Below, piece by piece: positions 1-64,000 of a stretch of 64,000 nucleotides of DNA. How positions within the stretch are numbered: position 1 is the first letter of the stretch; each line of letters starts with the position of its first letter. Location of the stretch: assembly GCA_963714095.1 (NCBI GenBank), contig OY970230.1:660084-724083 (forward strand). The letters are read 5' to 3'. The DNA is from Candidatus Gottesmanbacteria bacterium (GTDB lineage Bacteria > Patescibacteriota > Microgenomatia > UBA10105 > UBA927). The notes beneath the pieces are model-generated. The model saw only the letters and a program-made list of their open reading frames with translations, was not told the DNA's origin and did not search any database. The position numbers and the translations under genes are program-made.

Positions 1-80
1 TATGTTTATTGAGCACGGTGATTATACTTGTTTATGCTCTATGACTCAATCATTGACGGTCTAAACTTTTGGCACGACAC

Positions 81-1295
81 ATGAAAATTTTATTGATTTC
101 TCCTGAAGACACAAAAGGAAGTAACTGGGGAGGCGTAAGTACATATACAACGTTATTAGCTAACTTTTTGGGAAGAATGCGTCAGGAAGTATATGTATTG
201 ACGCCTGGAAACAAAAACGAATCACGTTTAAACCGGATGTATCATTCCGTTCGGATTCAACGCACAAGAGAAGCAAGAAGGTTTTTTTTCTTGAGGGTAA
301 TCAGTAGAAAGCTTTGGATATATTTTCCTCTCTTTATGAAGAGAATACGTTGGGGGGTAGAAGTCTTGCATTATGTTAACACCCACGGGCCTTTTGATAT
401 TATCGAAGCACCGGAATGGGGAAATAGCACGCTGTTCGTCTCTTTATTCACAAGGCAAAAAACAATCGTAAAACTCCATCGGGGTTGGTATGCATACAGG
501 AAAGACAATGAATTACCGATGGATATTGATATTTGGCTTGTATGTATTCTGGAGTTCCTGTCCATCATTTTTGCAACGGTGATTGTGTCCCCCACTAAAT
601 ATATGCTGTCCTTTTATAAACCTTTTATATATCTCTATTCACTGAGAAGCAGAAAAAAAATAAAAGTCATTCCGTATGGAATTGAAATAAATCCAATGAC
701 CCGATTGTTATCAAAAAACATGCAAAAGGAAAAGTACATTCTGTATGTAGGAAGAATAGAAAAAGCAAAGGGCACTTTTATCCTTATCCAGGCATTTCGG
801 CGGATCACCAGACACTGTCAAAACGTACAATTGGTTATTGCGGGCGAGGATATGGACATGGTAATTGGCGATCGCACGCAAAGTTATAAGAGGTATCTAC
901 AATCCTACATACGGCGGTATCATTTTGAAAATAAGGTTACGTTTATTGGGAAAAAGACAAGAGATGAATTGAGTGCATTTTATAATAAATGCCTTTTTGT
1001 TATTGTTCCATCTTCGAAACGGGAAAATTCTCCATATGTTGTTCTAGAAGCCTTCTCTCATAATAAGACTGTTATTGCTAGCAATAACGGAGGATTACCC
1101 GAGATGATACAGGACAAAATGAATGGTGTACTATATTCACCAAATACCCCTGAAATATTGGCAGAGAAGATGCTTTATTTAATAGAACATGAAGAGGTTA
1201 GACAGAGGTTTGAAAAATATATCGCTGCTCACAAAAAGGAATTTGATATAAAAACAATCGCGCTACAAACGCTATCCTTTTATCAAACCGTCTGA
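81..1295 (+). CDS. glycosyltransferase family 1 (GT4-like); ORF track starts at TTG 69, first ATG at 81
   Basis: C-terminal GT1 signature EAFSHNKTVIASNNGGLPEMIQDKMNGVLY (E-x7-E sugar-nucleotide binding region); typical ~400 aa. Confidence 0.8.
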   Translation: MKILLISPEDTKGSNWGGVSTYTTLLANFLGRMRQEVYVLTPGNKNESRLNRMYHSVRIQRTREARRFFFLRVISRKLWIYFPLFMKRIRWGVEVLHYVNTHGPFDIIEAPEWGNSTLFVSLFTRQKTIVKLHRGWYAYRKDNELPMDIDIWLVCILEFLSIIFATVIVSPTKYMLSFYKPFIYLYSLRSRKKIKVIPYGIEINPMTRLLSKNMQKEKYILYVGRIEKAKGTFILIQAFRRITRHCQNVQLVIAGEDMDMVIGDRTQSYKRYLQSYIRRYHFENKVTFIGKKTRDELSAFYNKCLFVIVPSSKRENSPYVVLEAFSHNKTVIASNNGGLPEMIQDKMNGVLYSPNTPEILAEKMLYLIEHEEVRQRFEKYIAAHKKEFDIKTIALQTLSFYQTV

Positions 1296-2221
1296 TTTGC
1301 TGATCGGAACAGGTTGTGTTTAAGTGCCACTTTGATCGCGTCTTTCTGGAATGCATCATATTTGGTATATCCGCTGTAATGAATGGAAATCGTGTTATTT
1401 GAAAATACAGCTTCATATTCTTTATAGCACCATGCATTTATATACTGCTTCACCGGTAACTTCTTTTTTTTAACGGAAGAAAATGATAGATATATTGCAG
1501 TTTCCTCAGCAACGACTGTATATGCAAAGCGTTTTTTATAAAAATAGTCCAATACTCCATTAAGTATTTTTCTGTCGATACAGTGTTTATTAGGAATACA
1601 TAATAATCCGGAATTAAAACTGGGATCAATTTGGCTGGAGTAATGTTCGTTTATGAGTAAACGGCAGGAATATTCCATCTCTGCTTCAGAGTTATCATAA
1701 AAATTGATCGGATACGGAACATGGGCCGTGTAAAGAATTACATTTTCATCTGATTTCAGCCAATTTACTATTTCTTTTGGATAATCATAAAATAGTACAT
1801 CGGCATCGATATATATGTATCGATCAAAAGGGTTTAGGAAAAAAGCGTCCAGTTTTTTCCTCAATGGGTTTACATCTGTATCAAATCTAAATTCAAAGAT
1901 GTTTTCATATTTTTTAAACATCTTAATCATCCTGCGTTCGCTCGATGTGTGCGATTCATAGATAAGAGTAAAATGTTTATTTAATTTATGAATATCCTGT
2001 GGGGTTAACGTGCCGTCATCTACGACATATATGGGAAAATTTTCCTTTATCTGATAAAACAATGACTGTATATTGCAGATGAAAAAATCTATGTGGTCAT
2101 GGCAAAGCAATGTGCAGATGCCCACATGACTGGTGATTCTTGGTGTTTTTTTGCTGTCAAACCGGGTAATCAAAAAAGAAAACAGTACTTTTTTTGCTGC
2201 TGATTTAAGCTGTCCGAGCAT
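1283..2221 (-). CDS. GT-A fold glycosyltransferase (GT2-like nucleotide-diphospho-sugar transferase)
   Basis: IYVVDDGTLTPQD (DDGS-like motif) and YIDADVLF (DxD) motifs; sits in glycan locus. Confidence 0.5.
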   Translation of the reverse strand: MLGQLKSAAKKVLFSFLITRFDSKKTPRITSHVGICTLLCHDHIDFFICNIQSLFYQIKENFPIYVVDDGTLTPQDIHKLNKHFTLIYESHTSSERRMIKMFKKYENIFEFRFDTDVNPLRKKLDAFFLNPFDRYIYIDADVLFYDYPKEIVNWLKSDENVILYTAHVPYPINFYDNSEAEMEYSCRLLINEHYSSQIDPSFNSGLLCIPNKHCIDRKILNGVLDYFYKKRFAYTVVAEETAIYLSFSSVKKKKLPVKQYINAWCYKEYEAVFSNNTISIHYSGYTKYDAFQKDAIKVALKHNLFRSANQTV

Positions 2222-2254
2222 GGATAGGATTATAGCTATTACCGGATCGTTTTT

Positions 2255-3040
2255 CTAGCTACGGTTACCCTCAGTGTGTTTTGGTTGCGCATACATCCAC
2301 GTATATCCGTCATTCCGGAATTCATTCAAAACGGTTTTTTCGGATCCACGGACACGCGGACGTAAACCAATCGGCACGTCAGTGAGTTGTCTTTGGTGTG
2401 CATATGCCATCTTTATGGTGTGAGTACGACGGAAATTTTCTACAAATATGGCTTGTTCATGTGGATGTTTTTTTTCATGCAATTCCACAAGAAAACTGCA
2501 CGTAGCGAGTTCCGGAAATTTCTTCGGGTTGAAATAGAGCGCTTCATCTCCTTCGCAATCACAAAATATAAACGTATTTTTTACAAGTAGTTTATTTAGA
2601 TCGGGAACGTTGGGCATTTTGAGAATATGCAGGCGATTTTCTACATGATTTGCCTTAGCCATTTTTTCACAATCCCTCAGCGCCTCAAAGCTAATATCCA
2701 ATGCCCAGATCTGACTTTCAGGGATTCGCATAGCAAACCCGATCGCATAATATCCCTCGGCGCAACCGATATTTATAATCTTCGCATAACGCTTGCTGAT
2801 TATATCTACTATCCACGGATGAAGCTCTTTTTCATATACTCCCAGAAACTTGGGGATCAGTGCCGAACCGTAAGAAATATAATCCGGATACTGTAAGCCT
2901 TGAAATGGTCCGGAAAGAACGGTTTTCGCGGGCGATACCCGTTGAGCGATCCGACGTTCGTCATTGTTATCAAAAGGAACGTTAATAAAACGCCTGATCA
3001 AATTGAACGTATTGGGGAAAAAAAGATTCATATGACGCAC
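2255..3040 (-). CDS. class I SAM-dependent methyltransferase (FkbM-like)
   Basis: Motif I-like IINIGCAEGYYAIGFA and the overall length and pattern of small sugar O-methyltransferases. Confidence 0.55.
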   Translation of the reverse strand: MRHMNLFFPNTFNLIRRFINVPFDNNDERRIAQRVSPAKTVLSGPFQGLQYPDYISYGSALIPKFLGVYEKELHPWIVDIISKRYAKIINIGCAEGYYAIGFAMRIPESQIWALDISFEALRDCEKMAKANHVENRLHILKMPNVPDLNKLLVKNTFIFCDCEGDEALYFNPKKFPELATCSFLVELHEKKHPHEQAIFVENFRRTHTIKMAYAHQRQLTDVPIGLRPRVRGSEKTVLNEFRNDGYTWMYAQPKHTEGNRS

Positions 3041-3083
3041 TTCTGATATAATTCACGTTATTATTCTTTCAATTCCAGCATCA

Positions 3084-3614
3084 ATGCGACTATTATATAC
3101 GATCTTTATATCTCTTTTGTTTTTGATTGCTGCACCATGTATGGTGATAGTGGCGAGCATCGTTTTATTAACCTCAGATGCACCCCTGTTGGAACTGAAG
3201 AAATGTATTGGAAAAGACGGCAAAACGTTTACAGTATATTTGTTTAGAACAGGTAATAATTCCACCGGAAAATTTTTGCATAAAACCGGACTTGATCGTC
3301 TTCCCCAGTTTATTAATGTTATTAAGGGAGATATGATTTTAATCGGTCCCCACCCCATTTCATCAATAAATGTAAAAGAATATAAAGAACATTTCAGTAT
3401 TAGGCAATCTATAAAGCCGGGTATTATTTCTCCGCAGCTACTTCATGGACACGATAAAGAAATATTTACCCGGACACAAACCGATATCGCGTATGTAAAT
3501 CAGAAGTATATATTGACAGATTTATTGCTTTTCAAAGACGCATGCAGATTGTTCTGGATTAATTTTTGGCATAGTTTAGAGGACGCTTTTATACATTCTG
3601 ATAAAAAAAACTAA
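3084..3614 (+). CDS. small phosphoglycosyl (sugar) transferase, PglC/WbaP C-terminal-domain type
   Basis: N-terminal TM helix, then Bac_transf signature LFRTGNN...LDRLPQFINVIKGDMILIGPHP (compare KFRTM...DELPQL.NVL.GDMSLVGPRP). Confidence 0.8.
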   Translation: MRLLYTIFISLLFLIAAPCMVIVASIVLLTSDAPLLELKKCIGKDGKTFTVYLFRTGNNSTGKFLHKTGLDRLPQFINVIKGDMILIGPHPISSINVKEYKEHFSIRQSIKPGIISPQLLHGHDKEIFTRTQTDIAYVNQKYILTDLLLFKDACRLFWINFWHSLEDAFIHSDKKN

Positions 3615-3615
3615 G

Positions 3616-4389
3616 ATGAAAAAACAAATTCCTTATCAGAAATTTATTATTTTAGCGATGCCAAGAACCGGTTCTAATTACCTGTCGTATCTTTTGCATG
3701 ACCATCCGAATGTCATGTCTCTCGGGGAAGCATACTACCCACCGAGTGTTACTGTTAATCCGGGAAATCAATATATGAACAAAAGAAGAAGTTTATTCTA
3801 TTTCCGGAAACTATTTCCAACCCAATTTTTGAAATATTTCATTTTCCGGGATTATCCCCCACATATAAAAGCTGTCGGTTTCAGAGTATTTTATCATTAT
3901 AAAAAGGAAGGAGATCATTTTCAGCATTTTCCTTCTATTAAAAAATATTTAGTAGAACACAAAGAGGTAAAGATAATTCATCTTATACGGAATAATTTAT
4001 TAGAAAATTACGTTTCACTTTTTTTGGCTCTCAAAAGAGATTATTGGTGGACGGTAGGAACTAATCCTTATAAATATGAAAAAATTAAACTTCAATATAA
4101 AGACTGTCTCCGGCACTTTTCTATGTTGACCAGCATGACAAATGAATATAGACAGTTATTTAAATCTCACTCAACAATAGAAGTGTATTATGAAGACCTG
4201 GTGCAGCATAAAAAGAGAGAGCTTGATCGAATTCAAGAATTTTTAGGTATACGGCAAGAAAATTTATCCTGTGCACTTCAGAAACTTAATACCCGCCCAA
4301 TGGAACAGGTCATTTCGAATTTTGAAGCATTAAAAAAAAGGTTTGCCGGTTCTCGATGGATACACTTTTTTGACGAATCACAGGAGTAG
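3616..4389 (+). CDS. sulfotransferase family protein (PAPS-dependent, predicted)
   Basis: N-terminal 5'-PSB-like loop IILAMPRTGSNYLSYLL and 3'-PB-like IIHLIRNNLLENYVSLF; starts 1 nt after the upstream sugar-transferase gene. Confidence 0.5.
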   Translation: MKKQIPYQKFIILAMPRTGSNYLSYLLHDHPNVMSLGEAYYPPSVTVNPGNQYMNKRRSLFYFRKLFPTQFLKYFIFRDYPPHIKAVGFRVFYHYKKEGDHFQHFPSIKKYLVEHKEVKIIHLIRNNLLENYVSLFLALKRDYWWTVGTNPYKYEKIKLQYKDCLRHFSMLTSMTNEYRQLFKSHSTIEVYYEDLVQHKKRELDRIQEFLGIRQENLSCALQKLNTRPMEQVISNFEALKKRFAGSRWIHFFDESQE

Positions 4390-4435
4390 GAAAAAAGAGA
4401 AGGCGGTGTACATATCACCCGTCATCGTTCGGCTA

Positions 4436-5122
4436 CTAGAACGTATCAGGGTAAATTTTGCCATCTTGCATACGAATGAGTGATGTACACATTGTTCGTA
4501 AATAATCTAATTGTTGAGATACCAAAAGAATGGTTGTCCCTTTCGCGAATAACTGATTCATTTTTTTAATACATTTTTGTTGAAACTTACTGTCGCCGAC
4601 AGCCATCCCTTCATCGATAATGAGGATAGTCGGGTTTGCGTGTGCAGCAATGGCAAAACCGAGACGGAGCTTCATGCCGAAGGAGTATCGAAACAATGCT
4701 GTATCGATAAATTGTCTAATATCCGCGAACCGAATAATTGCGTTGAGTTTTTGCGTAATCTCTTTTTGCGACATTCCCAACAGCATGCCGTTAAGATAAA
4801 TATTCTGGACACCGGTTAAATCAGGGTGGAATCCTGCCTCAAGATCGATTAACGATACAACTTTGCCGTATGTTTTTACAACGCCTGACGTAGGATGAGT
4901 AATTCCGGAAACGATTTTAAGCAGGGTCGTTTTCCCTGAGCCATTTAGGCCAATGATACCAACTCTTTCTCCTTTTCGGACTACAAGGTTAATATCTTTC
5001 AGGGCCCAAAATGTTTCATTGGGTCCTTGTACGAATTTTTCAACCAGTGTCGGTTTTTCATGATGGATTTCATACTTTTTTGAAATATTGGTCAGTTGAA
5101 TAACAATATTTTTCATAGCCAA
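4436..5122 (-). CDS. polysaccharide/teichoic-acid export ABC transporter ATP-binding protein (Wzt/TagH-like, short form without C-terminal carbohydrate-binding domain)
   Basis: Walker A GLNGSGKTTLLKIV, Walker B LLIIDEGMAVGD; overlaps the ABC-2 permease gene by 10 nt. Confidence 0.85.
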   Translation of the reverse strand: MAMKNIVIQLTNISKKYEIHHEKPTLVEKFVQGPNETFWALKDINLVVRKGERVGIIGLNGSGKTTLLKIVSGITHPTSGVVKTYGKVVSLIDLEAGFHPDLTGVQNIYLNGMLLGMSQKEITQKLNAIIRFADIRQFIDTALFRYSFGMKLRLGFAIAAHANPTILIIDEGMAVGDSKFQQKCIKKMNQLFAKGTTILLVSQQLDYLRTMCTSLIRMQDGKIYPDTF

Positions 5123-5880
5123 TCATCGAAAGTTTTACTTTCCTTCCGGAATAAAAAGAAACCAAGTACGGTGATTACAATAATGACTACAATATTTGAA
5201 GCAAGCATACCCAAGCCAGGCGCAGGAGCACCCAAGAGTGCATATTGGGCAAGCTGCAAAATTGAAGTGAGCGGGTTCAAGCGCCAGATCCATAACATGC
5301 CCCGTGGTATTTGTGAAAGAGAATACACAATAGGTGTTGCATAAAACCATGGTATAAGGAGTGCCTGAATGAAAAAATTTACATCACGGTATTTAACGTC
5401 AAGAGCAGAAGTTAATATACTTATACCGGCTGTAAATATACACAACAAAACAATGGCAGATACGATATATGGTAATTTATTGAATGACATTTTACCGAGA
5501 AATGCTATCGGGATAAGAAGTAACACGAGGGCAACGAAAAAGTTGATAAAATTAGACAAAATGATAGAAAGCGGAATGACCATGTGTGGAAAAACAGCCT
5601 TTTTAATAAGTGACCGTTCGTTTACTATCGAAGGAGCGCACTTCGTCAGCGAGAGAGAAAAGAAATTCCAGATGAGAAGTCCTGTAAATAGGTAATAATA
5701 ATAATGCTCGATGGGTTCTTTGATAAAAAAAGTAAACACAAACCCGATAACAAGCATTTGAAGAAGCGGATTTGCAACGAGCCATAAAAACCCAAATATT
5801 GTATATTTATACCTCGCACGGAGTTCCTTGTCCGTCATGGACCAGAGGAGTTCAAAAAAATGTTGAATGTTCCTAGTCAT
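5113..5880 (-). CDS. ABC-2 type polysaccharide export permease (Wzm/TagG-like)
   Basis: ELRARYKYTIFGFLWLVANPLL ABC-2 signature, 6 predicted TM segments, coupled to a Wzt-like ATPase. Confidence 0.8.
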   Translation of the reverse strand: MTRNIQHFFELLWSMTDKELRARYKYTIFGFLWLVANPLLQMLVIGFVFTFFIKEPIEHYYYYLFTGLLIWNFFSLSLTKCAPSIVNERSLIKKAVFPHMVIPLSIILSNFINFFVALVLLLIPIAFLGKMSFNKLPYIVSAIVLLCIFTAGISILTSALDVKYRDVNFFIQALLIPWFYATPIVYSLSQIPRGMLWIWRLNPLTSILQLAQYALLGAPAPGLGMLASNIVVIIVITVLGFFLFRKESKTFDDWL

Positions 5881-5936
5881 GCAGGTATTATAACGTATAT
5901 TATTTCTGTATTATTCCAGTTGGTGTCCTTCAAATA

Positions 5937-6896
5937 TTACTGAAAGGCATGCCGGATAATTTTCTCGGCGCAGGAATTTGCGGAAAGTTTATCAGTGTTG
6001 CAGACGATATCTGGATGAGTTGGAATATCGTAATCCGCATCAAAACCCGTGAGTTGTTTGAGCTTGCCCGCTTTTGCTTTTTTATATAATCCTTTTGTAT
6101 CGCGCCGCATTCTTGTTTGAAGCGACGCGGCAATATAGATTTCGATAAACCGTTTCTTCCCTATCATTTTTTTCGCCTCTGACCGGATTTTCCCCTCAGG
6201 AGAAACGAAAGAACAAATAACAAGAATTCCGTGGTCAGCAAACATGGCTGCAAGATATGCCATCCGGCGAATATGGTCTGCCCTGTCCTGTTTACTAAAG
6301 CCCGCCGACTTTGCTAAGGGGCTTGATCGCATCGCGTCTCCGTCAAGGACCTGATACTTAAGATGCGGGAACTGGTTTTTGATAATAGAAACAAGTCTGT
6401 TTGCAATCGTTGTTTTCCCGCTGCATGGACAGCCTGTTAACCATAAGACCATGCCATGATCGAGAATTGATGAGACCTTAGAGGAAAGCATATAGGAAGA
6501 ATCTTTACTTGCAACGCTTTTGGTCCATCCGGGGTCGCCCGCCCGAAGTTTGTTGCGGATTTGAGTTCCGGATATTTGTTTTGTTTCTGCATCAACGTCG
6601 ACTAGTTCCGTTTTGTATCCGACTCCTCTTCCCCAATAAACGCCGTCAATGTCGGGGATAATCATAATTGTTCCTTTTATTTTGTTTTCAACCATCCACG
6701 TTTTAATGTACTGGGCCCGTATACTCGGAGAAAATGCCTCTTTTGCAGTATTCCGAACAAGAATTAACAGCGGTGCACCGGGGTTCTCTTTCAGCTTTTT
6801 TAACATAATCGCAGTATGACCTTTGTGAAACGGCGCCCATCGTCCGATGAACATCATGTGAGGAACGGTGATATCGGCATTTGTGAAGTAAATCAT
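5937..6896 (-). CDS. cysC: fusion protein: N-terminal HxGH nucleotidyltransferase domain + C-terminal adenylylsulfate (APS) kinase
   Basis: C-terminus: P-loop GCPCSGKTT, LDGDAMR (LDGDNxR signature), KGLYKKAKAGKLKQLTGFD (APS kinase signature). N-terminus: FIGRWAPFHKGH (HxGH) and ISGTQIR (ISST-like) nucleotidyltransferase motifs. Confidence 0.75.
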   Translation of the reverse strand: MIYFTNADITVPHMMFIGRWAPFHKGHTAIMLKKLKENPGAPLLILVRNTAKEAFSPSIRAQYIKTWMVENKIKGTIMIIPDIDGVYWGRGVGYKTELVDVDAETKQISGTQIRNKLRAGDPGWTKSVASKDSSYMLSSKVSSILDHGMVLWLTGCPCSGKTTIANRLVSIIKNQFPHLKYQVLDGDAMRSSPLAKSAGFSKQDRADHIRRMAYLAAMFADHGILVICSFVSPEGKIRSEAKKMIGKKRFIEIYIAASLQTRMRRDTKGLYKKAKAGKLKQLTGFDADYDIPTHPDIVCNTDKLSANSCAEKIIRHAFQ

Positions 6897-6941
6897 ATTT
6901 TTGCGTTAAAAAAGAATTATAGCATAAGTCATTATCATAAA

Positions 6942-7715
6942 TTATTTAAGGATTTCAAAACCCCACCGTTTTCCGATTTCGTTTTCGATAGGATGAAATA
7001 TTCCATAATCAATGAGTATACCCAAAAGAAGAATAACCAACATGATTGCGGCAACCTGGGCCACATCATTCAGATCTCTTCCGAACATGAGCAGCTGGCC
7101 GAGTCCGGTGGTTACAAACAGCATCTCGCCGGATATAAGCGCACGCCATGCAAATGACCATGCCTGCTTAATGCCCATAAAGTATGAAGGAAACATCGAC
7201 GGAAAGATAATATGCTGATATAGTTTTATGCCCCGCGCATCAAGCATGGTTCCGGCTCTCAAAAAAGATAGAGGGATCATTCGGATTGATGAGGCGGTTG
7301 TCAGCGTTACGCTTACAACAGTTCCCATGACGATGACAAAAATTATGGCCGTATCGGTTAATCCGAACCAGAGTATTGCCATCGGTAGCCAGCAGATGCT
7401 CGGGAGCGTTTGAAATCCCAGCAGAACGACGCCGAGTGTTTGTCGCAGTAACAATGAGCGTGACAGAGCAATGCCGATGCCCGTTCCAAGCAATAAGGAA
7501 ATGAAAAAACCAATGATGAGCCGTCTGAAACTAGAAATGATTGCCGGAAACAGAAAACCACGGGCTATTTGCTGCATAAATGCAGCCGTGACTGCTTCGG
7601 GGCTTGGAAAAATCCAGAATGGAATGACATGAGAAAGTGAAAGCATTTCCCATATGAGACAAACCACGAGAAAAAAAATAAAAAAATATACGACCGGCCA
7701 GATCCGTTTATTCAT
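6942..7715 (-). CDS. ABC transporter permease, NitT/TauT family (SsuC/TauC-like)
   Basis: Binding-protein-dependent inner-membrane component pattern; adjacent cognate ATPase and NMT1/SsuA-like binding protein. Confidence 0.7.
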   Translation of the reverse strand: MNKRIWPVVYFFIFFLVVCLIWEMLSLSHVIPFWIFPSPEAVTAAFMQQIARGFLFPAIISSFRRLIIGFFISLLLGTGIGIALSRSLLLRQTLGVVLLGFQTLPSICWLPMAILWFGLTDTAIIFVIVMGTVVSVTLTTASSIRMIPLSFLRAGTMLDARGIKLYQHIIFPSMFPSYFMGIKQAWSFAWRALISGEMLFVTTGLGQLLMFGRDLNDVAQVAAIMLVILLLGILIDYGIFHPIENEIGKRWGFEILK

Positions 7716-7716
7716 A

Positions 7717-8436
7717 TTAATTAGCCGTAAGCAGAGTTCGTACTCTATTGGCTATGCGAATGACCGGTGCGTCTCCGATATTCCGCGGTCGCGGTGTACG
7801 GACTTGCACTTCGGCGGTAACAGTTGCCGGTCTTGGTGACATCACCAGTATTCGGTCACCGAGACATGCCGCTTCCCGTACATTATGTGTGACAAAAAGT
7901 ACGGTTGCGCCGGTTATTTTACAAATACGCTGCAAATCTCCGTACATCGTTTCCCGTGTCAGGGCATCCAGCGACGCAAACGGTTCGTCCATGAGGAGAA
8001 TATCAGGTGAAAGCACTAATGTTCGCGCAATAGCAGTACGTTGTTTCATACCTCCGGATAATTGATGGGGATATGCCTGTTCAAATCCATGGAGCTTCAC
8101 AAGACGTATCATGTGGGAGACTTGTATATTTATGTCCTTCGTGTTGACATTGCGCATCCGGAGTCCGAAGGAAATATTTTCCCATACGGTAAGCCACGGA
8201 AATAACGTTGGATCCTGAAAAAGCATCCCGATTTTTCCAGACGACTGGATTGTGCCCGCGGTAGCCTTTTCCAATCCTGCAATAATAGACAGCAGTGTCG
8301 ATTTTCCGCATCCGGATGGTCCCACAAAACAGACGAATTCCCCAGTCCGGATTCCAAATGAGAGATCAGCAATCGCATCAATGTCGCCGAATTGTTGACG
8401 AAATGTTTTTTTAATATGATCTACCTGTAATTTCAT
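7717..8436 (-). CDS. ABC transporter ATP-binding protein, NitT/TauT family (SsuB/TauB-like)
   Basis: Walker A GPSGCGKST, ABC signature LSGGMKQR, Walker B LLMDEPFASLD; start set at MKLQVDHIKK to avoid overlap with upstream gene. Confidence 0.8.
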   Translation of the reverse strand: MKLQVDHIKKTFRQQFGDIDAIADLSFGIRTGEFVCFVGPSGCGKSTLLSIIAGLEKATAGTIQSSGKIGMLFQDPTLFPWLTVWENISFGLRMRNVNTKDINIQVSHMIRLVKLHGFEQAYPHQLSGGMKQRTAIARTLVLSPDILLMDEPFASLDALTRETMYGDLQRICKITGATVLFVTHNVREAACLGDRILVMSPRPATVTAEVQVRTPRPRNIGDAPVIRIANRVRTLLTAN

Positions 8437-9448
8437 GGAGAATGGACAAATCAAATATGCCGTCTATCTGACCGGTTGATGTTGCGATAAAACCTTCATT
8501 GCGTGACCACGCAGAAAAGGAGGCGATGGAAGACATTGCGGGGTCGGTGCTGAACGACAAACGGTTCCAAGCATCGTCCAGTACATTTGTAGGGATTTGT
8601 TTTGATGTCAGTTTTTCTAATTCCTTGTTGACTGTGAGGCGCGCTTCTTCGGGATTATCAGTAATCCACTTTGTAATTTCTACCTGTGCCATGACCCATG
8701 AGCGGACGATTTGTGGATTCTCCTGTAAGAATTTTTTGCGGACAATGACAACAGTAGTGGAAAAGACGCCGTCCTTCCAGAGGCTCCGTTCATCGATGAT
8801 CCGTTTGCCGCCGGCTTCTGTCGTGAGAATTGTTGCCCACGGTTCGGGCGCCCATGCGCCGTCAATTTCCTTTTTTTGGAACAGCGGGACCTGGTCGGCG
8901 TTCGCAACAGGGATAATAGTGGTAGTTTTTTTCAGTCCCTCAACGGACAAATAATGCCGAAGGGATAGATCCTGTGTATTTCCCTGCTGCGGTGAGGCTA
9001 TCTTTTTGCCTTGTAAAGCCTGCGGACCAACGGATGCAAATGCAGCTGCAATATCCGGTTGCACGACAAGTGACGCCCCACCCAAGGCTGATCCGCTTAC
9101 AATGCGCACCTCCTGGCCGCCGGATTTTACATACCCGTTGATTGCCGGTCCGGGACCGATGTATCCGATATCAATCGAACCTGCAAATAATGCTTCAATT
9201 TCGGAGGGCCCTGCATTGAACACCTTCGTTTCTATCCGGATATTTTTGCCGAGATATTTTTGAAACGTTCCCTGTGAAAGCCCGATTATTGCCTGAGCGT
9301 GTGTTATGTTGGGGAAGTATCCAACCCTGACGATTGTTGTCTTGACCGGTTGTTTTGTCGCGGACCGCCGTATAGAGAAAAGATATGAGAACACGGCTAT
9401 TCCGAGAATCAAAATACCGATAACGGGAAACAGAATACTTTTTTTCAT
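8411..9448 (-). CDS. ABC transporter substrate-binding protein, NMT1/SsuA-like, with N-terminal membrane anchor
   Basis: N-terminal TM/signal, then SsuA/NMT1-type periplasmic binding-fold sequence (VRVGYFPNITHAQ...IGYIGPGPA). Confidence 0.65.
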   Translation of the reverse strand: MKKSILFPVIGILILGIAVFSYLFSIRRSATKQPVKTTIVRVGYFPNITHAQAIIGLSQGTFQKYLGKNIRIETKVFNAGPSEIEALFAGSIDIGYIGPGPAINGYVKSGGQEVRIVSGSALGGASLVVQPDIAAAFASVGPQALQGKKIASPQQGNTQDLSLRHYLSVEGLKKTTTIIPVANADQVPLFQKKEIDGAWAPEPWATILTTEAGGKRIIDERSLWKDGVFSTTVVIVRKKFLQENPQIVRSWVMAQVEITKWITDNPEEARLTVNKELEKLTSKQIPTNVLDDAWNRLSFSTDPAMSSIASFSAWSRNEGFIATSTGQIDGIFDLSILHEITGRSY

Positions 9449-9554
9449 GTGCGTATGTGTTTATAGAGTATCCACCGATAGAAAGTCAACTGTTCTGTTG
9501 AAATGATATTCTGTTATGGTATACCATACCTACCGTTGCTGTTCTATATAGAGT

Positions 9555-10532
9555 TTGTTTTGTATGAAACACACGTCATCAAAGATATCTGTGGTTATTG
9601 CAGGATTCGGGTATTGGGGAAAGATACTTGCGCGGGTGGTAGCAGGTATTCCGGACGTGAGAATCACGGGAATTACAGATCCGGGGATACGTGATTCGTC
9701 AGTAGATATAGGAAATTTTCGTATTCCTGTACTGCGGGATATGGATACAGTTTTAAAAGATGAGGGTATTAACGCTGTCATGATTTCCTCCCCCGCTCAA
9801 AGCCATTTCGATATTGCACAAGAGGCGCTTATTCACAAGAAACACGTTTTTATAGAAAAACCGATGACACTTTCTTCCCGTGATGCAAAGATGCTTGTTA
9901 TTCTTGCACAAAAAAATAACCGCGTGTTTCTTGTTGATCATACGTATATATATTCCGATGCAATCGCGCAGATGAAACGCATGATAGCCCGCGGGGATAT
10001 TGGGGCTGTATATACCATGGAGAGTGTTCGGATGAATTGGGGGACGCAGCGCCCCGACTGTTCTGTAGTGTGGGATTTGGCGGCGCATGATGTTGCCATA
10101 TACCGATATTTTTTTGGTCCGCCCACAAGGGTCCGGGCAACAGGATTTCAGTACGGCCGCGTCGGGTTTCCGAATCGGGCGACAGTCTATCTGGGGAATA
10201 GACACGGAATATCGGGCATATGCGATGTCAGTTGGGTGTATCCGAAAAAAATCCGCCTTTTAACACTCATCGGGACGAAAGGATGTTTGGTCATGGATGA
10301 AATAGAATTGAAAGGGAAAATTAAAATGTACAGGAATGGATCCGTCGAAAAAACTATTGATTCGGATGACGCCCTGAAGGAACCGCTTCGCCGCGCGTGC
10401 GAAGATTTTGCCGCGTGTATACAAGAAGGTAGAACACCGCGTGTGTCCGGAACAGACGGAGCCGCCGTAGTTTCCGTTCTGGAGGCGGCCGACCGGTCGC
10501 TTACCGGGCCACAGGAATGGGAGGAACTATGA
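9555..10532 (+). CDS. Gfo/Idh/MocA family NAD(P)-dependent sugar oxidoreductase (WbpB-like)
   Basis: N-terminal Rossmann motif VVIAGFGYWGKI; family consensus EKP (FIEKPM); 16-nt overlap with downstream aminotransferase. Confidence 0.75.
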   Translation: MFCMKHTSSKISVVIAGFGYWGKILARVVAGIPDVRITGITDPGIRDSSVDIGNFRIPVLRDMDTVLKDEGINAVMISSPAQSHFDIAQEALIHKKHVFIEKPMTLSSRDAKMLVILAQKNNRVFLVDHTYIYSDAIAQMKRMIARGDIGAVYTMESVRMNWGTQRPDCSVVWDLAAHDVAIYRYFFGPPTRVRATGFQYGRVGFPNRATVYLGNRHGISGICDVSWVYPKKIRLLTLIGTKGCLVMDEIELKGKIKMYRNGSVEKTIDSDDALKEPLRRACEDFAACIQEGRTPRVSGTDGAAVVSVLEAADRSLTGPQEWEEL

Positions 10533-11635
10533 CACGAATACTTTTAGTCAATGTTGAGAGACAGTATACCGAATGCCGTCGTGAAATTGATGCTGCATAT
10601 CATCGGGTGGCGCATTCCGGTTCTTATATACTGGGAGCCGAAGTCACCGCATTTGAACAGGAGTTTGCTCATTACTGCGGAACTGACTACGCAGTAGGCG
10701 TGGCATCGGGATACGATTCATTAATATTGGCACTGCGCGCATTGGGAATAGGAGCGGGCGATGAAGTCATTACGGTATCCCATACGTTTATTTCGACTGT
10801 TTTGGCAATCCTTGCAGTTGGTGCGGTACCTATTTTGGTGGACGTTGACCCCAAGACGCTTCTTATGGATTGCTTGCAAATAAAGAAAAAGATTACATCC
10901 AAAACAAAAGCCATACTTCCGGTGCATCTCTATGGTAATGTCGTGGATATGGATTCTGTTATGGCAATTGCCCGGACCCATCATTTATTTATTGTTGAAG
11001 ATGCGTGCCAATCGCACGGGTCGTTGTATAAAGGGAAACATGCCGGCAGCATTGGTGATATCGGGTGTTTTTCGTTTTACCCGAGTAAAAATTTAGGAGC
11101 CATAGGCGACGGGGGTGTACTCGTTACGAATTCATCCCGCGTCGCAACGCGGGTAAAAATATTGCGGAATGTCGGCCAGCAAAAAAAATATCTGCATGTC
11201 ATCCGGGGATATAACAGCAGGTTAGATGCACTGCAGGCGGCGATTCTTCGCGTGAAACTCCGTCATCTAGATGAGTGGAATAAACAGCGCAGAATGATTG
11301 CCGCCACATATCGCGCAGCGTTTGCGCACCTACCCGTCCGGTGTGTTGAAGTACCAAAAAATGTACAGCCGAATTATCACCAGTTTGTCATAGAACTCCC
11401 CCGTCGGGAAAGGCTTGCGCGATACCTGGCGGAACGCGGTATTGATACCGGAATTCACTATCCTATCCCCATTCATTTACAGCCATGCATGAAATCGTTA
11501 GGGCTCCGGCGCGGGGATCTCCCCGCCACAGAAGCATGTGCCGCACACATCCTCTCCCTTCCGATGTTTCCGCAGCTGACGCCTCATGAGATAAAACGGG
11601 TAACTACGTCGATTCGAACATTTTTTCAGAGATGA
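10517..11635 (+). CDS. DegT/DnrJ/EryC1/StrS family PLP-dependent sugar aminotransferase (WbpE-like)
   Basis: Family-typical blocks LPVHLYGNVVDMDSVMAIARTHHLFIVEDACQSHGS and FSFYPSKNLGAIGDGGVLVT, including the PLP-lysine region. Confidence 0.85.
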   Translation: MGGTMTRILLVNVERQYTECRREIDAAYHRVAHSGSYILGAEVTAFEQEFAHYCGTDYAVGVASGYDSLILALRALGIGAGDEVITVSHTFISTVLAILAVGAVPILVDVDPKTLLMDCLQIKKKITSKTKAILPVHLYGNVVDMDSVMAIARTHHLFIVEDACQSHGSLYKGKHAGSIGDIGCFSFYPSKNLGAIGDGGVLVTNSSRVATRVKILRNVGQQKKYLHVIRGYNSRLDALQAAILRVKLRHLDEWNKQRRMIAATYRAAFAHLPVRCVEVPKNVQPNYHQFVIELPRRERLARYLAERGIDTGIHYPIPIHLQPCMKSLGLRRGDLPATEACAAHILSLPMFPQLTPHEIKRVTTSIRTFFQR

Positions 11636-12228
11636 AGTTTATATATCGGACAGGAATTATTCTCTGTTTTCTTTTAGCAGCTCCTATTATGGGGGGTATC
11701 GCTTTTGTTGTTGCCGTGACCTCGGGTTTTCCTGTTTTTTTCCGCCAGAAGCGGGTCGGAAAAGACGGGAAACCCTTTATCATGTACAAATTCCGCACCA
11801 TGGTCAGAGGCTCTGAGGGGAAGCAGAAAAATTTGGAGAAATTCAACGAAGCGCATGGCCCCGTGTTTAAGCTGTATAATGACCCACGATATACCGGTTT
11901 CGGTAAATTCCTTGCTCACATTGGTTTTGATGAATTGCCCCAGTTGTACAACGTCCTACGGGGCGACATGGCACTTCTGGGACCCCGTCCCCTACCTGTT
12001 GCAGAAGAGCGGAAATTAGCGCCATGGCAAAAAGAGCGGGAGCAAATTCTCCCCGGGATTATTTCCCCCTGGATTTTGGAAGGGTATCACCGGACGACCT
12101 TTGATGCGTGGATGCGAAGTGACATTGCGTATAGAAAAAACAAAAGTTTTTGGTATGATACCCGGCTGTGTGCGCGTATGATCTTCTATATGGTCTCCCT
12201 CATCGGACACGAGATTGCCGGCGGGTGA
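11632..12228 (+). CDS. small phosphoglycosyl (sugar) transferase, PglC-like (second copy)
   Basis: YKFRTMVRGSE...FDELPQLYNVLRGDMALLGPRPLPVAE is the canonical Bac_transf motif; N-terminal TM; 4-nt overlap with the aminotransferase. Confidence 0.85.
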   Translation: MKFIYRTGIILCFLLAAPIMGGIAFVVAVTSGFPVFFRQKRVGKDGKPFIMYKFRTMVRGSEGKQKNLEKFNEAHGPVFKLYNDPRYTGFGKFLAHIGFDELPQLYNVLRGDMALLGPRPLPVAEERKLAPWQKEREQILPGIISPWILEGYHRTTFDAWMRSDIAYRKNKSFWYDTRLCARMIFYMVSLIGHEIAGG

Positions 12229-12285
12229 GCGTTTCTTCTCTATCTTGCACAATTTGCCCGTCCGCGATAGAGTGAGAATAGCACT

Positions 12286-12885
12286 ATGGAAACGAATTCC
12301 AAATGGAAGTATATATTGTTGAGCATCGGAGCATTTTTCGTTATCATCGTTATCGTGTATCTGCGCGTTGCCGCAGACTATCATATTCCGTTAGTTTCGC
12401 TTCTCCCGTCGCTGCCATTTATGAAAAGTGCGCCCGTTGCGACGCCTACTCCCGGGGTGAAGCCGACGTCCGTGCAGCGGTTTACGTCATCCACAGGTAT
12501 GGTGTCGTATACCGTGCGGGGAAAATTTGTGACGACTCCGATTTATAATGAACAAAATGTGTTGCAAAGCGAATTTGTCATAGACCAGGATCCGTCCGCT
12601 CAAAAAATTCCGGTAATTATGACAATCAAAACAGGTAAAATTAACGTCGGCAGGTCCCAGGGAAACCTCAACGGCACGACCGTATGGAAGCTGGAAGATA
12701 CGGAAAGTCTGCGACAAAGTATCAAAGTTAATGCGCCAGTACAGCTACGGTTGCAACCTATCACACCTACGCTCACGCCATACGATCTGTCCGTAAAAGA
12801 AACGATGGATAGCGTTATGGCAGGGTATTGGTCTATACCGGACGATTTTGTACTCCATCCAATGATGGTGGGAGTGGTGCAATAA
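12286..12885 (+). CDS. hypothetical membrane-anchored (N-terminal TM) protein
   Basis: ORF with a single N-terminal hydrophobic helix YILLSIGAFFVIIVIVYL; no recognised domain. Confidence 0.4.
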   Translation: METNSKWKYILLSIGAFFVIIVIVYLRVAADYHIPLVSLLPSLPFMKSAPVATPTPGVKPTSVQRFTSSTGMVSYTVRGKFVTTPIYNEQNVLQSEFVIDQDPSAQKIPVIMTIKTGKINVGRSQGNLNGTTVWKLEDTESLRQSIKVNAPVQLRLQPITPTLTPYDLSVKETMDSVMAGYWSIPDDFVLHPMMVGVVQ

Positions 12886-12912
12886 ACAGGAACCTCAATT
12901 ATTGACAGTGCG

Positions 12913-15174
12913 GTGTATAATTGCTACTATAGGGTTATGTCGCCAATGCCGGAAATAAAATCACCACCTCCACCCGTTATTTGGGAAGCACAGTCAATCA
13001 ATGATATCTTCGGGGATCATGCAAAGCGGTCCAAAAGTAAGGTATCTCAAGGCTCTCCATATTCGCATGCCCAACATATTCATGAAACAATCGCGGCACA
13101 GCCATCTCAGCAATTGGAACAACCGCGGGTAGAATTTTACGGCTCGTCTCATAGCGGAAAAGGGCATACACTGTATGATGTCGGACAAACCCATCCCGCA
13201 CCGGAGGAACATTTTGTTGATACTGCAGCACATGAAAATGCATTGCAGATTGCGATAGCTGCACACCCATCTCTTCATGAGGCAATACAGACATTGCACG
13301 CTGTCGATTCTCACATTGATGCCGATGTGGGGTACTCCGCAGGGAAACTCATTGAAACGCTTCAAACTCAAGAAGGCAGCACTGCCTTTATGGATGTTGT
13401 TTCTCATTTAACCAACGGTGAGCGTGATGGTGTTGCAAAGCTTGAGAGAGCGGCGCTTGCCCAGATTGGACTGGACACGGTATTTGATCACGTACGCGAG
13501 ACATCTCCGAAAGGTACCATAAAAGCGATCAAAGAAACCGCCGAGCAGATTGTACAAACTATGCAATCTGATATATCTGTTTCTGAGGCGCAACAGGGAA
13601 CAGAACGTCTTGTCAATAATCTGCAAAGTTCCCATACGGCTACTGAAAATGCTGAATTGTCTGCTATTCTGGCTGCCCTTGTTGCGGCTGAAGCGGTTTC
13701 GGTTAAAAAGCTTGGCTTGAAAAATACGATTGTCATCAATTCGTTGATAGCGCTGGCCGGGTGCAGCGCGGGTCCCGGTGTCCTGTCACAGGAACGGACG
13801 GCTACTGCACGCCCGCTTCTTACGGAATCAGCGATGGACTTAACCCTGACCGGTAATTTTTCCCATCTGGACGTCAGCAGTCCAACGAGCGCCATGCAAA
13901 TGATGGATACGCTGAAGAATTTTTATGAAACCCAGCGTCCGACCGCGGATTTTTCAACGGTAACCCTGTCCTATATTCACATACAGAATCCAAACAACGG
14001 GTTTGGGTGGGAGGTAGCCGTCAGTTCTCCTGTTGCTACTCTAAGTACGACAGGTGAACCAATAGCTTTTATGACATATCGGAAGACGGACGGAACAATT
14101 GACATTATGACCGTCATTTGGACAGAGCAGGAACAGGAGCCCGGCGGCGTCGTGGGTTCGACACTGCGGACATTAGTGCCTGAAGGGGATAATATAGTGA
14201 AGGGGAATTTAGTGTTTGGTCTGAGTGCATTGCCTGGCGGGGGGACAGAGGTGACATTGTCCAATCCGGATAATCCGCAAGCCCCTCCCCAATTATTGAC
14301 GACAGAAAAACAGTATGCGCCTGTTGATCTTTTGCAGGCCATCGGGATAGTGCCGGCATCCGCCAAAGCAGCGGGGTTGGAATCGTCCCCGATAAGTGCA
14401 GTCCCGTCGGCGGATATGCTGGCGGCCACGTCCACTATTACTGCGACCTTGGAGCCAAGCATTACGCCCACGGCGACCCTGGAGCCAACCGCAACTCCGG
14501 AAGCGCTCGGCGGCGCCCAAGTAGCATATTTGTGGGAGAGTAATCAAGAACTCACATCACTGCCACAAAGCGTTATAGATCTTATTTCTTCGGATCCTAC
14601 GAATGTTAATAAGCCTATTGCCCCTGATTTTTGGAGTAATTATCCTACGGGTCTTTTTTATAGTGACGGAGCCACACCTTTTCCGTGGGGTAAATTTTTT
14701 GTCGAAAAATTCGGGAATCACATGCTCGTGGATATCCCTGTTTTATTTAGAGGCACTTTAGAAATACCCAGACCGGGGGGGGAAATCATCTTATTATTTG
14801 TTTTTGAGACTCCTGCGGCAGGCGGAACAAATGTGATAGTCTCACTGATGCATGACGGGCCTAATATGGGTTCTGTAGAAATAGATCATCTCAATAACGG
14901 CATACCTTCCAGTTGGGGTGGCACATGGGATAGTCCTGTAGATAGTTCAACTATTAGTCCAGGATTTACATTTACAGGTGTTGGCAACGGCAGAGAGATC
15001 GCTAATTTACTTAAAGCATATCAAGGCAAGACGATTATTGCCAGATTTGTAACAGACGAGGGCACTACTACCGCTTCCTGCCTTGAGAACGTCGTTCAAG
15101 GTAAGCTTTTGGGCCAGAATAGTCAGAAGATAGATGTTATTAACCCGCTTGGTGGCGTAATGCTTCCCAAATAA
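12913..15174 (+). CDS. large hypothetical protein (753 aa) with short TATLEP repeats; no recognised domain
   Basis: Long uninterrupted ORF; internal TPTATLEP/TATLEPTATPEA repeats; no N-terminal signal peptide seen from the listed start. Confidence 0.45.
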   Translation: MYNCYYRVMSPMPEIKSPPPPVIWEAQSINDIFGDHAKRSKSKVSQGSPYSHAQHIHETIAAQPSQQLEQPRVEFYGSSHSGKGHTLYDVGQTHPAPEEHFVDTAAHENALQIAIAAHPSLHEAIQTLHAVDSHIDADVGYSAGKLIETLQTQEGSTAFMDVVSHLTNGERDGVAKLERAALAQIGLDTVFDHVRETSPKGTIKAIKETAEQIVQTMQSDISVSEAQQGTERLVNNLQSSHTATENAELSAILAALVAAEAVSVKKLGLKNTIVINSLIALAGCSAGPGVLSQERTATARPLLTESAMDLTLTGNFSHLDVSSPTSAMQMMDTLKNFYETQRPTADFSTVTLSYIHIQNPNNGFGWEVAVSSPVATLSTTGEPIAFMTYRKTDGTIDIMTVIWTEQEQEPGGVVGSTLRTLVPEGDNIVKGNLVFGLSALPGGGTEVTLSNPDNPQAPPQLLTTEKQYAPVDLLQAIGIVPASAKAAGLESSPISAVPSADMLAATSTITATLEPSITPTATLEPTATPEALGGAQVAYLWESNQELTSLPQSVIDLISSDPTNVNKPIAPDFWSNYPTGLFYSDGATPFPWGKFFVEKFGNHMLVDIPVLFRGTLEIPRPGGEIILLFVFETPAAGGTNVIVSLMHDGPNMGSVEIDHLNNGIPSSWGGTWDSPVDSSTISPGFTFTGVGNGREIANLLKAYQGKTIIARFVTDEGTTTASCLENVVQGKLLGQNSQKIDVINPLGGVMLPK

Positions 15175-15236
15175 ATATTTTTTGTATTAAATTGAGTTGC
15201 ATAATATTCCTCAATGTTATACGGTAATATGAGTAT

Positions 15237-16973
15237 ATGTCATGCGGTTTGCCTCTAAAAAGCGTAACGAAAAAGTTGCTGAGGGTATTCTTTTTTATAG
15301 GTGTAGCTGTAGTTGCTGTGGCTATAGTTGGAAATAAGAATCCTGCTGCTGCTGATGTTTGTTACATGAACCTTGTGATTAGTGAACACCGATGTGTAGG
15401 GGTTATTCAAACTTGCACTTATTGGGAGTCAGCGTGCGTAGGACAGGAAGGGGGTGGCGACGGGAGTACAGCTGCCCAAGCAAAAGCTAACTGTGCAATC
15501 GGTTGTAGTGGTGTTTACGGGGTATATTGTGGAGATGCTTATTGTGTATCATATACAAATCCGACAGATTGTGAGGCACAGACTTTTACTGCAGCATGCG
15601 GATATAATCCTGTTACTAATGATTGTTCAACTGCAGTACAAATAGTAAGCTGCGAGGGTCAGGCGTCTGGTACTCCTTGCTCGGAAACTTCAACACCCTC
15701 AAAACGTGATTGTTGGGGGCCGGGACCGACGGACACACCCACAAACACACCCGCGCCAGGTACACCCACAGCTACACCCAAACCACCCACTCCCACCCCT
15801 ACGGCTACACCCATCCCTACGGCTACACCCATCCCTACGGCTACCCCCACTCCCACAGCCACTCCCACACCGGTACCCGGTACAATACGTGCGCGGGCGG
15901 TGCAGGTGAGCGACACGGATACCTCATGTGCCGCGGTAACCACGTCAAGTACCGGAATTGGCGGCGCTGTGCATCAGTTTACGCCGTCCTCCGCAAGCCA
16001 ACCCGCGCCCCAGACACAAAGCGGAAGCACGTATGTTACGTTTAACAGTTTGGTCCCGGGAATCTATACGATAAATTCCCAGACTCCTTCCCAGTATGTA
16101 TTTGCACGCGCATGCTGGTCCGACTCATTCAGCGGTATTTCGGGAGAAGGATATACTCAAACGCTGGGAGCGGGGGATACCGTTACCTGGAATTTGGGAT
16201 ATACGCTTGGCGTTGCATGGGTTCAGGCCCAGGGAGGCGATGTGAACGCATCGGGAACTCTGCAGTCGTTTGTGCCGGTGGGCGCTACCCCGCGGGCATT
16301 TATCCTGGACGGAACAGCGGGTGGGTATCCCGGAGTGGCTACGTACGGAACGGATTATACTTTTGACAGTAGCGGTGTCACAAATGGACAGGCGTGGGTG
16401 TCCAGTAAAAATTGGCTGGTGAAAGATACCACAACCGACACGAATTTTTACCAGCTTCTATACCAACAGTTCGGCTCACCGACGACGGCGGATTTTTCCG
16501 GCGGAAAGACGGTGAACGCACAATCAGAATTTTTCAATTTACCCCACCCCTCTCCGTATTATGTCACCGGCGCATTGACGGTTGACGGATCTGACTGGTC
16601 AGTTGGAGCAGGACAAACGATCGTTGTTTTCGTCAACGGAAATCTGACAATAAAAAGAAATATTAATATTACAGGAAGCGGATTTGCCGCGTTTATCGTT
16701 AACGGGAATATTACTGTTGATCCGTCTGTGGGGTCGCTTGAGGGCATCTACATCACGTCTCCCTCCGGTATATTTGATACCGGTACCGGAGCCGTTCGGC
16801 TTGTGGGGACCGGTTCGTTTGTTGCCGGTAATTTTACCCTGCAGCGCGATGTGGGCGATCTCTTAAATCCCACCACGTCATCGGAACTCTTTATCTATAA
16901 TCCGCAGCTGCTTCTGACGATGCCCGACCAAATGAAACAACTTTCAGTGCAATGGCAGGAAATTGCGCCGTAA
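15237..16973 (+). CDS. secreted/surface protein: signal anchor, Cys-rich module, Pro/Thr-repeat linker, C-terminal Gly/Thr-rich beta-rich domain
   Basis: N-terminal hydrophobic segment LLRVFFFIGVAVVAVAIVG-AAA; about 16 Cys in ~120 aa; (TPTA/TPIPTA)n linker; no catalytic motif. Confidence 0.55.
   Translation: MSCGLPLKSVTKKLLRVFFFIGVAVVAVAIVGNKNPAAADVCYMNLVISEHRCVGVIQTCTYWESACVGQEGGGDGSTAAQAKANCAIGCSGVYGVYCGDAYCVSYTNPTDCEAQTFTAACGYNPVTNDCSTAVQIVSCEGQASGTPCSETSTPSKRDCWGPGPTDTPTNTPAPGTPTATPKPPTPTPTATPIPTATPIPTATPTPTATPTPVPGTIRARAVQVSDTDTSCAAVTTSSTGIGGAVHQFTPSSASQPAPQTQSGSTYVTFNSLVPGIYTINSQTPSQYVFARACWSDSFSGISGEGYTQTLGAGDTVTWNLGYTLGVAWVQAQGGDVNASGTLQSFVPVGATPRAFILDGTAGGYPGVATYGTDYTFDSSGVTNGQAWVSSKNWLVKDTTTDTNFYQLLYQQFGSPTTADFSGGKTVNAQSEFFNLPHPSPYYVTGALTVDGSDWSVGAGQTIVVFVNGNLTIKRNINITGSGFAAFIVNGNITVDPSVGSLEGIYITSPSGIFDTGTGAVRLVGTGSFVAGNFTLQRDVGDLLNPTTSSELFIYNPQLLLTMPDQMKQLSVQWQEIAP
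15770..15880. repeat. in-frame tandem nucleotide repeat (approx. 18-24 nt units) encoding a PT-rich linker
   Basis: cctacggctacacccatc is repeated consecutively; the antisense frame gives the artefactual GVGVAVG ORF 15659..15943. Confidence 0.7.
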
Positions 16974-17037
16974 ACCAGCCCCGCGAATTATTGTCAATTT
17001 GACTTCATCCCAAGAAGGGTATATAGGGTTATAATGA

Positions 17038-19251
17038 ATGGCAAATCCCGCTGGAACAACCTTTTCTTCGCTTTTTAAAAAATACCGTTTACGTTCGGAG
17101 TTGGCAACGCTTTCCGAATTCGGCCGGATGCTTGCGGATGAAGGCGTGGTATATGAAGACAGCCTGTTTTACCGGTGGCAAAATAATACGCGCGTCCCCA
17201 GATATAGGAATATCCTTCTTGCAGTTATCCGTGTTTTTATAAAACGCGGAGGGATTGTGTCAATTGAACAGGCAAATGCCCTTCTTGCCAGTACGGGGCA
17301 ACGGGATTTGACTCAGGAAGACGTGGTAGCGCTTCCGTTTCTTCTCACAACATCACCGTTTACCGTTCCCGCATTATCCCCCGATTTTATCGGACGCACA
17401 AAGCCAATAAAAGAAATATGCTGGTCGCTTTTAAACAGGCAGACGGTACTGCTTCACGGTATGGCGGGAGTCGGCAAAACAATGCTGGCTGTCTATTGCG
17501 GACATTTTTTGAAAAAGACGTTCCGTGACGGCGTTTTGTGGTACCGGTTTGATATTCGATCGGCAGAAGACATTTTTAATGATATTGCGAGATCGTACGG
17601 AGAGGACATTTCCGGCATACGGGATGTACGGGTAAAAGCACAGCGCATACGCGATCTATTGGCTCAAAAAGACGTGCTTCTCATCTTGGATAACGTTGAC
17701 GATTTTACCCACATAGATCTTTTTATGAATGAATCTTCTAGGATTCCCCTCCTCCTCACATCCAAGCGATGTCCGGAGCTCGGCGCACTCGTCGCGCCGC
17801 TGAGAATTGACACGTTTACCCCCACGGAAGTGAACGAATTAGCCCGGCGTATTTTAGGCCGTGCGTACGTTATGAGTCACGAGACGAGCATCCAACGTGT
17901 TGCGCGCGAGACCGGCAGTTTGCCGTTGGCTCTCATGGTTATTTTTAAACACGCCACACGTTCGCCTCACGCGCTCAATTGTTTTATGCATCGGTTTCAT
18001 TATGCAGATCTTCAGTTCGGCAATCTTCACTATGATGACAAAAATCTTGAATTATCACTGCAGATTTCGTTTCAGTCGCTTTCCACAGAGCTTCGAAAAA
18101 CATGTCTGTCGGTTGGCATGTTTTCCGGAAGTGATTTTTCTGCCGACGCGGTGGCTGCGGCAACGAAAGAATCAAAAGCTACGGTTGTCAAACGCCTGAA
18201 ACAACTCGAATCCCTTTCTTTTTTGGAGAAATCACTGGCGCACAGGTACCGGGTTCACCCGTTCATCATGTCTTTTCTTGCGCGAAAGACCCGGGGCGAC
18301 GCACCGTATAGGGAACTCGCACGGTATTTTATCCGGTTTTTGGGAAAGGGAGGGCGGGGAAACCGTACATTTTATCCGCAGATTGAAGAAGAGCTGGATA
18401 CCATTATCGGTGTGTTTTTGCGGTGCAAAGAACTCGGAGCGAGGGAAGAAATGATTGAACTGTGGGAATATCTTGGAATTTTTTTGTGGGATACGGGACG
18501 CTGGCACGAGGTAGATACATACGGACATATTGTTTGTGCTGTGTGCCGGCGTCAAAAAAATCAGCGGGCGCTGGCATCGTGTCTTATACGGGAACTTTGT
18601 TGGCTGCAGTACTGGCGGGGAGATTTGAAATCCGCTTTGTCCTCGGTAGAGTCAGGAATGAGAATAGTGGAGCGTCTGAAAGATGCGCCGCTTATTGCAT
18701 TGGCACGGATCCGTTTAGGAAAAATTTATGAAAGTCAGAAGCGGTGTCATCTGGCGCTTGTGTGTTTTACGCATGCCTTTGAATACTTTAGCAGTGAGCG
18801 TAACCAAGAGAAACAGGGTGATATATTAACCTACATGGGAGAAACATATTGGTTGATGGGAAACAGTACAAAAGCGAAATTTTATCTTCACCGCGCATTA
18901 CATATCGTGCGCGCAATTGGTGATATTCCGCAGGAAATTACCATCGTTTCACGTCTGGGCTGTATTGCCCTTCAGGAGAAACATTTCAGGAATGCGATCT
19001 CACAATTCAGGAAAAGCTTGTTATTGGAAAAAACATCAGGTCGCAGGGTCGGTGATACGTTTTGGAACAATCTCGCACTCGGTTTAACGTACGAGGCGTT
19101 GGGGAATCACAGGCAGGCCCGGGATAAATTTCAATTGGCAAAGGACGAAATGATAGTGGTAGGTTTTAATGAACAAATTCTGCAGGTTGATGTTTTCCCG
19201 ATGATATTCAAAAATGAACTCAGGCATTGCGGATTTTTATTTACTGCGTAA
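17038..19251 (+). CDS. STAND NTPase: N-terminal XRE-type HTH, NB-ARC ATPase, C-terminal TPR repeats
   Basis: HTH-like LATLSEFGRMLADEG...SLFYRWQNNTRVP; P-loop LLHGMAGVGKTMLA; Walker B VLLILDNVDD; GLPL-like GSLPLAL; C-terminal TPR-like helices (GKIYESQKR..., GETYWLMGNSTKAKFYLHRAL). Confidence 0.7.
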   Translation: MANPAGTTFSSLFKKYRLRSELATLSEFGRMLADEGVVYEDSLFYRWQNNTRVPRYRNILLAVIRVFIKRGGIVSIEQANALLASTGQRDLTQEDVVALPFLLTTSPFTVPALSPDFIGRTKPIKEICWSLLNRQTVLLHGMAGVGKTMLAVYCGHFLKKTFRDGVLWYRFDIRSAEDIFNDIARSYGEDISGIRDVRVKAQRIRDLLAQKDVLLILDNVDDFTHIDLFMNESSRIPLLLTSKRCPELGALVAPLRIDTFTPTEVNELARRILGRAYVMSHETSIQRVARETGSLPLALMVIFKHATRSPHALNCFMHRFHYADLQFGNLHYDDKNLELSLQISFQSLSTELRKTCLSVGMFSGSDFSADAVAAATKESKATVVKRLKQLESLSFLEKSLAHRYRVHPFIMSFLARKTRGDAPYRELARYFIRFLGKGGRGNRTFYPQIEEELDTIIGVFLRCKELGAREEMIELWEYLGIFLWDTGRWHEVDTYGHIVCAVCRRQKNQRALASCLIRELCWLQYWRGDLKSALSSVESGMRIVERLKDAPLIALARIRLGKIYESQKRCHLALVCFTHAFEYFSSERNQEKQGDILTYMGETYWLMGNSTKAKFYLHRALHIVRAIGDIPQEITIVSRLGCIALQEKHFRNAISQFRKSLLLEKTSGRRVGDTFWNNLALGLTYEALGNHRQARDKFQLAKDEMIVVGFNEQILQVDVFPMIFKNELRHCGFLFTA

Positions 19252-19275
19252 GCGTGACGTGGGTATACTTGTGAT

Positions 19276-19818
19276 ATGACGAAAGAACGGGTAGAACATG
19301 TTATATTGGCAGACACCGATATTACTCTTGTATGCGGCGATATTACGGCGCTTTCGGTTGATGCCATTGTCAATGCGGCTGACCCGAAGCTGTTGGGCGG
19401 CAAAGGCGTAGACGGGGCTATTCATAGAGCGGCAGGACCTAAACTCCTGGAAGAATGCAGAACATTAGGAGGCTGTGATACCGGGGAAGCAAAACTTACC
19501 CATGGGTATAATTTGCCGGCTCGATATGTTATTCAGACAGTCGGTCCTGTTTACGGTACTGAAAACGGGAGGGAGCCGGAGCTTCTGGCTTCCTGTTATA
19601 GAAAGAGTCTGGATCTTGCGAAACAGCATGATATTAAAACCATAGCCTTTCCATCGATTTCTACCGGTTACTTCGGGTATCCGATACGGGAAGCAGTCAA
19701 AATTGTTCGTAAAGCCATTGCTGACTATCTCCAACAGGAACACTCTTTTCAAAAAATACTATTTGTTTTGTATACTCCGGCTGATTTTGCGGTCTATCAA
19801 AGAGAATTTGCTTCTTAA
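19276..19818 (+). CDS. macro domain protein (ADP-ribose / O-acetyl-ADP-ribose processing, MacroD/YmdB-like)
   Basis: DAIVNAAD...LGGKGVDGAIHRAAGP...VIQTVGPVY macro-domain motifs. Confidence 0.85.
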   Translation: MTKERVEHVILADTDITLVCGDITALSVDAIVNAADPKLLGGKGVDGAIHRAAGPKLLEECRTLGGCDTGEAKLTHGYNLPARYVIQTVGPVYGTENGREPELLASCYRKSLDLAKQHDIKTIAFPSISTGYFGYPIREAVKIVRKAIADYLQQEHSFQKILFVLYTPADFAVYQREFAS

Positions 19819-20306
19819 ACTCCGATATTTCTCTTCAGTAATGATAACGCAGCAGCATGAAAAGACTCATGGGCTGAAGACATACAGAGATTTTTTATAA
19901 GAGATATGCGATATCCCCTATCGAACGCGTCGTATGCTGTTGCCAATACGCAACAATCCGTGTCAATGCCGCAGAGACAAAGTTTTTGAATACCGTGATT
20001 TTTTAAGAGTGTGTTCACGCCGGGGACTTTTAATGCCGAATATACATGTTTAGAAACGAGTATTCCCTGCGTAAGCACCGGTTGCAGGTCGCGGGCAATG
20101 TCCGTATCTTCCGGGGTCATACTTTTTTTCCACCCAGGGAGGCGATATACACTGGATGTCGGGGTATTGACGAAGTGCGTAAAAATAATCATATCAAATT
20201 TTTCCTTATTGTTTTGGATATACCGGCAGATTTTTCCCGGCAGCGATGCGGTGCGTGTATTGATAAAAAAGTTTTGTACGTCGATAACGAGCAGTGCCTG
20301 TTTCAT
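19815..20306 (-). CDS. isochorismatase-family cysteine hydrolase, nicotinamidase (PncA)-like
   Basis: ALLVIDVQNFF N-terminus; catalytic-Cys region LCLCGIDTDCCVLATAYDA. Confidence 0.7.
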   Translation of the reverse strand: MKQALLVIDVQNFFINTRTASLPGKICRYIQNNKEKFDMIIFTHFVNTPTSSVYRLPGWKKSMTPEDTDIARDLQPVLTQGILVSKHVYSALKVPGVNTLLKNHGIQKLCLCGIDTDCCVLATAYDAFDRGYRISLIKNLCMSSAHESFHAAALSLLKRNIGV

Positions 20307-20460
20307 GTTTTCGATAATACACGTTTACCATTCTTCGGTCAAAAATTGTGTGCCGTAGCCGCGTTTCAGAGACTGTCATTTTTTCTGACACTATTGTCAT
20401 AGACAGGGAACGTCTCATTTTTTATAGTAACGCCGAAACCATACATGTGCGGTCGGGTTT

Positions 20461-20772
20461 ATGGATATACAACGTATGCGTATTAAGAGCGTATTAAGCC
20501 AACGAAATTTGTATCTTTTTCCGACTCAGGCAGCTGCCAGAGACGTATTTTCCGATACCGCATTTGACTATATGCACGGCTACGTTTCTCCCTCGTACTT
20601 TTATCTTCTTGTGAGGGAGCTTTTATTCATAAATGCCCGGGCAAAACAACCGTTCCTTAAAAACAAGCACCTTGTCAGAGAAATGTATATGGCGTTGCGC
20701 CTTAGCGTTTCCGGAACTCCGGCTGCGGAACGCATGAAGATACGCAATCAGCTTATCCACTACGCGTTTTAA
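20461..20772 (+). CDS. hypothetical small protein
   Basis: ORF only; no recognised motif. Confidence 0.3.
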   Translation: MDIQRMRIKSVLSQRNLYLFPTQAAARDVFSDTAFDYMHGYVSPSYFYLLVRELLFINARAKQPFLKNKHLVREMYMALRLSVSGTPAAERMKIRNQLIHYAF

Positions 20773-20819
20773 CCGGTAAGGATATTGTGCCGCGGGTAAA
20801 GTCCTGATATACTTACACT

Positions 20820-20957
20820 ATGCCCAAACGCGTCTATCAGCCGAAAAAGAAAAAACGGATCCGAACCCACGGATTCCGTCTGCGGATGCGGACAATCGGC
20901 GGCCGTAAGGTTTTGAAGCACCGCCGCCTGGTAGGGCGCCGCCGCGTAAGCCTGTAA
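20820..20957 (+). CDS. rpmH: 50S ribosomal protein L34 (45 aa; absent from the ORF track because it is under 60 aa)
   Basis: Manual translation [45 protein letters not shown] matches the L34 consensus (K.R..HGFR.RM.T..GR.VL..RR..GR..L); directly upstream of rnpA as in most bacteria. Confidence 0.9.
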
Positions 20958-20962
20958 ACCAC

Positions 20963-21286
20963 ATGCTTTCTTCCGATCATAGATTGCCCAAAGAAGACAT
21001 CGCTCCGATTTTGCGACGCGGTACTCACGTCAGAAATGAGATCATCGAACTGATTTACAAAAAAACAAATACTGATAACGTCTCTCGCTTCGCATTTATC
21101 GTTTCTACAAAAATTGATAAACGCGCAACGAGCCGTAACCGTATGCGCAGAACCATGAGTGAATCTGTGCGGCATCTGATATCTGCCCTTCCTCCGATCG
21201 ACGGCATATTTGTTGCGAAAAAGAATTTCGCAGATCTTTCTCAGATCGAGGTAGAAAAAATCATCCACGCGCTTCTCCGGTTATGA
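20963..21286 (+). CDS. rnpA: ribonuclease P protein component
   Basis: RnpA-like basic protein ([22 protein letters not shown]) in the conserved position after rpmH. Confidence 0.8.
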
Positions 21287-21522
21287 AAAAATTTATTTTA
21301 AAATCCATCCGTTTTTACCAGCGGTATATTTCGTTGGATACCGGCTTACTGCATGCCCTATTCCCTATTAGGGTGTGCCGGTTTACGCCGACATGCAGCG
21401 AGTATACCTATCAGGCGATCGAGCGCTATGGTATACTATACGGATCGCAGCTAGGGTTGGCGCGCATTATCCGCTGCCACCCGTGGAACCGCGGCGGATA
21501 CGATCCCGTTCCAAAAAAATAA
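21283..21522 (+). CDS. yidD: membrane protein insertion efficiency factor YidD
   Basis: YQ..IS......C.F.PTCSEY...AI...G...G..L...RI.RCHP motif set. Confidence 0.85.
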
Positions 21523-21541
21523 TACAATTATTTTTTAGTCT

Positions 21542-22357
21542 ATGAATAATCCGAATCTTTGGAATCAAATTCTTGTCTGGCCGATTTTAAACGTGCTGAT
21601 TGCCCTCTATAAACTTTTTGAAAGTTTGCACGTGCCGGGACCCCTGGGATTTGCGGTCATCGGGCTTACGCTCATCATCAGGCTTCTTCTCTACCCTCTT
21701 ATGGCTGCACAACTTAGGAGTGCCAAAAAAATGGCGGCGATCAAGCCGCACATGGACGCGCTTGCCATCAAACACAAAGGCGACAAAAAAGCGCTTCAGG
21801 AAGCACAGATGGCTCTTTACAAAGAACACGGCGTCAACCCGGCCGCGGGTTGCCTCCCCCTCCTTATCCAAATGCCCGTCCTCATTGCGCTCTATAATGT
21901 GTTTTATCAGGTATTAAATGCAGGAAATATTGCTAAGGTGGTAACGGATATAAATAAAATCGTGTATCTGCCGGCGTTTAAAATTAGCAACCTGGACCTT
22001 AATTTTTTCGGCGTCGATCTTGCGATAAAACCGTCGCAATTTCAGAAATACGGATACGTGTTCCTTCTGGTTCCTTTAATTACGGCAGCCTTGCAATGGT
22101 GGCAGACAAAATTGATGATGGCGGCCATACCCAAAGCGCCGGTAGCGGACAAAGCGCTCGTAAAACCAGCAGGCGGAAAGAAGGATGAAAAACCACCGGA
22201 GGATATGGCAGCGGACATGCAAAAACAGATGGCAATTCTTACTCCCATTATGTTCGGCTATTTTGCCTATACGTTTCCATTAGGTCTTGCACTGTACTGG
22301 AATGTCTTCGGTCTTTTTGGTATCATGCAGCAGATTGCGATTAATAAGGAAACATAA
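21542..22357 (+). CDS. yidC: membrane protein insertase YidC/Oxa1 (short form)
   Basis: YPLMAAQLRSAKKMAAIKPHM...GCLPLLIQMPVLIALYNV core motifs; multiple TM helices. Confidence 0.85.
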   Translation: MNNPNLWNQILVWPILNVLIALYKLFESLHVPGPLGFAVIGLTLIIRLLLYPLMAAQLRSAKKMAAIKPHMDALAIKHKGDKKALQEAQMALYKEHGVNPAAGCLPLLIQMPVLIALYNVFYQVLNAGNIAKVVTDINKIVYLPAFKISNLDLNFFGVDLAIKPSQFQKYGYVFLLVPLITAALQWWQTKLMMAAIPKAPVADKALVKPAGGKKDEKPPEDMAADMQKQMAILTPIMFGYFAYTFPLGLALYWNVFGLFGIMQQIAINKET

Positions 22358-22359
22358 AT

Positions 22360-22815
22360 ATGGAACAGATAGACCAAGTCAAACAGATTACGGAAGATTT
22401 ACTCAAGCGCCTGGGTATATCCGGAGATGTCGCGGTTGACGTGGACGAAACCGGCGCATTCCGGGTACATATCGAAACGGAAGAAACGGGACTCCTCATC
22501 GGATTCCATGGGAAAACGCTGGAAAGTTTCCAGATTATTTTAGGACTGTTGGTTTCCAAAGAATTGACGGCTTGGGTGAAGGTGTACGTGAATGTGGGCG
22601 ACTACCGCGAAAAGCGCGAAGAAGCGCTCATGCTTATGGCCCAGCATGCCGCAGAGCGCGCACTTGCCGCCGGGCGTCCCATAGAGCTCCCTCATTTATC
22701 TGCGTCGGAACGGCGTGTTATTCATCTGACGCTTGCCGGTGACGAACGGGTGGAAACGGAATCTGTCGGCGAAGGCATGTCCCGCACCCTGCTCGTGAAA
22801 CCAAAGGCAATTTAA
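22360..22815 (+). CDS. jag: Jag/KhpB-type RNA-binding protein (KH + R3H)
   Basis: C-terminal R3H motif LPHLSASERRVIHLTLAGD; conserved position after yidC. Confidence 0.75.
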   Translation: MEQIDQVKQITEDLLKRLGISGDVAVDVDETGAFRVHIETEETGLLIGFHGKTLESFQIILGLLVSKELTAWVKVYVNVGDYREKREEALMLMAQHAAERALAAGRPIELPHLSASERRVIHLTLAGDERVETESVGEGMSRTLLVKPKAI

Positions 22816-22830
22816 CGTATTATTGGGGGG

Positions 22831-24066
22831 ATGACTGAATTATTGTTTTTTCTTCTTCTCGTTCTGCTTCCGACACAGCTGGGATACCACTTCTGGCCGA
22901 GTTGGGCGCTGGTGTTAGGGAGAAGAATTGATTACCTTTCCCCCACTTTGTATCTTACCGATATTCTTATTTTTTTTCTCCTCATCAGTTGGTTTATTTT
23001 TAACAGGAAAAATATTTTTTCTCATAAAAAAATTCCACGTCCCGCGATCGTCAAAATTTTTTGTTTTCTTGTTTTTATTTTTATTAATAGTTATTTTGCC
23101 GCCGACCGGATGGTCGCCTTGTTTGCCTGGATAAAAATTTTGGAATTATCGGGATTAGGTCTGTATATCATAAAGACAAAACCGAAAGTAGTGGAAATTA
23201 TATTTCCATTATCCATCGGCGTTTTATATTCATCAGGTATCGCGATTGTCCAATTTTTATTGCAGCATTCCATCGGCGGAGTTTTTTGGTTTCTCGGAGA
23301 ACGGACGTTTTCGGCGATAACCCCGGGGATCGCTCAAATTTCTTTGTGTTTTTTACACCGGTTCAGTTGTCCGTTGACACTGCGCTCGTATGCGACATTC
23401 CCCCACCCCAACGTGTTGGGAGGTTTTTTGGCAGTGACACTGACATTGATCATCTACCAATTAACCAATTCATCAATGAAACAATTTTCCAATCGTAAAA
23501 AAATATTTTATACGATAACTATTATTTCAGGAATTATTGCGCTGGTACTCACATTCAGCAGAAGCGCATGGATTGTTTTGATATTTGGTTGTGTGTATTT
23601 GGTATTCCGAAAAAAGAAACATTTCTTTTTTCCGGTATTATTATCTGCAATTCTTTTTCTCTTCTTTGTCGGAACAACGTTCGGGTTTCAGGACGAGTCA
23701 GTCGTGGTGCGCGAACAATTAAACTCAGCGGCAGTTTTAATCGTCACCGCATCCCCCGTCATCGGCAGCGGGATGGGAAATTTTTTGGTCCGGCTCCCCG
23801 ACTTTCTGGTTTCGCGGACTATATATTTTTTACAGCCCGTACATAATATTTATTTGCTGCTGTTGTCGGAAATAGGAATTATCGGGTGCGCACTTTTCCT
23901 GTGGGTTCTATGGAAGTCGGGGAAAAATATGTTCAGAAAATTTTCCGTGTATCAGCTCTTACTTTGTATGCTGTTAGTTATTGGTCTCGTGGATCATTAT
24001 CCGCTGACCATACAGCAGGGACAACTCATGTTTACAATTTTTCTTTCCCTTTCTTTGATACAATAA
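22831..24066 (+). CDS. O-antigen ligase / polymerase family membrane protein (Wzy/WaaL-like)
   Basis: About 10 TM helices; Wzy_C-like loop FSRSAWIVLIFG. Confidence 0.6.
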   Translation: MTELLFFLLLVLLPTQLGYHFWPSWALVLGRRIDYLSPTLYLTDILIFFLLISWFIFNRKNIFSHKKIPRPAIVKIFCFLVFIFINSYFAADRMVALFAWIKILELSGLGLYIIKTKPKVVEIIFPLSIGVLYSSGIAIVQFLLQHSIGGVFWFLGERTFSAITPGIAQISLCFLHRFSCPLTLRSYATFPHPNVLGGFLAVTLTLIIYQLTNSSMKQFSNRKKIFYTITIISGIIALVLTFSRSAWIVLIFGCVYLVFRKKKHFFFPVLLSAILFLFFVGTTFGFQDESVVVREQLNSAAVLIVTASPVIGSGMGNFLVRLPDFLVSRTIYFLQPVHNIYLLLLSEIGIIGCALFLWVLWKSGKNMFRKFSVYQLLLCMLLVIGLVDHYPLTIQQGQLMFTIFLSLSLIQ

Positions 24067-24070
24067 CGAT

Positions 24071-25300
24071 ATGAAGAAAACTATCGCCCTCAATACGGTA
24101 AGCCAGCTTATCGGGAAAGCCGTAAGCGCGATCGCCACGTTTATCGTCACATTTCTTGTCGCCCGGCAACTGGGTGCCGCGGGCTACGGCGATTTCGTCA
24201 AAATCACAACATACATAGCATTTTTCTATTTGCTCGCGGATTTCGGCATGAACGCCATCTATTTACAGCAGGCGGAATCACGCCTCGCGTGGCCCGCGCT
24301 TATTATCATCCGGACACTCGGGAGCATTCTCCTCATTGCATTGTCTTTGGGAATAGTCATGATGCTGCCCGGCAGGGGGACTCAGGGATACACGCCGTTT
24401 GTGAGATTAGGAATTTTGTTGTATTCCCCCACTATTCTGCTGCAGGCCTGGATTACGACCGGAAATGCGATTTTTCAGAAACGGCTCCGGTATGACCTTG
24501 CGACCTGGGCAATTTTTTTCGGTTCAGTTGTATCAGTTATTTTCGTATGGATTTTTTTCGTTGCCGCGCCCGTACCCAACGTCATGACGGCGCTTATGGT
24601 TTTGGGAGCAGGGACTCTCGTCACGGGAGCATGCGCAATGCTTTTTGCGTTCCGGTCACACCCGGTATCTTCATGGAACATTTCCGTCCGCGATATGATG
24701 CGGATCCTCGTCCCTTCTCTTCCACTCGGCATTACCCTGGTTTTTAATCTGGTGTATTTTCGGGCGGACAGCGTCGTGATTACTCTTACCCGTCCGACGG
24801 TTGAAGTCGGCGTGTACGGGCTGGCGTATAAAGTATTTGAAGTGGTCCTGGTTTTCCCTACATTTTTTATGAACGCTGTGTACCCTCTCATGCTCAGGCA
24901 GCAGCACATGAAACTGAAAAAAATGTTTCTGAATTCTTTTTTGTTTTTGTTTCTGACGTCTTTGGTAACCGTATTTGTTTTATGGTTTGCGGCTCCCCTG
25001 TTGTCATTTGTTAAAAGCGATTTTATTGCAAGTATCGGGGCTCTTCGTGTCTTATCGTTGGGTCTCCCGTTTTTCTTTGTGACGAGTACCACGATGTGGG
25101 CGCTTATCGCATTAAAAAAACAGTCTGCTCTCGCCGCAATTTACGGCGTATCGATGATCGTCAATATTGCCGGTAATATTCTTTTGGTGCCGCAGTACGG
25201 ATTTATGGCGGCTGCATGGTTAACGGTTGCGTGTGAAGGATTGGTGCTGGTATTAAGCGGACTTGTTTTGGTACAATCATTTTCTCATTCAAAAAATTAA
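24071..25300 (+). CDS. polysaccharide biosynthesis protein / oligosaccharide flippase (Wzx-like, MOP superfamily)
   Basis: 12-14 TM helices with the N-terminus typical of Polysacc_synt (LIGKAVSAIATFIVTFLVARQLG...YGDF). Confidence 0.7.
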   Translation: MKKTIALNTVSQLIGKAVSAIATFIVTFLVARQLGAAGYGDFVKITTYIAFFYLLADFGMNAIYLQQAESRLAWPALIIIRTLGSILLIALSLGIVMMLPGRGTQGYTPFVRLGILLYSPTILLQAWITTGNAIFQKRLRYDLATWAIFFGSVVSVIFVWIFFVAAPVPNVMTALMVLGAGTLVTGACAMLFAFRSHPVSSWNISVRDMMRILVPSLPLGITLVFNLVYFRADSVVITLTRPTVEVGVYGLAYKVFEVVLVFPTFFMNAVYPLMLRQQHMKLKKMFLNSFLFLFLTSLVTVFVLWFAAPLLSFVKSDFIASIGALRVLSLGLPFFFVTSTTMWALIALKKQSALAAIYGVSMIVNIAGNILLVPQYGFMAAAWLTVACEGLVLVLSGLVLVQSFSHSKN

Positions 25301-25304
25301 TGAT

Positions 25305-25709
25305 ATGAAATTTATCGTACATACTGATGGGGGAGCGAGGAACAATCCCGGGCCGGCGGCAATCGGCGTGGTTATTGAAGACGGAACAAAGAAAAAAATT
25401 CAGGAGTTCGGAAAGCGGATCGGTAATGCGACAAACAACGTTGCGGAATACACGGCGGTTGCCCAAGCATTGGGGGCAATAAAAGAACTGGCAGGGGAGT
25501 CACCGGAAATATTTTTTTATTTGGACTCAACACTCGTTGTCAATCAGTTAAACGGATTCTTTAAAATTAAAGACGCGACCCTTCGCGCGCTTGCCACCGA
25601 CATCCGGATTTTGGAGACTGAGGTCGGGGGAGTGGTTCACTATACTGCCGTCCCCAGAGAACGAAACCGTCGGGCGGATTTTCTGGTAAACCAAGCATTA
25701 GATTCGTGA
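25305..25709 (+). CDS. rnhA: ribonuclease HI
   Basis: HTDGGARNNPGPAAIGVVI (DxG catalytic region), NNVAEYTAVAQALG, YLDSTLVVNQ motifs. Confidence 0.8.
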   Translation: MKFIVHTDGGARNNPGPAAIGVVIEDGTKKKIQEFGKRIGNATNNVAEYTAVAQALGAIKELAGESPEIFFYLDSTLVVNQLNGFFKIKDATLRALATDIRILETEVGGVVHYTAVPRERNRRADFLVNQALDS

Positions 25710-25762
25710 TGGTTACCTCCTCATGTCGGCTTGATTCAGTTCCCTGTGGATGAGCACCTTTT

Positions 25763-28315
25763 GTGCCGTTGTTTTCGGCTGTCCTTTTTGCAATAATACA
25801 AACGCCGTATTTTCTCCAAACTATGCGTTCTGCTGCCACATCATCTGTACAAGGCACTGATGCCGATTTACCAACAGCCCGTATTGACGCGCAGGACGAC
25901 CCATCCGTATTCCCGCTGCGGGAATACTTGGAAACACACGGCGTTGGGGTGCACATTAATACGCCTCCCGGCAGCAATGTTACCTATCATATTATAATGG
26001 GTGATCAGGCGTTTGTGAAACAAATATTTTCCCGTACGGATAAACGGAGTCAGAAATGCCTTGCAATTGTTGTCGGCGACCGGTATCAGGATCCCGATCC
26101 GGGTGACTATCAGAGTAAAATTGTTTGTATTGATCCGAAAGAATTATCCTCTGACAACGTGATGGATATATTCGATTTTTTCTTCACGTCGGAAAAAAGA
26201 ATTCTTGACCTGCGGACAGAGCGACATACCCGAATCGTACATGAGAAACCGTTTGGTGAATCCCAGGCGCCCGCGGTCGCGGTTGCGGTAGCGGATAAGG
26301 AACGGATAGATACTCTTATTTCCGACGTATTCGGTGAGAGTATAAAGACAGGAGTGAGAAAAAAGAAAGAACTGCCCCGGCGGCATCGGAAAAAAAGCCG
26401 GTGGGTCATCGCACTGCTGATAGGTATAGGACTTCTTATTATTCCGACGATTTGGTATTTGGTCAGTGTTGCGGTCAGCGGTATAGCAATGGCCGCAAGT
26501 GCGCGTTCTATGACCGCAGGAGATATGGGCGCGGCAAGTTGGCAATCGAGGGTTGCAAAATATTGGACCGGACAGGGGAGTATAGTACTTGACGCTGCCG
26601 CCGTTCCTCTTTCGTGGGCCGGTCAAGAGGATTTGATCCGCGGTCAACAGCGGCTGATGTCATTTTTTTCGGATGCGGAAACGGCCAGCGATGAAGTCCA
26701 ATCCATGCTTGGGGTAGGCCAGTCAGTTGCGTCCGGACTGTTAAACCAGGTGGACGTTACCGGCACCGGCACGACACCTGCGGCCGATATCACCCAGCTG
26801 CGGATTTCTCTTGACTCGGTTCAGAACACGCTGGGACTGGCTCAGGCGGAACTTGTACTGCTACTTTCGGACCGTACGTTTCCGTTTTCCGTGCCGTTAG
26901 CCGCCAGGGCGGGAACGTCTATTGTTTCGCAGCTTTCCACAATCCGCGATTCCGCTGCCAACATGGATGACCTTGTTTCACTATTTTTGCAGCTTGCCGG
27001 ATTTAACGAACAGAAAACGTATTTAATCCTTTTGCAGAACAGTAACGAACTGCGGCCAACCGGCGGGTTTATCGGAAGTGTGGCCGTTTCTTCATTTGAA
27101 GACGGACGGATGACGGATCTTCAGGTGCAGGATGTCTATACGTTTGACGGGCAACTCAAAGGGCACGTGGATCCGCCGGTACCTGTCCGGGAGCTGCTTG
27201 GACAGGAGCACTGGTATTTACGCGATTCAAACTGGGATCCGGATTTTTTGGTAAGTGCCGCGCGTGCTGCATGGTTTTACCAGAAGGAAACGGGGAGTAA
27301 TGTGGATGGGGTGTTGGCAATTAACACTCCGTTTATCGTTGAGGTACTGAAAGCTACGGGCCCCATTGATCTACCCGACTACAATGACCGGATTACCGCA
27401 GATAATTTTTACGGTAAGTCCCTCTACTATACGCAAAACGATTCTTTCCCGGGATCGACTCAGAAAAAAGATTTTTTAGGAACGCTGGCACGGGCTCTCA
27501 TAACAAAAATTACAACGAGTAAGACGACAAATATGCAAGCATTATTTCATGCCATAACCACCTCGTTTGCCGGGCATGACATTCTCATGATGTTCGGGTC
27601 GCCCGATCTCCAGTCGGTTATCACCCATTACGGATGGGCAGGCAGGGTGCCGTCTACAACCGGATGCGAGGGTACGGAAGCGGCAGCTTGCAGCTTTGAT
27701 CCGTTCGTTATGGTTGAAGCCAATATGGGAGTCAATAAGGCAAATTATTTTGTAAGCCGTACAGTTGACCGGCAGGTTACCATAAATACGGACGGTGGCA
27801 TCAGTGAAACCGTGACGGCGACACTCAAAAACACCAGCGGGGGGGATCAAAGTTTGCCGTACCGGACATATACGCGGTTTTTATTGCCCGCAGGTGTCAC
27901 GGTTTCCAGTGTCACGCTGGACGGAGCGGCGGTACCCGCTCGCAAAGATACGGCAAAAATACCTTCTCTTCCGTATTATGAGCGGACGGACGTTGCATCC
28001 GATTCCTATGTATTGGGGATAGGGATGGATGTTCCGGCAGGGAGTCAAAAGCAGTTGTCCGTAACGTATACGAGAGATAACGTCGTGCACTTCGGTGCAT
28101 CCGGGGCCGTCGTGGATTTTTTTGTCCAAAAGCAGCCGGGAGTGAGCGCGACCCCCGTTCATACGGTTGTCTACTACCCTGTCGCCTGGACTGCGGGGTT
28201 GGAAGAACAGGCATCCTCCGGCGGGTCAGGGGACTTTATTGCAAATGCAGGCCGACTCGAGTACAATACGGTTCTTGACCGCGATCGTATGACACGTATC
28301 CGGTTCACGAAATGA
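25763..28315 (+). CDS. DUF4012 domain-containing membrane-anchored large protein
   Basis: TM segment WVIALLIGIGLLIIPTIWYLVSVAV, then DUF4012-like core ILLQNSNELRPTGGFIGS and HVDPP...DSNWDPDF. Confidence 0.55.
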   Translation: MPLFSAVLFAIIQTPYFLQTMRSAATSSVQGTDADLPTARIDAQDDPSVFPLREYLETHGVGVHINTPPGSNVTYHIIMGDQAFVKQIFSRTDKRSQKCLAIVVGDRYQDPDPGDYQSKIVCIDPKELSSDNVMDIFDFFFTSEKRILDLRTERHTRIVHEKPFGESQAPAVAVAVADKERIDTLISDVFGESIKTGVRKKKELPRRHRKKSRWVIALLIGIGLLIIPTIWYLVSVAVSGIAMAASARSMTAGDMGAASWQSRVAKYWTGQGSIVLDAAAVPLSWAGQEDLIRGQQRLMSFFSDAETASDEVQSMLGVGQSVASGLLNQVDVTGTGTTPAADITQLRISLDSVQNTLGLAQAELVLLLSDRTFPFSVPLAARAGTSIVSQLSTIRDSAANMDDLVSLFLQLAGFNEQKTYLILLQNSNELRPTGGFIGSVAVSSFEDGRMTDLQVQDVYTFDGQLKGHVDPPVPVRELLGQEHWYLRDSNWDPDFLVSAARAAWFYQKETGSNVDGVLAINTPFIVEVLKATGPIDLPDYNDRITADNFYGKSLYYTQNDSFPGSTQKKDFLGTLARALITKITTSKTTNMQALFHAITTSFAGHDILMMFGSPDLQSVITHYGWAGRVPSTTGCEGTEAAACSFDPFVMVEANMGVNKANYFVSRTVDRQVTINTDGGISETVTATLKNTSGGDQSLPYRTYTRFLLPAGVTVSSVTLDGAAVPARKDTAKIPSLPYYERTDVASDSYVLGIGMDVPAGSQKQLSVTYTRDNVVHFGASGAVVDFFVQKQPGVSATPVHTVVYYPVAWTAGLEEQASSGGSGDFIANAGRLEYNTVLDRDRMTRIRFTK

Positions 28316-29067
28316 AGAAACATTCCTTATCAGCAGACGTGCGTGATCTAGTCGGACGAAAGGTCAAGCGCCTTCGTGCGCAGGGCAACATTCCGGCTAC
28401 CGTTTACGGAAAAAACGTCAAAAGCATTTCCGTTGTGGTTCGAGCTGACGCATTCGAAAAGGTGTACAAGGAAGCAGGGGAGACAGGTCTTGTTGAACTT
28501 GCTGTTGGTAAGGATACGCGACCAGTCCTTGTACATACATTGCAAAAAGATCCCGTAACGAATCACTTACTTCACATTGAATTTCACCAGGTGGATTTGA
28601 AAGAGAAGGTACACGCAAATGTGCCGCTGGAACTGGCAGGAGACGCGCCGGCAGTCGTGGGGAAAGTCGGGGTTCTCCTGACGCTTATCGACCAGGTCGA
28701 AGTCGAGGCTTTGCCGATGGATTTGCCGGAAAAATTGAGTGTCGATGTTTCAAAGCTCTCCAAAGTGAATCAGGAAGTAAAAGTGGGTGAGTTGAAAATG
28801 CCTTCAGGTGTTACACTTTTGATGGATAAAGATCAGTCAGTCGTCAGGGTTGGAGCTTTAATCAGTAAAGAAGCAGAGGCAGAAGCAGTAGCTGAAGCCG
28901 CCGCAGCCGCAGCCGCCGCAGCTGAAGCCGCTGCAGCAGCGACACCAGCAACAGGCACTTCGCCGGCTGGCGGACCCGCCGAAGGAGCGCCATCGGCAGA
29001 CGTTGCGGCAAAACCTCAGGAAGCGGTAAAAGCTCCGGTTGGTGTTACTCCAAAAGCTTCGAAGTAA
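28312..29067 (+). CDS. rplY: 50S ribosomal protein L25 / general stress protein Ctc, with Ala/Glu-rich C-terminal tail
   Basis: N-terminal L25 fold motifs R...GK...R..G.IPAV.YG...VSV....F; low-complexity AEAAAAAAAAAEAAAAA tail. Confidence 0.8.
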   Translation: MKKHSLSADVRDLVGRKVKRLRAQGNIPATVYGKNVKSISVVVRADAFEKVYKEAGETGLVELAVGKDTRPVLVHTLQKDPVTNHLLHIEFHQVDLKEKVHANVPLELAGDAPAVVGKVGVLLTLIDQVEVEALPMDLPEKLSVDVSKLSKVNQEVKVGELKMPSGVTLLMDKDQSVVRVGALISKEAEAEAVAEAAAAAAAAAEAAAAATPATGTSPAGGPAEGAPSADVAAKPQEAVKAPVGVTPKASK

Positions 29068-29566
29068 AAGCGGTCAATCGGTCCACGACAGCATTATTAG
29101 GATCCAGAAGTTGAGCTTTCAACAGATCTGCATGTGCCTGCATAAGATTCCCTTCGCCGTAGTAAAGTGCTGAGAGCTGCACATACCCATCGCGATAATC
29201 AGGGTGAACACTAAGCACATTTTGCCAAAAGATCATGTCTGCTTCTTTCTGTTGTGCTTGTGCTGTTGTCGCGGCGCCAAGTACAGGGCTCAGTTCTGCC
29301 ACAATCGCACGTTCCCTACTAGCGCCTGTGCCCTCAAGCGTTTGGGCGAGAGCTTCATGGGCAGGGGCGGAAAATGGGTGAGTGAATACGGCAAAAAGGT
29401 TTTCAGAATAGGATAAAGGCTTAGTCAGCCACAAAAAGACGTTGAAGCTGACCAGCGCTAGAAGTACTACCCAAAGACAGAGATTTCCGACCCGCGAAAA
29501 GGTTTTTGCGGAGAATATTCGGGAAATATGCGGTAAATGTAGATTCATAAAGAAATGTGGTACCAT
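29045..29566 (-). CDS. hypothetical membrane protein with C-terminal TPR-like region (start chosen at MVPHFF to avoid nth overlap)
   Basis: TM LCLWVVLLALVSFNVFLWL; TPR-like helices HADLLKAQLLDPNNAVVDRL. Confidence 0.35.
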   Translation of the reverse strand: MVPHFFMNLHLPHISRIFSAKTFSRVGNLCLWVVLLALVSFNVFLWLTKPLSYSENLFAVFTHPFSAPAHEALAQTLEGTGASRERAIVAELSPVLGAATTAQAQQKEADMIFWQNVLSVHPDYRDGYVQLSALYYGEGNLMQAHADLLKAQLLDPNNAVVDRLTAFTSKLLE

Positions 29567-29592
29567 TGTAGGCAGACGAAGGGGATTTTGCA

Positions 29593-30276
29593 ATGGTTGA
29601 TACGAAACGGCTTGGTACAATAATTCGTCTGTTAAAACAGACGTATCCGGACGCACGCATTGTTCTTCGGTATTCAAACCCCTGGGAGCTGTTGGTTGCC
29701 GTCATCCTTTCGGCCCAGTGTACCGATGTTACCGTTAATAAAGTGACGGAAAAGCTGTTTGCCAAGTATAAAACATTGGATGCATACCTGCGTGCGAGTC
29801 AGTCTGATTTTGAGCAGGATATCAAATCAACGGGGTTTTACCATAATAAAGCAAAAAATATCTTGGCCTCCGCAAAACTTATAAAGACCAAATTTAACGG
29901 GAAAGTCCCCGACACAATGGAAGCACTTTTAACCCTTCCGGGTGTCGCACGCAAAACTGCCAACGTCGTTTTGGGGAATGCCTACGGAATAGTCGTAGGA
30001 ATTGCAGTCGACACGCATGTCCTGCGTCTGAGCCAGCGGCTGCGCCTGGTGGATCTGAACAAAATCGGCGGTAAGAAACTGATGATTGATTTTAAAAAAG
30101 ATGCCGATCCGGTAAAGATCGAGAAAGAACTGATGGCGGTAATCCCAAAAAAAGACTGGTATACGCTGACTTATCTTCTGATTGATCACGGCCGCGCTGT
30201 ATGCCGCGCCCAAAATCCCAACTGCGCTGGATGCGTGGTCAGTAGGCTGTGTCCGTCCTCCCGCTTGCAGGTGTGA
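29593..30276 (+). CDS. nth: endonuclease III (HhH-GPD DNA glycosylase/AP lyase)
   Basis: HhH motif LPGVARKTANVVL; Fe-S cluster C..QNP.C..C.V...C at the C-terminus. Confidence 0.9.
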   Translation: MVDTKRLGTIIRLLKQTYPDARIVLRYSNPWELLVAVILSAQCTDVTVNKVTEKLFAKYKTLDAYLRASQSDFEQDIKSTGFYHNKAKNILASAKLIKTKFNGKVPDTMEALLTLPGVARKTANVVLGNAYGIVVGIAVDTHVLRLSQRLRLVDLNKIGGKKLMIDFKKDADPVKIEKELMAVIPKKDWYTLTYLLIDHGRAVCRAQNPNCAGCVVSRLCPSSRLQV

Positions 30277-30332
30277 GAGGTCTGTGGTATCCTTTCCCCA
30301 TTACAAAGCACGTTTTACGATAAAGGAGTAGT

Positions 30333-31013
30333 ATGCCGCGAAAAACGACGAAAAAAATAACAAAAAAGCTGCCGGCCGTTCATGAAATGATCGATACGAA
30401 AACGGAAGATCTTATCCCGATGGAATCTCCTAAACAGGTACGTCGTCTCCCCTGGGTACGTGTGGCAGTCGTTGTTGTCATACTGGGGTTGATTGCATTT
30501 TTTGCGTCCAACAAAGGACTCTTGGTTGCGGCGGTCGTCAACGGCAGGCCGATTTTCCGTTGGCAGCTTGATAGCACGCTTATAAGTCAGTACGGACAGC
30601 AAACACTTGATAGCATGATCAGCCAGGCGCTTATCAATGAAGAAGCGGCGAAGGCGGGTATTACTGTTTCCCAGGCTGATATAGCCAAAAAAGAAGCAGA
30701 TTTGGTTCAGAGTTTGGGCGGTAACGTGAGTATCGATGACGTCCTTCAGTATCAGGGGATGACTAGGGCGGATTTTGATAATCAGCTGCGTTTACAGATT
30801 ATGGTGGAGAAGCTTTTGGGGAAAGATATAACCATTTCTGACGCGGATATCACCGCCTATATCGCCACAAGCGGATCGACGCTTACCGCGACGACCGAAG
30901 CAGGTATGCGGGACGAAGCAAAACAGGCTATTTTTTCTCAGGAGATTAATGACAAGCTGCAGACGTGGTTTGCCGGGATTAAAGCAAAGGCGAATATCCT
31001 CCGGTTTTTGTAA
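30333..31013 (+). CDS. SurA N-terminal-domain-like chaperone/PPIase-associated protein with TM anchor
   Basis: TM helix VAVVVVILGLIAFFA; the following sequence resembles the SurA_N/PpiD N-terminal chaperone domain; adjacent to a cyclophilin. Confidence 0.45.
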   Translation: MPRKTTKKITKKLPAVHEMIDTKTEDLIPMESPKQVRRLPWVRVAVVVVILGLIAFFASNKGLLVAAVVNGRPIFRWQLDSTLISQYGQQTLDSMISQALINEEAAKAGITVSQADIAKKEADLVQSLGGNVSIDDVLQYQGMTRADFDNQLRLQIMVEKLLGKDITISDADITAYIATSGSTLTATTEAGMRDEAKQAIFSQEINDKLQTWFAGIKAKANILRFL

Positions 31014-31019
31014 TACGAG

Positions 31020-31700
31020 ATGAAGAAAATATATATTCTTGCCGGCATATTGTTCGTGGGAATTGTCGGAGGAGCATTTCTTTGGAAGTCTCAGCCCAAG
31101 GCTGATCAGCCTCTGGCCGAGGCACCTACACCTACAAATATACCAACAGTAACACCAACAGCATCTATGACAAAAACATACACCAGTCCGCCTGCTATGA
31201 CTATTGATCCGAATAAAACGTACACAGCAACGATGGTGACGGATAAGGGAACGATGGTTATACCACTGTTTGCCAAAGACACGCCGGTGACAGTCAATAA
31301 TTTCGTATTTCTTGCCCGTGCCGGATTTTACAACAACACCATATTTCACCGTATCATAAAAGGATTCATGATTCAGGGGGGAGATCCGCGGGGTGACGGT
31401 ACCGGAGGCCCCGGATACACGTTTGCGGACGAACCTGTAACCCGTGACTATACCCGCGGAACAATTGCCATGGCAAACAGCGGCGCCAACACCAACGGCA
31501 GCCAATTTTTTATCATGCACGCGACTACGCCGCTTCCGAAACAGTATGTGATTTTTGGTGCAATTGACCCGTCAGATACTGCAAGTCTTGCAACGCTCGA
31601 TGCTATCGCATCGTCTCCGGTTACGGATAACGGAATGGGGGAGGACTCCAAACCGGTTGTCGCAACTGTGCTACAATCAATACAGATAAAGGAGGAATAA
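31020..31700 (+). CDS. ppiB: cyclophilin-type peptidyl-prolyl cis-trans isomerase, secreted/membrane-anchored
   Basis: FHRIIKGFMIQGGDP, GTIAMANSGANTNGSQFFI cyclophilin signatures; N-terminal signal. Confidence 0.9.
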   Translation: MKKIYILAGILFVGIVGGAFLWKSQPKADQPLAEAPTPTNIPTVTPTASMTKTYTSPPAMTIDPNKTYTATMVTDKGTMVIPLFAKDTPVTVNNFVFLARAGFYNNTIFHRIIKGFMIQGGDPRGDGTGGPGYTFADEPVTRDYTRGTIAMANSGANTNGSQFFIMHATTPLPKQYVIFGAIDPSDTASLATLDAIASSPVTDNGMGEDSKPVVATVLQSIQIKEE

Positions 31701-31704
31701 TACT

Positions 31705-31950
31705 ATGCCGTGGTATTTAGGAAGTGGTTCCATTATGAGCGCAGGGTTATTCGGGTGGGGAGTCATTCCGCTTGCCATCTGGTCGCTCTTGTGGACTGGA
31801 CTGGCTCTCTGGCACGCAGCGAAACGTAGCGAGAAGTGGTGGTTTATCCTATTTTTACTTGTTCATACCCTGGGAATACTGGAGATCGTGTATCTCGTGT
31901 TCGTCGCAAAAGCGTTTAGTGGCAAGAAAACTCCGCGTCGTCAGAAATGA
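31705..31950 (+). CDS. small two-TM membrane protein (DUF5652-like)
   Basis: Two hydrophobic helices with a WHAAKR loop; a family common in small-genome bacteria. Confidence 0.45.
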   Translation: MPWYLGSGSIMSAGLFGWGVIPLAIWSLLWTGLALWHAAKRSEKWWFILFLLVHTLGILEIVYLVFVAKAFSGKKTPRRQK

Positions 31951-32984
31951 AAACATGGAAGCGGCTTCATGATAATCCCACGCTCTGGCAGCAGTATTTT
32001 GTGCGCGAAAAGGTTATCCGTGCCATACGCTCCTTTTTTGAAAAAGAAAACTTCCACGAGATAGAAACGCCCATCCTTATTGCACATCCTCCGGCCGAGT
32101 CGTATTTGGACGTTTTTGAAACGACGCTCTTGAATCGTCAACGAGAGCCGACAAAGGCATACTTGTCAACGTCTCCGGAAATTCCTCTTAAAAAACTCAT
32201 GGTTGCGGGGTTGGGAGATTGTTATAGCCTTACCCACGCCTTTAGAAATATGGAAACACAGGGGAAACGGCACAATCCGGAATTTACCGTTTTGGAGTGG
32301 TACCGAGTGAGCGCGGATTATTTCGATATTATGAAAGATTGTGAGAATTTACTTCTCGCAATCGCGGGTGGCCGCGGGTTGACCTATCAAAGAAAACAAA
32401 TTGACTTTACGCCGCCATGGGAACGAATCACTGTGGTAGATGCTTTCAAAAAATACGCCAAAATCAATTTTAATGAATTTTTTGATATTGATACTGCGAG
32501 GATCGTGGCAAGCGGTAAAGGCTACAAGGTTGAAAAAAATAATACTTGGGAACAACTGTATAACCAAATATTTTTGAATGAAGTTGAGCCCCGCCTGGGG
32601 CGGGGGAAGCCGACGATTGTATATGATTTTCCCGCTGCTGTTGCTGCTCTTGCGAAGTTAAAAAAGAATGATATGCGCTTCGCAGAGCGGTTCGAGTTCT
32701 ATATTGAAGGGCTTGAATTGGGCGACTGTTATGGTGAATTGACGGATCCGGTGGAGAGTGAAAAACGGTTTGATTTTCAAATGAAAGAGATTAAACGCTT
32801 AGGGAAAACAGCATACGATTACGATCACGATTTTATTGATGCGCTTAAGGTCGGATTGCCGACATGCAGCGGGATAGCCGTCGGCGTTGACCGCCTCATC
32901 ATGCTTTTGGCCGACGTACCCAATATCGCCGACACGTTGTTTTTTCCGGCCAGCGAGGAGTTTCCGTTGCCAGAGAAAGAATAA
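31947..32984 (+). CDS. epmA: EF-P lysine-34 beta-lysyl ligase (class II LysRS paralogue, EpmA/PoxA/GenX)
   Basis: Class II aaRS core motifs FRNMETQGKRHNPEFTVLEWY, GIAVGVDRLIMLL; ~345 aa without an anticodon-binding domain; directly upstream of efp. Confidence 0.75.
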   Translation: MKTWKRLHDNPTLWQQYFVREKVIRAIRSFFEKENFHEIETPILIAHPPAESYLDVFETTLLNRQREPTKAYLSTSPEIPLKKLMVAGLGDCYSLTHAFRNMETQGKRHNPEFTVLEWYRVSADYFDIMKDCENLLLAIAGGRGLTYQRKQIDFTPPWERITVVDAFKKYAKINFNEFFDIDTARIVASGKGYKVEKNNTWEQLYNQIFLNEVEPRLGRGKPTIVYDFPAAVAALAKLKKNDMRFAERFEFYIEGLELGDCYGELTDPVESEKRFDFQMKEIKRLGKTAYDYDHDFIDALKVGLPTCSGIAVGVDRLIMLLADVPNIADTLFFPASEEFPLPEKE

Positions 32985-33035
32985 TTCGATATAATAGGCA
33001 CGACCCACCGAAACCCGGGGGATTTTTATTTTTCT

Positions 33036-33599
33036 ATGAGCACCATTACGACCGGCGATTTTACAAAAAATACATTTATCGAATTTAAGGGTGAGCCGCA
33101 TCAGATTGTGGAATTCCAGCACGTGAACCCCGGCAAAGGCTCCGCGTTTGTACGGACGCGCCTCAAGTCCCTCAAAACCGGCAAAGTGCAGGAATTTACC
33201 TATAAATCCGGCGAATCCGTAACGGAAGTTTCCATTGCCACCCGCGAGATGCAGTACCTCTACAAAGAAGGGGACAATTACGTGTTCATGGACAATACGT
33301 CCTATGAACAATTTAATATTCCCGCCGCAATGCTTGGTATTTACGTCAATTATTTAAAACCCAATGATGTGTATCAGGTATTGGTGAATGGCGAAGAAGC
33401 GGTTGGCCTCCGGTTTCCCAAAAAAGTGCGCCTCAAGGTGACGGAGGCAACCGAGGGCGCTAAGGGCAACACCGTGTCGGGCGCCACCAAAACAGTGATT
33501 GTGGAAACCGGCGCCGTGGTCACCGTGCCGCTGTTTATCAAAGAGGGCGAAACAATCGCCATTGATCCCGAGACCGGCACCTACCTCGAACGCGCATAA
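33036..33599 (+). CDS. efp: elongation factor P
   Basis: KNTFIEFKGEPHQIVEFQHVNPGKGSAFVRTRLK with a conserved Lys in the KPGKG loop. Confidence 0.9.
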   Translation: MSTITTGDFTKNTFIEFKGEPHQIVEFQHVNPGKGSAFVRTRLKSLKTGKVQEFTYKSGESVTEVSIATREMQYLYKEGDNYVFMDNTSYEQFNIPAAMLGIYVNYLKPNDVYQVLVNGEEAVGLRFPKKVRLKVTEATEGAKGNTVSGATKTVIVETGAVVTVPLFIKEGETIAIDPETGTYLERA

Positions 33600-33622
33600 A
33601 TTTCCGTGATACACTATTTTCA

Positions 33623-34174
33623 GTGACACAGAAACTATTACGCCGTCGGATTCTTCTTATTGCCGCAATTATTCTTGTCGTATTGGCTACTTACGTAGTA
33701 ACCAGAAAGACGACAGCGCCGAATCGGTCAGCTGAAGTTTCTCAGGAAGCGACGGCATTTTCTGAAATGACCCGCGTCACGTATGTGGTTGACGGGGACA
33801 CCATTGAAATTGAGGGAGGGAGGCGCGTGCGGTACATAGGAATAGACACACCGGAAATCAGCGGCCACGGAACAAAAGAGGAATGTTACGGCGCCATTGC
33901 CAGGGATGAAAACAGTTCACTCGTCAACGGGAAAACGGTTCGGCTGGTACGTGACGTTTCCGATAAAGATGCGTATGGACGCCTGCTCCGGTACGTCTAC
34001 GTCGGAAATGAATTTATCAATGATGTTCTGGTCCGTCAGGGTTTTGCTGTTGCCGAACCGGTAAAGCCGGATACGCTGTTTGCAAAACAATTTCTTTCCG
34101 CACAAAATGAAGCAAAACAGAACGGGAGGGGATTATGGGCAGCGTGTAAAACTTCCGTTGACACCCCGCCATAA
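33623..34174 (+). CDS. membrane-anchored thermonuclease (SNase-like)
   Basis: N-terminal TM; SNase motifs VVDGDTIEI...YIGIDTPE...YGRLLRYVYV...GLW. Confidence 0.8.
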   Translation: MTQKLLRRRILLIAAIILVVLATYVVTRKTTAPNRSAEVSQEATAFSEMTRVTYVVDGDTIEIEGGRRVRYIGIDTPEISGHGTKEECYGAIARDENSSLVNGKTVRLVRDVSDKDAYGRLLRYVYVGNEFINDVLVRQGFAVAEPVKPDTLFAKQFLSAQNEAKQNGRGLWAACKTSVDTPP

Positions 34175-34192
34175 CCATGGAACAATAGAACT

Positions 34193-35080
34193 ATGCCTGA
34201 TCCGATTACTAACGAAGATTTATATGGGGGGACCTCACAACCACCAAGCCCCATAGTGACTCCAGAGCCTCCGGTTGTACCCGTATCGCCGCAGATTCCC
34301 GTTGAAGAAACGCCGGAAATTCCGATGCCTGCATCCGAGGGTACGCCGGCTCCGGTGGAGCACGCGCCGCCGATGCCGAAAGCATCCCGCGGTTTTCCGA
34401 TTATCGCGATTATTATTTTTATCATTCTTTTCATTGCCGGAATTTTTCTGTCGAGTTATATCCGTCCGTTGATTATAGGACTGAACAATGGATCGCCGAA
34501 GATTTCGACTCCGACGCTGAGTCCGACTTCGCCCCCGACAGCAAGACCGACCATCGTTGTCGCGACACCGACGCCGGCAGATCCGTTCGCCGGCTGGCAG
34601 ACGTTGACCATTGAAGGACTTTCCTATAAATTGCCGCCTGGTGTCTCGGTGCCCGCCTGTGACGGGACGGCATGTGTTTCATACGGGACGTATTTGCCGG
34701 GAGGCACGAGATTTACGATTGCACCGAGAACTGTGACGCAACCACTTTCAAATCTCCGTGGTGCGCTCATCACCGATGTAAACGGAACGGCATTTACCAG
34801 TCGTGACGCCACGGTATCAGGGTCTACGGCAATTGAATTTTCCGGTGAGTTTTCCGGCCGCACCAGCGGCGGATATGGGTTTACCCGGATGCACGGATTT
34901 ATGATTGAGATAACGCCTACAGAAACTATAGAAATAAATCATTTTACGCCGACCGGTATCAGTACGGATTGGGCCCGCGACGATGCGATATTTGCGCAAA
35001 TTATCTCAACCTTGTCATTCACTTCGCAGCCGTCAATGGCAACGATTACGCCGGTCTCGGCAACCACATCGGGATATTAA
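34193..35080 (+). CDS. hypothetical Pro-rich membrane-anchored protein
   Basis: Pro-rich N-terminus, single TM FPIIAIIIFIILFIAGIFL, C-terminal domain without recognised motifs. Confidence 0.35.
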   Translation: MPDPITNEDLYGGTSQPPSPIVTPEPPVVPVSPQIPVEETPEIPMPASEGTPAPVEHAPPMPKASRGFPIIAIIIFIILFIAGIFLSSYIRPLIIGLNNGSPKISTPTLSPTSPPTARPTIVVATPTPADPFAGWQTLTIEGLSYKLPPGVSVPACDGTACVSYGTYLPGGTRFTIAPRTVTQPLSNLRGALITDVNGTAFTSRDATVSGSTAIEFSGEFSGRTSGGYGFTRMHGFMIEITPTETIEINHFTPTGISTDWARDDAIFAQIISTLSFTSQPSMATITPVSATTSGY

Positions 35081-37173
35081 TCAGGCCAGGATGAAATAAT
35101 CAGCGGCTTATCGTGTACCCGCGGCATTTTATTCCAGATTTCTTCTGTAACAAACGGCATAAAGGGATGGAGGAGTTTAAGAAAGGTTATTAATCCATCA
35201 TAGAGAGCACGATAAGACAGCTTATCTTTTTTTACATCTTCAATACAGATATCACAATACCAATGCCAAAAATTTTCATAAATTATATCTGCAGCGAGCG
35301 ACAAATTATATTTTTCTAGCCGTTTTGTTGCATCAGTCGTGATCTTTTTAAGTTTTTTATAGAAAACCTGATCCTGAATTGACGGTCCGTATTTTCCCTC
35401 TTTCGGTTCTTTATAATTTAAAGAAATAAATCTTGCGGCATTCCAAAGTTTATTGGCAAAGTTGCGCATGCCGCGGATTTTGTCTTCGGACAGCGACTGG
35501 TCGTTTCCGGCGGCTGTTCCGAATACCAGTGAAAACCTCAGGGCGTCGGCGCCGTACTGGTCCGCCATCTTGAGGGGATTAATGACATTACCTTTGCTCT
35601 TGCTCATTTTTTGTCCCTTGGCATCACGGACGAGGCCGTGAAGGTATACCGTTCTAAACGGTACATCACCTGTAATATATATTCCTAGCATCATCATCCG
35701 GCATACCCAGACCGGAAGTATGTCGTAGCCGGTTTCCATAACCGACGTAGGATAGAATCGCTCAAAATCTCCTGGTTGAGCGGCCTTCAGCGTTGCAAAC
35801 GGCCATTGGGCGGAAGAAAACCATGTATCAAAATTATCCATATCCTGCGTAAGGCGCGTGCCGCCGCATTTAGTGCAATTGGTGGGCGTTTCACCGTCGG
35901 TGACCACCCAGTATTCCTCTTTCTGGGTGCTGCAGTTTTCACATTTCCAGGCAGGAATGCGGATGCCCCAGACAATCTGGCGTGATATATTCCAATCGTG
36001 GAAATTAGTGAGCCACATGGTGGCGATTTTTTCGAACCGTTTCGGTACAAATGTAATGTTCTTTTCTTTGATCGCTTTTTTGGCGGCATCGGCCAGTGGT
36101 TTTACTTTGATGTACCACTGGGAAAGAGGAAGTGGCTCCAGGACAGTTCCGCACTTATAACAGGTGGCAACCGTGTGGACGTAATCATTGTCAATATGAT
36201 CCATAAGTCCGCGGTCAATCATATCCTTAACGATTTGTTCACGAGCTGCTTTTACTTTCATTCCCGCATATGGGCCACAGAGTTTGGTGAGCCTGCCGTC
36301 AAAACCGATGACCTGTTTGCCGGGCAGATTATGGCGTTTGGCAATCTGAAAATCCGTCATGTCGTGGTAGGGCGTCACTTTCGCAACTCCCGTCCCGAAC
36401 GCCGGATCTATTGCATCATCCGCAACAACGACTACCTTAAAGGGTCCCAGCAATCCTTCGACTTTAATTTCCTGACCAATCCACTTTTTGTAGCGTTTGT
36501 CTCTGGGGTTGACGGCGACTGCCGTGTCGCCGAATTTTGTTTCCGGCCGCACCGTGGCGAGAATAAACGGTCCGTATTTCATGTAATACAATGGATCTGT
36601 CCGTTCGACATGCACGACTTCTAAATCGGAAAAACTTGTTCCGTCTTTTGTGCAGTAATTCACGAGTCCCGCATCACGGTAGACCAGTCCGTCATCAAAT
36701 AATTTCTTAAATGATTGATGGACGATGGTGACGATTTTCGGGTCTAACATAAAAATATTGCGGCTCCAGTCCAGTGAAAATCCCAGCCTGCGCAATTGAT
36801 TTTCCATAGTCCCGCGGTTAGCTGCTACAAAATTCCAGATATCTTTATAGAGCGTTTCCCTGTCAAAATCGAAGCGGCTTTTGTCCTGTTTTGCCAGGTA
36901 TTTTTCATACACAAATTGCGTCTCGAATCCCGCGTGATCCGCGCCGGGCAGCCACAATGTTGGGTCACCCTTCATACGGTGGTAGCGGATCATGATATCT
37001 TCCACGACGTACATTGCGTGGCCCAAGTGCAGGTCAGCGTTGGCGTTTGGGGGGGGTAAGAGAATTGAAAACGGTTTTTTCGATGAATCATTATTCGGCG
37101 AAAAATACCCACCAGTCTCCCAAAGTTTATAGATATTTTCTTCAACTGATTTTGGATCGTAGGCTTTATCCAT
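35077..37173 (-). CDS. valS: valyl-tRNA synthetase (short form; ORF extends to 37266, start placed at MDKAYDPKS)
   Basis: PPPNANADLHLGHAMYVVEDIMIRYHRMKGDPTLWLPGADHAGFETQ matches the ValRS HIGH region; KMSKSKGN; about 700 aa. Confidence 0.75.
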   Translation of the reverse strand: MDKAYDPKSVEENIYKLWETGGYFSPNNDSSKKPFSILLPPPNANADLHLGHAMYVVEDIMIRYHRMKGDPTLWLPGADHAGFETQFVYEKYLAKQDKSRFDFDRETLYKDIWNFVAANRGTMENQLRRLGFSLDWSRNIFMLDPKIVTIVHQSFKKLFDDGLVYRDAGLVNYCTKDGTSFSDLEVVHVERTDPLYYMKYGPFILATVRPETKFGDTAVAVNPRDKRYKKWIGQEIKVEGLLGPFKVVVVADDAIDPAFGTGVAKVTPYHDMTDFQIAKRHNLPGKQVIGFDGRLTKLCGPYAGMKVKAAREQIVKDMIDRGLMDHIDNDYVHTVATCYKCGTVLEPLPLSQWYIKVKPLADAAKKAIKEKNITFVPKRFEKIATMWLTNFHDWNISRQIVWGIRIPAWKCENCSTQKEEYWVVTDGETPTNCTKCGGTRLTQDMDNFDTWFSSAQWPFATLKAAQPGDFERFYPTSVMETGYDILPVWVCRMMMLGIYITGDVPFRTVYLHGLVRDAKGQKMSKSKGNVINPLKMADQYGADALRFSLVFGTAAGNDQSLSEDKIRGMRNFANKLWNAARFISLNYKEPKEGKYGPSIQDQVFYKKLKKITTDATKRLEKYNLSLAADIIYENFWHWYCDICIEDVKKDKLSYRALYDGLITFLKLLHPFMPFVTEEIWNKMPRVHDKPLIISSWPD

Positions 37174-37473
37174 GAGGCAATTGTACTCTAGGGGCGCGTT
37201 TTGCAGCAAGTTGTTGTTACCGACGGCGGTTACCGAGGTTTGTGAGGATTCCGCCAAGCCAGCCATTTATCCAATGGGGGCGGCCGCTGATATGATTATC
37301 AAATCTGGATCCAAAAAGGTGATGCATAGTATGAAGATACTGTCTCCGTTCTTCTTCTCTGGCATTTTGTATCTGATATGCCTGTTCAATAGCGGTTGGC
37401 TCGTGAGGATTTATTTCTCGTCGGTTTCCCATGCCCAGATTATATGGTTGGGGTTTGATTAAGTCAAAAAAAT

Positions 37474-38334
37474 TTATAGTTCTTCCAATTTGACCGTGTC
37501 TGTGCCTTTGTCTTTCACCAGCTCCAGATACCGCTCGGTGGTGGAGAGGCGTTTGTGGCCGACCAATTTGCTTAACGTCGTGATAGAAGTGCCCGCCATC
37601 AGATGATGGGCAATGAATGTGTGGCGAAGATCATTAACCTTTGCCCCTTCAATTCCGGCAATCCGGAAATACCGGTCAATCGCGGTTCGTATGTTACGGA
37701 TAAGAAGCGCCCGTCCGGTTTTGGTGACAAAGAGTGCCTTACTGGTTGCATTGGAGCTTCGAATTGCAACGTAGTGGTCCAGGGCCTCTTTGGCAGCCTT
37801 ATTGAGCGGTACCAAACGCTGTGTATGGCCTTCCTGGGCTGCAATATTGAGTTCGGTGCCTTTGATATCGGAAAGGGTGAGGGCAGCAAGTTCTCCGATG
37901 CGGATTCCTGTTTGTAAAAATAGCTCGACAATCGCATAAATACGAGTATCGCCGCGGCATGCATCCCGCAGTGCCCGATACTCGATTTTGGATAAAATCC
38001 TCGGCGGTTTAACCTCATATTTTGGGTGTTCAATCTCGATTGCCGGATCCATGGTAATTGCGCCGGAAGCCTTTAAAAATCGGAAAAAGGTCTTAATAGA
38101 GTTAATCTTTCGTGAGATGGATTTGGGTGTATAGCTATCCGACGCGAGTTTTTTTAAAAATGCCTCCAGTTCGTCGCGCGTCACTTCCGTGATCGTTTTC
38201 TTACCCATGTTAGCAAGAAACGTGATGACCTGTTCGATGTCTTTCCCATATGCTACGATGGTAGCGCGGGCACGCCTGCGGCTGGTTAAATATTCAGTAA
38301 ATTGTGTGTGGGCAGTTTTAAGATCGATAGCCAT
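37474..38334 (-). CDS. xerC: tyrosine site-specific recombinase XerC/XerD family
   Basis: Catalytic-domain residues R...H..R...Y (LRHTFIAHHL..., ERYLE); N-terminal SAM-like domain. Confidence 0.8.
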   Translation of the reverse strand: MAIDLKTAHTQFTEYLTSRRRARATIVAYGKDIEQVITFLANMGKKTITEVTRDELEAFLKKLASDSYTPKSISRKINSIKTFFRFLKASGAITMDPAIEIEHPKYEVKPPRILSKIEYRALRDACRGDTRIYAIVELFLQTGIRIGELAALTLSDIKGTELNIAAQEGHTQRLVPLNKAAKEALDHYVAIRSSNATSKALFVTKTGRALLIRNIRTAIDRYFRIAGIEGAKVNDLRHTFIAHHLMAGTSITTLSKLVGHKRLSTTERYLELVKDKGTDTVKLEEL

Positions 38335-38390
38335 AAAAATGTTTAAGTCCTATAATATCATGGAATACGCTTGATTTCAAGGGTCAAAAT

Positions 38391-38729
38391 ATGGGGAGGA
38401 AATTGGTTCGTATCGTTGCTCTCGTTATTTGTATCATTGTGGGCGTGGGGATAGTAAGATCCGTCTACACGCTTTCGCAAAAGAAGGGAATTCTTGCTGA
38501 GCGTCAGCAGGTGCTTACCGAGCTTACGGCAAAAAACAGACAGCTTCAGGAAGATCTGCGGGAAGCGACAAGCGAGGCATTTATTGAACAGGCGGCGCGG
38601 GATAAGCTGGGTCTGGTGAAGGAAGGGGAGACGATAGTGATTATGAATAAGGCGACCGGCGGACCCGAAACTCCAAATAATCCTCAGGAATTGCCCCCGT
38701 GGGTGCAGTGGTGGAGTTTGTTTTTTTAA
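38391..38729 (+). CDS. ftsB: cell division protein FtsB/DivIC-like (septum formation initiator)
   Basis: N-terminal TM, coiled coil, DKLGLVKEGETIV terminal motif. Confidence 0.7.
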   Translation: MGRKLVRIVALVICIIVGVGIVRSVYTLSQKKGILAERQQVLTELTAKNRQLQEDLREATSEAFIEQAARDKLGLVKEGETIVIMNKATGGPETPNNPQELPPWVQWWSLFF

Positions 38730-38734
38730 CCGTG

Positions 38735-38806
38735 TGTCAGGGGAGAGGATCGGACTCTCGACATGCAGTTTATGATACTGCCGCTCTACCACTGAGCTAC
38801 CCTGAC
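38735..38806 (-). tRNA. tRNA-Met (anticodon CAT; elongator-type or Ile2/lysidine type), 72 nt, CCA not encoded
   Basis: Manual cloverleaf: acceptor GTCAGGG/CCCTGAC, D stem GCTC/GAGC with AGTGGTA loop, anticodon stem GCAGT/ACTGC with loop ATCATAA, T stem GAGAG/CTCTC with loop TCCGATC. Confidence 0.85.
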
Positions 38807-38891
38807 AATAGTGCTATTTTAGCGGTTTTGAGGCGCGAAGGCAATATAAATACATTCAAAATATGGTATAATAGCTTGTTCTTTCATGAAC

Positions 38892-38961
38892 CGCGGGGTA
38901 GTGTAGAGTCGCACAGAAGGCTCATAATCTTCTAGACCAGGCGCGCCTCCTGGCCCCGCAA
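38892..38961 (+). other. degenerate tRNA-like structure (CAT anticodon loop, non-canonical D and T loops) overlapping the 3' end of the serine recombinase gene; possible att-site remnant
   Basis: Foldable as acceptor CGCGGGG/CCCCGCA (C1xA72 mismatch), D stem GTGT/GCAC, anticodon stem GAAGG/TCTTC with loop CTCATAA, T stem CCAGG/CCTGG with atypical loop CGCGCCT; lacks G18G19 and a TPsiC loop. Confidence 0.3.
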
Positions 38962-40665
38962 CAAGCTAGGAATTGAAGCAAACATTTCATCCGTTTGAGC
39001 TGTTGGAATGCTCTGTTTATCGGGTGCGAGTAATTCTTGAAGGATTGGTACCTCAGACTTCATCTTTTTGATGAACGCAAGCGAGAAGGGACTATCAATA
39101 CGCAATGATTTGTCATGTAATTTTAGGTGCGAACCTAACTTCGATAGTATCTCCCGTTTCACTGTGAGGTCAGGTTTTGCAAACCGTTCACGTGCATGAG
39201 CGGCAAAATTGAACTTCTCGTTTATCTCTTCTGCGGCTTGGAGCATGCGTTCGTCTATGCTGCCCATCTGTTTACCCAATCCTTTTATCTCGGCTTCTAG
39301 CTTAAGTTTTTGCTCTTTGAACTGCTCGTCCGATAACATGCTACCGTCGCTGTTGAGCGGTGATATTTTGAGCTTGACGAGGTTATCAAGCTCCTTCCGG
39401 GCGTCGGAATGGGCTCGAGATACCGACCGTATAGCTTCCTCTCGGAAATCCCGTTCCCCGTCATTCATTGCATTGATTTGTCGTATGGACCAATCCACGA
39501 AGCACTGCGGGATTTCGAGAGAGGATAACTCGGCTTCTATCTGTTTCTCAAAGAGATCGAGCCGTATGCCCTTTTGTGTACATTGAATGTCTTTCCGGCG
39601 TTTACAACGGTAGTAAACATAATGCAGTATTGTTGGGTCCTTCATTTGGTCAATCCGAGTTAAACAGCGTGGACATTTTTCTTTGTTTTTCTTCGTGAGA
39701 GAAAACTTAAGCTTACAATGACGGCAAATACACTGCCACTTCTCCTCTGCCGTGATCGTAGAGCCACAAAACCCACATTTCAGAAGTGACGTATACGCCC
39801 ATTCATGATTTTTGAGATGGTATTTACTCTTATGACCTAGAATGACTTGCACTTCCTCAAATAGTTCATCGCTAATGGCGGGGGTATGTTTTCCTTCATG
39901 CCACTCACCACTACCTTCGGGATACTCAAATTTGCCTGTGTAGAATGGGTTACCGAGGATTTTATAGATATTGCTGATAGACAAAGGTCGTCCTCCCATT
40001 CGTTTTTGTTGCCGCGTCCTGTAGCCCCATTCCTTTTCCGCTAAACGATGTATCTCTGTCACCGGCGTACCCTTTCGGAACAACTCAAATATCCTTTGTA
40101 TGAACGGAAGCCGTTCTGGGTCGGTTAAGATACGCCTAAAGCCGCTTTCCGTACCTTTATCGTTGAGATAGCCTTGTGGTGCGACGCCTGGCCGCCATCC
40201 GTCACGGCATTTCTTATCTAAACCACGCTTTACCACGATTGCCTTGTCATCGCTGTCTTTTTTGGATAAGCCGAACTCAAGCGTTAGCATAAACTTATCT
40301 TCCGGTGTGTTGTGGTAGGTCCGGGAAGGTGTGCATACTTCAAGTAGCTTTCCCATATCAAACAGGTCAATTATCCTGCCACCATCAGTCATGTTTCGTG
40401 CTAATCTGTTCGGATGCCACGTGACGATTGCATTTGCTTCACCCTCTTCTATCCGCGAAATCATTGTTTCAAAGATGGGTCGCCCTTTTTCATGCGCTGA
40501 CCGTGATTCTTGGAGCACTTCAATAACCCGCAAGTTATGGCGGGACTTCAAGCCCTCGAGGATATAAAGCTGTTCGGGAAGTGACGCCGCCTGGCGCTCT
40601 TTATTATCCTCCGACGACTTGCGGGCATATCCAAAGTATTTTAGTTGAACTGTTTGTATATCCAT
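38932..40665 (-). CDS. large serine recombinase (resolvase domain + recombinase domain + zinc ribbon + coiled coil)
   Basis: N-terminal catalytic motif YFGYARKSSEDNKERQ (Ser nucleophile), Cys-rich zinc-ribbon region CGFCGS...CRHC...CPRC, 577 aa. Confidence 0.85.
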   Translation of the reverse strand: MDIQTVQLKYFGYARKSSEDNKERQAASLPEQLYILEGLKSRHNLRVIEVLQESRSAHEKGRPIFETMISRIEEGEANAIVTWHPNRLARNMTDGGRIIDLFDMGKLLEVCTPSRTYHNTPEDKFMLTLEFGLSKKDSDDKAIVVKRGLDKKCRDGWRPGVAPQGYLNDKGTESGFRRILTDPERLPFIQRIFELFRKGTPVTEIHRLAEKEWGYRTRQQKRMGGRPLSISNIYKILGNPFYTGKFEYPEGSGEWHEGKHTPAISDELFEEVQVILGHKSKYHLKNHEWAYTSLLKCGFCGSTITAEEKWQCICRHCKLKFSLTKKNKEKCPRCLTRIDQMKDPTILHYVYYRCKRRKDIQCTQKGIRLDLFEKQIEAELSSLEIPQCFVDWSIRQINAMNDGERDFREEAIRSVSRAHSDARKELDNLVKLKISPLNSDGSMLSDEQFKEQKLKLEAEIKGLGKQMGSIDERMLQAAEEINEKFNFAAHARERFAKPDLTVKREILSKLGSHLKLHDKSLRIDSPFSLAFIKKMKSEVPILQELLAPDKQSIPTAQTDEMFASIPSLLRGQEARLV

Positions 40666-40753
40666 AATAAAGGCCGTACTGGTGCAACCACACCCTTGCG
40701 GATATGTCCAATACGGCCATTAAAAATCCGCCCTGGGATATGTGGTTGCATGG

Positions 40754-41638
40754 TTAGTATAGATCATCTTTTAACGATTCGTCAATTTTCTTTTCCAGAG
40801 CGTCTTTTTCTTCCGTATTTAATTCCAGATGTGTTTGAATATCCTGTATGGTTTCCAGAAATTTTGGCTCTACAAGCGTGGCATCATTTGTAAAATCCGC
40901 GGCGTAATCACGGTATACCCGAAGGAGTCTTAGTGATTCATCAAGGTTACAAAACATCGCAATAAGCTCTTCAGAATTTTTTATCAGTTGTTTTATACTC
41001 GCGGGGAGGAAGTCTATGGAAGCTTTCTCTGTCACATAGGACATTTCATAGAGTTTTGATTTGAGTTTTTTTGCGATTTGGAAGGAGAACATAAAGGATT
41101 TTTGAATCCCCCGATTTGGCTCGAGACCACTGGTGTTTGCCGATTGTTCCTCTGTTTGTTCAGTCTCTTCCTCGTCCATTGGAGGATTAAACAAGTCAAA
41201 CCCTTTGAGAATAACGCTGTCTATTTTGTATTTCTTCCGAAGCTCGGAGACGCTCGTTTCGACCGTTGCAGGTGATTTGTTATTTTGATTAGCCATATCA
41301 TAGAAAATTTCCGATATGAGATCCTCGGTTGCGCCTTTCAATATGACCCCCATGAGCGTTTTTTCCAGCTGACAAATCGCCAGGAGGAGATTGCGTTCGG
41401 CTATTTCTATATCAATGTCCAGGAACATGGTTGTCCGGTATAACTCATTCACTCTGCGTATTTCCTTCATCTCACCGGATTTCCGTGCGTCATCTAAAAT
41501 AGCATCCCGTTCTTGAGGTGTAAGAATCGATTCTTTTCCCGCGGTTTCGGCCTGGCGGTTTATATCCTGAAAGAGGAGCTTCATCTTGTCCTGGATATGC
41601 ATCCCCTTGGAAAGTTTTTTGAGATCAAGGTGTACCAT
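40754..41638 (-). CDS. hypothetical protein (acidic, coiled-coil)
   Basis: ORF only. Confidence 0.35.
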   Translation of the reverse strand: MVHLDLKKLSKGMHIQDKMKLLFQDINRQAETAGKESILTPQERDAILDDARKSGEMKEIRRVNELYRTTMFLDIDIEIAERNLLLAICQLEKTLMGVILKGATEDLISEIFYDMANQNNKSPATVETSVSELRKKYKIDSVILKGFDLFNPPMDEEETEQTEEQSANTSGLEPNRGIQKSFMFSFQIAKKLKSKLYEMSYVTEKASIDFLPASIKQLIKNSEELIAMFCNLDESLRLLRVYRDYAADFTNDATLVEPKFLETIQDIQTHLELNTEEKDALEKKIDESLKDDLY

Positions 41639-42095
41639 GAGGTTCCTCCTGTATGTGGGTTTTGAGAAAATTTTGAATCCACTTGTTCAATAGGTGAATG
41701 GTGATCGCCGTGGTGGCCATATATTCACTGAACAAATCCAAGTATTTCCGCATGTGAATGGCCCGGCAGATGTCTATCTGGTCCTTAAATGCTTCCCGGC
41801 CCTCGACAATCTGTTGTAGGGTCATCGGAAAGAGTTTTATCATTGTATCCTCGGGTTTATCTTCAGCCGAGAGCATGATAAAGAGGAAAAATGCATTGAA
41901 CTTACGTTCTTTATCCTCCGCATCCGGTTCTTTCATCTGGTTGAAGAGGTAATGGATATCGTTGTAGAACTCCTCAAGTGTGTACGATACCTCACCTTTG
42001 ACAATTTGGGCTTCCGTTACCATATTATTTTGTGCTCCTTTCAAGAATGACTCGTTCGATCGTTTGTACGCGGTTTTGCAATTCCGACTGTTCAA
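41625..42095 (-). CDS. hypothetical protein
   Basis: ORF only; overlaps neighbours by a few codons (operon-like packing). Confidence 0.3.
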   Translation of the reverse strand: MNSRNCKTAYKRSNESFLKGAQNNMVTEAQIVKGEVSYTLEEFYNDIHYLFNQMKEPDAEDKERKFNAFFLFIMLSAEDKPEDTMIKLFPMTLQQIVEGREAFKDQIDICRAIHMRKYLDLFSEYMATTAITIHLLNKWIQNFLKTHIQEEPHGTP

Positions 42096-42402
42096 ATCCT
42101 TTGAGCGCTACGCCAAGAAGGTAACCAATGGTGCTTGCCACTTTTGGCGGTAGGTTACCAGCACGAACCTCATTGATTGTTTGGATGGCAGCGCTCACAA
42201 CATCAGAAGCGTTGACAATGGTCAATGGCGGTAAGGCTAAGGCCAGCGTGTCGTAACTTGTGGCTTGACCACCTTTTTGGACTGCTGCACGCTTAGTTTC
42301 CTGCATTGTGGGTTCATGGTTGAGGCAGAACATAGAGCCATGGACCGCATACGCACCACACAGTTCTCCGTTTTCTTTGATATAGGTACAGTGTTGAGTC
42401 AT
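42025..42402 (-). CDS. hypothetical protein with N-terminal Cys/His zinc-ribbon-like motif
   Basis: CTYIKENGELCGAYAVHGSMFCLNH. Confidence 0.3.
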   Translation of the reverse strand: MTQHCTYIKENGELCGAYAVHGSMFCLNHEPTMQETKRAAVQKGGQATSYDTLALALPPLTIVNASDVVSAAIQTINEVRAGNLPPKVASTIGYLLGVALKGFEQSELQNRVQTIERVILERSTK

Positions 42403-42438
42403 AAGTGTATAGGTAAGCTACTTACCCGGTAGGGGGAT

Positions 42439-43932
42439 TTACCCTTTCACCCCTTTCAACGAATTATTTATAAGAGCCTGGTCCTCGATAGATAAGCTTT
42501 CAGCTTTGAATACGCCCCGGCGCAGGCCTTCATCTTCCACTTCTATGGCGAGTTTGTTGAGGTAATCCCGTTCTTTTTCCGATATGTCTGGATCGCTTTT
42601 TGTATCTGTGATGTACGCCATGACGCCCTCAATCTCATCATCCGTATAGTTTTTGACGAGCTTATCTGGAAGGAACCGCAACAGAGATTCCGAAGGGGCT
42701 ATCAGAACCGCGCTGTCGGCCTTAATGAGTGTGAAATCTTCATGGAGATTGTATGTTCTGGCGACTCCTTCGGCTTTCGTATCGGCTACGATAACTTCCA
42801 GCCCCTCTAGCTCTTTAAGGAGGCGCTGGCAGGTACGGATGGACTTATTAGTCAGTTCTGATAGCTGCCGTGCCGTTATAAAAGAATTGGCGCGGAAGTG
42901 TTCGAGTATCTCCGCCCGTTCCGCCGGCATCGAAGATATAACGAGCGATTTAAGGATGGCGCAATCCGCTTCTGATACCGCTGTACGCCCGTCAAGAAGC
43001 GCCAGGCACACCGCAAGCCCTTTAAGCTGCTGAAGTGCTCGCCATGGCTCTTCGATTTGCCGGTCTACCACGTCAAAATATGTGACTTGCTTGCCTTCTT
43101 CGTTCGTGAAGCTATCTTTTTGTAATATGATGATACCCCGAGAACGCGCCATGAGAAGCGATGATTTCTCCAGTAGGTTTCGGAGAGGTATGTCGGTAAT
43201 TTCAAATGAGGTAGGTGTTTTTGCCAACAGTTCATTGAAAAACGTGACGCACTGCTCGGCCATCTGCCCGATAAGTTCTTTTCTGCTATGAGAATTCCAG
43301 GCTATCGTGAATCCTTTCGTTTTTCGTTCAAGCGATAACATCGGTATCCGGTAAAACAGGAACCGTGGACCTACGATATTGAGATACTTTTGATGCCGAT
43401 TGAGGGCAGCTGGCGTGATGCACCCGACATGCGAAAATGAGCTCTTATATGATTTATATCCCCGCGTCGGGCTAAACTTGGCAAACTCGCCGTCATAAAT
43501 ACTCACCAACTCGCCGAGGAGCTTCTTTGTCGTTTCCTCGTTGAGGCTAAAAATGGTCGTATAGTCCTTGCAAACAAAGCACTTGCCGTCAAGCTCGGGG
43601 AGGAGGTCGTATGCCTTTTCGCCCTTCCCTGAAGGCTTGTAACCGCTTGCAAACGGGTTTAAGGTGAAGCTGTCAATGAAATAGACGAAATCGAGTTTCC
43701 GTAGGAGCGATACGAGGTCGGTTTTCGCTGATGATGGCACACCGACCAACATGAGCCAGAGTGGAGGATAGAGGTTGAGCTTTGTTGATAGGGCAACCGC
43801 AAAAACACAGCGGACCAGCTCCTCCGGTAGTGATACTATCTCAGATATGTCTTGTAATAAGGCCGAAATCCCATATCCTTTCGGAGTTGGTGACGCGGTT
43901 GTCGTGCTTTGTTGTGTTGCTGGTGCTTCCAT
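42439..43932 (-). CDS. P-loop NTPase with C-terminal winged-helix-like region (candidate element replication/primase-helicase-like protein)
   Basis: Walker A-like LVGVPSSAKTDLV; acidic Walker B-like stretch; C-terminal region with HTH-like character. Confidence 0.35.
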   Translation of the reverse strand: MEAPATQQSTTTASPTPKGYGISALLQDISEIVSLPEELVRCVFAVALSTKLNLYPPLWLMLVGVPSSAKTDLVSLLRKLDFVYFIDSFTLNPFASGYKPSGKGEKAYDLLPELDGKCFVCKDYTTIFSLNEETTKKLLGELVSIYDGEFAKFSPTRGYKSYKSSFSHVGCITPAALNRHQKYLNIVGPRFLFYRIPMLSLERKTKGFTIAWNSHSRKELIGQMAEQCVTFFNELLAKTPTSFEITDIPLRNLLEKSSLLMARSRGIIILQKDSFTNEEGKQVTYFDVVDRQIEEPWRALQQLKGLAVCLALLDGRTAVSEADCAILKSLVISSMPAERAEILEHFRANSFITARQLSELTNKSIRTCQRLLKELEGLEVIVADTKAEGVARTYNLHEDFTLIKADSAVLIAPSESLLRFLPDKLVKNYTDDEIEGVMAYITDTKSDPDISEKERDYLNKLAIEVEDEGLRRGVFKAESLSIEDQALINNSLKGVKG

Positions 43933-44029
43933 AGGTCATACTTTGTGTTATACTTGACCTGCCGAGGGAAGGAGCCTCTTATACATCCCTCCCCCGACAG
44001 GGGTTAGCGGAAACGCTAACTCTTTTCCG

Positions 44030-44446
44030 TTATAACGGCATTACCGCCGATATATTCTGATACTGAACTCCATCTTTTTCCTTCCCGTTCTTGACGAAGA
44101 TTTGACAGGATTTACCTACCAAAGCTTCTATATCAAGCGTTTCTCCTGTTTTCGGTTCTGATTTGGTCAGCGCTTTGACGATACCAAACAGCTTGGAGTT
44201 TTTGCCGGACTTGGAGTTTGATAGCTTTTTTGAAGCTACCAGGGTTTTTGAAACCCCTTTGTGCTCGCCGTCGATCACCTCAAACCGAAATTGGAGATAA
44301 TCGCCGAACTCACCGGAGCCCTCCTCAATTTTTATGAGAGCAGCCTTATATACACCTTCGGGAATCGCTGGCTGAACTTCAGCCTCTTTAACAGTTAGAT
44401 TTATTGCCATAGTTTTACACACCTCCCTTCTTTGTGGACTCATCAC
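44030..44446 (-). CDS. hypothetical protein (138 aa)
   Basis: ORF only. Confidence 0.3.
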   Translation of the reverse strand: MMSPQRREVCKTMAINLTVKEAEVQPAIPEGVYKAALIKIEEGSGEFGDYLQFRFEVIDGEHKGVSKTLVASKKLSNSKSGKNSKLFGIVKALTKSEPKTGETLDIEALVGKSCQIFVKNGKEKDGVQYQNISAVMPL

Positions 44447-44597
44447 GATGCAGTTTTCTTGGGTAGTAAACGGCTCTCACTAGGCCGACGAGACGTTCTC
44501 CGATGTCCCGTGCATATACTTTTGTTATTGCGATACCGTAGTATTTTTGATACATGTCCATAAATTCGGCGACAGCTTGGTCAGTAAGTCGTTGCAT
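44415..44597 (-). CDS. hypothetical small protein (60 aa)
   Basis: ORF only; tightly packed with the 82-aa ORF. Confidence 0.2.
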   Translation of the reverse strand: MQRLTDQAVAEFMDMYQKYYGIAITKVYARDIGERLVGLVRAVYYPRKLHRDESTKKGGV

Positions 44598-44598
44598 G

Positions 44599-44847
44599 CT
44601 ACCGCTCCTCGTACAGTCGCGTTTTAATAAGTTTGAGTTGGTAAAAATATGCTTGAGGAGAAACCTTCATTTCGCCTCGCCAATAGGACTCAATAAACTT
44701 GTCGAGCTGGTCGTCACGTTTGAATAGGAATTCCGCCTTATGAGGATTGCGTCTATCTATCCCCTCAAGCGGGAAAAAAAGCGATAAAGCCGCGGTCATG
44801 GAAAGATCGGAGGTTGAGTAATAGTCATTGTAATTTTTCTGCGTCAT
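44599..44847 (-). CDS. hypothetical small protein (82 aa)
   Basis: ORF only. Confidence 0.25.
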   Translation of the reverse strand: MTQKNYNDYYSTSDLSMTAALSLFFPLEGIDRRNPHKAEFLFKRDDQLDKFIESYWRGEMKVSPQAYFYQLKLIKTRLYEER

Positions 44848-44985
44848 ATCTGTTGTTCGCTGGGTAAACCAGTTTTATGAACTAATGAAATTAAACTACC
44901 TAACCTCGACGTTAGGTCAACGTTTAGGAGTATTAAGGTTTTGAGGCTAAAAAAGAAGTTGGTGTTTAGGTTTTACGTATTAAGG

Positions 44986-45993
44986 CTATTCAGGTTTGGA
45001 AACAAATTTTATCCGATACGCACCGCTGGCTGGTTTAGGCTCCAGGGGATCGTCTTTCGTAGACGGTATACTTACATATCGTTTTAGTTCCGGGCTAAAC
45101 AGTTTTTCAATCTGACTTATGGTAGCTCGTACGTAGTTCGGATTCTTCCGACCGCGAAGTGTGCTAATTGTCGTCCATTTACCTTTCTGATCTGTTAGTT
45201 TCACATACATGGTTTTTCTGTCCTCGCTCGAGAATGTTACTTCGCCATATTGTCCAAAACGAAAAGTATTGCCCTCCCATTTAAAATCGTCCTGCCATTC
45301 GGGTTTTTCTTCTACGGCCGTTTGGGAAGAGGGCGGGATACTTGTTGGCGCACTTTGTCCGGCAGTTGTTTGATGACTGCCATTCTGCTCCAAGAGCTTT
45401 TGTATTTTTTGGAGTTTGTCGGTTGTTGTAGTAATGAGCAAACTTCCACCTATGTCTTCACGTTCCGATTGTAATATGCCCCATTCTTCCAGTTTTGCAA
45501 TAATTGTCCATTCGTTATAATCGTTGTCTGAACCAATATACGTAGCTGGGTTAAATGTAAAAGGTTCATTGACAGGTGCCAATTCTGACTCATCAACTAA
45601 TCGATTTACAACACCGAGAATTCTATTTTTTGCCTTTGGAGATAATCTGGAAATCGCAACCTGATAGGTATTCTGGTAAGCCTGTGGCTCACATATTTGT
45701 TGATAGTGTTCGTACACCACATCAAACGCTGGTTGGTTTATCCTGAGTATGAATCCGGAGCGGAAATTACCATAGCCGGGTTCAATTTCTCGTACGATTT
45801 CAACCGCCCCGGTTTCTTTGGCTAGTTTGTTTATTATTATTTGTCGTTTACGGTCAGCAGTCGGGACTCCGGATGCGAATACGCTATGGGTTGTTTCGTA
45901 GATAAATGTATTACCTCCCGCCGCAAGACCTTCTTCTTTCAGCCGCTGTAACACAAACCAAACCTCTTGATTGAATGTTTCTTCTGGAGTCAT
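44986..45993 (-). CDS. hypothetical protein (335 aa)
   Basis: ORF only. Confidence 0.35.
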   Translation of the reverse strand: MTPEETFNQEVWFVLQRLKEEGLAAGGNTFIYETTHSVFASGVPTADRKRQIIINKLAKETGAVEIVREIEPGYGNFRSGFILRINQPAFDVVYEHYQQICEPQAYQNTYQVAISRLSPKAKNRILGVVNRLVDESELAPVNEPFTFNPATYIGSDNDYNEWTIIAKLEEWGILQSEREDIGGSLLITTTTDKLQKIQKLLEQNGSHQTTAGQSAPTSIPPSSQTAVEEKPEWQDDFKWEGNTFRFGQYGEVTFSSEDRKTMYVKLTDQKGKWTTISTLRGRKNPNYVRATISQIEKLFSPELKRYVSIPSTKDDPLEPKPASGAYRIKFVSKPE

Positions 45994-46100
45994 AGTAATT
46001 GTAATAATTGGGAATATAAGAAACTGGCCGTATTTTACGCCTTTTTGATGGATAACTCAATGAAAATTATAAGTACGGTTGGTCTCCTGTTTGCTAAAAT

Positions 46101-47471
46101 TTATTGATGGTAGATGATAAACGGCCGTGTCGCCGTAGAAGGGAAATCGGTTGGCCGTTTTTCTTCAGTGAAGACGGTCATGTCACAGGATTGAGACGAA
46201 CTGGGCGCATAATCCATGATGTTATTGACATAGAGAGAAAACAGTTGCGGCGGATCATCCAATTGTCTGTCGATACAGATGAGCTTTGTCCTATGCGCCT
46301 GCGCAAGCGTAAGGATGAATGTTGCAGTATTTTGAGGCTGTTCCATCGGCGTAATTCGGTAAAATAGATACCCTTCGCCGAGAATATACACGATAAGAAT
46401 GATGCTGATAATTAATTTGTTCTGGAAAATAGACGTTACTCCGTATGCGGCAATGAGCGAAAGAGCAGGAATGATGATAAAGAGCCGGGTGGTCGGCAGA
46501 TCCACTGACGGATAAGTGAACGTGATAACAATTCCCAAAACGACTGCCCAAATAAAACAAAGTATAGATGCTACTTTGTTCTTTTTGGACCGGGGGAGCG
46601 CCACACAGCCAATGAAAAATGCAATTACTAAAAGTGGAGAGAAGAGCGGTGTGGTAACAAAGTGGTGTTGTGTTCCTTGGGTATGCACGACGAGGCTAGT
46701 CAGGAGCGAACCGATGAGCTTCCACGGAACGCCATGATAATACGGGTGCGTGACTGACTCTTTGAGCATTGCAGAAACAATTGAACCTTGATTAACAACT
46801 GCGAAGGGAAGGAAAAGTAAAAGGAATCCGCTTACAAAAACGAGAAGCTGTTTTTTGTGAAAGATCACCAGAGGAATCAAAATGATAAGAATACTTCGGG
46901 CAGCGAAAAATGTATAAAAGCATGCGCCGGCGCTTATCCCGCTTAAGAATACGTAGACGGATTTTTTGGTGGACAGAAATAAACAATAGAAAAGTATGGA
47001 TGTTAGAAATGGAAGAAATGCCTGTAAATTATTGTACCCGATGTGCGCGAAACCATACAGATAGTGAGAAAACCCCATAAACACCATAGCGGTAAGCGCC
47101 GTGAGGTGTTTTTTAAATAATACCAGCGCTATACCGTATACCAACAGCATGCTGATGATGAGTGTGGCAATGTTCGCGCTTTTCCAGCCGACAAGATTGA
47201 CGCCGAACGCCTTCATCCACACGGCCTGATAGACCGAGTCGGCAACAGGGTGATATCCATAGACACCATTCTGTGAAAATAATTGAGGAATCGACACACC
47301 ATGGGTTGCTATATAAGATGCCTTATAAAAAAATGCATATTCGTCGCCTATCAGGGCATAGCGGGGGTTAAAAATATCGATGGCAAGTCCAAAGATGAGA
47401 AGGCATATAAAAGGCAGAAGAATCAATCTTTTCATGGCTATATAAGCCATTATACCAGTGAAGTGGAGCAA
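46101..47471 (-). CDS. integral membrane glycosyltransferase, GT-C fold (PMT/ArnT/GT39-like)
   Basis: About 11-12 TM helices and the large-loop architecture typical of dolichyl/undecaprenyl-phosphate-sugar dependent GT-C enzymes. Confidence 0.5.
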   Translation of the reverse strand: MLHFTGIMAYIAMKRLILLPFICLLIFGLAIDIFNPRYALIGDEYAFFYKASYIATHGVSIPQLFSQNGVYGYHPVADSVYQAVWMKAFGVNLVGWKSANIATLIISMLLVYGIALVLFKKHLTALTAMVFMGFSHYLYGFAHIGYNNLQAFLPFLTSILFYCLFLSTKKSVYVFLSGISAGACFYTFFAARSILIILIPLVIFHKKQLLVFVSGFLLLFLPFAVVNQGSIVSAMLKESVTHPYYHGVPWKLIGSLLTSLVVHTQGTQHHFVTTPLFSPLLVIAFFIGCVALPRSKKNKVASILCFIWAVVLGIVITFTYPSVDLPTTRLFIIIPALSLIAAYGVTSIFQNKLIISIILIVYILGEGYLFYRITPMEQPQNTATFILTLAQAHRTKLICIDRQLDDPPQLFSLYVNNIMDYAPSSSQSCDMTVFTEEKRPTDFPSTATRPFIIYHQ

Positions 47472-47550
47472 TTAGTCCGATTAGCCTCTACCGTTCCCAG
47501 CGCCCTTATTTATGTTAAGGCAAACTGAGGCTGATTTGTGGTCAAAAAGT

Positions 47551-47579
47551 AGGTTCTAAGTTCTTGTAAACCCCGCAAC
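47551..47579. repeat. 29-nt intergenic motif AGGTTCTAAGTTCTTG-N4-CCCCGCAAC (copy A), upstream of minus-strand gene 46101..47471
   Basis: Identical 16-mer and 9-mer separated by a 4-nt variable spacer; also present at 48740..48768; the 9-mer also occurs at 38954..38962. Confidence 0.7.
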
Positions 47580-47634
47580 CAAAGCTAATTTAGTCCGTTA
47601 GAACGGGTTTTTTCAAAAAAAACTAAAATGTAAC

Positions 47635-48633
47635 TTAAGACGTTGGTTGAGGCGCTTGAGCGACTTGTGAAGTTGGATGAACTTTTTGCATATCCTTTAG
47701 GATTTTATCGGCGTTATCTTCTGTTGCCAGCATAATTTTGGAATATGATTTTTCACCATAGACGTTTTCTATTGCTCTTGCTAGCGGTAGTGTTTCATGG
47801 AGTATTCTTGCTCTGACGGATAATTTCTCAAAATCAGGGACTGTGGTTAATAATTCTTTCACTAGATTAACGCTCTCCGGATAGGAAAAAGAGATCTCGT
47901 TTGCTACGTTAAAAGATTCTGGAGGACTTCCCGATTCGGCAACGATATCTTTCACGGCATCTGAGGCTTTAGATATAATTGTCCATTCTTTTGGAAAATG
48001 CTTTTCGATCACAGTTTTCATTCGGTGCTCTGCAAGCATAGCTAGCCCTTCTTCTACGGCATAGCCTTTCTTATGACGTTTTCCTTCTTGAAATTGGAGA
48101 CCTTGTCTGTCTAATCCAATAACTCGCGTATCTTTCTGGCCAAAACGTTTTCCCAGATCACCGGCTTTCTGAATTGTCTCCTTTACGATGGATGGTGCGG
48201 TTGCATGAAATAATTCATGTGCCATTGTTAAACACGATCCTATGTATGTAATATTGTTTCGCGTGTCTTTGGGAATAGAAGCGTCCCTGCTTAATTTGCC
48301 CACAAAAGAATTTTTACCTACCTGTTCAGATACAACGACCAAACCAGGGAGCGAAAGCCCCATTTCATCGCCTAAATGAGCTATTTCCGAATCAGTATAG
48401 GCAATTTCAGGCCATTGAATATTGTTGACCCCGAAATTCGAAAAATAGGCCTCGTATGCTTGTTTTATATCATCTGTACATTGTTGTACTGGTTCAGGAA
48501 TTGGTTTGGCAAGTTCTTTGTAATGGTTCACAATAGGCTCGATCCCACTTTGGACTAGCCGTTTTTGTTCCATGACAATAGCATCGCTTGAAGGTAGCCC
48601 TCGTAATTCTCCGGTTGTTATTAAATCTCCCAT
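47635..48633 (-). CDS. hypothetical protein with HExxH zinc-metallopeptidase-like motif
   Basis: LTMAHELFHATAP (HExxH); otherwise no recognised domain. Confidence 0.35.
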   Translation of the reverse strand: MGDLITTGELRGLPSSDAIVMEQKRLVQSGIEPIVNHYKELAKPIPEPVQQCTDDIKQAYEAYFSNFGVNNIQWPEIAYTDSEIAHLGDEMGLSLPGLVVVSEQVGKNSFVGKLSRDASIPKDTRNNITYIGSCLTMAHELFHATAPSIVKETIQKAGDLGKRFGQKDTRVIGLDRQGLQFQEGKRHKKGYAVEEGLAMLAEHRMKTVIEKHFPKEWTIISKASDAVKDIVAESGSPPESFNVANEISFSYPESVNLVKELLTTVPDFEKLSVRARILHETLPLARAIENVYGEKSYSKIMLATEDNADKILKDMQKVHPTSQVAQAPQPTS

Positions 48634-48739
48634 TTAGTACAGAGTACACTATTAATTGGGGCGATTCCAGGCCTTATCATCCGTTTCATTTTTAGAGGTC
48701 AAACAGTAGCTATTCTATAGGCGTTTTTCGTTAGATACC

Positions 48740-48768
48740 AGGTTCTAAGTTCTTGGAGTCCCCGCAAC
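48740..48768. repeat. 29-nt intergenic motif AGGTTCTAAGTTCTTG-N4-CCCCGCAAC (copy B), upstream of minus-strand gene 47635..48633
   Basis: See copy A. Confidence 0.7.
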
Positions 48769-48849
48769 ACAATAAGTACATACATCAATGTTCCTTGGAA
48801 CCATATCTCTTCGAATCGAACGTATTCCAACCGACAATCTGTTTTTCTG

Positions 48850-50400
48850 TCAATTCTGGTTGAGGAGTAATCCGGCATCCATTTTTACCCGCCAAATGCG
48901 TTCATAGAATTCGTATTTAGATACGAATTCTTTGGCTATATTGAGATGAGAAAAAAGCACGTTTTGCTTTTCGTTTGGATCTTTTTGTATATCATAAAGC
49001 TCGTAGGGGGTAAATGTAGAATCAGCATTTCGTTTTACATGAAGTTTCCACTGTTTATTTCTTATCACCATAGTATCCAGATCCCATCCGTCAGAAATGA
49101 TTAGTCTGTCGGGAAGCGGTTTTCCCTCGATTTCTCCGACAAGACTACTCCCCTGAAATTCATTTTGATAGGCAATTCCAACCATATCAAGAATTGTAGG
49201 AGCAAGATCTGTTAATTGTACCGGCGTTGATATCTGTTCTGGCTTCGTGATGCCGGGAATATAAAAAATAAGCGGAATATGCAGGTTAGAATCATAGATA
49301 GTTTGATGATATATTGACCCATGTTCCATAAATTCTTCACCATGATCAGCAGTAAATATAACGATTGTTGAATTTTTAATATGAACATTGGATGACAAAA
49401 ACTGGATAAGCGTAGAAATTTTAGACTCATCCATTTGGTTAATACGTTGATCATACAAAGCCCGAAGGTAATTAACATCACGCGGGGAATGAATATCAAA
49501 AGCATTATTGTATTTTACATTATCCCAGGATGCCCATAGAAAGGGGCTATATTTTGAATTATAAAGCAGCTCCGAATCCAATAGCTGGGGATCGTAATTA
49601 TTTTTGACCATTATGGACAGCGCCTCTTTCATAACGACGTCGGCAAGAGGGTCAGTATTTGATTTAAGCGCCTTTTGCACTTCTATATATAATTTTTGGT
49701 AGGATTCTTTCGATGTGCGATTATAGTCTTCGCCTGTAAGCGGTATGTTGGGATATTGTTCGGTTGTGTAGAATTTTGGGCTGTATCCAATTAAATAGGG
49801 CTCATGAACGTCATATGTATGAAGGAATAAAAATGTTTTTTTATTCTGATTGACATTCACAGTAAAGCTTTGAAGGGCTTGATACCAGTCATTTTGTCCT
49901 TCGTAAAATACCGTATTTATCCCACGGTTATAGACGTTTTGAAGAGGTAATGCCGGATCAGCGCCAGGTAAGACAAAAAGTGTCATGTATCCGTTTTTTT
50001 GTAATATTTCCGGAAGAAACGGTATATTTTTTGAAAGAGAGTCGCTATATGTTGTATTCACTCCGTGAATATTTGGATTTAACCCGGTGAACATCGATAC
50101 GTGGCTCGGTAACGTATACATGCCATTGGCGTAGGCATGTGAAAACAGTATATTCTGATGTGCGAATGTGCAGAGGTTTGGAGCGGTGTTACGATCATAC
50201 CCATAACAGGGGAGATGATTTGCACTGAGCGTGTCCAATGAGACAAGAATGACATTACAGTTTTTACAAAGGGGTGAAGAGTATTTTGTCCCGAAAAGTT
50301 TTTCCCGAATACTATATTCCCCAGCCAATCCGAGGGCCAATAGTACTAACAGGATACACAAAAGAAAGGGATATCTGTATCGCGGAGAGTTTAGATTCAT
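48850..50400 (-). CDS. sulfatase-family (alkaline phosphatase superfamily) membrane-anchored enzyme, LtaS/EptA-like with Thr in nucleophile position
   Basis: N-terminal TM; VILVSLDTLSANHLPCYGY metal-binding block; YTLPSHVSMFTGL in place of the sulfatase C/S-x-P-S-R motif (Thr/His substitution). Confidence 0.6.
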   Translation of the reverse strand: MNLNSPRYRYPFLLCILLVLLALGLAGEYSIREKLFGTKYSSPLCKNCNVILVSLDTLSANHLPCYGYDRNTAPNLCTFAHQNILFSHAYANGMYTLPSHVSMFTGLNPNIHGVNTTYSDSLSKNIPFLPEILQKNGYMTLFVLPGADPALPLQNVYNRGINTVFYEGQNDWYQALQSFTVNVNQNKKTFLFLHTYDVHEPYLIGYSPKFYTTEQYPNIPLTGEDYNRTSKESYQKLYIEVQKALKSNTDPLADVVMKEALSIMVKNNYDPQLLDSELLYNSKYSPFLWASWDNVKYNNAFDIHSPRDVNYLRALYDQRINQMDESKISTLIQFLSSNVHIKNSTIVIFTADHGEEFMEHGSIYHQTIYDSNLHIPLIFYIPGITKPEQISTPVQLTDLAPTILDMVGIAYQNEFQGSSLVGEIEGKPLPDRLIISDGWDLDTMVIRNKQWKLHVKRNADSTFTPYELYDIQKDPNEKQNVLFSHLNIAKEFVSKYEFYERIWRVKMDAGLLLNQN

Positions 50401-50463
50401 AATCCTAATTATTAAATAATATACTGTATTTTAATTATGTGGAAGATGCAGGAGGATCGATTG

Positions 50464-52488
50464 TCAACGACCGTCTGTAAACACAGGCAAACTTTTGCCT
50501 TGAACAAAACCGGGGATCGCAACATGTAACGCTTTCATAATTGTCGGGTATTGATTTACCAGAGAAAACGGTGTGTTTCCCAGAAAATTATTCTTTTTTA
50601 TCCCGGGACCCGCGATAATAAACGGAGTCCACATCCCCGGGTCATTTTTGGCAATAATTGCCTGTTTATATCCCGTCACATCAGGAATAGTGAATAGCTT
50701 CAAGTCTGATGACATCTCCTCGTTCCACCCAAAGCCCGGTGCATTGGCTATAATAAGGTCTCCCGCTCGGTCTGGATCCATCTGAAGGAATTCTTTGGCG
50801 TCTTCCCATTTGACGATATCGACAACCGGCTTCGATCCGTCAGTATACGTTAAATCGGTTAATGTCTTAATCACGTCATTCCGTAATTGTTCATAGGCTG
50901 GACCTGATGCACGTTGATAGTTTCCGCCCAATCCGTTAGGATTGATATACACGTGTGCCATCTTCAAATAAATAACCTGTGAATTCTTCCAGTCGATGAT
51001 AGGCTCACCGGTTTTTGGATTTATCGTAAACTTCAGCCACCCCTTTTGGGCAAACAGATTATTAAGATTTACGTATATATTTAACGGTACATTTCCGTGA
51101 TCGGAACTTAATACAATATATGTATTAGGACCGGTATTTTTTATCACTTCACCGATTAAATTATCAAGCCGTTTATACATTCCCTGCACTTCCTGCCAGA
51201 GCTGCTCACGATCTGCGGCAGACACATCATTATACCGGGTGCTTTTTGGATCCACGTACCCCATCCACCAGCGGCTGGTAAGCATTTGATTCGGTGTATA
51301 AATATCATGAATGACGACGTTGGGAGAAAAGTTTTTGATGACCTGAGACACTGCCTTTGTATGCCAGTCGAACGACATTGCTGCTTCGTCCGAAAAAATC
51401 TTTTTATCTTCAGGATAATAGATGAGCTGGGCCGGGTAATTATCGGGGAAATCCACCATGGGTCCGACTGTTTGTTCAAGGATATCCGCTGCATCGGCGG
51501 GCTGGGTAATGTATCGATTAAGCTGATCAAAATACAGCGTTACACGGAAAAAGCCATCATTATCAACTTTAATAACAGCAGGTTTAACTTTTGTTGCAAC
51601 ATCAATTGTCTGATTACCGGAAGTCCATTTAAGGGTTATGGGAGCCCAATTGCCCCATTGGCCGGTGGTTAAATCGGCAAAAAACGTCTCTTTATCAAGA
51701 GAAAACCCGACACGGTCATAATTGACTGAATGGTCATCCGTCGAATCATAAATATACAGGTAAACTGTTGTTCCCCACGCAGCAAGCGTTACCTCTTTGG
51801 GTGGCGAATACGAGGTCGGCGGTTTTGTCCAGCCTGAAGGAGTAGTACCATCATAAAATTGGGTGAGTTCAGGCCCGAAGTAAAAAAATCTGGAGGCTCT
51901 GCCCAGTCGAATTCGCTGTGCGAGATTTCCTTTTGTTTCGTACGTAAGCGCGGCAAAATCCGCTCCCCATCCGCCCCAGCGACCATGGATAACGACACCT
52001 TTTTGAATTTCAGGTGGTGTGGAGCCTGGCACAGATACAATTGCTACTTTCATCCCCGCCTGTTCAAGAGTTGTCCATATCGCCGGCACTTTTCGCGCAG
52101 TCGATCTGAATCCGGGCACCGCAACACTATCGAGGGGTTTCCCAATTGCCCTCATTGGTCCGTCGTCAATTCCGTTTACTTCAGGGTAACTGCCCGTAAG
52201 GAGAGCTGCAAAATTAGTCGGTGTATGGCTGGGAAAGTTCGGATAAGAGTAGCCATAGGATCCGTTGTCCATTAATTTTTTGATATTCGGCAATTTTCCT
52301 TCCTCTGCCCATTTATACACAGTAAAAAGACTTGGTTCTGCTCTCATTCCATCGGGGATAAACCAATAGAGTTTTACCGGACTCGGGGGTGAGGGCTTTG
52401 GTCGAAGAATAAAAAATCCTGCCAGTCCGATAAGGATAAAAAGTGCAACAATAAGCAAAAATATGTTAAATGATTGCTTTTTTCTCAT
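50464..52488 (-). CDS. type I phosphodiesterase / nucleotide pyrophosphatase (NPP) family protein, membrane-anchored
   Basis: N-terminal TM; LYWFIPDGMRAE metal-binding block; NPP nucleophile region FPSHTPTNFAALLTGSYP. Confidence 0.65.
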   Translation of the reverse strand: MRKKQSFNIFLLIVALFILIGLAGFFILRPKPSPPSPVKLYWFIPDGMRAEPSLFTVYKWAEEGKLPNIKKLMDNGSYGYSYPNFPSHTPTNFAALLTGSYPEVNGIDDGPMRAIGKPLDSVAVPGFRSTARKVPAIWTTLEQAGMKVAIVSVPGSTPPEIQKGVVIHGRWGGWGADFAALTYETKGNLAQRIRLGRASRFFYFGPELTQFYDGTTPSGWTKPPTSYSPPKEVTLAAWGTTVYLYIYDSTDDHSVNYDRVGFSLDKETFFADLTTGQWGNWAPITLKWTSGNQTIDVATKVKPAVIKVDNDGFFRVTLYFDQLNRYITQPADAADILEQTVGPMVDFPDNYPAQLIYYPEDKKIFSDEAAMSFDWHTKAVSQVIKNFSPNVVIHDIYTPNQMLTSRWWMGYVDPKSTRYNDVSAADREQLWQEVQGMYKRLDNLIGEVIKNTGPNTYIVLSSDHGNVPLNIYVNLNNLFAQKGWLKFTINPKTGEPIIDWKNSQVIYLKMAHVYINPNGLGGNYQRASGPAYEQLRNDVIKTLTDLTYTDGSKPVVDIVKWEDAKEFLQMDPDRAGDLIIANAPGFGWNEEMSSDLKLFTIPDVTGYKQAIIAKNDPGMWTPFIIAGPGIKKNNFLGNTPFSLVNQYPTIMKALHVAIPGFVQGKSLPVFTDGR

Positions 52489-52575
52489 TTAATTCAGCCT
52501 TATTAAAGTTCATATCATGTTCACCCAAAAATATCAAGAAGATAAAGTGATAGACAGGATGAGAGAATGTAGACT

Positions 52576-55497
52576 TTAAGCTTTTGGTTTTTCCCAAATA
52601 ATGTCCATGTCCTGAATTTGATAATTTGGGTGAAATGAGAATTGTTGCGCAGCCTTGAACTTAAAAGTTTTGTGAACCTGTGCCACTTTTTTATCTATAG
52701 CTTTCTCAAATTCTCCTCCGGTTCTATTTGTTCTGATTGTATGATTTTGAGGAACAGTAATTATATCAAAGTCATTGTCTAAGGCAAATGTCTCCAGAGA
52801 ACCAGTTATACCGTTAAATAGCGCCTCCTCATCAACAGAATAGAGATAGGTACTTGATGGGTTAGAGGAGACTGTGAGAATTTTCATTCCCTGTTCATTA
52901 AAATGATGAAGGAGAACTAATCCCTGACATTGTAAGGTATCTGGCTCCTGAAATACCATTTGCAGGTAGTTCGGCATACTCCACATATTTTGGTTCGGAT
53001 ATTTGTCTGGGTTGTCTCCACAAACACAAACCCCACCCACCATCCTTGCATGAGCACTTTCTTTACTCTTCGTCACATATCCGTACAGAACCTCTCGTTG
53101 CTTGCCGGATAAGGACTCAAATTTAGCCAGCTCCCTATCTATTTTTGTTCGTTCATTTTCAAATAAATCGATGAACCGCTGCACGGTATAGGAGGCAAAT
53201 TGTTCGTCATCATATTTTCCTTCTCGGATGCTTGCCTCCGTATCTAATACTTGTTGAAGGTTGATTTCTCCGAGGTGCGCTTGTTTCGGATCAACTTCTT
53301 GTCCGGTAATTGTCCTGAGTGCTTCAAATGTTCTCTCTCTTTGGGACCGGAGTTGCCCGTAGAATGCTTTCGTCTCAGGTTTTGCAGATGTAGATACTTT
53401 TTCTGTTAATCCTCCGGTAAAGGTTTCGTAGCGTCGTATGAGGGTTTTTACTTCCTCCGCAGAATAGTCTCTCCCTCTTCTTTTTTCCAATATTCTTCCG
53501 GCCTGTTTGACAAAACCCTCAGAAGCCCCCAGTTTGTCTATTTGGAGCCTATTTATCGTATCTTTTCGCTGAGCGGTTGTCGTTTCCTGTGCCAGCTTAG
53601 TAAAATATTTTGGCATGGCGGCCGCGATTGCCGGATTGTTCCATGCTGCCTGAACGAGCCGGCGGTTTACCTCCTTAATGCGATCCGAATAAAATGTTCC
53701 TACCTCGCAAAATAATGCATAGTCTTGATTGTTCGCACGTGCGACTCTATCACTCGTACCGGCAATGTAGTCACCAATATCCTCAAATGTGGTGAATTCG
53801 TAATGAATCACTAAATTTTTAACGGCTTTTGGATCAATTGATCTGGTTCCGTAGAGTGAGTCTGTTAGAATGAGAAACATTTTTTCGTCAAGTGTAGTGG
53901 CGTCCTTTATATCGATGTCCGGTAATCCGCCTTTTTCCACGATTTCCTGCAGAGTTTTATCGACACGTTCCTGCAACGCTTCGTCTATTTTCGCTTTATC
54001 ATGTCCTAAAGCGTTCATTTGTTCGGCCACGTCAAGAATTGGTTTTTGTACATCGGCTTTTACGACCGCGTCTAATGTTTCGCCTTCCTTCACCCGTATT
54101 TCACTCTGGGACAGGAGATCCATTTCATATCGTGGTTTAATCTTAAACTGTGCCAGATCGCTGCTTCTATCAGGGCAGCTTTCATTACTTTGAAAACTCG
54201 TCCATTGCCCGCTGTTATTGGAATACACGTGGTGTAATAGGTCTTTGTAGTATGGTTTTGCCCTTTCTTCGTCGGTAATGGCGCCGGAACCGGTCATCCT
54301 TTCGGCTAAAGCCTGGAGCTGAGCGATATACACTTTTTCGTGTCCGGCCGCTTTGGCTTCTTTATATCCACTCAATGTTGTTGGGGATATAATTCTAAAC
54401 TGTCGGGCAAATTCAGGCACGAGTTCTTTATCATGTGTTGACAATACGCCGGCCGAAAGACATTCCTGGTAGCCCCGAATAAGCTGATCTGATTTTTTTC
54501 CGAATTCCCCGACGAGGCCGTTCAGAAATTCGAGATCTGATGTGTCTTTTATCAACGAGTTTCCATTCGTCAATACAAACGATCTTGTCGCACGCATCTT
54601 GTCATCCATTAACGTTGGTGCCCGTTGGGGGAAAGCCAGAGCTAATGTACGGTTAATTTGGTCATTAGCTACATATTGGCTAACCTCCCTCATTTTTGGT
54701 TCATCATGGCCATATGACTTCACCATATTTCTGAAAAATTCACAATCCTGATCCGTGGGAAGGTAAACTTTGGGAAACTCTATGGGCAAAGACGATAAAT
54801 CACCGGATAAAATATCACCAGCCTTAACCGGAAGCTCCAAAGATCTCTCTTGAGATAATAATCCTTTACCAACTAACAGAACTATATTATCTCGCGCTTT
54901 TTCCTGGCCTTCGTACGCGGAAGCCATGTCTCTGAAGAAGAAAACAGTTTGTTCTCCTTCATACTGCCTACTAAATTCTCCCAGAAAGTTATCACTTTTT
55001 AACAGGGCAGGACACGTAGTATAGGCATTTAAAAACACCGGGAGATTATCAATATTTTTAGAAGGGTCTTTTAATCTATCTATAACAGGGCCTCTGGTTA
55101 AATATGTTAACGCGGTATAGTCGGTCCTGTTTTCCAAGACTAATTTCGATGCCGCATCAAATCTGCCAACAGCAGCCAGCCGCTGTTTGTTTACCGGGCT
55201 TCCTTCAGGCTGTAATAAAGAAAAGAGATTTTCCCGTAGACCTTCTCTAAAAGAATAGTCATTCATATCTGGGCCGGACCAATCATCTTCTTTGTGCCGG
55301 CGCCACGATTCCTCTGACATGTCTTTCAGGAGTTTGCTTGCCTGTTTGATATTTGCTGACTCCTGAGGATCTAAAATCTGACGTTTTGCCAAAATATCGA
55401 CAATTGCTTCGTTTCTGAGGGATTGGACTGCTAAATCCGTTAGTCTTGTATCGAGAGTTTTATCTCCAAAAAGGGCCAGAGCAAAATCTCCTGACAC
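52576..55497 (-). CDS. very large hypothetical cytoplasmic protein (973 aa)
   Basis: Long ORF without signal peptide or recognised motifs; 58-nt overlap with the upstream 579-aa gene. Confidence 0.45.
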   Translation of the reverse strand: MSGDFALALFGDKTLDTRLTDLAVQSLRNEAIVDILAKRQILDPQESANIKQASKLLKDMSEESWRRHKEDDWSGPDMNDYSFREGLRENLFSLLQPEGSPVNKQRLAAVGRFDAASKLVLENRTDYTALTYLTRGPVIDRLKDPSKNIDNLPVFLNAYTTCPALLKSDNFLGEFSRQYEGEQTVFFFRDMASAYEGQEKARDNIVLLVGKGLLSQERSLELPVKAGDILSGDLSSLPIEFPKVYLPTDQDCEFFRNMVKSYGHDEPKMREVSQYVANDQINRTLALAFPQRAPTLMDDKMRATRSFVLTNGNSLIKDTSDLEFLNGLVGEFGKKSDQLIRGYQECLSAGVLSTHDKELVPEFARQFRIISPTTLSGYKEAKAAGHEKVYIAQLQALAERMTGSGAITDEERAKPYYKDLLHHVYSNNSGQWTSFQSNESCPDRSSDLAQFKIKPRYEMDLLSQSEIRVKEGETLDAVVKADVQKPILDVAEQMNALGHDKAKIDEALQERVDKTLQEIVEKGGLPDIDIKDATTLDEKMFLILTDSLYGTRSIDPKAVKNLVIHYEFTTFEDIGDYIAGTSDRVARANNQDYALFCEVGTFYSDRIKEVNRRLVQAAWNNPAIAAAMPKYFTKLAQETTTAQRKDTINRLQIDKLGASEGFVKQAGRILEKRRGRDYSAEEVKTLIRRYETFTGGLTEKVSTSAKPETKAFYGQLRSQRERTFEALRTITGQEVDPKQAHLGEINLQQVLDTEASIREGKYDDEQFASYTVQRFIDLFENERTKIDRELAKFESLSGKQREVLYGYVTKSKESAHARMVGGVCVCGDNPDKYPNQNMWSMPNYLQMVFQEPDTLQCQGLVLLHHFNEQGMKILTVSSNPSSTYLYSVDEEALFNGITGSLETFALDNDFDIITVPQNHTIRTNRTGGEFEKAIDKKVAQVHKTFKFKAAQQFSFHPNYQIQDMDIIWEKPKA

Positions 55498-57179
55498 CCC
55501 CCTATATCAGGATGATTCCAATGTTCTCCGAAATCCCAGGATTCCAGCACTGCCCGCGCAGGTTTGAGAGACGGATACACTTTTTCAGCCTCATCCAGAC
55601 ACTGTTTCCACTCGGAACGCCTACTGAGGCTGCTTAACGCCCAATTTGCGTGAACCGTCCGGTATTCTTGTCTATCCGCAGCGGCGAGTATCACCAAATT
55701 CCTTATGGAGTCCGGTGTCGGGTAGTAAACCAGCGTATCAATGTCGCCACCCTGAGTATCAGACAGGGATTTATCCAGAGCTGTTGTATAGTATTTTTGA
55801 TCCGCCTGTCGTATGACATCACCGAAGATTTCATTGGCCGCATTTGACGATTTTACTGCCCGCCAGAAATCCATATTCGGAATATAGTCGTCACCGTTAT
55901 TAATGGCTGAAAGAACCTGGCGTCCGAACAAATTTTCCTCTCCATTCAAACCACGTGATGGATTTACATTATTATCAAAAATATCGTCAAATTTATTTCT
56001 TGATTCCCAGTTTTGTAAATGCGGAGAAACAGCGGTTTTTATAGGGACGATATCCTCTGCTGCCATTTGAGCCACGAACGCCGAAATCATAGTCACATCA
56101 TTCCCATTAAGTAAGGGGTCACACGCGTACTGAAGATTGTAAAATCCATTCTCGTAGTTAAAGAAGCGATCAAGTTCGTTTCTATACTGCTGTTTTTGTG
56201 CTTCAGGATCCTTTCGGTGTTCGATGCAGGTTCGAAGAGCTGAAAAGAATTCATCCTTTCTGCCAGCTGGCAACCTCCTTTCATCGGCTATCTTGTCCGC
56301 TTGAGGTGCGAGTACTTGCTGAATATAATTTTCCCGTATTTCCGAGGTTAGTGTCCCGTCTGTGAGGATTTCCTGTAATAACTGCTCGTATTCTGTTCGA
56401 ATTGCTTTAATTTCCTGCCCTATCTCAGTAAGCATTGTCTCTTCTTGTTTCAGGCGAATCGGCTTTTCCTGCTCTGCAAGTTGATCCATAACTTGCCGTT
56501 TCGCCTGTGTTTGGGCGTCAAGTTGCTCAAGTTGTTTTTGATTAGCACTTTTTTTCCCTGCCAAGATTCGTTTTTCAATCACTGCCGGTATTTTTCCAAG
56601 GCCCTTTGCCCGCTCGAGCTCTCTTGCTCGTTCCTCAATCGTCCATTCTGTTTGACTTTGAGACGAGCGTTGTCTTTCTAATAAATCCGTTTCAGCCCTT
56701 GTTTGAGTTCTCACTTGGGCGGAAGTCCGTAAAATTTGTTTGCTCCGAGCAAGAAATTCTGTCGGCGGAATAGATTCTCCTTTGGCAAGAGCTTCGAGCT
56801 GGGTCCGCGCATCTTCAGGGGTGACTGCGGCTTGAAGTTCTTGATCCTCAGTCTCCACACTAACCATTTCAATTAATTGAGTTGCTTTCTCAACGTGGGC
56901 ATGTGCGCTTGCTTTTGTCTCGTCGAGTTTTAAGGCTAGTCCGCTCTTTTGCACTGCCTGATGTTCCGGTTGTGGCTTGACTACAGGTTTTGCTAATTGT
57001 TGACCCTCACTGAGAGGTGGGGGAATATCGGGTATATTTCCTTCCATATCGATGTATGCTCCGTATACGTAGTTTACGTAATTTTCATGAGAATTGCATG
57101 GAGTTAAATTTAGGTGAAATTCAACTGTGGCTATCTGATAAGAGTTTCTGTTCAGATAGTAGGTTTTGGGTCGTACCAA
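55440..57179 (-). CDS. large hypothetical protein (579 aa) with central coiled-coil/charged region
   Basis: Long ORF; E/Q/R/K-rich predicted coiled coil in residues ~120-330. Confidence 0.45.
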   Translation of the reverse strand: MVRPKTYYLNRNSYQIATVEFHLNLTPCNSHENYVNYVYGAYIDMEGNIPDIPPPLSEGQQLAKPVVKPQPEHQAVQKSGLALKLDETKASAHAHVEKATQLIEMVSVETEDQELQAAVTPEDARTQLEALAKGESIPPTEFLARSKQILRTSAQVRTQTRAETDLLERQRSSQSQTEWTIEERARELERAKGLGKIPAVIEKRILAGKKSANQKQLEQLDAQTQAKRQVMDQLAEQEKPIRLKQEETMLTEIGQEIKAIRTEYEQLLQEILTDGTLTSEIRENYIQQVLAPQADKIADERRLPAGRKDEFFSALRTCIEHRKDPEAQKQQYRNELDRFFNYENGFYNLQYACDPLLNGNDVTMISAFVAQMAAEDIVPIKTAVSPHLQNWESRNKFDDIFDNNVNPSRGLNGEENLFGRQVLSAINNGDDYIPNMDFWRAVKSSNAANEIFGDVIRQADQKYYTTALDKSLSDTQGGDIDTLVYYPTPDSIRNLVILAAADRQEYRTVHANWALSSLSRRSEWKQCLDEAEKVYPSLKPARAVLESWDFGEHWNHPDIGGCQEILLWPFLEIKLSIQD

Positions 57180-57205
57180 CGCTTTATTTATGATAAAATG
57201 CGTTT

Positions 57206-57478
57206 ATGCCAGTGATTAGTCCCACAGAATACGGCATAAAACCTCGACCGGACCATAAACCCGGGTATATTCTGGTGACGCCTACCGAACAACAATTTTT
57301 TGAGGTTGATGGTACGGACGTGCGATTGGACAGGATAAGAGTTTTTGGGCCTAACGGGTTTGAAAGGTCATATTTAAGAGACAAAATAGGCCAGAGGTTT
57401 ACTGATAATCTATCAGGAACGGAGGATGACTTTGCTTATTTGGTTACACCGGAGAAAAAGAGAGAGCGCAGGTTCTAA
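57206..57478 (+). CDS. hypothetical small protein (90 aa)
   Basis: ORF only. Confidence 0.3.
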   Translation: MPVISPTEYGIKPRPDHKPGYILVTPTEQQFFEVDGTDVRLDRIRVFGPNGFERSYLRDKIGQRFTDNLSGTEDDFAYLVTPEKKRERRF

Positions 57479-57504
57479 ATTCTTTGGAGGCACCGTAACT
57501 AAAT

Positions 57505-57536
57505 CTAAAAAAGGCAGCCATGTGGCCGCCTTTTTT
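57505..57536. terminator. bidirectional rho-independent terminator between convergent genes
   Basis: AAAAAAGGCAGCCATGTGGCCGCCTTTTTTG: GC-rich hairpin flanked by A-tract and T-tract. Confidence 0.6.
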
Positions 57537-57558
57537 GTTTGTTTATAAACAAATACGC

Positions 57559-57924
57559 TTACCAATTCCGTCCGCCGCGGTCATCGCCTCCACCACCTCG
57601 ATATCCACCTCCACCTCCGCCGCCACCTCGATATCCACCTCCACCTCCGCCGCCAAATCCGCGATTCTCGCGGGGCGCCATCGGTTTGGCTTCGTTGACC
57701 ACGATTGCGCGGCCATCGAGTGTTTTTCCGTTTAAGTCGGCGATTGCTTTCTTTGCTTCATCATCCGTACTCATTTCCACAAATCCGAATCCTCTGGATT
57801 TTCCGGAAAACTTATCCGTAATGATTTTCGCTGATGTTACCGTACCGGCTGTTGCAAAAAATGTCTTGAGTGAGTCATCTGTCGTGTCCCATGAAAGTCC
57901 TCCAACAAATAATTTAAGTGCCAT
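57559..57924 (-). CDS. RRM-domain RNA-binding protein with Gly/Arg-rich C-terminal tail
   Basis: RNP2 KLFVGGLSW and RNP1 RGFGFVEM motifs; GGGGGGYRGGGGGGGGYRGGGG tail. Confidence 0.85.
   Translation of the reverse strand: MALKLFVGGLSWDTTDDSLKTFFATAGTVTSAKIITDKFSGKSRGFGFVEMSTDDEAKKAIADLNGKTLDGRAIVVNEAKPMAPRENRGFGGGGGGGYRGGGGGGGGYRGGGGDDRGGRNW
57592..57651. repeat. perfect 30-nt tandem duplication inside the RRM gene tail (encodes the GGGGGGYRGG repeat)
   Basis: cacctcgatatccacctccacctccgccgc occurs twice consecutively. Confidence 0.8.
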
Positions 57925-58250
57925 AAATAGTATTCACCTCCTTTAGGTTTCCTTACTATTACCTGACTATTCCACTTGTGGAGGAATAAGGTCACGAACA
58001 GAAAGGGTTACTTCGCGTATTGTATCACGATAATAGGGTATATGATATCCTTGGAAATATGTTGTTGCCTGCAAAAGGCTAAAAACTTGAAATACCTTCT
58101 TGAGCTGGTAGGATGCGACTACTGTTTAAAATATAGGATAATTAGAATTGTAAGATATCATACAATTCATTTTCAGAAAGAGGGTAGATTTTTGACTAAA
58201 ATGGCAACCGATATGAAACTATAAGTTTCACTTTCAACGAAGTAATAAGT

Positions 58251-58278
58251 TTGACGCACTACGAAAACGTGGTATAAT
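58251..58278 (+). promoter_or_regulatory. sigma70-type promoter: -35 TTGACG, 16-nt spacer, extended -10 TGgTATAAT
   Basis: ttgacg-cactacgaaaacgtgg-tataat, preceded by an AT-rich UP-like region. Confidence 0.6.
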
Positions 58279-58284
58279 GACATT

Positions 58285-58532
58285 AAGTTAATAAAAGCGT
58301 TGATCCGGAGGGTTGGAACCGGGTAAGCTGACTCTTAAATCAAGTACGGAGCCGAAACCGTAAAAAGACAGGAACGCATGTCGTCCGCCAATTGGCGAGT
58401 GGAGTGCGTCAAGAATAAGGTTTTTCTTTGACGTCCCCGCGAGGGGATTTTTTAGAGGAAAACAGCGTACGGTGGTATAGCCGTAAAGGCCCGTACAAGT
58501 GTCCATTTTTTGGATGCTTGTACGGGTTTTTT
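58285..58532 (+). promoter_or_regulatory. candidate T-box-like riboswitch leader (about 245 nt) ending in an intrinsic terminator, upstream of tRNA-Trp-trpB2-trpS
   Basis: Terminator CCCGUACAAG-loop-CUUGUACGGG-UUUUUU (58490..58532). Mutually exclusive antiterminator: helix GUACGG(58467-72)/CCGUAC(58491-96), 7-nt bulge UGGUAUA, helix GCC/GGC with GUAAA loop. UGGA present in an upstream hairpin loop. Confidence 0.4.
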
Positions 58533-58540
58533 GTTGATTT

Positions 58541-58612
58541 AGGCGGATAGCTCAATGGTAGAGCACTTGTCTCCAAAACAAGTGATTGTAGGTTCAAGTC
58601 CTACTCCGCCTG
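58541..58612 (+). tRNA. tRNA-Trp (anticodon CCA), 72 nt, discriminator G, CCA not encoded
   Basis: Manual cloverleaf: acceptor AGGCGGA/TCCGCCT, D GCTC/GAGC, anticodon stem CTTGT/ACAAG with loop CTCCAAA, T stem GTAGG/CCTAC with loop TTCAAGT. Confidence 0.85.
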
Positions 58613-58715
58613 CCTATGGAATATACATTTTGGAAAAGCAGGGGGCGGGAATACTGGCGAAACGATGCGCCAGGGTATTACGTGCTCTATTATTAAAATT
58701 TTTTAAGGAGAAACT

Positions 58716-60026
58716 ATGAAAAAAATGAATATATTGGAAGGACGGGAGCGACCTATGACATATTTTAATCTCCCGTATTATTTGAAGAAATATCTTAGGG
58801 AATTGCCGCCACCACCGTTGGATCCGGCGACGAAGCAGCCGATTGGGCTGGAGGCGCTCGCGCGGTTGTTTCCGATGGAACTTATACGCCAGGAGGTTTC
58901 ACTGGAAAAAGAGATTCCCATACCCGATGAGGTTCGGGAGTTGTATGCGATGTACCGGCCGACGCCGCTCTTGCGGGCGAAGCGGTTGGAAAAAACGTTG
59001 GGGACGCCGGCGCATATTTATTTTAAATACGAAGGCGTCTCGCCGGTCGGAAGCCATAAGTTCAATACCGCCCTTGCCCAGGCGTATTACAACAAAAAAG
59101 AAGGGATTACGGGTCTCACGACCGAAACAGGTGCCGGCCAGTGGGGGTCGGCGCTCGCGCTTGCATGCAATTTTTTTGACATGAAGTGCCGGGTGTTTAT
59201 GGTGAGGACGTCATTTGATCATAAGCCGTATAGAAAGACGGTCATGAATCTGTATGGTGCGACGGTTGTTTCCAGCCCGTCAAACGAAACAGCATCGGGA
59301 CGTGCGTTTAGAAAAAAGTATCCTGATACGACCGGAAGCTTGGGCATGGCGATTTCCGAGGCGATTGAGGTGGCAGCAACGACGCCAAATACGCACTACG
59401 CACTTGGTAGCGTTCTCAATCACGTGATGCTGCACCAGACCATTATCGGTCAGGAAGCACAAAAGCAAATGGAGAAGGAGGGGGAGTATCCGGATATTGT
59501 CATCGGGTGCTGCGGGGGAGGGAGTAACCTTGCTGGAATCAGTTTTCCGTTTGTCGCAGATAAACTCGCCGGCAAACGCCGGCGCCTGCGGATTGTTGCG
59601 GTTGAACCGACTGCGTGTCCGTCACTCACCAAGGGTGAGTACCGGTACGACTCGGGAGATACTGCAGGGCTCACGCCGCTTATGAAAATGTATACGGTAG
59701 GAAGCGATTATGTGCCCTCGCCGATCCATGCAGGGGGGTTGCGGTACCACGGGGACGCACCGCTCGTGTGCTTTTTGTACCACAAAAAGCTTATCGAAGC
59801 GGTAGCGTATGAGCAAAAAGAGGTCTTTGAGGCGGCACAGCTTTTTGCTCGAACAGAGGGGATTATTCCTGCTCCCGAGTCCGCCCATGCAATAAAACAC
59901 GTGATTGTTGAGGCCATCCGTGCTAAAAAAGAAGGAAAAAAGAAAACGATTCTTTTTAACCTTTCCGGGCACGGGCTGTTGGACCTCGGTGCATACGAAG
60001 AGTTTTTAGAGGGAAGAATAAAGTAA
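58716..60026 (+). CDS. trpB: tryptophan synthase beta subunit-like PLP enzyme, TrpB2 type
   Basis: [14 protein letters not shown]...[15 protein letters not shown] (PLP-lysine and glycine loop), 436 aa with the N-terminal extension typical of TrpB2. Confidence 0.8.
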
Positions 60027-60084
60027 GGAATTTATGCCGCCCCGTAAAAACTACGGGGCGGCATGATAGAATGAAAGGAGAACT

Positions 60085-61431
60085 ATGAAACGAGTTTTGT
60101 CAGGAATTACACCAAGCGGGGACGGAAGCCTGCATATAGGAAATTATTTGGGGGCGGTGAGCCAATTTAAAAAGCTGTCAGAAAATTACGACTGCTTTCT
60201 TTTTGTTGCTGATTTGCATGCCCTGACGACCGTCCAGGATAAAACGCAATTGCAAAAAAACATTGAAGCGCTTGTTTTAAACGAGTTGGCCCTCCTCGGG
60301 GATTTGAAAAATATCACTTTTTTCCGTCAGTCTGATGTGCCGCAGCACACTGAACTGCAATCAATTCTCAATAACGTTACGTCGTTAGGGCTTTTAAAAC
60401 GAGCGCACGCGTACAAAGATAAGCTGCAAAAAGACATAACGGAGGATGATATTAATGTCGGTTTGTTTAGCTATCCTATGCTCATGGCTGCAGACATTCT
60501 TTTGTATAAATCCGATTTGGTACCGGTGGGAAAGGATCAGAAGCAGCATATTGAAATAACCCGGGATGTTGCCGGACGGTTTAACAAAATTTTTAAGAAA
60601 CAGGTATTTAAACTTCCCGATGCATATATCCCTGAGGATGTATCAACTGTTCTTGGAATTGATGGGAAACGGAAAATGAGCAAATCCCTGGGGAATATCA
60701 TCAGCATCTTTGAAAATGAAGACATGATTAAGAAACAAGTGATGAGCGCGTACACGGATCCCACCCGCGGACATGCCACAGATGCGGGACACATTGAAGG
60801 GAACATGGTGTTCACGTACCTCGATTTTTTTGGTGAAAAGGAAAAAGTAGCCAAGTTAAAAGAGCTATATACAAAGGGCCAAGTATCAGATATTGAGGTT
60901 AAAAATTATTTATTTGAATCCTTGATGAAAACATTTAAAAAAGCACGGGAAAGATACGAGGACCTGGCAAGGCATCCGGAAAAAGTAAAGAAAATTTTAG
61001 AAGACGGGGCAGTAAAGGCGAAACTTATTGCAGCTGCAACTATGGGTGAAGTGCGTGAAACAATTGGACTCGTCAACGCATATTCTATTAGTGGCGAATC
61101 ATTAATTATTTCTATCGATGATTTCGTGAAAGTTGAGATGCGTGTGGGAAAAGTGACGGAGGCGAAGAATAAGGAAGGCAGCGATAAGCTTATACGGCTC
61201 GTTGTGGATTTTGGAGAGCAAGGGACACGCGTGATATTTACCGGCGTGCGCGGCTACGGGTATACTCCTGAAGATTTTATGGGTAAACAATTTATGTTTG
61301 TATTTAATCTCGCGCCGCGGAAAATGATGGATGAAGAATCACAAGGAATGATTATGGCAGTTGACGGCTCCGATGAGAAACCTCAATTTATACCCGCAGA
61401 TGGTATGCCGCCAGGCGCGAAAATCCGCTAA
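60085..61431 (+). CDS. trpS: tryptophanyl-tRNA synthetase with C-terminal tRNA-binding (Myf/EMAP-like OB) domain
   Basis: HIGH-type GITPSGDGSLHIGNYLGA, KMSKSLGN; C-terminal VKVEMRVGKVTEA...KLIRLVVDFGE OB-fold tRNA-binding motif. Confidence 0.85.
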   Translation: MKRVLSGITPSGDGSLHIGNYLGAVSQFKKLSENYDCFLFVADLHALTTVQDKTQLQKNIEALVLNELALLGDLKNITFFRQSDVPQHTELQSILNNVTSLGLLKRAHAYKDKLQKDITEDDINVGLFSYPMLMAADILLYKSDLVPVGKDQKQHIEITRDVAGRFNKIFKKQVFKLPDAYIPEDVSTVLGIDGKRKMSKSLGNIISIFENEDMIKKQVMSAYTDPTRGHATDAGHIEGNMVFTYLDFFGEKEKVAKLKELYTKGQVSDIEVKNYLFESLMKTFKKARERYEDLARHPEKVKKILEDGAVKAKLIAAATMGEVRETIGLVNAYSISGESLIISIDDFVKVEMRVGKVTEAKNKEGSDKLIRLVVDFGEQGTRVIFTGVRGYGYTPEDFMGKQFMFVFNLAPRKMMDEESQGMIMAVDGSDEKPQFIPADGMPPGAKIR

Positions 61432-61455
61432 ACGTGCTATACTTGCCAGGTACCT

Positions 61456-63342
61456 ATGGCAGAGAAACCACAACAAAAAGTTCAAAAAAAGAACGGAAAC
61501 GGGAAGAAATCCAAAATCTGGATGTTCCGGTTTCACCTGAACCTCAAAAACATCTTCATCGGACTATTTGCGTTGTTTATCCTTTTGTCACTATTGGGAA
61601 GTATCGGCGGGCAAAATTCTAACGCGCCCGAAAAGCCGCTTTCCACGGTGATTACCGATGTGAAGGCGGGGAGCGTCAGCAGTATTGAGGTTGAGGATAC
61701 CAAGCTGACAGTGTCCTACAAAAACGGCACGAAAGCCGTGGCATATAAGGAAACGCAGGATTCGCTGTATAAAGTGCTTTCCGATGCGGGCGTGGATCCG
61801 AAGAACGTTGCCATTACCGTCAAGGATCAAACTACAAGTCAGCTGTGGATGAATATTCTTTCTAATGTATTACCCCTGGTGTTAACCGTGGTATTTTTTC
61901 TCTTCCTTTTCCGTCAGGCGCGCGGTGCCCAGGACAATATTTTCAGTTTCGGTCAGAGCAAAGCCCGTATTTGGAATAAAGATCTGCCCAAAGTAACATT
62001 TGCGGATGTGGCTGGCGTTGATGAGGCAAAGAAAGAACTGGAGGAGGTCGTTGATTTCTTAAAAAATCCCACGAAATACAAAGCGCTCGGCGCCAGGACT
62101 CCGAAAGGGGTACTGCTTGTTGGGCCCAGCGGAACGGGCAAGACGCTTCTTGCCAAAGCCATGGCAGGGGAGGCGAAGACGTCGTTTTACAGTATCGCAG
62201 GATCGGAGTTTATGGAAATGCTTGTTGGGGTTGGCGCCGCACGTGTGCGTGATTTATTTGCTCAGGCTAAGAAAACCGCACCGGCAATTATTTTTATTGA
62301 TGAAATCGATGCCATCGGACGCATGCGCAGTGTCGGCATTATGGGCGGACATGACGAGCGCGAACAGACCCTCAATCAGATTCTTGTTGAAATGGACGGA
62401 TTTGAACCAAATGTTGCCGTTCTTATCGTAGCTGCGACTAACCGCGGGGATCTGTTGGATCCGGCGCTCCTTCGGCCCGGACGGTTTGACCGGCGCGTGG
62501 TCTTGGACATGCCGGACATTGAAGGACGGAAAGCCATTCTTGCAATTCATGCCAAAGGCAAGCCGTTTGCAGCCGGTGTTGACTGGGATAAAGTAGCCCG
62601 CCGTACGGTCGGTTTTTCTGGGGCAGATTTGGAGAATATGCTTAACGAAGCGGCAATTCAGGCAGCACGCGGGAATAAAAAGGAAATTGACATGGCAGAC
62701 CTTGAAGAGGCTGCAACGAAAGTGAAATTGGGGCCGGAGAAAAAGCGGTTGCAAAGTGATATGGACCGTAAAATGACCGCGTATCATGAGAGCGGACACG
62801 CAGTCGTTTCGTATTTCTCCAAATATACGGATGCGGTGCATAGGATCAGTATTGTGTCCCGTGGAATGGCCTTGGGGTACACGCTTTCGCCACCGGAAAA
62901 GGACCGTCTGCATGAAACGAAATCGCATTTGATTGATGAAATTGCCATGACGATGGGGGGCCGCGCCGCAGAGCAGTTAATTTTTAACGAAATGACATCG
63001 GGTGCTGCCAATGATATCGATCAGGCCACGAGGATTGCTCGGTATATGGTTATGGAGTTTGGTATGTCGGATCTCGGGCCCATCAATTTCGGGCCGCAAA
63101 TGGACGTGACGGAATGGGGGAAGAGTTTGAGTGAGCAGCAGCAAATTTCGCCGGAAATGATGTCGAAAATCGATACCGAAATTCAAAAATTCGTGAATGC
63201 TGGGTACAAAGAAGCCGTCGATATTCTAAAAAAACATCAGACACAGTTGAAGGCAATTGCAGAATTACTTCTCAAGAAAGAAACTGTTGAAGGTGATGAA
63301 TTTGAAGCCCTCATGGGCGGCCCCAAGAAAAAACTCGAATAA
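61456..63342 (+). CDS. ftsH: ATP-dependent zinc metalloprotease FtsH
   Basis: AAA Walker [14 protein letters not shown], second region of homology, HESGHAVV zinc motif, N-terminal TM helices. Confidence 0.9.
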
Positions 63343-63359
63343 TCTCCTATAATACCTTC

Positions 63360-64000
63360 ATGAACCGATTGGTATTAATCGACGGCAATGCCATATTGCA
63401 CCGCGCGTATCACGCACTGCCGCCCCTCACGGCGCCGGACGGGTCGGTCGTAAACGCCGTATATGGATTCGGTACAATGCTCCTGAGGCTTATTACCGAC
63501 CTTAAACCCACCCATGTAGCCGTTGCATTTGACCGGCCAAAGCCTACGTTCCGGAAAGAATTGTTTGCCGGATATCAGGCCAAGCGGCCGAAAATGGATG
63601 AGGAATTAGTGGATCAGATCCCCAAAGTCCATGCGCTTGTTTCTGGCTTTGGTATTCCGATTTTTGAAAAAGACGGGTTTGAGGCAGATGACGTTATTGG
63701 TACACTCGCTAAAAATGCGAAAAAAGACGGTATAGATCAGGTGATTATCGTAACCGGTGACCGGGATATATTACAATTGGTTGAGGATGAAAAAATACTT
63801 GTCTGGATGCCGACAAAAGGATTATCGGAGGCGAAATTATACGATGAAAAAGCAGTGAAAGAGCGGATGGGGGTGGCACCAAATAAAATTCCGGATTTTA
63901 AAGCGCTTGCCGGCGACCCGTCAGATAATTATCCGGGAATTCCTGGCGTTGGCCCCAAAACCGCAGCGGCACTTTTAGCCAAATATAAAACACTTGCGGG
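63360..64000 (+). CDS. polA: DNA polymerase I, 5'-3' exonuclease N-terminal domain (partial, runs off window)
   Basis: LVLIDGNAILHRAYHALP...VYGF...DRPKPTFRKELFAGYKA...ITGDRD 5'-nuclease motifs; no stop before the window end. Confidence 0.8.
   Translation, partial: MNRLVLIDGNAILHRAYHALPPLTAPDGSVVNAVYGFGTMLLRLITDLKPTHVAVAFDRPKPTFRKELFAGYQAKRPKMDEELVDQIPKVHALVSGFGIPIFEKDGFEADDVIGTLAKNAKKDGIDQVIIVTGDRDILQLVEDEKILVWMPTKGLSEAKLYDEKAVKERMGVAPNKIPDFKALAGDPSDNYPGIPGVGPKTAAALLAKYKTLA

Follow-up and report, generated by a model that had tools for sequence, protein, structure and literature searches.

The locus raises two linked questions: where a CPR bacterium obtains APS for a predicted APS (adenylyl-sulfate) kinase, and what use it makes of the PAPS that such a kinase would produce. 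In the window (the whole stretch of DNA analysed, 64,000 nucleotides), a preliminary description had placed a glycan sulfation module, consisting of a sulfotransferase and an APS-kinase fusion, within a surface-glycan locus containing an ABC exporter. All four ORFs that it named are confirmed, coordinates included, and the module itself is upheld, as the matches to sulfotransferase and APS-kinase families are significant and the module recurs in other genomes. FtsH, 91% identical to Candidatus Gottesmanbacteria, identifies the organism as a CPR bacterium. Homology and gene order suggest that the locus very probably directs PAPS-dependent sulfation of an exported glycan. The relevant features are:

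69..1295, + strand: GT4 glycosyltransferase (PF00534, E 3e-36; PF13692, E 4.6e-27; N-terminal Glyco_transf_4, E 6e-7)
1283..2221, - strand: putative GT-A-like glycosyltransferase (weak, below-cutoff matches to PF11051, E 0.0096, and NCBIfam Npun_R2821/2822, E 6e-5)
2255..3040, - strand: SAM-dependent methyltransferase in a low-GC glycan cassette (weak matches to several methyltransferase Pfams, E 7e-5 to 2e-3, all below cutoff)
3084..3614, + strand: degenerate PglC-type phosphoglycosyl transferase (PGT) paralog (PF02397, Bac_transf, E 2.2e-26)
3616..4389, + strand: predicted PAPS-dependent sulfotransferase, NodH/Stf0-like (Sulfotransfer_3), 257 aa (Pfam, PDB match)
4436..5122, - strand: Wzt/TagH-like ABC ATPase, 228 aa (PF00005, ABC_tran, E 1e-20)
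5113..5880, - strand: Wzm-like ABC-2 permease of a glycan exporter (PF01061, E 2.6e-18)
5937-6896, - strand: fusion ORF, 319 aa, HxGH nucleotidyltransferase and APS kinase (Pfam, TIGRFAM)
5937..6455, - strand: C-terminal APS-kinase domain of the fusion, aa 148-319 (PF01583, TIGR00455, PDB profiles)
6492..6896, - strand: HxGH nucleotidyltransferase domain at the N terminus of the fusion, aa 1 to ~135 (motifs, profile, AF2, Foldseek)
6942..9448, - strand: SsuABC-family ABC importer (NCBIfam)
6942-7715, - strand: importer permease, resembling SsuC/SaoP
7717-8454, - strand: importer ATPase, resembling SaoA/TauB
8411-9448, - strand: importer binding protein (TIGR01728 SsuA_fam, 203.5 bits, cutoff 163.5)
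9555..12228, + strand: GFO/IDH/MocA oxidoreductase (PF01408, E 1e-22), DegT aminotransferase (PF01041, E 1e-117) and PglC-type PGT (PF02397, E 4.7e-47)

The C-terminal half of the fusion is an APS kinase, as had been proposed. Residues 148-299 match PF01583 (APS_kinase) with an E value of 6.6e-47 (159.8 bits, cutoff 21.1), TIGR00455 is matched at 174 bits against an equivalog-domain cutoff of 138.7, and profile matches to solved APS kinases range from E 1e-50 to 1e-61. The kinase motifs are all kept (P-loop GCPCSGKT, DGDAMR, and the lid KGLYKKAKAG). The fusion partner, which the preliminary description had left unnamed, is an N-terminal HxGH nucleotidyltransferase domain.

The sulfotransferase assignment at 3616..4389, made originally from two motifs, is borne out by profile searches, with matches to Sulfotransfer_3 (PF13469; E 2.4e-17, 64.4 bits, cutoff 27) and Sulfotransfer_1 (PF00685; E 1.3e-8, 35 bits, cutoff 22). 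Its best solved relative is PDB 9vki, 'LPS sulfotransferase NodH', which aligns over residues 6-225 and places ARSGSSHL opposite the 5′-phosphosulfate-binding loop PRTGSNYL, and RENKLASYSS opposite the 3′-phosphate-binding motif RNNLLENYVS; JGI homologues are also named 'LPS sulfotransferase NodH'. The protein is cytoplasmic, as it has neither a signal peptide nor a TM segment, and as a member of this enzyme class by homology it is predicted to use PAPS to sulfate a carbohydrate.

A Pfam scan covering the glycan-locus genes and the window ORFs no shorter than 150 aa found no sat, cysDN, cysH, cysIJ or cysQ, in agreement with the earlier statement that cysH and cysI are lacking from the window, and the window PLP enzyme is TrpB-like rather than a cysteine synthase. 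The earlier reading gave the APS kinase no source of APS; the N-terminal domain probably supplies it. This domain contains the motifs GRWAPFHKGH, VRNT, WGRGVGY and ISGTQIR, and ten positions are invariant in 55 homologues (R19, H24, H27, R48, R60, G89, R90, Y94, S109, R114), so that the catalytic motifs HxGH and ISxTxIR are kept in all of them, along with three more arginines. The domain is modelled by AF2 with a pLDDT of 93, with region 82-102, which carries the invariant GRxVGY, as coil. Its nearest structural relatives are NMNATs, which take ranks 1-5 in a Foldseek search of the PDB (TM 0.60-0.65), with ATP sulfurylases at ranks 32, 48 and 50 (E 0.17-0.29 over ~72 columns). The domain profile matches the archaeal NMNAT 1f9a (E 8e-12), PDB profile alignments cover mainly residues 11-80, and GRWAPFHKGH and ISGTQIR fit the NMNAT motifs GRxxPxHxGH and SGTxIR and align to 1f9a.

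The N-domain nonetheless falls far short of the NMNAT family cutoffs, scoring 18.2 bits with TIGR01527 (cutoff 181.2) and 24.9 with PRK01153 (cutoff 127). Nor does it pass for a canonical Sat; the window protein has no PF01747 match at E ≤ 0.01, the hhalign probability is only 28% in a comparison with 12 canonical Sat sequences, and GRWAPFHKGH and WGRGVGY stand in place of QxRNPxHxxH and GRDHAG (control Sat ORFs contain RNPxHxxH and GRDHAG). The single NCBIfam Sat/APSK match on the fusion spans residues 69-315 and is driven by the kinase. Heterodimeric CysD/CysN was also rejected as a local source of APS, with no genes in the window and none at 11 of the 12 fusion loci compared below. From the conserved motifs and the genomic context, it seems marginally better than even that the N-domain is a non-canonical sulfate adenylyltransferase, and its union with an APS kinase is an undescribed fusion in which a small NMNAT-like domain probably replaces the usual ATP sulfurylase.

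Across Patescibacteria, Omnitrophota, archaea and phage-like contigs, HxGH and APS-kinase domains are fused in both orders or encoded by neighbouring genes; in the family of the N-domain, the order is APSK-NT in 47 and NT-APSK in 18 of the 150 best-ranked representatives. At the Patescibacteria loci the fusion lies beside or between Wzm and Wzt with a Sulfotransfer_3 gene close by. The order is Wzm, fusion, Wzt in GCA_048499835.1 and GCA_023382895.1 (with Sulfotransfer_3 and PglC), and Wzm, Wzt, fusion, Sulfotransfer_3 on a 1.0-Mb JGI contig. Two sulfotransferases follow the fusion at an Omnitrophota locus and are also next in line to a domain-swapped APSK-HxGH protein, while at two non-CPR loci the fusion is followed by a CysQ-like Inositol_P gene and by Wzm and Wzt, respectively. 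Linkage of an APS-kinase gene with sulfotransferase and Wzm-Wzt genes extends to Omnitrophota, archaeal, and other MAGs. In a split case, only 2 bp separate a standalone APS kinase from the standalone HxGH gene downstream of it, a sulfotransferase-like gene being close by, and another standalone HxGH gene is followed by Sulfotransfer_3; some standalone family members are in phage-like glycan operons without a recognisable kinase or sulfotransferase. The recurrence in independent Patescibacteria and other MAGs indicates that the gene linkage is no coincidence of this window.

Comparison over 10 kb (Fisher test) of 12 fusion loci, which represent ~7 lineages and are not phylogenetically independent, with 75 plain cysC loci shows that Sat or CysDN is present at 1/12 fusion loci and 48/75 plain loci (p = 3.5e-4), and Wzm at 6/12 and 3/75, respectively (p = 1.3e-4); CysH is present at none of the 12. 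Sulfotransferases, Wzm/Wzt and CysQ-like genes abound at the fusion loci. In an unbiased Pfam scan around five further fusion loci, Sulfotransfer_3 was the commonest family (5 of 51 ORFs) and Inositol_P had two matches; Sulfotransfer_3 is not among the families listed for 11 control loci, where 100 surrounding ORFs were scanned. Two exceptional loci are compatible with the roles proposed for the two domains: at L016 cysDN adjoins a fusion in which the invariant R90 is lost (YGHDVGY), and at L012 DGDxxR is missing from the kinase half, which is followed by a second, intact APS kinase. The earlier view that the module is unusual for a CPR bacterium did not survive, as dozens of 90%-identity clusters are more than 50% identical to the fusion protein. 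The cassette is common in CPR metagenomes; it was not found in the searchable literature, and is unusual relative to that literature and not to nature.

The role of the N-domain is the part of this reading most open to other explanations. The sulfation module could be real and yet depend for its APS on canonical Sat or CysDN genes in another part of the genome, with the N-domain acting as an NMN or other adenylyltransferase, or in sensing or kinase regulation. We regard this as unlikely, though a serious contender given that the nearest solved relatives are NMNATs, that cysDN is beside the fusion at L016, that a plain cysC adjoins a canonical Sat in a CPR genome (Moraniibacteriota, L019), and that the absence of Sat and CysDN here covers only the window of a 1.09-Mb genome. 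It is harder to reconcile with the occurrence of both fusion orders and of a pair of separate neighbouring genes, and with the strong depletion of canonical ATP sulfurylases near fusions relative to plain cysC. The invariance of the catalytic motifs argues against a purely regulatory domain. Moreover, relative to M. jannaschii NMNAT (of which only two fragments are confirmed by alignment), the N-domain appears to be ~35-40 residues shorter, and the missing part is presumably the NMN-binding, nicotinamide-pocket segment, where the short GRxVGY coil lies. A further reading takes its cue from COASY and NadR, in both of which an HxGH adenylyltransferase is joined to a P-loop kinase. The fusion would then be an analogue of CoA synthase (PPAT and dephospho-CoA kinase) or NadR (NMNAT and kinase) and yield some other 3′-phospho-adenylyl or dinucleotide product. 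This is highly improbable; the kinase half has a weak AAA_28 match (E 4e-3), but it exceeds the APS-kinase equivalog-domain cutoff, matches solved APS kinases closely, shows no significant Pfam match to the CoaE or RNK families, and has sulfotransferases and CysQ-like phosphatases as neighbours.

Two other explanations concern the fate of PAPS. The sulfotransferase acceptor might be a small metabolite, lipid or protein and the proximity of Wzm/Wzt and glycosyltransferases incidental, and the diversity of Sulfotransfer_3 and NodH-like acceptors, whose specificity is not readable from sequence, leaves room for this, as do the Omnitrophota loci with the fusion and sulfotransferases but without Wzm/Wzt. 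We consider it improbable in light of the three independent CPR genomes in which the fusion is beside or between Wzm and Wzt and a sulfotransferase is in the same glycan cluster, the Wzm enrichment near fusions, and the closest solved and named relatives, which are LPS or Nod-factor sulfotransferases. Many bacteria also use APS kinase to assimilate sulfate by way of PAPS, and PAPS could be destined for reduction to cysteine rather than for sulfation. This is the least credible of the four; the fusion is consistently accompanied by sulfotransferases, CysH is missing from all of the fusion loci as cysH and cysIJ are from the window, and the TrpB-like PLP enzyme offers no cysteine synthase.

The exporter that would carry the sulfated glycan is encoded between the sulfotransferase and fusion ORFs by two genes with a 10-nt overlap, flanked by glycosyltransferases and PGTs. 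The proposal of a Wzt/Wzm exporter is supported by adjoining PF01061 and PF00005 genes within the glycan cluster, although only at the level of family membership. The permease matches the NCBIfam galactan-export Wzm/RfbD model with E 2.6e-20 (73 bits, equivalog cutoff 380), and the ATPase matches TagH with E 7e-56 (190 bits, equivalog cutoff 538) and Wzt/RfbE with E 1.5e-47 (162 bits, equivalog cutoff 400). The ATPase is short and has no C-terminal carbohydrate-binding domain. Both genes are thus predicted to function in ABC-transporter-dependent glycan export.

The favoured reading, sulfation of an exported glycan, can be set out as a chain from sulfate entry to polymer export, which taken whole is somewhat more probable than its negation. 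Sulfate or an organosulfur precursor would enter, possibly via the SsuABC-family importer. This importer, encoded immediately before the fusion and on its strand, is a candidate route of sulfate or organosulfur supply; the adjacency is seen at 1/12 fusion loci, that of the window genome only. The N-terminal HxGH domain would convert ATP and sulfate to APS and PPi, and the fused kinase, with its strong homology and full set of motifs, would convert APS to PAPS. The cytoplasmic NodH-like sulfotransferase, classed by homology, would then use PAPS to sulfate a polyprenyl-phosphate-linked glycan, the product of the PglC-type transferase, glycosyltransferases and methyltransferase (which may modify or cap the glycan), and the Wzm/Wzt homologues would carry the finished polymer to the envelope of a monoderm CPR cell. 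The exported polymer might speculatively be anionic and teichoic-acid-like or capsule-like. Clearing the PAP product would require a CysQ- or NrnA-type phosphatase encoded outside the window.

Canonical Sat is ~350-400 aa including an N-terminal PUA-like domain. Sat-APSK fusions (Aquifex aeolicus 2gks, animal PAPSS1/2) similarly unite an adenylyltransferase of the HxGH/HxxH superfamily with an APS kinase in one polypeptide, both domain orders occur in nature as in the family here, and 2gks residues 328-540 align contiguously with the ISGTxIR motif, linker and kinase of the fusion. Unlike in these bifunctional PAPS synthases, the adenylyltransferase half here is ~135 aa, has GRWxPFHxGH rather than the Sat QxRNPxHxxH, lacks a PF01747 match, and is nearest to NadM-type NMNAT by structure and profile. 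It shares with the archaeal/NadM-type enzymes (1f9a, 1m8j) the motifs GRxxPxHxGH and (I/Y)SGTxIR and a Rossmann-like core (profile E 8e-12, TM 0.64), but is only 18-22% identical, reaches 18 bits of the 181 for TIGR01527, and is fused or adjacent to APS kinase in sulfation contexts. Whether the N-domain represents a third, minimal class of ATP sulfurylase beside Sat and CysD(N), forming with the APS kinase the smallest known PAPS synthase (~320 aa), for surface-glycan sulfation in Patescibacteria, Omnitrophota, several archaeal lineages and phage-like elements, is in our estimation evenly balanced. If so, genomes scored as having cysC only and no sulfate activation would often be fully able to produce PAPS, and ultra-small bacteria would commonly have sulfated polymers in their envelopes.

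Rhizobial NodPQ and NodH, LpsS, and marine sulfated CPS clusters (PMC11641403, PMC11766843) likewise have a dedicated PAPS-supply module clustered with genes for making and exporting a glycan and with a carbohydrate sulfotransferase of the NodH type, but their ATP sulfurylase is of the CysD/CysN type (NodP/NodQ) or Sat type rather than an NMNAT-like domain, and the host here is a ~1.1-Mb CPR bacterium. The overlapping genes for an ABC-2 permease and ATPase, clustered with a polyprenyl-phosphate initiating transferase and cytoplasmic tailoring enzymes, resemble the Wzm/Wzt (O-antigen) and TagGH (wall teichoic acid) systems. They differ in that Wzt has no carbohydrate-binding domain, a small PglC-type PGT rather than WecA or TagO would initiate synthesis, and the anionic group would be sulfate and not phosphate.

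The PglC-like gene that had been noted ahead of the sulfotransferase, with its stop 1 nt before the sulfotransferase start codon, is a Bac_transf member but is degenerate. Compared with three intact homologues, a 29-residue deletion takes out the GPVFK..DPR segment and DELPQ has become LDRLPQ (DE to DR), and the intact copy in the window is at 11632-12228. That copy lies with the DegT aminotransferase and an oxidoreductase resembling UDP-GlcNAc 3-dehydrogenase (E 6e-42), a group predicted to provide an amino-sugar route and the intact initiating transferase, and the same trio is upstream of the cassette at loci L002 and L003.

The locus at window 3616–6896 very probably performs PAPS-dependent sulfation of an exported glycan. 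The preliminary description placed four genes here, and all four are present and of the identity it gave. They lie with three related features as follows:

3084–3614, directly upstream of the sulfotransferase gene: degenerate paralog of a PglC-type phosphoglycosyl transferase
3616–4389, plus strand: sulfotransferase, 257 aa (Pfam Sulfotransfer_3, E 2.4e-17, 64 bits against a cutoff of 27; Sulfotransfer_1, E 1.3e-8)
4436–5122, minus strand: ABC ATPase, best family match TagH/Wzt
5113–5880, minus strand: ABC-2 permease, best family match Wzm/RfbD
5937–6896, minus strand: 319-aa fusion of an N-terminal HxGH nucleotidyltransferase domain with an APS kinase (residues 148–299; PF01583, E 6.6e-47; TIGR00455, 174 bits against a cutoff of 138.7)
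6942–9448, same strand as the fusion gene and directly upstream of it: SsuABC-family ABC importer
11632–12228: intact PglC-type transferase, behind a GFO/IDH/MocA oxidoreductase and a DegT aminotransferase

The permease and ATPase genes overlap by 10 nt and sit between the sulfotransferase and fusion genes, and their family matches bear out the Wzt/Wzm exporter proposed from the sequence. The sulfotransferase assignment is borne out in the same way by its two Pfam matches. Its closest solved relative is 9vki (deposited as 'LPS sulfotransferase NodH'), which aligns over nearly the full length and includes both of the PAPS-binding motifs named earlier. It has just 24 homologues, and where the source gives a name it is NodH-type LPS sulfotransferase. 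The kinase half of the fusion matches PF01583, exceeds the TIGR00455 cutoff, as expected of the APS-kinase domain already recognized there, and has intact P-loop and DGDxxR motifs.

An APS kinase requires APS, and the window has no canonical source of it, which leaves a gap in the earlier reading of the locus. Pfam searches with the glycan-locus genes and with each window ORF of 150 aa or more gave no match for sat, cysDN, cysH, cysIJ, cysQ or a sulfate permease, in agreement with the reported lack of cysH and cysI in the window. The N-terminal ~135 residues of the fusion (the N-domain), not identified in the preliminary description, contain the motifs GRWAPFHKGH and ISGTQIR, which are signatures of HxGH nucleotidyltransferases. 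There is a realistic chance that the fusion conceals a new class of ATP sulfurylase; we put the N-domain being a sulfate adenylyltransferase at an even or slightly better than even chance.

The N-domain falls outside the Sat family of canonical ATP sulfurylases, nor is it a bona fide NMN adenylyltransferase (NMNAT). A profile of 55 homologues places archaeal NMNATs closest among solved structures (1f9a, E 8e-12), and a Foldseek search with the AlphaFold model (pLDDT 93.1 for the N-domain alone, 93.8 for the full-length fusion) returns NMNATs first, with TM scores of 0.60–0.65 and 18–22% identity. Nonetheless, the domain scores far below the NMNAT family cutoffs, and we take it to be ~35–40 residues shorter than the M. 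jannaschii NMNAT (only two fragments of the sequence assumed for the latter are confirmed by alignment); in the region of that shortening the model has a coil with an invariant GRxVGY motif. Residues R19, H24, H27, R48, R60, G89, R90, Y94, S109 and R114 are invariant among the 55 homologues; R48, R90 and Y94 are candidates for a sulfate site. Canonical ATP sulfurylases reach at best E 0.17–0.29 over ~72 columns in the Foldseek search, and profile-profile comparison with 12 Sat sequences gives a probability of 28%, confined to the HxGH region; these weak matches place the domain outside the Sat family.

The fusion belongs to a family of 460 clusters (E ≤ 1e-5), ~75 of which share over 50% identity with the query and are mostly unnamed or from Patescibacteria; close homologues are carried by the complete CPR contigs JASNZD010000001.1 and Ga0373628_0000001. 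The N-domain profile alone retrieves 642 representative clusters at E ≤ 1e-10 in an exhaustive search, and the best 150 of these include 47 with the kinase preceding the nucleotidyltransferase, 18 with the order reversed, and ~80 standalone proteins or fragments. Rarer partners among the same 150 are a phage-like HNH endonuclease, a DHH/DHHA1 phosphoesterase and DUF6717. Five database proteins are HNH fusions of phage type (P0170, P0208, P0252, P0253 and P0269), and the HxGH domain also has a match in the C-terminal half of phrog_10255, a phage 'kinase' family, indicating that phage-like elements carry the HxGH module. P0244 is the DHH/DHHA1 fusion; PAP phosphatase activity is known among DHH/DHHA1 enzymes, for instance in NrnA. 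The two domains are also encoded separately: at the split locus L093, 2 bp separate the end of the gene for a 176-aa APS kinase from a standalone HxGH gene (145 aa), in a string that includes a sulfotransferase-like gene and an epimerase. The end of this HxGH gene overlaps a gene for a small DUF2061 protein (8422–8646). A second standalone copy has a Sulfotransfer_3 gene immediately after it.

Together with the fused and split forms, conserved gene neighbourhoods support a joint role of the two domains in sulfation. In three independent CPR genomes the fusion gene is beside or between Wzm and Wzt genes, with Sulfotransfer_3 and PglC-type genes near, and in a MAG labelled Pseudomonadota it is followed by Wzm and Wzt. 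Two sulfotransferase genes follow both the fusion in Omnitrophota and the domain-swapped form, and on another contig the next gene is a CysQ-like Inositol_P gene. For comparison, a search of genome contigs with an APS-kinase P-loop pattern provided at least 75 loci with plain cysC (APS kinase without the N-domain) and at least five further fusion loci; the matches listed are mostly plain cysC and do not include close CPR relatives of the fusion. Canonical Sat or CysDN genes are found within 10 kb of 48 of these 75 plain cysC genes and of one of 12 independent fusion genes in all (Fisher p = 3.5e-4), and Wzm genes are near three of the 75 and six of the 12, respectively (p = 1.3e-4), although the 12 fusion loci represent ~7 lineages and the statistics are thus less independent than they look. 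None of the 12 fusion loci has CysH. The corresponding sulfotransferase count (6/12 against 0/75) is biased because the seeds came from fusion loci. When the neighbours of the five new fusion loci are instead scanned against Pfam without this bias, Sulfotransfer_3 is the commonest family (5/51 ORFs) and there are two Inositol_P matches; Sulfotransfer_3 is missing from the families listed for the 11 control loci (100 ORFs).

Two anomalous loci fit the reading of the fusion as a PAPS synthase. The only fusion locus with adjacent cysDN (Acidobacteriota; L016, 5120–8256) has an N-domain with the sequence YGHDVGY, in which the otherwise invariant R90 is lost. In an archaeon (L012, 9998–11493) the kinase half of the fusion lacks DGDxxR and a second, intact APS kinase follows, an arrangement resembling fungal ATP sulfurylase with its inactive kinase-like domain. 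Counting against the proposal, at least one CPR genome (L019) uses canonical Sat and cysC, one standalone member of the N-domain family lies in a phage-like glycan operon without a recognisable kinase or sulfotransferase, and another lacks a kinase.

We propose that the fusion would act as a self-contained PAPS synthase. The HxGH domain would adenylylate sulfate by NMNAT chemistry, with sulfate in place of the NMN phosphate, and the kinase, by strong homology, would convert APS to PAPS. The cytoplasmic NodH-like enzyme would then sulfate a polyprenyl-phosphate-linked glycan for export by Wzm/Wzt, and this product would serve the monoderm CPR cell as an anionic polymer of the wall or capsule. 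The SsuABC-family importer, whose binding protein (8411–9448) scores 203.5 bits against a curated SsuA-family cutoff of 163.5, may supply sulfate or an organosulfur source; its adjacency to the fusion is unique to this genome (1/12 fusion loci). PAP disposal would not be accounted for by the window genes. Functionally the locus is like the NodPQ/NodH-type and PAPSS-type sulfation modules, but it is placed in a Wzm/Wzt glycan locus, its host is a CPR bacterium, and its putative sulfate-activating component does not pass any of the tests for belonging to Sat or CysDN. Full-text literature searches found no description of an HxGH–APS kinase fusion or of sulfotransferases in CPR, and the database name of the protein is simply 'adenylyl-sulfate kinase'.

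Should the N-domain prove to be a sulfate adenylyltransferase, a central step of sulfur metabolism would gain a new family of enzymes, and the fusion would be a very compact PAPS synthase of possible use in PAPS regeneration in vitro and in vivo. Pathway calls of 'APS kinase without ATP sulfurylase' in thousands of metagenome-assembled genomes would need correcting, and many Patescibacteria would be devoting part of their limited coding capacity to sulfating a glycan for export. Attachment to hosts and exposure to phages are both mediated by the envelope; to our knowledge almost nothing is known of CPR surface chemistry, and a sulfated exported glycan is a concrete, testable prediction.

The CPR-like host recognized earlier is correct: FtsH of the window shares 91% identity with proteins named Candidatus Gottesmanbacteria, and its other named matches are from Patescibacteria. 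The genes at window 1–5880 (GT4, a GT-A-like ORF, the PglC-like gene, sulfotransferase, Wzt and Wzm) have a GC content of 34–39%, compared with 45–48% for the fusion gene and all window DNA to its right, which suggests that the glycan cassette is a variable, horizontally exchanged locus abutting native genes. Beyond the left edge of the window, the corresponding metagenome contig has two GT2 genes, one GT4 gene and one Wzy_C gene. The PglC-like gene is of the family and in the position described, but is a degenerate copy, with 29 aa deleted including the conserved GPVFK..DPR segment and the catalytic Asp-Glu dyad replaced by Asp-Arg. Promoter and terminator scans did no better than on shuffled sequence (35 against 32 expected and 8 against 12 expected, respectively) and are uninformative on operon structure, and an Rfam scan of the window for regulatory RNAs gave two tRNAs and nothing else.

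Two other window proteins were considered for roles in sulfur metabolism and rejected. A membrane-anchored protein of the PF00884 'Sulfatase' family (48850–50400, E 5e-38) was a candidate sulfate scavenger, but it has TLPSH rather than C/S-x-P-x-R and thus no formylglycine site; as judged by its predicted Thr nucleophile it is LtaS/EptA-like rather than a sulfatase. After it comes a gene (50464–52488) for a Phosphodiest-family protein of 674 aa. A PLP enzyme (58716–60026) considered as a cysteine synthase is TrpB-like (PRK12391, 698 bits), and at 58541–61431 it is accompanied by tRNA-Trp and a class Ib (Trp/Tyr) tRNA synthetase with a C-terminal tRNA_bind domain.

Elsewhere in the window, three successive ORFs of 199, 753 and 578 aa without Pfam matches (12286–16973), just past the intact PglC gene, possibly encode envelope or secreted proteins. 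At 17038–20306 an NB-ARC/TPR STAND NTPase precedes a Macro-domain protein and a convergent isochorismatase-family gene, which may constitute a defence or ADP-ribose/NAD-related cluster. The region at 37474–47471, with a tyrosine integrase, tRNA-Met, a large serine recombinase, an HTH protein and several ORFs without Pfam matches, is probably an integrated mobile element beside a tRNA. A separate pair of Wzy_C and Wzx-type (Polysacc_synt) genes is located at 22831–28315 together with an 850-aa DUF4012 protein, and indicates that the genome also has a Wzx/Wzy-type glycan route.

Follow-up and report, generated by a model that had tools for sequence, protein, structure and literature searches.

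A predicted ATP-switched transcription regulator of a CPR bacterium, its divergent N-terminal HTH domain and a candidate 26-bp operator

Described STAND regulators and the protein of the window

The closest described systems are the AfsR-type "large SARP" regulators of Streptomyces (SARP-NB-ARC-TPR; PDB 8k60, 8jke), in which an N-terminal DNA-binding domain, an NB-ARC nucleotide-binding oligomerisation module (NOD), and a TPR sensor stand in the same order as in the protein studied here. In AfsR, the NOD and the TPR region are inhibitory and ATP relieves the inhibition (PMC10936776). A TPR sensor imposes autoinhibition in a STAND relative (PMC6468293), and a His-Asp switch has been described in STAND relatives (bioRxiv 10.64898/2026.09.02.748808). 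PH0952 of Pyrococcus horikoshii (PDB 6mfv), an archaeal STAND protein with a TPR sensor, is predicted to act as a transcription factor; its DNA-binding domain stands at the N-terminus, followed by a NOD and TPRs. MalT carries a LuxR-type HTH at its C-terminus, and Avs/AVAST proteins combine a STAND ATPase core with C-terminal TPR-like sensor repeats. Actinomycetota and other phyla also encode XRE-HTH/NB-ARC/TPR proteins (for example P0021, P0029, and P0035), annotated as [quoted passage not shown]; we know of no characterised member. CPR/Patescibacteria are usually described as poor in regulators, and to our knowledge almost nothing is known about their gene regulation.

The window (the whole stretch of DNA that we analysed, 64 kb long) encodes a genuine HTH/NB-ARC/TPR switch protein with intact NB-ARC motifs (Table 1). 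An earlier note on this DNA had described the 737-aa reading frame as a fusion of an XRE-like HTH, an NB-ARC module, and TPRs. The reading frame is exact, the quoted motifs and the Pfam scores bear the description out, and the HTH is supported by fold and by hhalign. Residues 124-345 match Pfam NB-ARC with 45.2 bits (cut-off 23.5), which places the protein among the NB-ARC (AP-ATPase) STAND proteins. Its sequence contains a pre-P-loop FIGR (residues 117-120), Walker A GMAGVGKT (141-148), Walker B LLILDN(VDD) (214-219), GSLPLAL (293-299), and an MHD-like RVHP (405-408). G141, G144, G146, K147, D218, P296, and H407 are invariant in 28 CPR and actinobacterial homologues. The invariant His407 is, however, followed by Pro (RVHP), and the Asp of the His-Asp pair is absent across the CPR family. 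TPR_12 scores 53.2 against a cut-off of 30.1, TPR_2, TPR_1, and TPR_8 also exceed their own cut-offs, and we count about seven TPR pairs.

Table 1. Features of the STAND locus, with positions in the window
Feature	Position	Strand	Basis
STAND gene, 737-aa HTH/NB-ARC/TPR protein	17038..19251 (end includes stop codon)	+	ORF list; Pfam NB-ARC and TPR above cut-offs; full-length AlphaFold model, pLDDT 87.4, pTM 0.72
N-terminal helical domain, residues 8-98, predicted lambda-repressor/XRE-like HTH	17059..17331	+	AF2 helices; Foldseek; hhalign; family profile
Presumed recognition helix DSLFYRWQ, residues 41-48	17158-17181	+	Model and conservation
NB-ARC nucleotide-binding oligomerisation module, residues 110-418	17365..18291	+	Pfam NB-ARC; motifs; invariant residues; AfsR 8k60 match
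Motifs within NB-ARC: Walker A; Walker B; GSLPLAL; MHD-like RVHP	17458-17481; 17677-17694; 17914-17934; 18250-18261	+	
Arm and TPR sensor region, residues 422-737, ~15 paired helices	18301..19248	+	TPR matches; model helices 422-708; best structural match 6mfv
Macro-domain gene, 180 aa, YmdB/MacroD-type	19276..19818	+	24 nt after STAND stop codon; Pfam Macro E 2e-44
Isochorismatase-family cysteine hydrolase gene, 163 aa, convergent with STAND/macro	19815..20306	-	Pfam PF00857 E 1.5e-26
Promoter-like TTGACC-17-TATTAT of hydrolase gene	20314..20342	-	Consensus scan 10/12; consensus match only
Family motif TGACAATAGTGTCAGAAAAAATGACA (TGACA-N4-TGTCA-N7-TGACA), candidate operator	20374..20399	-	Single perfect copy in the 64-kb window; hydrolase ATG 67 nt downstream
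TTGTCAATTTGACTTCA upstream of STAND gene, possible degenerate motif remnant	16991..17007	+	Only a TTGACT -35-like element is left

In sequence, no NOD is closer than that of AfsR (8k60, E 5e-18 over residues 102-414), and AfsR is the only STAND protein in the PDB that the window protein matches by sequence, in agreement with the AfsR-like regulatory kind that the earlier note had named as one possibility. Walker A, Walker B, the GxP motif, and the switch His are conserved in both. The match to the AfsR model NF053617 of NCBIfam is partial (E 2e-30, 105.4 bits against a cut-off of 1430, model positions 271-607 only). The AfsR DNA-binding domain is an OmpR-type winged helix with a BTAD, whereas the window protein has an XRE-like five-helix HTH with no match to PF00486 or PF03704. 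The switch motif is His-Pro in the window protein and His-Asp in AfsR, and the hosts are a CPR bacterium and an actinomycete. The targets differ as well, direct-repeat afs boxes for AfsR and a candidate palindrome with a third half-site for the window protein.

By structure, the best match to the full-length AlphaFold model is PH0952 (E 6e-15, TM 0.49/0.55 over 691 columns), whose closed, resting state (6mfv) the model resembles. PH0952 carries an ArsR-like wHTH, unlike the XRE-like HTH of the window protein. Sequence identity to PH0952 and MalT is ~15%. The HTH of the window protein is N-terminal, unlike that of MalT, with no GerE match, and TPR_MalT reaches 23.7 bits, below its cut-off of 45. 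Avs3 and Avs5 rank 14 and 48 among the structural matches to the full-length model. Unlike Avs/AVAST proteins, the window protein has no PADLOC Avs match, enzymatic effector, defence-island context, or viral relatives; PADLOC gave only a generic TPR match (E 1.4e-5) and chance-level matches.

The XRE-HTH/NB-ARC/TPR proteins of Actinomycetota and other phyla share the three-part architecture and its order, and they are 20-23% identical to the window protein over 70-80% of the length. Their N-termini match Pfam HTH_3/HTH_31, whereas the window N-terminus does not. The CPR family also differs from the actinobacterial proteins in having its own conserved upstream motif and a far wider range of sensor fusions.

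A divergent HTH domain and its family in Microgenomates

No Pfam family matches residues 1-120 even at E<=10 (HTH_3, HTH_31, and HTH_19 included), and neither NCBIfam nor PADLOC recognised an HTH or an effector in the N-terminus. Because these scans were empty, we compared the domain by structure and by profile-profile alignment. Modelled by AlphaFold (pLDDT 74.6), residues 1-120 form a bundle made up entirely of helices, at 9-19, 25-34, 41-48, 57-69, 76-85, and 93-98. Foldseek matches in the PDB include EspR, P22 c2, SinR, CapH, and DdrO (probability 0.96-0.99, rmsd 1.2-2.5 A over 60-66 residues, E-values 0.4-1). Lambda-repressor-type HTHs make up most of the top-ranked PDB matches and every one at a probability of at least 0.9. 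With hhalign, the domain aligns in register to the XRE N-termini of the actinobacterial XRE-NB-ARC-TPR proteins (65% probability, E 6e-5), and the alignment extends through the LPxxxxxFxGR linker. A PDB profile search with the N-terminal alignment returned only a spurious designed-TPR match and a weak POU-specific match (E 0.12).

The AF2 model, Foldseek, and hhalign agree on a five-helix lambda-repressor-like fold, with Foldseek E-values of only 0.4-1, and together they indicate that the N-terminus is a divergent HTH of the lambda-repressor/XRE type. S42, F44, W47, Q48, R52, P54, and R57 are conserved in at least 80% of 219 family domains. The conserved basic or polar positions (S42, H/R46, Q48, K49, R52, and R57) lie on the presumed recognition helix and the loop that follows it. 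The earlier note had set its proposal against a plain DNA-binding HTH of the SARP type and a sporadic neighbourhood; the HTH is indeed of a plain DNA-binding type, although XRE rather than SARP, and the neighbourhood is not sporadic (see below).

A family profile of the HTH retrieves 364 clusters at 50% identity, nearly all from Microgenomates (CPR). The family is unannotated and has undergone a large expansion in this group, with frequent tandem paralogues. The closest named relatives of the window protein are from Gottesmanbacteria and Roizmanbacteria, and an identical protein is encoded on a 1.09-Mb contig. The reduced genome assumed in the earlier note is thus plausible, but the idea that a regulator of this kind would be unexpected there has no support, given the size of the family and its tandem copies.

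The HTH is always at the N-terminus. It is fused to NB-ARC-TPR, NB-ARC-multiTM, multiTM, TM with dCache, SBP_bac_3, TPR alone, or an MmyB-like ligand-binding domain, and one multiTM member matches HisKA_7TM. Such varied sensor fusions of an N-terminal HTH are typical of a one-component output domain. No relatives were found in 2.9 million viral contigs.

A 26-bp motif and the convergent hydrolase gene

Many genes of the family are preceded by a 26-bp motif, made up of a 14-bp palindrome and, two helical turns away from its first half-site, a third one. Palindromes of 14 bp are classical targets of dimeric XRE-type HTHs, for example the 434 and P22 operators. In 1.1 Mb, TGACA-N4-TGTCA occurs 64 times, compared with 0-3 times for other spacings. 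The real sequence contains 37, 25, and 31 motif matches at 0, 1, and 2 mismatches, compared with 0, 0, and 3 in shuffled DNA. When up to 2 mismatches in 15 positions are allowed, the motif is found no more than 180 nt upstream of 48 of 87 family genes (~55%) and at 17 of 2000 random positions (0.85%). The other ~45% of family genes, including that of the window, lack it. A metagenome scan with the motif alone gave 29 stretches, 12-13 of them directly upstream of family genes. Some copies precede other genes or no open reading frame, and the motif is also present upstream of a REC response regulator and of MmyB-like XRE proteins. It lies 7 to 51 nt before HMM position 1, at distances that differ between subfamilies. 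The third half-site forms a perfect TTGACA -35 with a -10 box at 17 nt in a subset only (10 of 48), and in L084 it falls in the spacer instead of at -35.

We rejected two other readings of the motif. An RNA hairpin formed by the TGACA/TGTCA palindrome does not fit because no change in either arm is matched by a compensating change in the opposite arm, and Rfam matches in the window are tRNAs only. A generic promoter does not fit the single copy in 64 kb and the 0.85% of random positions.

The family HTH may bind the 26-bp motif. The tie between the two is a correlation, and another factor could bind the site. The recognition helix is the same in all paralogues, motif-positive or motif-negative, so specificity does not co-vary and a comparison of helices cannot link the HTH to the motif.

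A search of the window gave one match without mismatches (the chance expectation of 1.2 refers to up to 3 mismatches). In the window and in its 80% orthologue, the motif is upstream of the convergent hydrolase gene, not of the regulator gene; in L001, it has the same position as in the window. The STAND gene of the window has no motif within 180 nt upstream, where the best match has 6 mismatches in 15 positions. Orthologues L005, L017, L026, L084, and L117 do carry the motif upstream of the STAND gene. Among the five other members of the pair clade that we examined (L004/L026, L005, L017, L084, and L117), none has a motif directed at the hydrolase gene. In L017, the shared intergenic region has one motif, directed at a divergent paralogue.

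The pair of STAND and isochorismatase-family genes is found in seven distinct loci (41-80% identity) with otherwise differing neighbours, so the link to the downstream hydrolase noticed earlier is conserved. The hydrolase orthologues (L001, L004/L026, L005, L017, L084, and L117) are 55-84% identical, and the Asp-Lys-Cys catalytic triad (D9, K86, and C118/C119) is invariant in them. The hydrolase homologues L115 and L116 (52-53% identity) have no STAND gene at their 3' end, which restricts the pair to one subclade. The hydrolase gene is a conserved genomic partner of the regulator and likely a target gene. The ATG follows the end of the -10 box of its promoter-like sequence by 7 nt, a spacing that suggests a leaderless transcript. 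Regulator and hydrolase genes are convergent; classical regulator-target pairs are divergent or co-oriented.

The earlier note had named a macro/nicotinamidase pair downstream. A macro gene and an isochorismatase-family gene are present, but "nicotinamidase" is unsupported because the metal ligands are missing: F45, N47, and S62 stand where PncA of P. horikoshii has D52, H54, and H71, and the score against PRK11609 of NCBIfam is 37.2 bits with a cut-off of 174. The macro protein scores 210.2 bits against the NCBIfam model for O-acetyl-ADP-ribose deacetylase (NF001664, cut-off 200), an equivalog-level match, and its gene is probably co-transcribed with the STAND gene. Only the window, the P0002 loci, and L117 have a macro gene with the pair, in two lineages and two arrangements. 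As to the suggested tie to NAD or ADP-ribose, the macro gene is absent from 5 of the 7 pair loci, yet it recurs beside the hydrolase gene in L117 (45% STAND identity), on the other side. We asked whether a 103-aa open reading frame divergent from the hydrolase gene (20461-20772) derives by decay from a family paralogue like that of L017; it shows no similarity and is conserved only in the 80% relative.

Predicted mechanism and alternative readings

We consider it fairly probable that the STAND protein is an ATP-switched, ligand-sensing one-component transcription factor acting on the 26-bp operator. The divergent XRE/lambda-repressor-like HTH would be the output domain, the NB-ARC module a putative ADP/ATP switch, and the C-terminal TPR array both the sensor and the autoinhibitory part. 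If the protein works like AfsR, MalT, and PH0952, a resting, ADP-bound closed form may keep the HTH inactive, and binding of a TPR ligand and of ATP may open the NOD and lead to oligomerisation. Several HTHs could then engage the three half-sites of TGACA-N4-TGTCA-N7-TGACA. Both the ATP-dependent switch and the ligand are putative. Most family members would have the operator immediately before the gene of the regulator itself, a position that points to autoregulation; in the window and the 80% orthologue, it would instead serve the convergent hydrolase gene. We infer that the hydrolase gene is under control by activation or by repression. The predicted targets of the family are the regulators' own genes, the isochorismatase-like hydrolase gene, and, in the membrane-sensor branch, arginine decarboxylase, EamA, and DAO genes.

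The protein could also be a transcription factor for which the motif is not the operator. Some other regulator, or a sigma factor, would then read the motif and co-ordinate the family with a small number of further genes. The STAND protein would have its binding sites elsewhere, and the hydrolase gene would be adjacent through co-expression or shared physiology. The identical recognition helices with and without the motif, the copies upstream of unrelated regulators (the REC and MmyB-like XRE proteins), the motif-less STAND gene of the window, and the third half-sites that form a TTGACA -35 with a -10 box at 17 nt all suit this possibility. We nevertheless think it rather unlikely, as roughly half of the motif copies found without protein information are directly upstream of one rare family, and the 14-bp palindrome is of the kind bound by dimeric XRE-type HTHs. 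The variable distance to the start and the spacer position in L084 argue against a fixed sigma-recognition element.

The earlier note had also raised phage defence with an Avs-like sensor. In such a conflict module the TPRs would sense an invader protein, and one of two outputs would follow. Either the HTH would be the effector and target DNA without enzymatic activity, or the two neighbouring enzymes, macro and isochorismatase-like, would act on molecules derived from NAD or ADP-ribose. In NTPases of conflict systems, HTH domains do stand where effectors are placed (PMC7159879), two gene orders (the window and L117) bring the STAND, hydrolase, and macro genes together, Avs3 and Avs5 are among the distant structural matches, and one distant family member is beside T4SS and integrase genes. 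We regard this module as improbable. The STAND, macro, and hydrolase proteins have no significant PADLOC match, and an effector of the nuclease, SIR2, TIR, or protease type is absent. The relatives nearest in sequence and structure (AfsR and PH0952) are transcription regulators, the HTH is common to Cache, SBP, 7TM, and TPR-only one-component architectures, and the gene context is housekeeping, with stable synteny to the 80% relative. The viral contigs gave no relatives, most pair loci have no macro gene, and the hydrolase has no nicotinamidase metal site. A signal-sensing transcription factor is therefore most likely, rather than an antiviral sensor.

In RodZ, an XRE-like fold serves protein-protein contacts and not DNA binding. 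The STAND protein might likewise be a scaffold that is driven by ATP and acts on another protein, such as the hydrolase. The N-terminus has no sequence-level match to DNA-binding HTH profiles, and in P0013 and its relatives the same domain is fused directly to multi-pass membrane domains and would thereby be anchored to the membrane. Membrane-tethered one-component DNA-binding regulators are well known, however, DNA binding accounts best for a palindromic motif that is specific to the family, and the presumed recognition helix, with the loop after it, has conserved basic and polar residues. We judge a scaffold very improbable.

A wider reading of the family as a whole is tentative. Microgenomates may carry an undescribed superfamily of regulators with a nearly invariant XRE-like HTH, a shared 26-bp operator, and alternative sensors (NB-ARC-TPR, NB-ARC-7TM, 7TM, Cache, SBP, or TPR). 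The window member would represent a branch with an isochorismatase-like hydrolase under its control, in some cases accompanied by an O-acetyl-ADP-ribose-type macro enzyme, and a NAD- or ADP-ribose-derived metabolite might be its signal. If so, many sensory inputs would converge on the same DNA sites, a hub-type network that would fit tiny genomes.

The STAND gene belongs to a family-wide system that can be tested, with a DNA motif, a predicted DNA-binding domain outside the profile libraries, and modular sensors; a 26-bp probe, a 100-residue domain, and the predicted targets are the experimental handles. For STAND biology, it would add a non-actinobacterial lineage that uses NLR-like switches for transcription and not for immunity, a caution that a bacterial NB-ARC-TPR protein need not be an antiviral sensor.

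The surroundings of the locus in the window include rpmH-rnpA-yidD-yidC-jag and cell-envelope genes.

A STAND protein with an XRE-like N-terminal domain

The STAND gene is a single ORF of 737 codons without interruption. The NB-ARC and C-terminal TPR architecture described in an earlier, sequence-only note is supported by Pfam (NB-ARC at residues 124-345, 45.2 bits against a cut-off of 23.5; several TPR families above threshold from residue 525 to 700), and every NB-ARC motif quoted there is present. Aligned with 27 homologues from CPR bacteria and actinobacteria, the protein shares R120, G141, G144, G146, K147, D218, P296 and H407 with all of them, which suggests a functional ATPase switch. 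A caveat to the mechanism proposed below is that the switch motif reads His-Pro in place of His-Asp. In the full-length AlphaFold model, which is confident (pLDDT 87.4, pTM 0.72), a small helical N-domain leads into an alpha/beta NBD; helical and winged-helix domains come next, and about 15 paired helices span residues 422-708.

Residues 1-120 match no Pfam family, even at E<=10, so the XRE-like HTH proposed in the note needed support from elsewhere. In hhalign, nine CPR N-termini align with nine XRE N-termini from actinobacterial XRE-NB-ARC-TPR proteins with the entire module in register (probability 65%, E 6e-5). AlphaFold models helices at residues 9-19, 25-34, 41-48, 57-69 and 76-85 (pLDDT 74.6 for residues 1-120). 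In a Foldseek search of the PDB, most top matches and every match with probability >=0.9 are lambda-repressor-type HTHs, including EspR, P22 c2, SinR, CapH and DdrO (probability 0.96-0.99, rmsd 1.2-2.5 Å over 60-66 residues; E-values just 0.4-1, as expected for so small a domain). We accept an XRE-like fold on these three independent lines of model and profile evidence, but do not assign the domain to any Pfam XRE family. Across 219 distinct domains, S42, F44, W47 and Q48 of the presumed recognition helix are 80-90% or more conserved, as are R52, P54 and R57 just after it.

In the PDB, sequence searching picks out a single STAND protein, Streptomyces AfsR (8k60/8jke, E 5e-18, residues 102-414), and the NCBIfam AfsR model matches partially (E 2e-30; 105 bits, cut-off 1430). 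Structurally, the full model comes closest to PH0952 (6mfv, E 6e-15), followed by Apaf-1, CED-4 and plant NLR NB-ARCs, with Avs3 and Avs5 much lower in the ranking. PH0952, crystallised in an autoinhibited state, is a predicted archaeal transcription factor in which a DNA-binding domain at the N-terminus is combined with a NOD and a TPR sensor (PMC6468293). PADLOC finds no match to Avs or any other defence model. Among the options raised earlier (AfsR, MalT, Avs), these searches favor AfsR and speak against Avs.

Positions of features in the window, the STAND protein and related loci (L-numbers, loci fetched around family members)
Feature	Sequence	Position	Strand
Low-GC stretches (GC 0.36-0.39; about 0.45-0.50 elsewhere)	window	1-6000, 48001-50000	
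753-aa ORF	window	12913-15174	+
578-aa ORF	window	15237-16973	+
STAND gene	window	17038-19251	+
Macro gene	window	19276-19818	+
Isochorismatase-family hydrolase gene	window	19815-20306	-
Hydrolase promoter (predicted)	window	20306-20342	
Perfect motif copy	window	20374-20399	-
103-aa ORF	window	20461-20772	+
rpmH-rnpA-yidD-yidC-jag(KH/R3H)	window	20821-22815	
FIGR, immediately ahead of P-loop	STAND protein	117-120	
Walker A GMAGVGKT	STAND protein	141-148	
Walker B LLILDNVDD	STAND protein	from 214	
GSLPLAL	STAND protein	293-299	
MHD-like RVHP	STAND protein	405-408	
PF01234 methyltransferase gene	L005	696-1475	-
PF01234 methyltransferase gene	L011	12632-13540	+
Tandem STAND genes	L012	1706-5888	
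Tandem STAND genes	L014	5704-10136	
296-aa paralogue	L017	10822-11712	
P0008 and adjoining genes	L008	10232-18216	

A family of N-terminal HTH proteins in CPR bacteria

In a full-length search, close relatives come from CPR bins only (Gottesmanbacteria, Microgenomates and Saccharimonadales), and the next are XRE- or SARP-NB-ARC-TPR proteins at ~20-25% identity. One homologue (P0013) shares only the first 100 residues, followed by a multi-pass membrane domain; P0006 and P0009 have the HTH and NB-ARC, then a membrane domain in place of the TPRs. An exhaustive search with an N-domain profile recovered 364 clusters at 50% identity (269 at E<=1e-10), and the HTH is N-terminal in every member found. 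It is joined to NB-ARC-TPR, NB-ARC-multiTM, multiTM alone (with a HisKA_7TM match in one member), TM plus dCache_1, SBP_bac_3, TPR alone, or an MmyB-like ligand-binding domain. A constant N-terminal HTH with swappable sensor modules is a hallmark of one-component signal transduction.

Scanning one genome per species gave 71 loci; those with informative taxon titles are nearly all Roizman-, Gottesman-, Levy-, Daviesbacteria or other Patescibacteria. The STAND gene thus belongs to a lineage-specific expansion, and a large regulatory ATPase is therefore not unexpected here, contrary to the first reading. It is an ordinary kind of gene, a STAND-type regulator, in an unusual lineage. In the library searched, we found no paper mentioning NB-ARC jointly with Patescibacteria. 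Judged by the libraries and literature covered, four family-level features are new and directly testable: the HTH domain, which carries no annotation; the range of sensors fused to it; the operator-like motif that the family shares; and the hydrolase partner, conserved with or without a macro gene.

A second member lies within three genes in 22 loci. Paralogues are often adjacent: L012 and L014 have two full STAND genes in tandem, and L023 and L029 several consecutive HTH-TM or HTH-other genes. In L017 a paralogue is divergent from the isochorismatase gene, so two family regulators flank the hydrolase. Around the HTH-NB-ARC-multiTM branch (L025, L042, L056, L068, L073, L097, L098, L011), recurrent neighbors are a pyruvoyl arginine decarboxylase (PvlArgDC), an EamA transporter, an LPG_synthase_C-like protein, a DAO-type FAD oxidoreductase and an Orn/Arg decarboxylase, which may form a polyamine or arginine-related regulon. 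The family motif (next section) is directly upstream of PvlArgDC in L097 and 42 nt from the DAO gene in L098. An NNMT/PNMT/TEMT-family methyltransferase gene is near two members (P0004 in L005, P0009 in L011); this family (PF01234) is rare in bacteria, and its name takes in nicotinamide N-methyltransferase. P0008, a 29% identical member, adjoins T4SS-like genes (VirB4/TraG-like, TraC-like, PrgI-like), a RepB-like regulator and a tyrosine integrase; at least one member is therefore carried by a mobile element. About 30 family-bearing records (binchicken/SRP co-assembly MAGs, including L013, L016, L018, L020, L021, L025 and L027-L029) carry the title "uncultured Gammaproteobacteria bacterium", probably a placeholder mislabel, since both GC (0.30-0.46) and gene content are Patescibacteria-like.

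A conserved motif upstream of family genes

Compared across orthologues, the upstream regions yield aATGACA-N4-TGTCAG-gAAAnn-TGACA, in which a 14-bp palindrome is joined by a third half-site, 21 bp from the first. The TGACA-N4-TGTCA core is found 64 times in the 1.10 Mb fetched, compared with 0-3 times for other spacings or the inverted order. Matches at 0, 1 and 2 mismatches number 37, 25 and 31 in non-redundant sequence (984 kb), against 0, 0 and 3 in a shuffled control. With <=2/15 mismatches allowed within 180 nt upstream, the motif precedes 48 of the 87 family genes with enough upstream sequence, compared to 17 of 2000 random positions, and usually ends 7-30 nt ahead of the domain start. 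As an independent check, a metagenome collection scanned with the motif alone (20 fixed bases) gave 29 stretches, 12-13 of them immediately upstream of family-HTH genes; one precedes a pyruvoyl arginine decarboxylase and several are 36-48 nt from divergent ORFs. Substitutions in either arm are uncompensated in the other, so we rule out an RNA hairpin and read the motif as DNA. The simplest interpretation of this correlation is an invariant HTH reading head paired with an invariant site.

TTGACA forms the third half-site in the orthologues L005, L017, L026, L031 and L117; a -10 box (TAnnnT) follows it at 17 nt and ends about 8 nt before the ATG, and transcripts from these promoters would be leaderless or nearly so. 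The motif of L084 is displaced into the spacer. The window hydrolase gene and the STAND genes of L005, L017, L084 and L117 have no Shine-Dalgarno sequence and have -10-like boxes ending just 7-8 nt before the ATG, suggesting leaderless transcripts. L004/L026 differs and may start at an upstream GTG behind AGGAGG.

The window contains exactly one perfect copy, 67 nt upstream of the hydrolase ATG and 31 nt upstream of a promoter-like TTGACC-17-TATTAT; L001, the locus of the 80% orthologue, has the same arrangement. This candidate site is centered roughly -70 to -86 relative to the predicted promoter, where activator sites are more typical. In front of the STAND gene the best match has 6/15 mismatches, with only TTGTCAATTTGACT left. 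The motif copy lies between the hydrolase gene and a divergent 103-aa ORF that may or may not be a real gene (82% conserved in L001 only, resembling nothing else fetched).

Neighboring genes and proposed mode of action

Seven distinct loci have an isochorismatase-family gene directly on the 3' side of the STAND gene in convergent orientation, in some cases with an overlap of 9-25 nt: the window, P0002 (STAND 80% identical), P0003/L026 (46%), P0004 (48%), a Roizmanbacteria bin (L017, 46%), P0158/L084 (41%) and L117 (45%). All other neighbors differ among the seven. The pairing is absent at lower identity (L031, 39%; P0005, 38%), and where the hydrolase homologue is 52-53% identical, its 3' end adjoins topA or gatC instead. 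The paired hydrolases are 55-84% identical and keep the D9/K86/C118-119 triad. The earlier name nicotinamidase does not fit: F45, N47 and S62 stand where PncA has its three metal ligands, and the score against the PncA model is 37 bits (cut-off 174). We predict a cysteine amidohydrolase, not a canonical nicotinamidase. Of the neighborhood first described, the hydrolase is kept in these seven loci. The YmdB/MacroD-type macro gene is limited to L117 and the window/P0002 lineage; in the latter it separates the STAND and hydrolase genes, and in L117 a 42% identical copy is divergent from the hydrolase on its other side. These two gene orders, a sample of two only, suggest that the macro-hydrolase link is more than a one-off accident.

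The analysis itself shows the domain architecture, the intact switch residues, the HTH fold, the interchange of sensor modules, the association of the motif with family genes and the conserved gene pair; the mode of action is modelled on relatives. By analogy with AfsR, MalT and PH0952 (PMC10936776, PMC6468293, bioRxiv 10.64898/2026.09.02.748808), the resting protein would be an ADP-bound monomer clamped by its TPRs. Ligand and ATP would open the NOD, and oligomers could then bring two or three HTHs to the half-sites, of which there are three. At promoters whose -35 element is the third half-site, binding could repress, or could stand in for sigma contacts in the way AfsR does at the afs box.

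The motif is missing from about 45% of family genes, the window STAND gene among them; it is also found ahead of other genes, and the recognition helix does not differ between motif-positive and motif-negative family genes. One rival keeps the STAND protein as a transcription factor and assigns the motif to a different factor; set beside the enrichment upstream of family genes and the motif-only scan, it is unlikely. A module for defence or conflict that uses NAD/ADP-ribose chemistry appears quite improbable: HTHs can be effectors of conflict systems (PMC7159879) and the STAND/hydrolase/macro trio recurs, but each specific defence test was negative, with no significant PADLOC match and no family relatives in 2.9 million viral contigs. 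The same results weigh against the Avs or phage-defence reading of the note, whose observation is confirmed and whose interpretation was partly right. We give very little credence to the HTH fold serving protein contacts. Transcriptional regulation through the motif is the reading we prefer.

The locus context is housekeeping and cell-envelope, not a defence island: the conserved rpmH-jag cluster abuts it, followed by Wzy_C and polysaccharide-synthesis genes. The two large ORFs that directly precede the STAND gene match nothing significant in Pfam; they are kept in the 80% relative (L001-L003) and not in other orthologue loci. In the 578-aa product, a hydrophobic segment at the N-terminus is accompanied by a Cys-rich region and a linker of Pro/Thr-rich PTPTATP repeats; the two ORFs probably encode secreted or surface proteins. 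The low-GC stretches may carry horizontally acquired or compositionally distinct genes.

Follow-up and report, generated by a model that had tools for sequence, protein, structure and literature searches.

A probable self-replicating mobile element integrated at an initiator-type tRNA gene in a Microgenomates bacterium

We identified in a Microgenomates (Patescibacteria) bacterium what we consider, with a probability of about three in four, to be an integrative, self-replicating mobile element of 8,617 bp. It extends from one copy of a 9-bp core (38954-38962, attL) to a second copy (47571-47579, attR) within the window, i.e. the whole stretch of 64,000 nt that was analysed (Table 1). The initial annotation had proposed that a mobile element with a large serine recombinase (LSR) is integrated here, and the LSR domains, the core repeats and the empty sites in relatives bear this out; its right end, however, was placed at 45993, whereas the element reaches 47579 and takes in the gene of a 456-aa protein as well as attR.

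Table 1. Features of the element and its surroundings (positions in the window)
Feature	Position	Strand	Basis or remark
Canonical tRNA-Met(CAT)	38734..38806	-	host gene with its own promoter; beside DivIC in relatives
Initiator-type tRNA(CAU) gene, attB-derived B arm of attL	38892..38962	+	cloverleaf fold, covariation
LSR, 577 aa when integrated	38932..40665	-	Pfam Resolvase, Recombinase and Zn_ribbon_recom; phrog_95 integrase, 2e-60
Common core CCCCGCAAC of attL, 9 bp	38954..38962	+	match to the L002 empty site stops right after the core
294-aa protein	40754..41638	-	belongs to the backbone in no relative but the closest element
Small protein, 156 aa from TTG, probably 132 aa from ATG 42023	41625..42095	-	L012 homologue
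125-aa protein, N-terminal Cys/His cluster	42025..42402	-	93% identity in L012
MCM-like AAA+ helicase with C-terminal winged helix, 497 aa	42439..43932	-	AF2 fold, HTH_24
DUF669 protein, phage-type ssDNA-binding-like	44030..44446	-	PF05037, 8.5e-7; phrog_378 SSB, 3e-10
60-aa backbone protein	44415..44597	-	position kept in L012, L014 and L020
DUF5659 backbone protein	44599..44847	-	PF18903, 1.8e-8
335-aa modular protein, variable region begins	44986..45993	-	only partial N- or C-terminal homologues
456-aa multi-pass membrane protein, variable cargo	46101..47471	-	weakly PMT_2 glycosyltransferase-like; inside attL-attR
attR, P arm and core 47571-47579	47510..47579	-	minus-strand reading in LSR frame LRGLQELRTYFLTTNQPQFALT*
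tRNA-trailer-like sequence	47580..47612	+	CA completing CCA, AT-rich stretch, hairpin CCGTTAGAACGG, T run
Second attR-type site, P arm and core 48760-48768	48699..48768	-	encodes LRGLQELRTWYLTKNAYRIATV*
Degenerate third attR-type site CAGGTTCTAAATTCTTTGGAGGCACCGTAAC	57469..57499	+	weak by profile

Target tRNA and attachment sites

An empty site, which the initial annotation had proposed to seek in related genomes, was found in three of them (L002, L003 and L005), while the site is occupied in this DNA, in L012, L016, L020 and in others. In the closest relative, L002, the tRNA gene is followed directly by its trailer, a terminator and an RRM gene. A XerC/D-like gene (37474..38334), whose presence had been held against the LSR being the sole dimer-resolution enzyme, is real: it is a conserved host gene with 89% identity to its L002 copy. 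As L002 has no LSR and the Xer gene is conserved, chromosome dimers are not resolved by the LSR; with the block missing at the orthologous tRNA in all three genomes, the chance that it forms part of the core genome, or that the LSR is such a resolvase, is negligible.

The canonical tRNA-Met(CAT), beside which the insertion had been placed, is a bystander outside the element, and the true attachment site is its divergent neighbour, tRNA(CAU). The LSR gene adjoins attL, with its stop codon 125 nt from tRNA-Met(CAT) and its last 10 codons and stop antisense to tRNA(CAU). The overlap with a tRNA-like sequence had been noticed correctly, but the supposed fragment is a complete tRNA gene with a full 70-nt cloverleaf (38892-38961, +), which was missed by ARAGORN and by Rfam. 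Pairing of the stems is 100% across 16 distinct orthologues, 5 pairs show compensatory changes, and 0 of 500 shuffles equalled the observed covariation score. The tRNA exhibits C1.A72, the anticodon loop CUCAUAA and a non-canonical T loop CGCGCCU; it lacks the group I intron that is present in the L002 orthologue. A weak 1:72 pair and a CAU anticodon are traits of initiators (some orthologues have U1-A72), and at the base of the anticodon stem A-U (27:39), G-C (28:38) and G-U (29:37) (alignment columns) occupy the positions of the initiator-typical triple G-C. The tRNAs of L052 and L058 combine a canonical GGG/CCC anticodon stem with an identical acceptor stem and likewise carry an LSR insertion. 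We infer that tRNA(CAU) is the initiator of the host, and to judge by its sequence the gene is whole and functional-looking. At least 20 metagenomic loci contain a related LSR with its stop inside tRNA(CAU), while more distant LSRs of like architecture are located on canonical tRNA-fMet (L052) and on tRNA-Glu.

The core CCCCGCAAC spans the 3' strand of the acceptor, the discriminator and the first C of CCA; from the trailer-like sequence next to attR, a complete tRNA gene and its terminator would be regained upon excision. The P' arm (38963-~38990) lies within the 3' end of the LSR gene and is conserved as CAAGNNAGGAAT in at least 20 loci. In all P arms AGGTTC is found 17 nt from the core, and in the B arm the GGTTC of the T arm is positioned at 12 nt. 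The offset corresponds to the 5-bp shift known for LSR sites, in which the distal zinc-ribbon (ZD) motif is 5 bp nearer the centre in attB than in attP (PMC3783163), and the hexamer is a putative motif of this kind. A short core and asymmetric sites with the distal motif further out in attP are thus shared with phage-type LSRs. Serine integrases characteristically disrupt ORFs and use cores of 5-8 bp, tRNA genes being the targets of tyrosine integrases (PMC8092301); here, in contrast, a tRNA gene is targeted at its 3' end, the core has 9 bp, attP lies inside the ORF of the recombinase itself and the P arm mimics the T arm and acceptor of the tRNA. Genomic islands of the P4-int type, mobilized by tyrosine integrases, also target a tRNA 3' end, keep the tRNA, have the integrase gene adjoining it and show tandem accretion at one tRNA with variable cargo that includes defence genes. 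They differ in the family and chemistry of the recombinase and in sharing a long duplicate of the tRNA 3' end rather than 9 bp only; moreover, the encoded CCA and the terminator have been moved to attR here.

The recombinase and its exchangeable tail

The 577-aa serine integrase reported near tRNA-Met stands as described. Pfam searches identified the catalytic domain PF00239 (1.3e-15, residues 11-154) and the recombinase domain PF07508 (2.3e-11), with the zinc ribbon PF13408 scoring 20.9 bits, under its cut-off of 25.3. The motif YARKSSED, of the catalytic-Ser YxRxSS/T type, is invariant in 5 relatives, four Cys pairs are conserved (C297/C300, C314/C317, C331/C334, C354/C362), and residues 420-490 form a heptad-rich putative coiled coil, predicted from sequence only. 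The phiC31, Bxb1 and A118/LI integrases have the same order of catalytic domain, recombinase domain and zinc ribbon, together with a coiled-coil region. The LSR presumably recombines attP x attB on integration and attL x attR on excision, and as in phage-type systems a directionality factor is expected for the latter; neither such a factor nor an origin or iterons were identified in the element.

The LSR ORF crosses the attachment site, and according to the reconstructed sequences its last ~19 codons differ between the integrated and the excised form. Read in the LSR frame, the attR-side arm encodes a conserved tail of ~19 aa (GLQELRTYFL...) in which synonymous changes are numerous. Gly, Leu, Arg and Leu do not vary among the P-arm tails, but each is specified by 4-5 synonymous codons, and at most sites the tails end after 21-24 codons. 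Because the P arm thus encodes a conserved tail, the reconstructed ORF would measure 590 aa in the circle as compared with 577 aa in the chromosome.

Two known systems resemble this arrangement. In the integration-dependent immunity of mycobacteriophage BPs (PMC4557955), attP is also near the 3' end of a coding sequence, the target is a tRNA gene, and integrated and free forms give proteins with different C-termini; there, however, the integrase is a tyrosine recombinase, the affected protein is the repressor and the exchanged tail acts as an ssrA-like tag for degradation, whereas here the affected gene is that of the serine recombinase itself and the tail is known from sequence alone. Archaeal integrases of the SSV1 type (PMC8371274) likewise combine attP inside the integrase gene with a tRNA target, but they are tyrosine recombinases whose gene is split and inactivated by integration, while in our element the exchange is confined to the last ~19 codons and leaves the integrated ORF intact.

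Neither an attP junction nor the 590-aa form of the LSR was present in any collection searched. This would fit an immobile remnant, formerly mobile and now fixed, with an LSR that is decaying or retained for another role, as would the immobilised LSR-less units in the adjacent island (see below). We find this very improbable: the LSR ORF is intact, both 9-bp cores are perfect, the tail ORF at attR is unbroken, and a 93% identical element exists in a more distant host. The latter, L012, has a matching architecture with clean attL and attR; its LSR and helicase are 92.5% and 92.9% identical to those described here, at ValRS and DivIC identities of 60.6% and 57%, but of 88% for Xer and 92% for RRM. 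The element is less diverged than the host backbone between the two genomes, and element-free L002 is the closer host (ValRS 76%, against 61% for L012). In addition, the Logan contig L022 has both its ends exactly at the k=31 branch points expected if occupied and empty sites coexisted in the sample, k=31 being the value with which we take Logan contigs to have been built.

Replication genes, cargo and the nature of the element

The tight, co-oriented gene block that the initial annotation had traced to 45993 is confirmed in packing and orientation, with eight ORFs instead of nine. The P-loop NTPase with a winged helix, described there as replication-type, was recognized rightly, while the cargo considered wholly unknown includes identifiable proteins: besides this MCM-like helicase, DUF669 (SSB-like), DUF5659 and PMT_2-like ones. 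The helicase contains a Walker-A-like GVPSSAKT sequence and a winged HTH (HTH_24 domain). For its AF2 model (pLDDT 82), the top 50 PDB matches reported by Foldseek were all MCM subunits (E 4e-7 to 3e-5, probability 1.0, TMq 0.35-0.45), and the BFVD matches were phage helicases, primases and DUF3987 proteins, including proteins of uncultured Caudovirales and of a fusellovirus. In many homologues the helicase is joined to a primase domain of the Toprim, Prim-Pol or PriCT kind. Pfam returned no MCM match, and the N-terminal part is short (~55 aa ahead of the P-loop) and shows no OB/Zn domain; the protein is therefore MCM-like by fold and not a member of the MCM family by sequence. The structural model suggests that it is the replication protein of the element, which encodes no primase gene. 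MCM-like primase-helicases (BcMCM; P4 alpha/D5/DUF3987 types) share the AAA+ core and C-terminal winged helix and have relatives fused to AEP Prim-Pol or Toprim primases, but the protein of the element is devoid of a primase domain and matches neither MCM nor DUF3987 in Pfam. Such primase-helicases are encoded by prophages and plasmids, and the likeness to the BcMCM type is a presumed one.

The DUF669 protein is kept in all related elements, and the DUF5659 gene is at the matching position in L012, L014, L020, L021 and L022. Between helicase and LSR, sister elements have unrelated small ORFs in place of those found here. The 294-aa protein is 81% identical to a counterpart in L012, has none elsewhere and gave no match in family searches (Pfam and PHROGs among them); the small protein encoded next to it is 79% identical to one called as 132 aa in L012; the 125-aa protein, also without a family match, might be a regulator or the directionality factor, but as an inferred candidate only. 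In its distal third the element has a bay for variable cargo, filled in relatives by type I R-M systems, by glycosyltransferases or by large uncharacterised proteins. Here the 335-aa protein lies in this bay together with the 456-aa membrane protein, whose PMT_2 match (E=0.0095) fails the Pfam cut-off and which has no homologue among the related elements.

The phage-type replication genes (DUF669 with phrog_378, the helicase with its resemblance to Caudovirales and fusellovirus proteins) and the phrog_95 LSR could be taken to indicate a small temperate virus, as the initial annotation had suggested, whose 8.6-kb circle would be packaged and whose structural proteins would be sought among the 294-, 132-, 125- and 335-aa products; 4-5 ORFs have no detectable family. 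Yet searches of Pfam and PHROGs returned no capsid, portal, terminase, tail or lysis match, neither the LSR nor the helicase nor the P-arm motif had relatives in IMG/VR, and the way in which the ORFs between helicase and LSR are replaced in sisters, and the distal region gives way freely to R-M or glycosyltransferase genes, does not resemble a structural module. We hence consider a prophage unlikely. A satellite of the PICI or P4 type, with its own integration and replication functions and a helper phage for particles, would agree with the size of 8-12 kb, the lack of virion genes and the order of an integrase at the end, a primase/helicase-type protein and small regulators. It is rather improbable in our view: satellite hallmarks (small terminase, capsid-size or helper-interference genes) were not detected, a known helper phage is lacking for these hosts, and the cargo comprises defence and cell-surface genes, not packaging genes. 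We favour a plasmid-like episome rather than a virus because there are no recognizable virion genes, though several ORFs are unannotated.

For such an integrative episome we propose the following cycle. The LSR, presumably with a directionality factor, would recombine attL with attR into a circle, whereby the tRNA would regain its CCA and terminator. In the circle the LSR ORF would run through attP into the P arm and acquire the GLQELRTYFL... tail, which in the chromosome would be exchanged for residues encoded antisense to the tRNA (QEARLV* here). The circle may be kept or amplified by the MCM-like helicase and the DUF669 SSB-like protein together with host primase and polymerase, and re-integration would proceed by attP x attB recombination at the acceptor end of the initiator tRNA. 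As this acceptor end is nearly invariant, a target would be available in many hosts, and the tRNA would not be destroyed.

The island of tandem sites and its implications

Relative to L002, the insertion covers 38963-57499 (18,537 bp), synteny resuming at 57.5 kb. Beyond attR, a second attR-type site bounds a 1.19-kb unit with one gene (47635..48633) for a 332-aa protein, the sole homologue of which was found in an ordinary chromosomal context. The third site closes an 8.7-kb unit (a sulfatase, a phosphodiesterase and two ORFs, of 973 and 579 aa) and coincides with the exact point where L002 synteny restarts with the host tRNA trailer, terminator and RRM gene. Similar arrays of attR-type sites occur at other loci, with units of 1-2 genes (TA pairs, Fic, unknowns). 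These tandem sites are not accounted for by canonical LSR chemistry. The neighbouring units are clearly immobilised LSR-less remnants, and of the repeated events at one tRNA by which the island was built, the insertion of the element is the most recent.

We tentatively put forward two linked ideas, both of which we hold with low confidence. One is that the LSR ORF across attP acts as a state switch: the tailed 590-aa enzyme would be made from the excised circle only, while the integrated copy would be tail-swapped and also opposed by transcription from the terminator-less tRNA, so that the product of its own recombination would determine the direction in which a serine integrase works, or its expression. 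The other is that the initiator tRNA serves as an accretion platform, where LSR-less units of 1-2 genes (TA pairs, Fic, enzymes) accumulate; each attR-type site could complete the LSR ORF, and excision using a distal site would re-capture the units as cargo. This would be a serine-recombinase counterpart of the integron in CPR bacteria. Integron arrays likewise consist of 1-2-gene units, each followed by a recombination site, with a recombinase gene nearby; they differ in using a tyrosine recombinase and folded attC sites instead of half-coding attR-type ones, and in being assembled at attI, whereas the array here is distal to the recombinase and known as site arrays only.

To our knowledge, mobile elements of Patescibacteria/CPR have barely been described and genetic tools for such organisms are lacking. 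The present element belongs to a recurrent family of more than 20 loci with exact attP/attB sequences and a compact replication module. With an integrase target that is almost universally conserved and a tRNA that is not destroyed, it naturally suggests itself as a candidate integration vector and as a source of new LSR/att pairs. That the initiator tRNA of these lineages eludes standard tRNA finders has consequences for annotation and for pipelines that use such finders to predict att sites. With its ORF across attP, a serine integrase might be able to sense whether it is integrated, an idea that can be tested directly, and the tandem arrays of sites point to a way in which small genomes may gather defence and surface-modification genes at a single locus.

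Boundaries of the element and its attachment sites

Identity between the window and L002, the closest relative of this locus, ends right after the 9-mer CCCCGCAAC. The 9-mer recurs at 47.5 and 48.7 kb (see table), preceded in both cases by AGGTTCTAAGTTCTTG, and a degenerate copy, CAGGTTCTAAATTCTTTGGAGGCACCGTAAC, runs up to 57499, the exact point where L002 homology (tRNA trailer, terminator and RRM gene) restarts; L002 is without the whole stretch 38963-57499 (18,537 bp). Beyond the 47.5-kb site come CA (which completes CCA), AT-rich sequence and a hairpin with a T run. An exchange between 38954-62 and 47571-79 would thus yield a flawless tRNA gene that again has its terminator, and in silico it would release a circle of 8,617 bp. 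The attP and attB reconstructed from the window are tttgtggtcaaaaagtaggttctaagttcttgtaaaCCCCGCAACaagctaggaattgaagcaaacatttc and ctagaccaggcgcgcctcctggCCCCGCAACcaaagctaatttagtccgttagaacggg, respectively. With these ends, the gene for the 456-aa membrane protein falls inside the element, beyond the right boundary of 45993 proposed in the initial annotation. The broader claim of an integrated element carried by a large serine recombinase (LSR) is supported by the domains of the LSR, the boundary cores and the absence of the element from L002; L003 and L005 are likewise empty at the same tRNA. The repeats at 47.5, 48.7 and 57.5 kb were also considered as displaced tRNA 3' halves, a reading rejected because they are P arms (element-side halves of the att sites) that code for the LSR tail.

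AGGTTC is found at 17 nt from the core in every P arm, while in the B arm (the host tRNA side) the matching T-arm position (GGTTC in canonical versions, e.g. the related loci L021 and L022) lies 12 nt from it; the P arm thus resembles a tRNA T arm and acceptor stretched by 5 bp. A 5-bp outward shift of the zinc-ribbon motif in attP relative to attB is an established rule for LI integrase (PMC3783163), and the 17 vs 12 nt spacing is the same shift. The tRNA target is atypical for a serine integrase: in a large mycobacterial survey tRNAs are the sites of tyrosine integrases, whereas serine integrases insert into ORFs, disrupt them and have cores of 5-8 bp (PMC8092301).

Features of the window and of related loci
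Feature	Locus	Position	Strand	Remarks
Low-GC (34-43%) cluster	window	1-7000		GT4 glycosyltransferase, sugar transferase, sulfotransferase, ABC-2 exporter, APS kinase
tRNA-Met(CAT)	window	38734..38806	minus	found by ARAGORN and Rfam
tRNA(CAU)	window	38892-38961	plus	CGCGGGGTAGTGTAGAGTCGCACAGAAGGCTCATAATCTTCTAGACCAGGCGCGCCTCCTGGCCCCGCAA
LSR, 577 aa	window	38932..40665	minus	Resolvase and Recombinase domains; zinc ribbon sub-threshold; phrog_95 phage integrase family, 2e-60
attL core	window	38954-38962		
456-aa membrane protein	window	46101..47471		within attL-attR
attR core (47.5-kb site)	window	47571-47579		
Core of 48.7-kb site	window	48760-48768		
1.19-kb unit	window	47580-48768		one 332-aa gene
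8.7-kb unit	window	up to 57499		sulfatase, phosphodiesterase, two large ORFs
Sulfatase and phosphodiesterase	window	48850-52488		
973- and 579-aa ORFs	window	52576-57179		oldest island unit
RRM-domain gene	window	57559-57924		host gene
Tandem repeat	window	57582-57655		perfect 30-nt unit, 2.1 copies
tRNA(CAU) with group I intron	L002	6790-7052	minus	
Partial P-arm-like site	L020	14347-14369		inverted
Type I restriction-modification system	L014	1973-7780		complete
Type I restriction-modification system	L023	2285-7256		complete
Site array	L030	58-2542		three sites
Site array	L049	100-3065, 814-842		three sites and one degenerate

The target tRNA and its host locus

The initial annotation took the canonical tRNA-Met as the integration target and regarded the sequence overlapped by the LSR gene as a tRNA-like fragment. 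The latter segment, which neither ARAGORN nor Rfam reported, forms a cloverleaf whose anticodon is CAU and in which C1.A72 is mismatched; its non-canonical parts in the window are the T loop (CGCGCCU) and a D loop of 6 nt. The antisense of its 3' third encodes the last ten LSR codons (LLRGQEARLV) and the stop, which corresponds to CTA in the variable loop. A ValRS scan with one genome per species yielded ten syntenic Patescibacteria loci, the closest of which is L002 (ValRS 76%, Xer 89%, EF-P 89%); the 3' exon of its tRNA(CAU) is identical to that of the window, a group I intron (Rfam RF00028, 58.8 bits) lies between U33 and C34, and CCA, a terminator and the RRM gene follow directly 3'. Across 16 distinct orthologous tRNA sequences the cloverleaf cells are paired in 100%, with compensatory double changes at five pairs, and the observed covariation score was reached by none of 500 shuffles. 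Additionally, in the loci L052 and L058 the target of more distant LSRs of the same architecture (36-40% identity) is a textbook initiator tRNA-fMet that has an identical acceptor stem (CGCGGGG/CCCCGCA). The cloverleaf, the covariation and these tRNA-fMet loci together strongly argue that the segment is a genuine, lineage-specific tRNA of initiator type, complete rather than fragmentary; with the core at its 3' end, it is the real target. Its odd T loop, at the LSR end, was also considered as element-derived, which was rejected because the host tRNA of L002 has the same loop; it is thus native to the host. Both flanks consist of ordinary Patescibacteria genes (ValRS, XerC/D-like recombinase and DivIC on the left; RRM protein, tRNA-Trp, PLP enzyme, TrpRS/TyrRS and FtsH on the right).

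Several features of this locus deserve mention in their own right. The T loops of tRNA(CAU) include CGCGCCU or UGCGAYU, its 6-nt D loop lacks GG, and it goes unnoticed by standard tRNA finders; the T loop of the adjoining tRNA-Met is also unusual (UCCGAUC), and these Microgenomates may have a remodelled T-loop/D-loop interaction. The group I intron (180-217 nt, U33/C34) is found in L002, L003, L012, L016, L020, L028, L034, L035, L046 and L060 and is missing from the window, L005, L021, L025-27, L030 and L033, i.e. its presence varies inside one lineage. In some genomes (L012 and L005 vs the window and L002) the tRNA(CAU) segment, whether occupied by the element or not, is flipped relative to its DivIC/tRNA-Met and RRM flanks, and in L020 a partial, inverted P-arm-like site lies just upstream of the tRNA; these could be the footprint of recombinase-mediated inversion. 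The tandem repeat in the host RRM gene falls within the part coding for the Gly-rich tail, and a bidirectional terminator is common to this gene and the tRNA locus. L002 and two further MAG records (L009, L010) are titled "uncultured Gammaproteobacteria", yet they are syntenic with Patescibacteria, to which they clearly belong; the titles are probably taxonomic mislabels.

The LSR reading frame across the reconstructed attP

The gene described initially as a 577-aa serine integrase was recovered as such. In its frame, the P arms of the attR sites all encode LRGL[QHEK]E[LI]RT[YW][YF]L..., and at most sites the frame stops after 21-24 codons. In a comparison of 13 distinct P arms, the amino acids at the Gly, Leu, Arg and Leu positions never vary, but each is encoded by 4-5 different codons (e.g. 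AGA, CGA, AGG and CGC for Arg; TTA, CTC, CTG and TTG for one Leu), and the variable columns are distributed over codon positions 1/2/3 as 5/3/9. This pattern is a protein-coding signature, beyond that of a binding site alone. Joining the window ends in silico gives an LSR of 590 aa that ends in ...SLLRGLQELRTYFLTTNQPQFALT, and joining the 48.7-kb site instead also gives 590 aa, ending in ...TWYLTKNAYRIATV. The tails of integrated LSRs are tRNA antisense (QEARLV*, QESHLV*, RESRPA* or, in the case of tRNAs without the CTA, longer read-throughs). As the chromosomal tail follows the tRNA antisense and the P-arm tail is conserved, the conserved form of the LSR would be the excised one. An attP within a gene is known from the repressor of mycobacteriophage BPs, which shows integration-dependent immunity (PMC4557955), and from the int gene of SSV-type archaeal integrases (PMC8371274); here, in contrast to both, the enzyme is a serine recombinase and only ~19 codons are exchanged. 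Integration would also remove the tRNA terminator, and read-through from the tRNA would then run antisense to the LSR.

The collections searched contained neither an attP junction nor a 590-aa LSR; the LSR tails of 32 metagenome loci and of 90% clusters are all integrated forms. Logan contigs are built at k=31. One of them, L022, spans a related element and retains 18 nt of the tRNA on one side and 21 nt of the trailer on the other, the exact lengths at which junction-specific 31-mers run out, given the AAA common to P' and B' after the core; these ends would fit an assembly graph with both occupied and empty sites in the sample, which is indirect evidence of present mobility. The pattern is seen at one end only in contig L013. 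L001, which bears the LSR of the window itself, retains 20 nt of the tRNA; this ambiguous end would fit an alternative junction that begins with A[not A], e.g. the tRNA joined to the flank of the 48.7-kb site.

Gene content, relatives and the surrounding island

Of the nine tightly packed genes initially described after the integrase, we find eight co-oriented ORFs up to 45993. Two of them encode a DUF669 protein (similar to phage SSB, phrog_378) and a DUF5659 protein, and a third encodes a protein of 497 aa in which a Walker-A-like GVPSSAKT motif and a winged HTH are present. For the AlphaFold model of this 497-aa protein, built from a 40-sequence alignment (mean pLDDT 82), the 50 best matches in the PDB are exclusively MCM2-7 or archaeal MCM subunits (E 4e-7 to 3e-5, probability 1.0, TMq ~0.4); its matches among viral models comprise uncharacterised proteins of Caudovirales (TM 0.6), an ORF of a fusellovirus, DUF3987 proteins and primase/helicases from phages. 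Many sequence homologues carry an N-terminal fusion to Toprim, DnaG-type or Prim-Pol/PriCT primase domains, and the helicase profile, run against PDB sequences, matched the winged helix only. The structural matches and the primase-fused homologues point to a replicative MCM-like AAA+ helicase that has a winged helix and, in this element, no primase of its own, in line with the replication-type P-loop NTPase proposed initially. Together with the SSB-like DUF669 protein, the predicted helicase argues for a circle able to replicate; no iterons or origin repeats were found. PADLOC and NCBIfam searches of the cargo gave nothing useful, and the 335-aa and 332-aa proteins have almost no homologues.

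Related loci were found via homologues of the 497-aa protein, and a scan of metagenome contigs with the LSR alignment added 52. The closest relative element lies on a 126-kb JGI contig (L012) with the same host neighbourhood as the window: one clean copy of 11.5 kb, in which an intron-containing tRNA(CAU) is followed by the core and the LSR 3' end, the backbone genes are collinear with the window, and attR is AGGTTCTAAGTTCTTGtaacCCCCGCAACCA plus a terminator. Its LSR, helicase and 125-aa protein are 92.5%, 92.9% and 92.8% identical to those of the window, whereas ValRS is 60.6% identical (76% in the element-free L002), which indicates horizontal movement or differential loss of the element rather than vertical inheritance as core genes. 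The LSR terminates as ...IPxLLRG followed by a peptide from antisense tRNA(CAU) in 20 or more distinct loci, where the core leads into the P' arm CAAGNNAGGAAT. The conserved backbone order is DUF5659, a protein of ~60 aa, DUF669, the helicase of ~497 aa, 0 to 3 small ORFs and the LSR. The region distal to it varies: type I R-M systems in L014 and L023, glycosyltransferase/PMT_2/LPG-synthase genes in L020, large unannotated proteins in L021 and L022, and the 335-aa and 456-aa proteins in the window. In L014 and L023 the LSR is only 42% identical to that of the window (helicases 79% and 55%), and the L023 element is integrated in tRNA-Glu(TTC), which its LSR overlaps as the other LSRs do tRNA(CAU), with the stop within the tRNA.

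The initial annotation listed a prophage among its readings. No ORF matched a virion, packaging or lysis family (Pfam, PHROGs), IMG/VR returned no relatives in LSR searches (single protein and alignment), a helicase search or a P-arm DNA pattern search, and the unannotated element genes are not conserved across sister elements. A prophage thus finds no support, and an integrative plasmid-like episome is favoured, with a phage satellite or a small novel virus as possible alternatives.

Beyond attR, the 1.19-kb and 8.7-kb units contain no LSR or LSR remnant. The sole homologue of the 332-aa gene lies in an ordinary chromosomal operon elsewhere, a context that lends no support to cassette mobility, and Pfam, NCBIfam and PADLOC gave no family match for the 973- and 579-aa ORFs. 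The sulfatase and phosphodiesterase of the tRNA island share the window with the low-GC cluster, whose genes suggest sulfated glycan synthesis. Similar arrays of attR-type sites occur in L030 and L049, with a cassette-like layout and units of 0.7-1.5 kb that encode Fic, GIY-YIG, a DUF433/DUF5615 toxin-antitoxin pair and DUF1232. The tails encoded in one array differ mostly at synonymous sites, which indicates that the sites come from different element lineages and not from local duplication; where the P' arm flank of an older element is expected, the sequence instead resembles the host tRNA trailer (window 47580 onwards; pairs in L030 and L049). Neither observation is predicted by standard attP x attB chemistry. 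The arrays might have arisen by accretion followed by loss of backbones, by LSR-less units that regenerate an attB, or by cargo capture via excision with a distal site.

Altogether, the element represents a family in CPR bacteria that combines a serine integrase, an initiator-tRNA target, an attP within the integrase ORF and an MCM-like replication module, and it sits in an accretion hotspot with site arrays.
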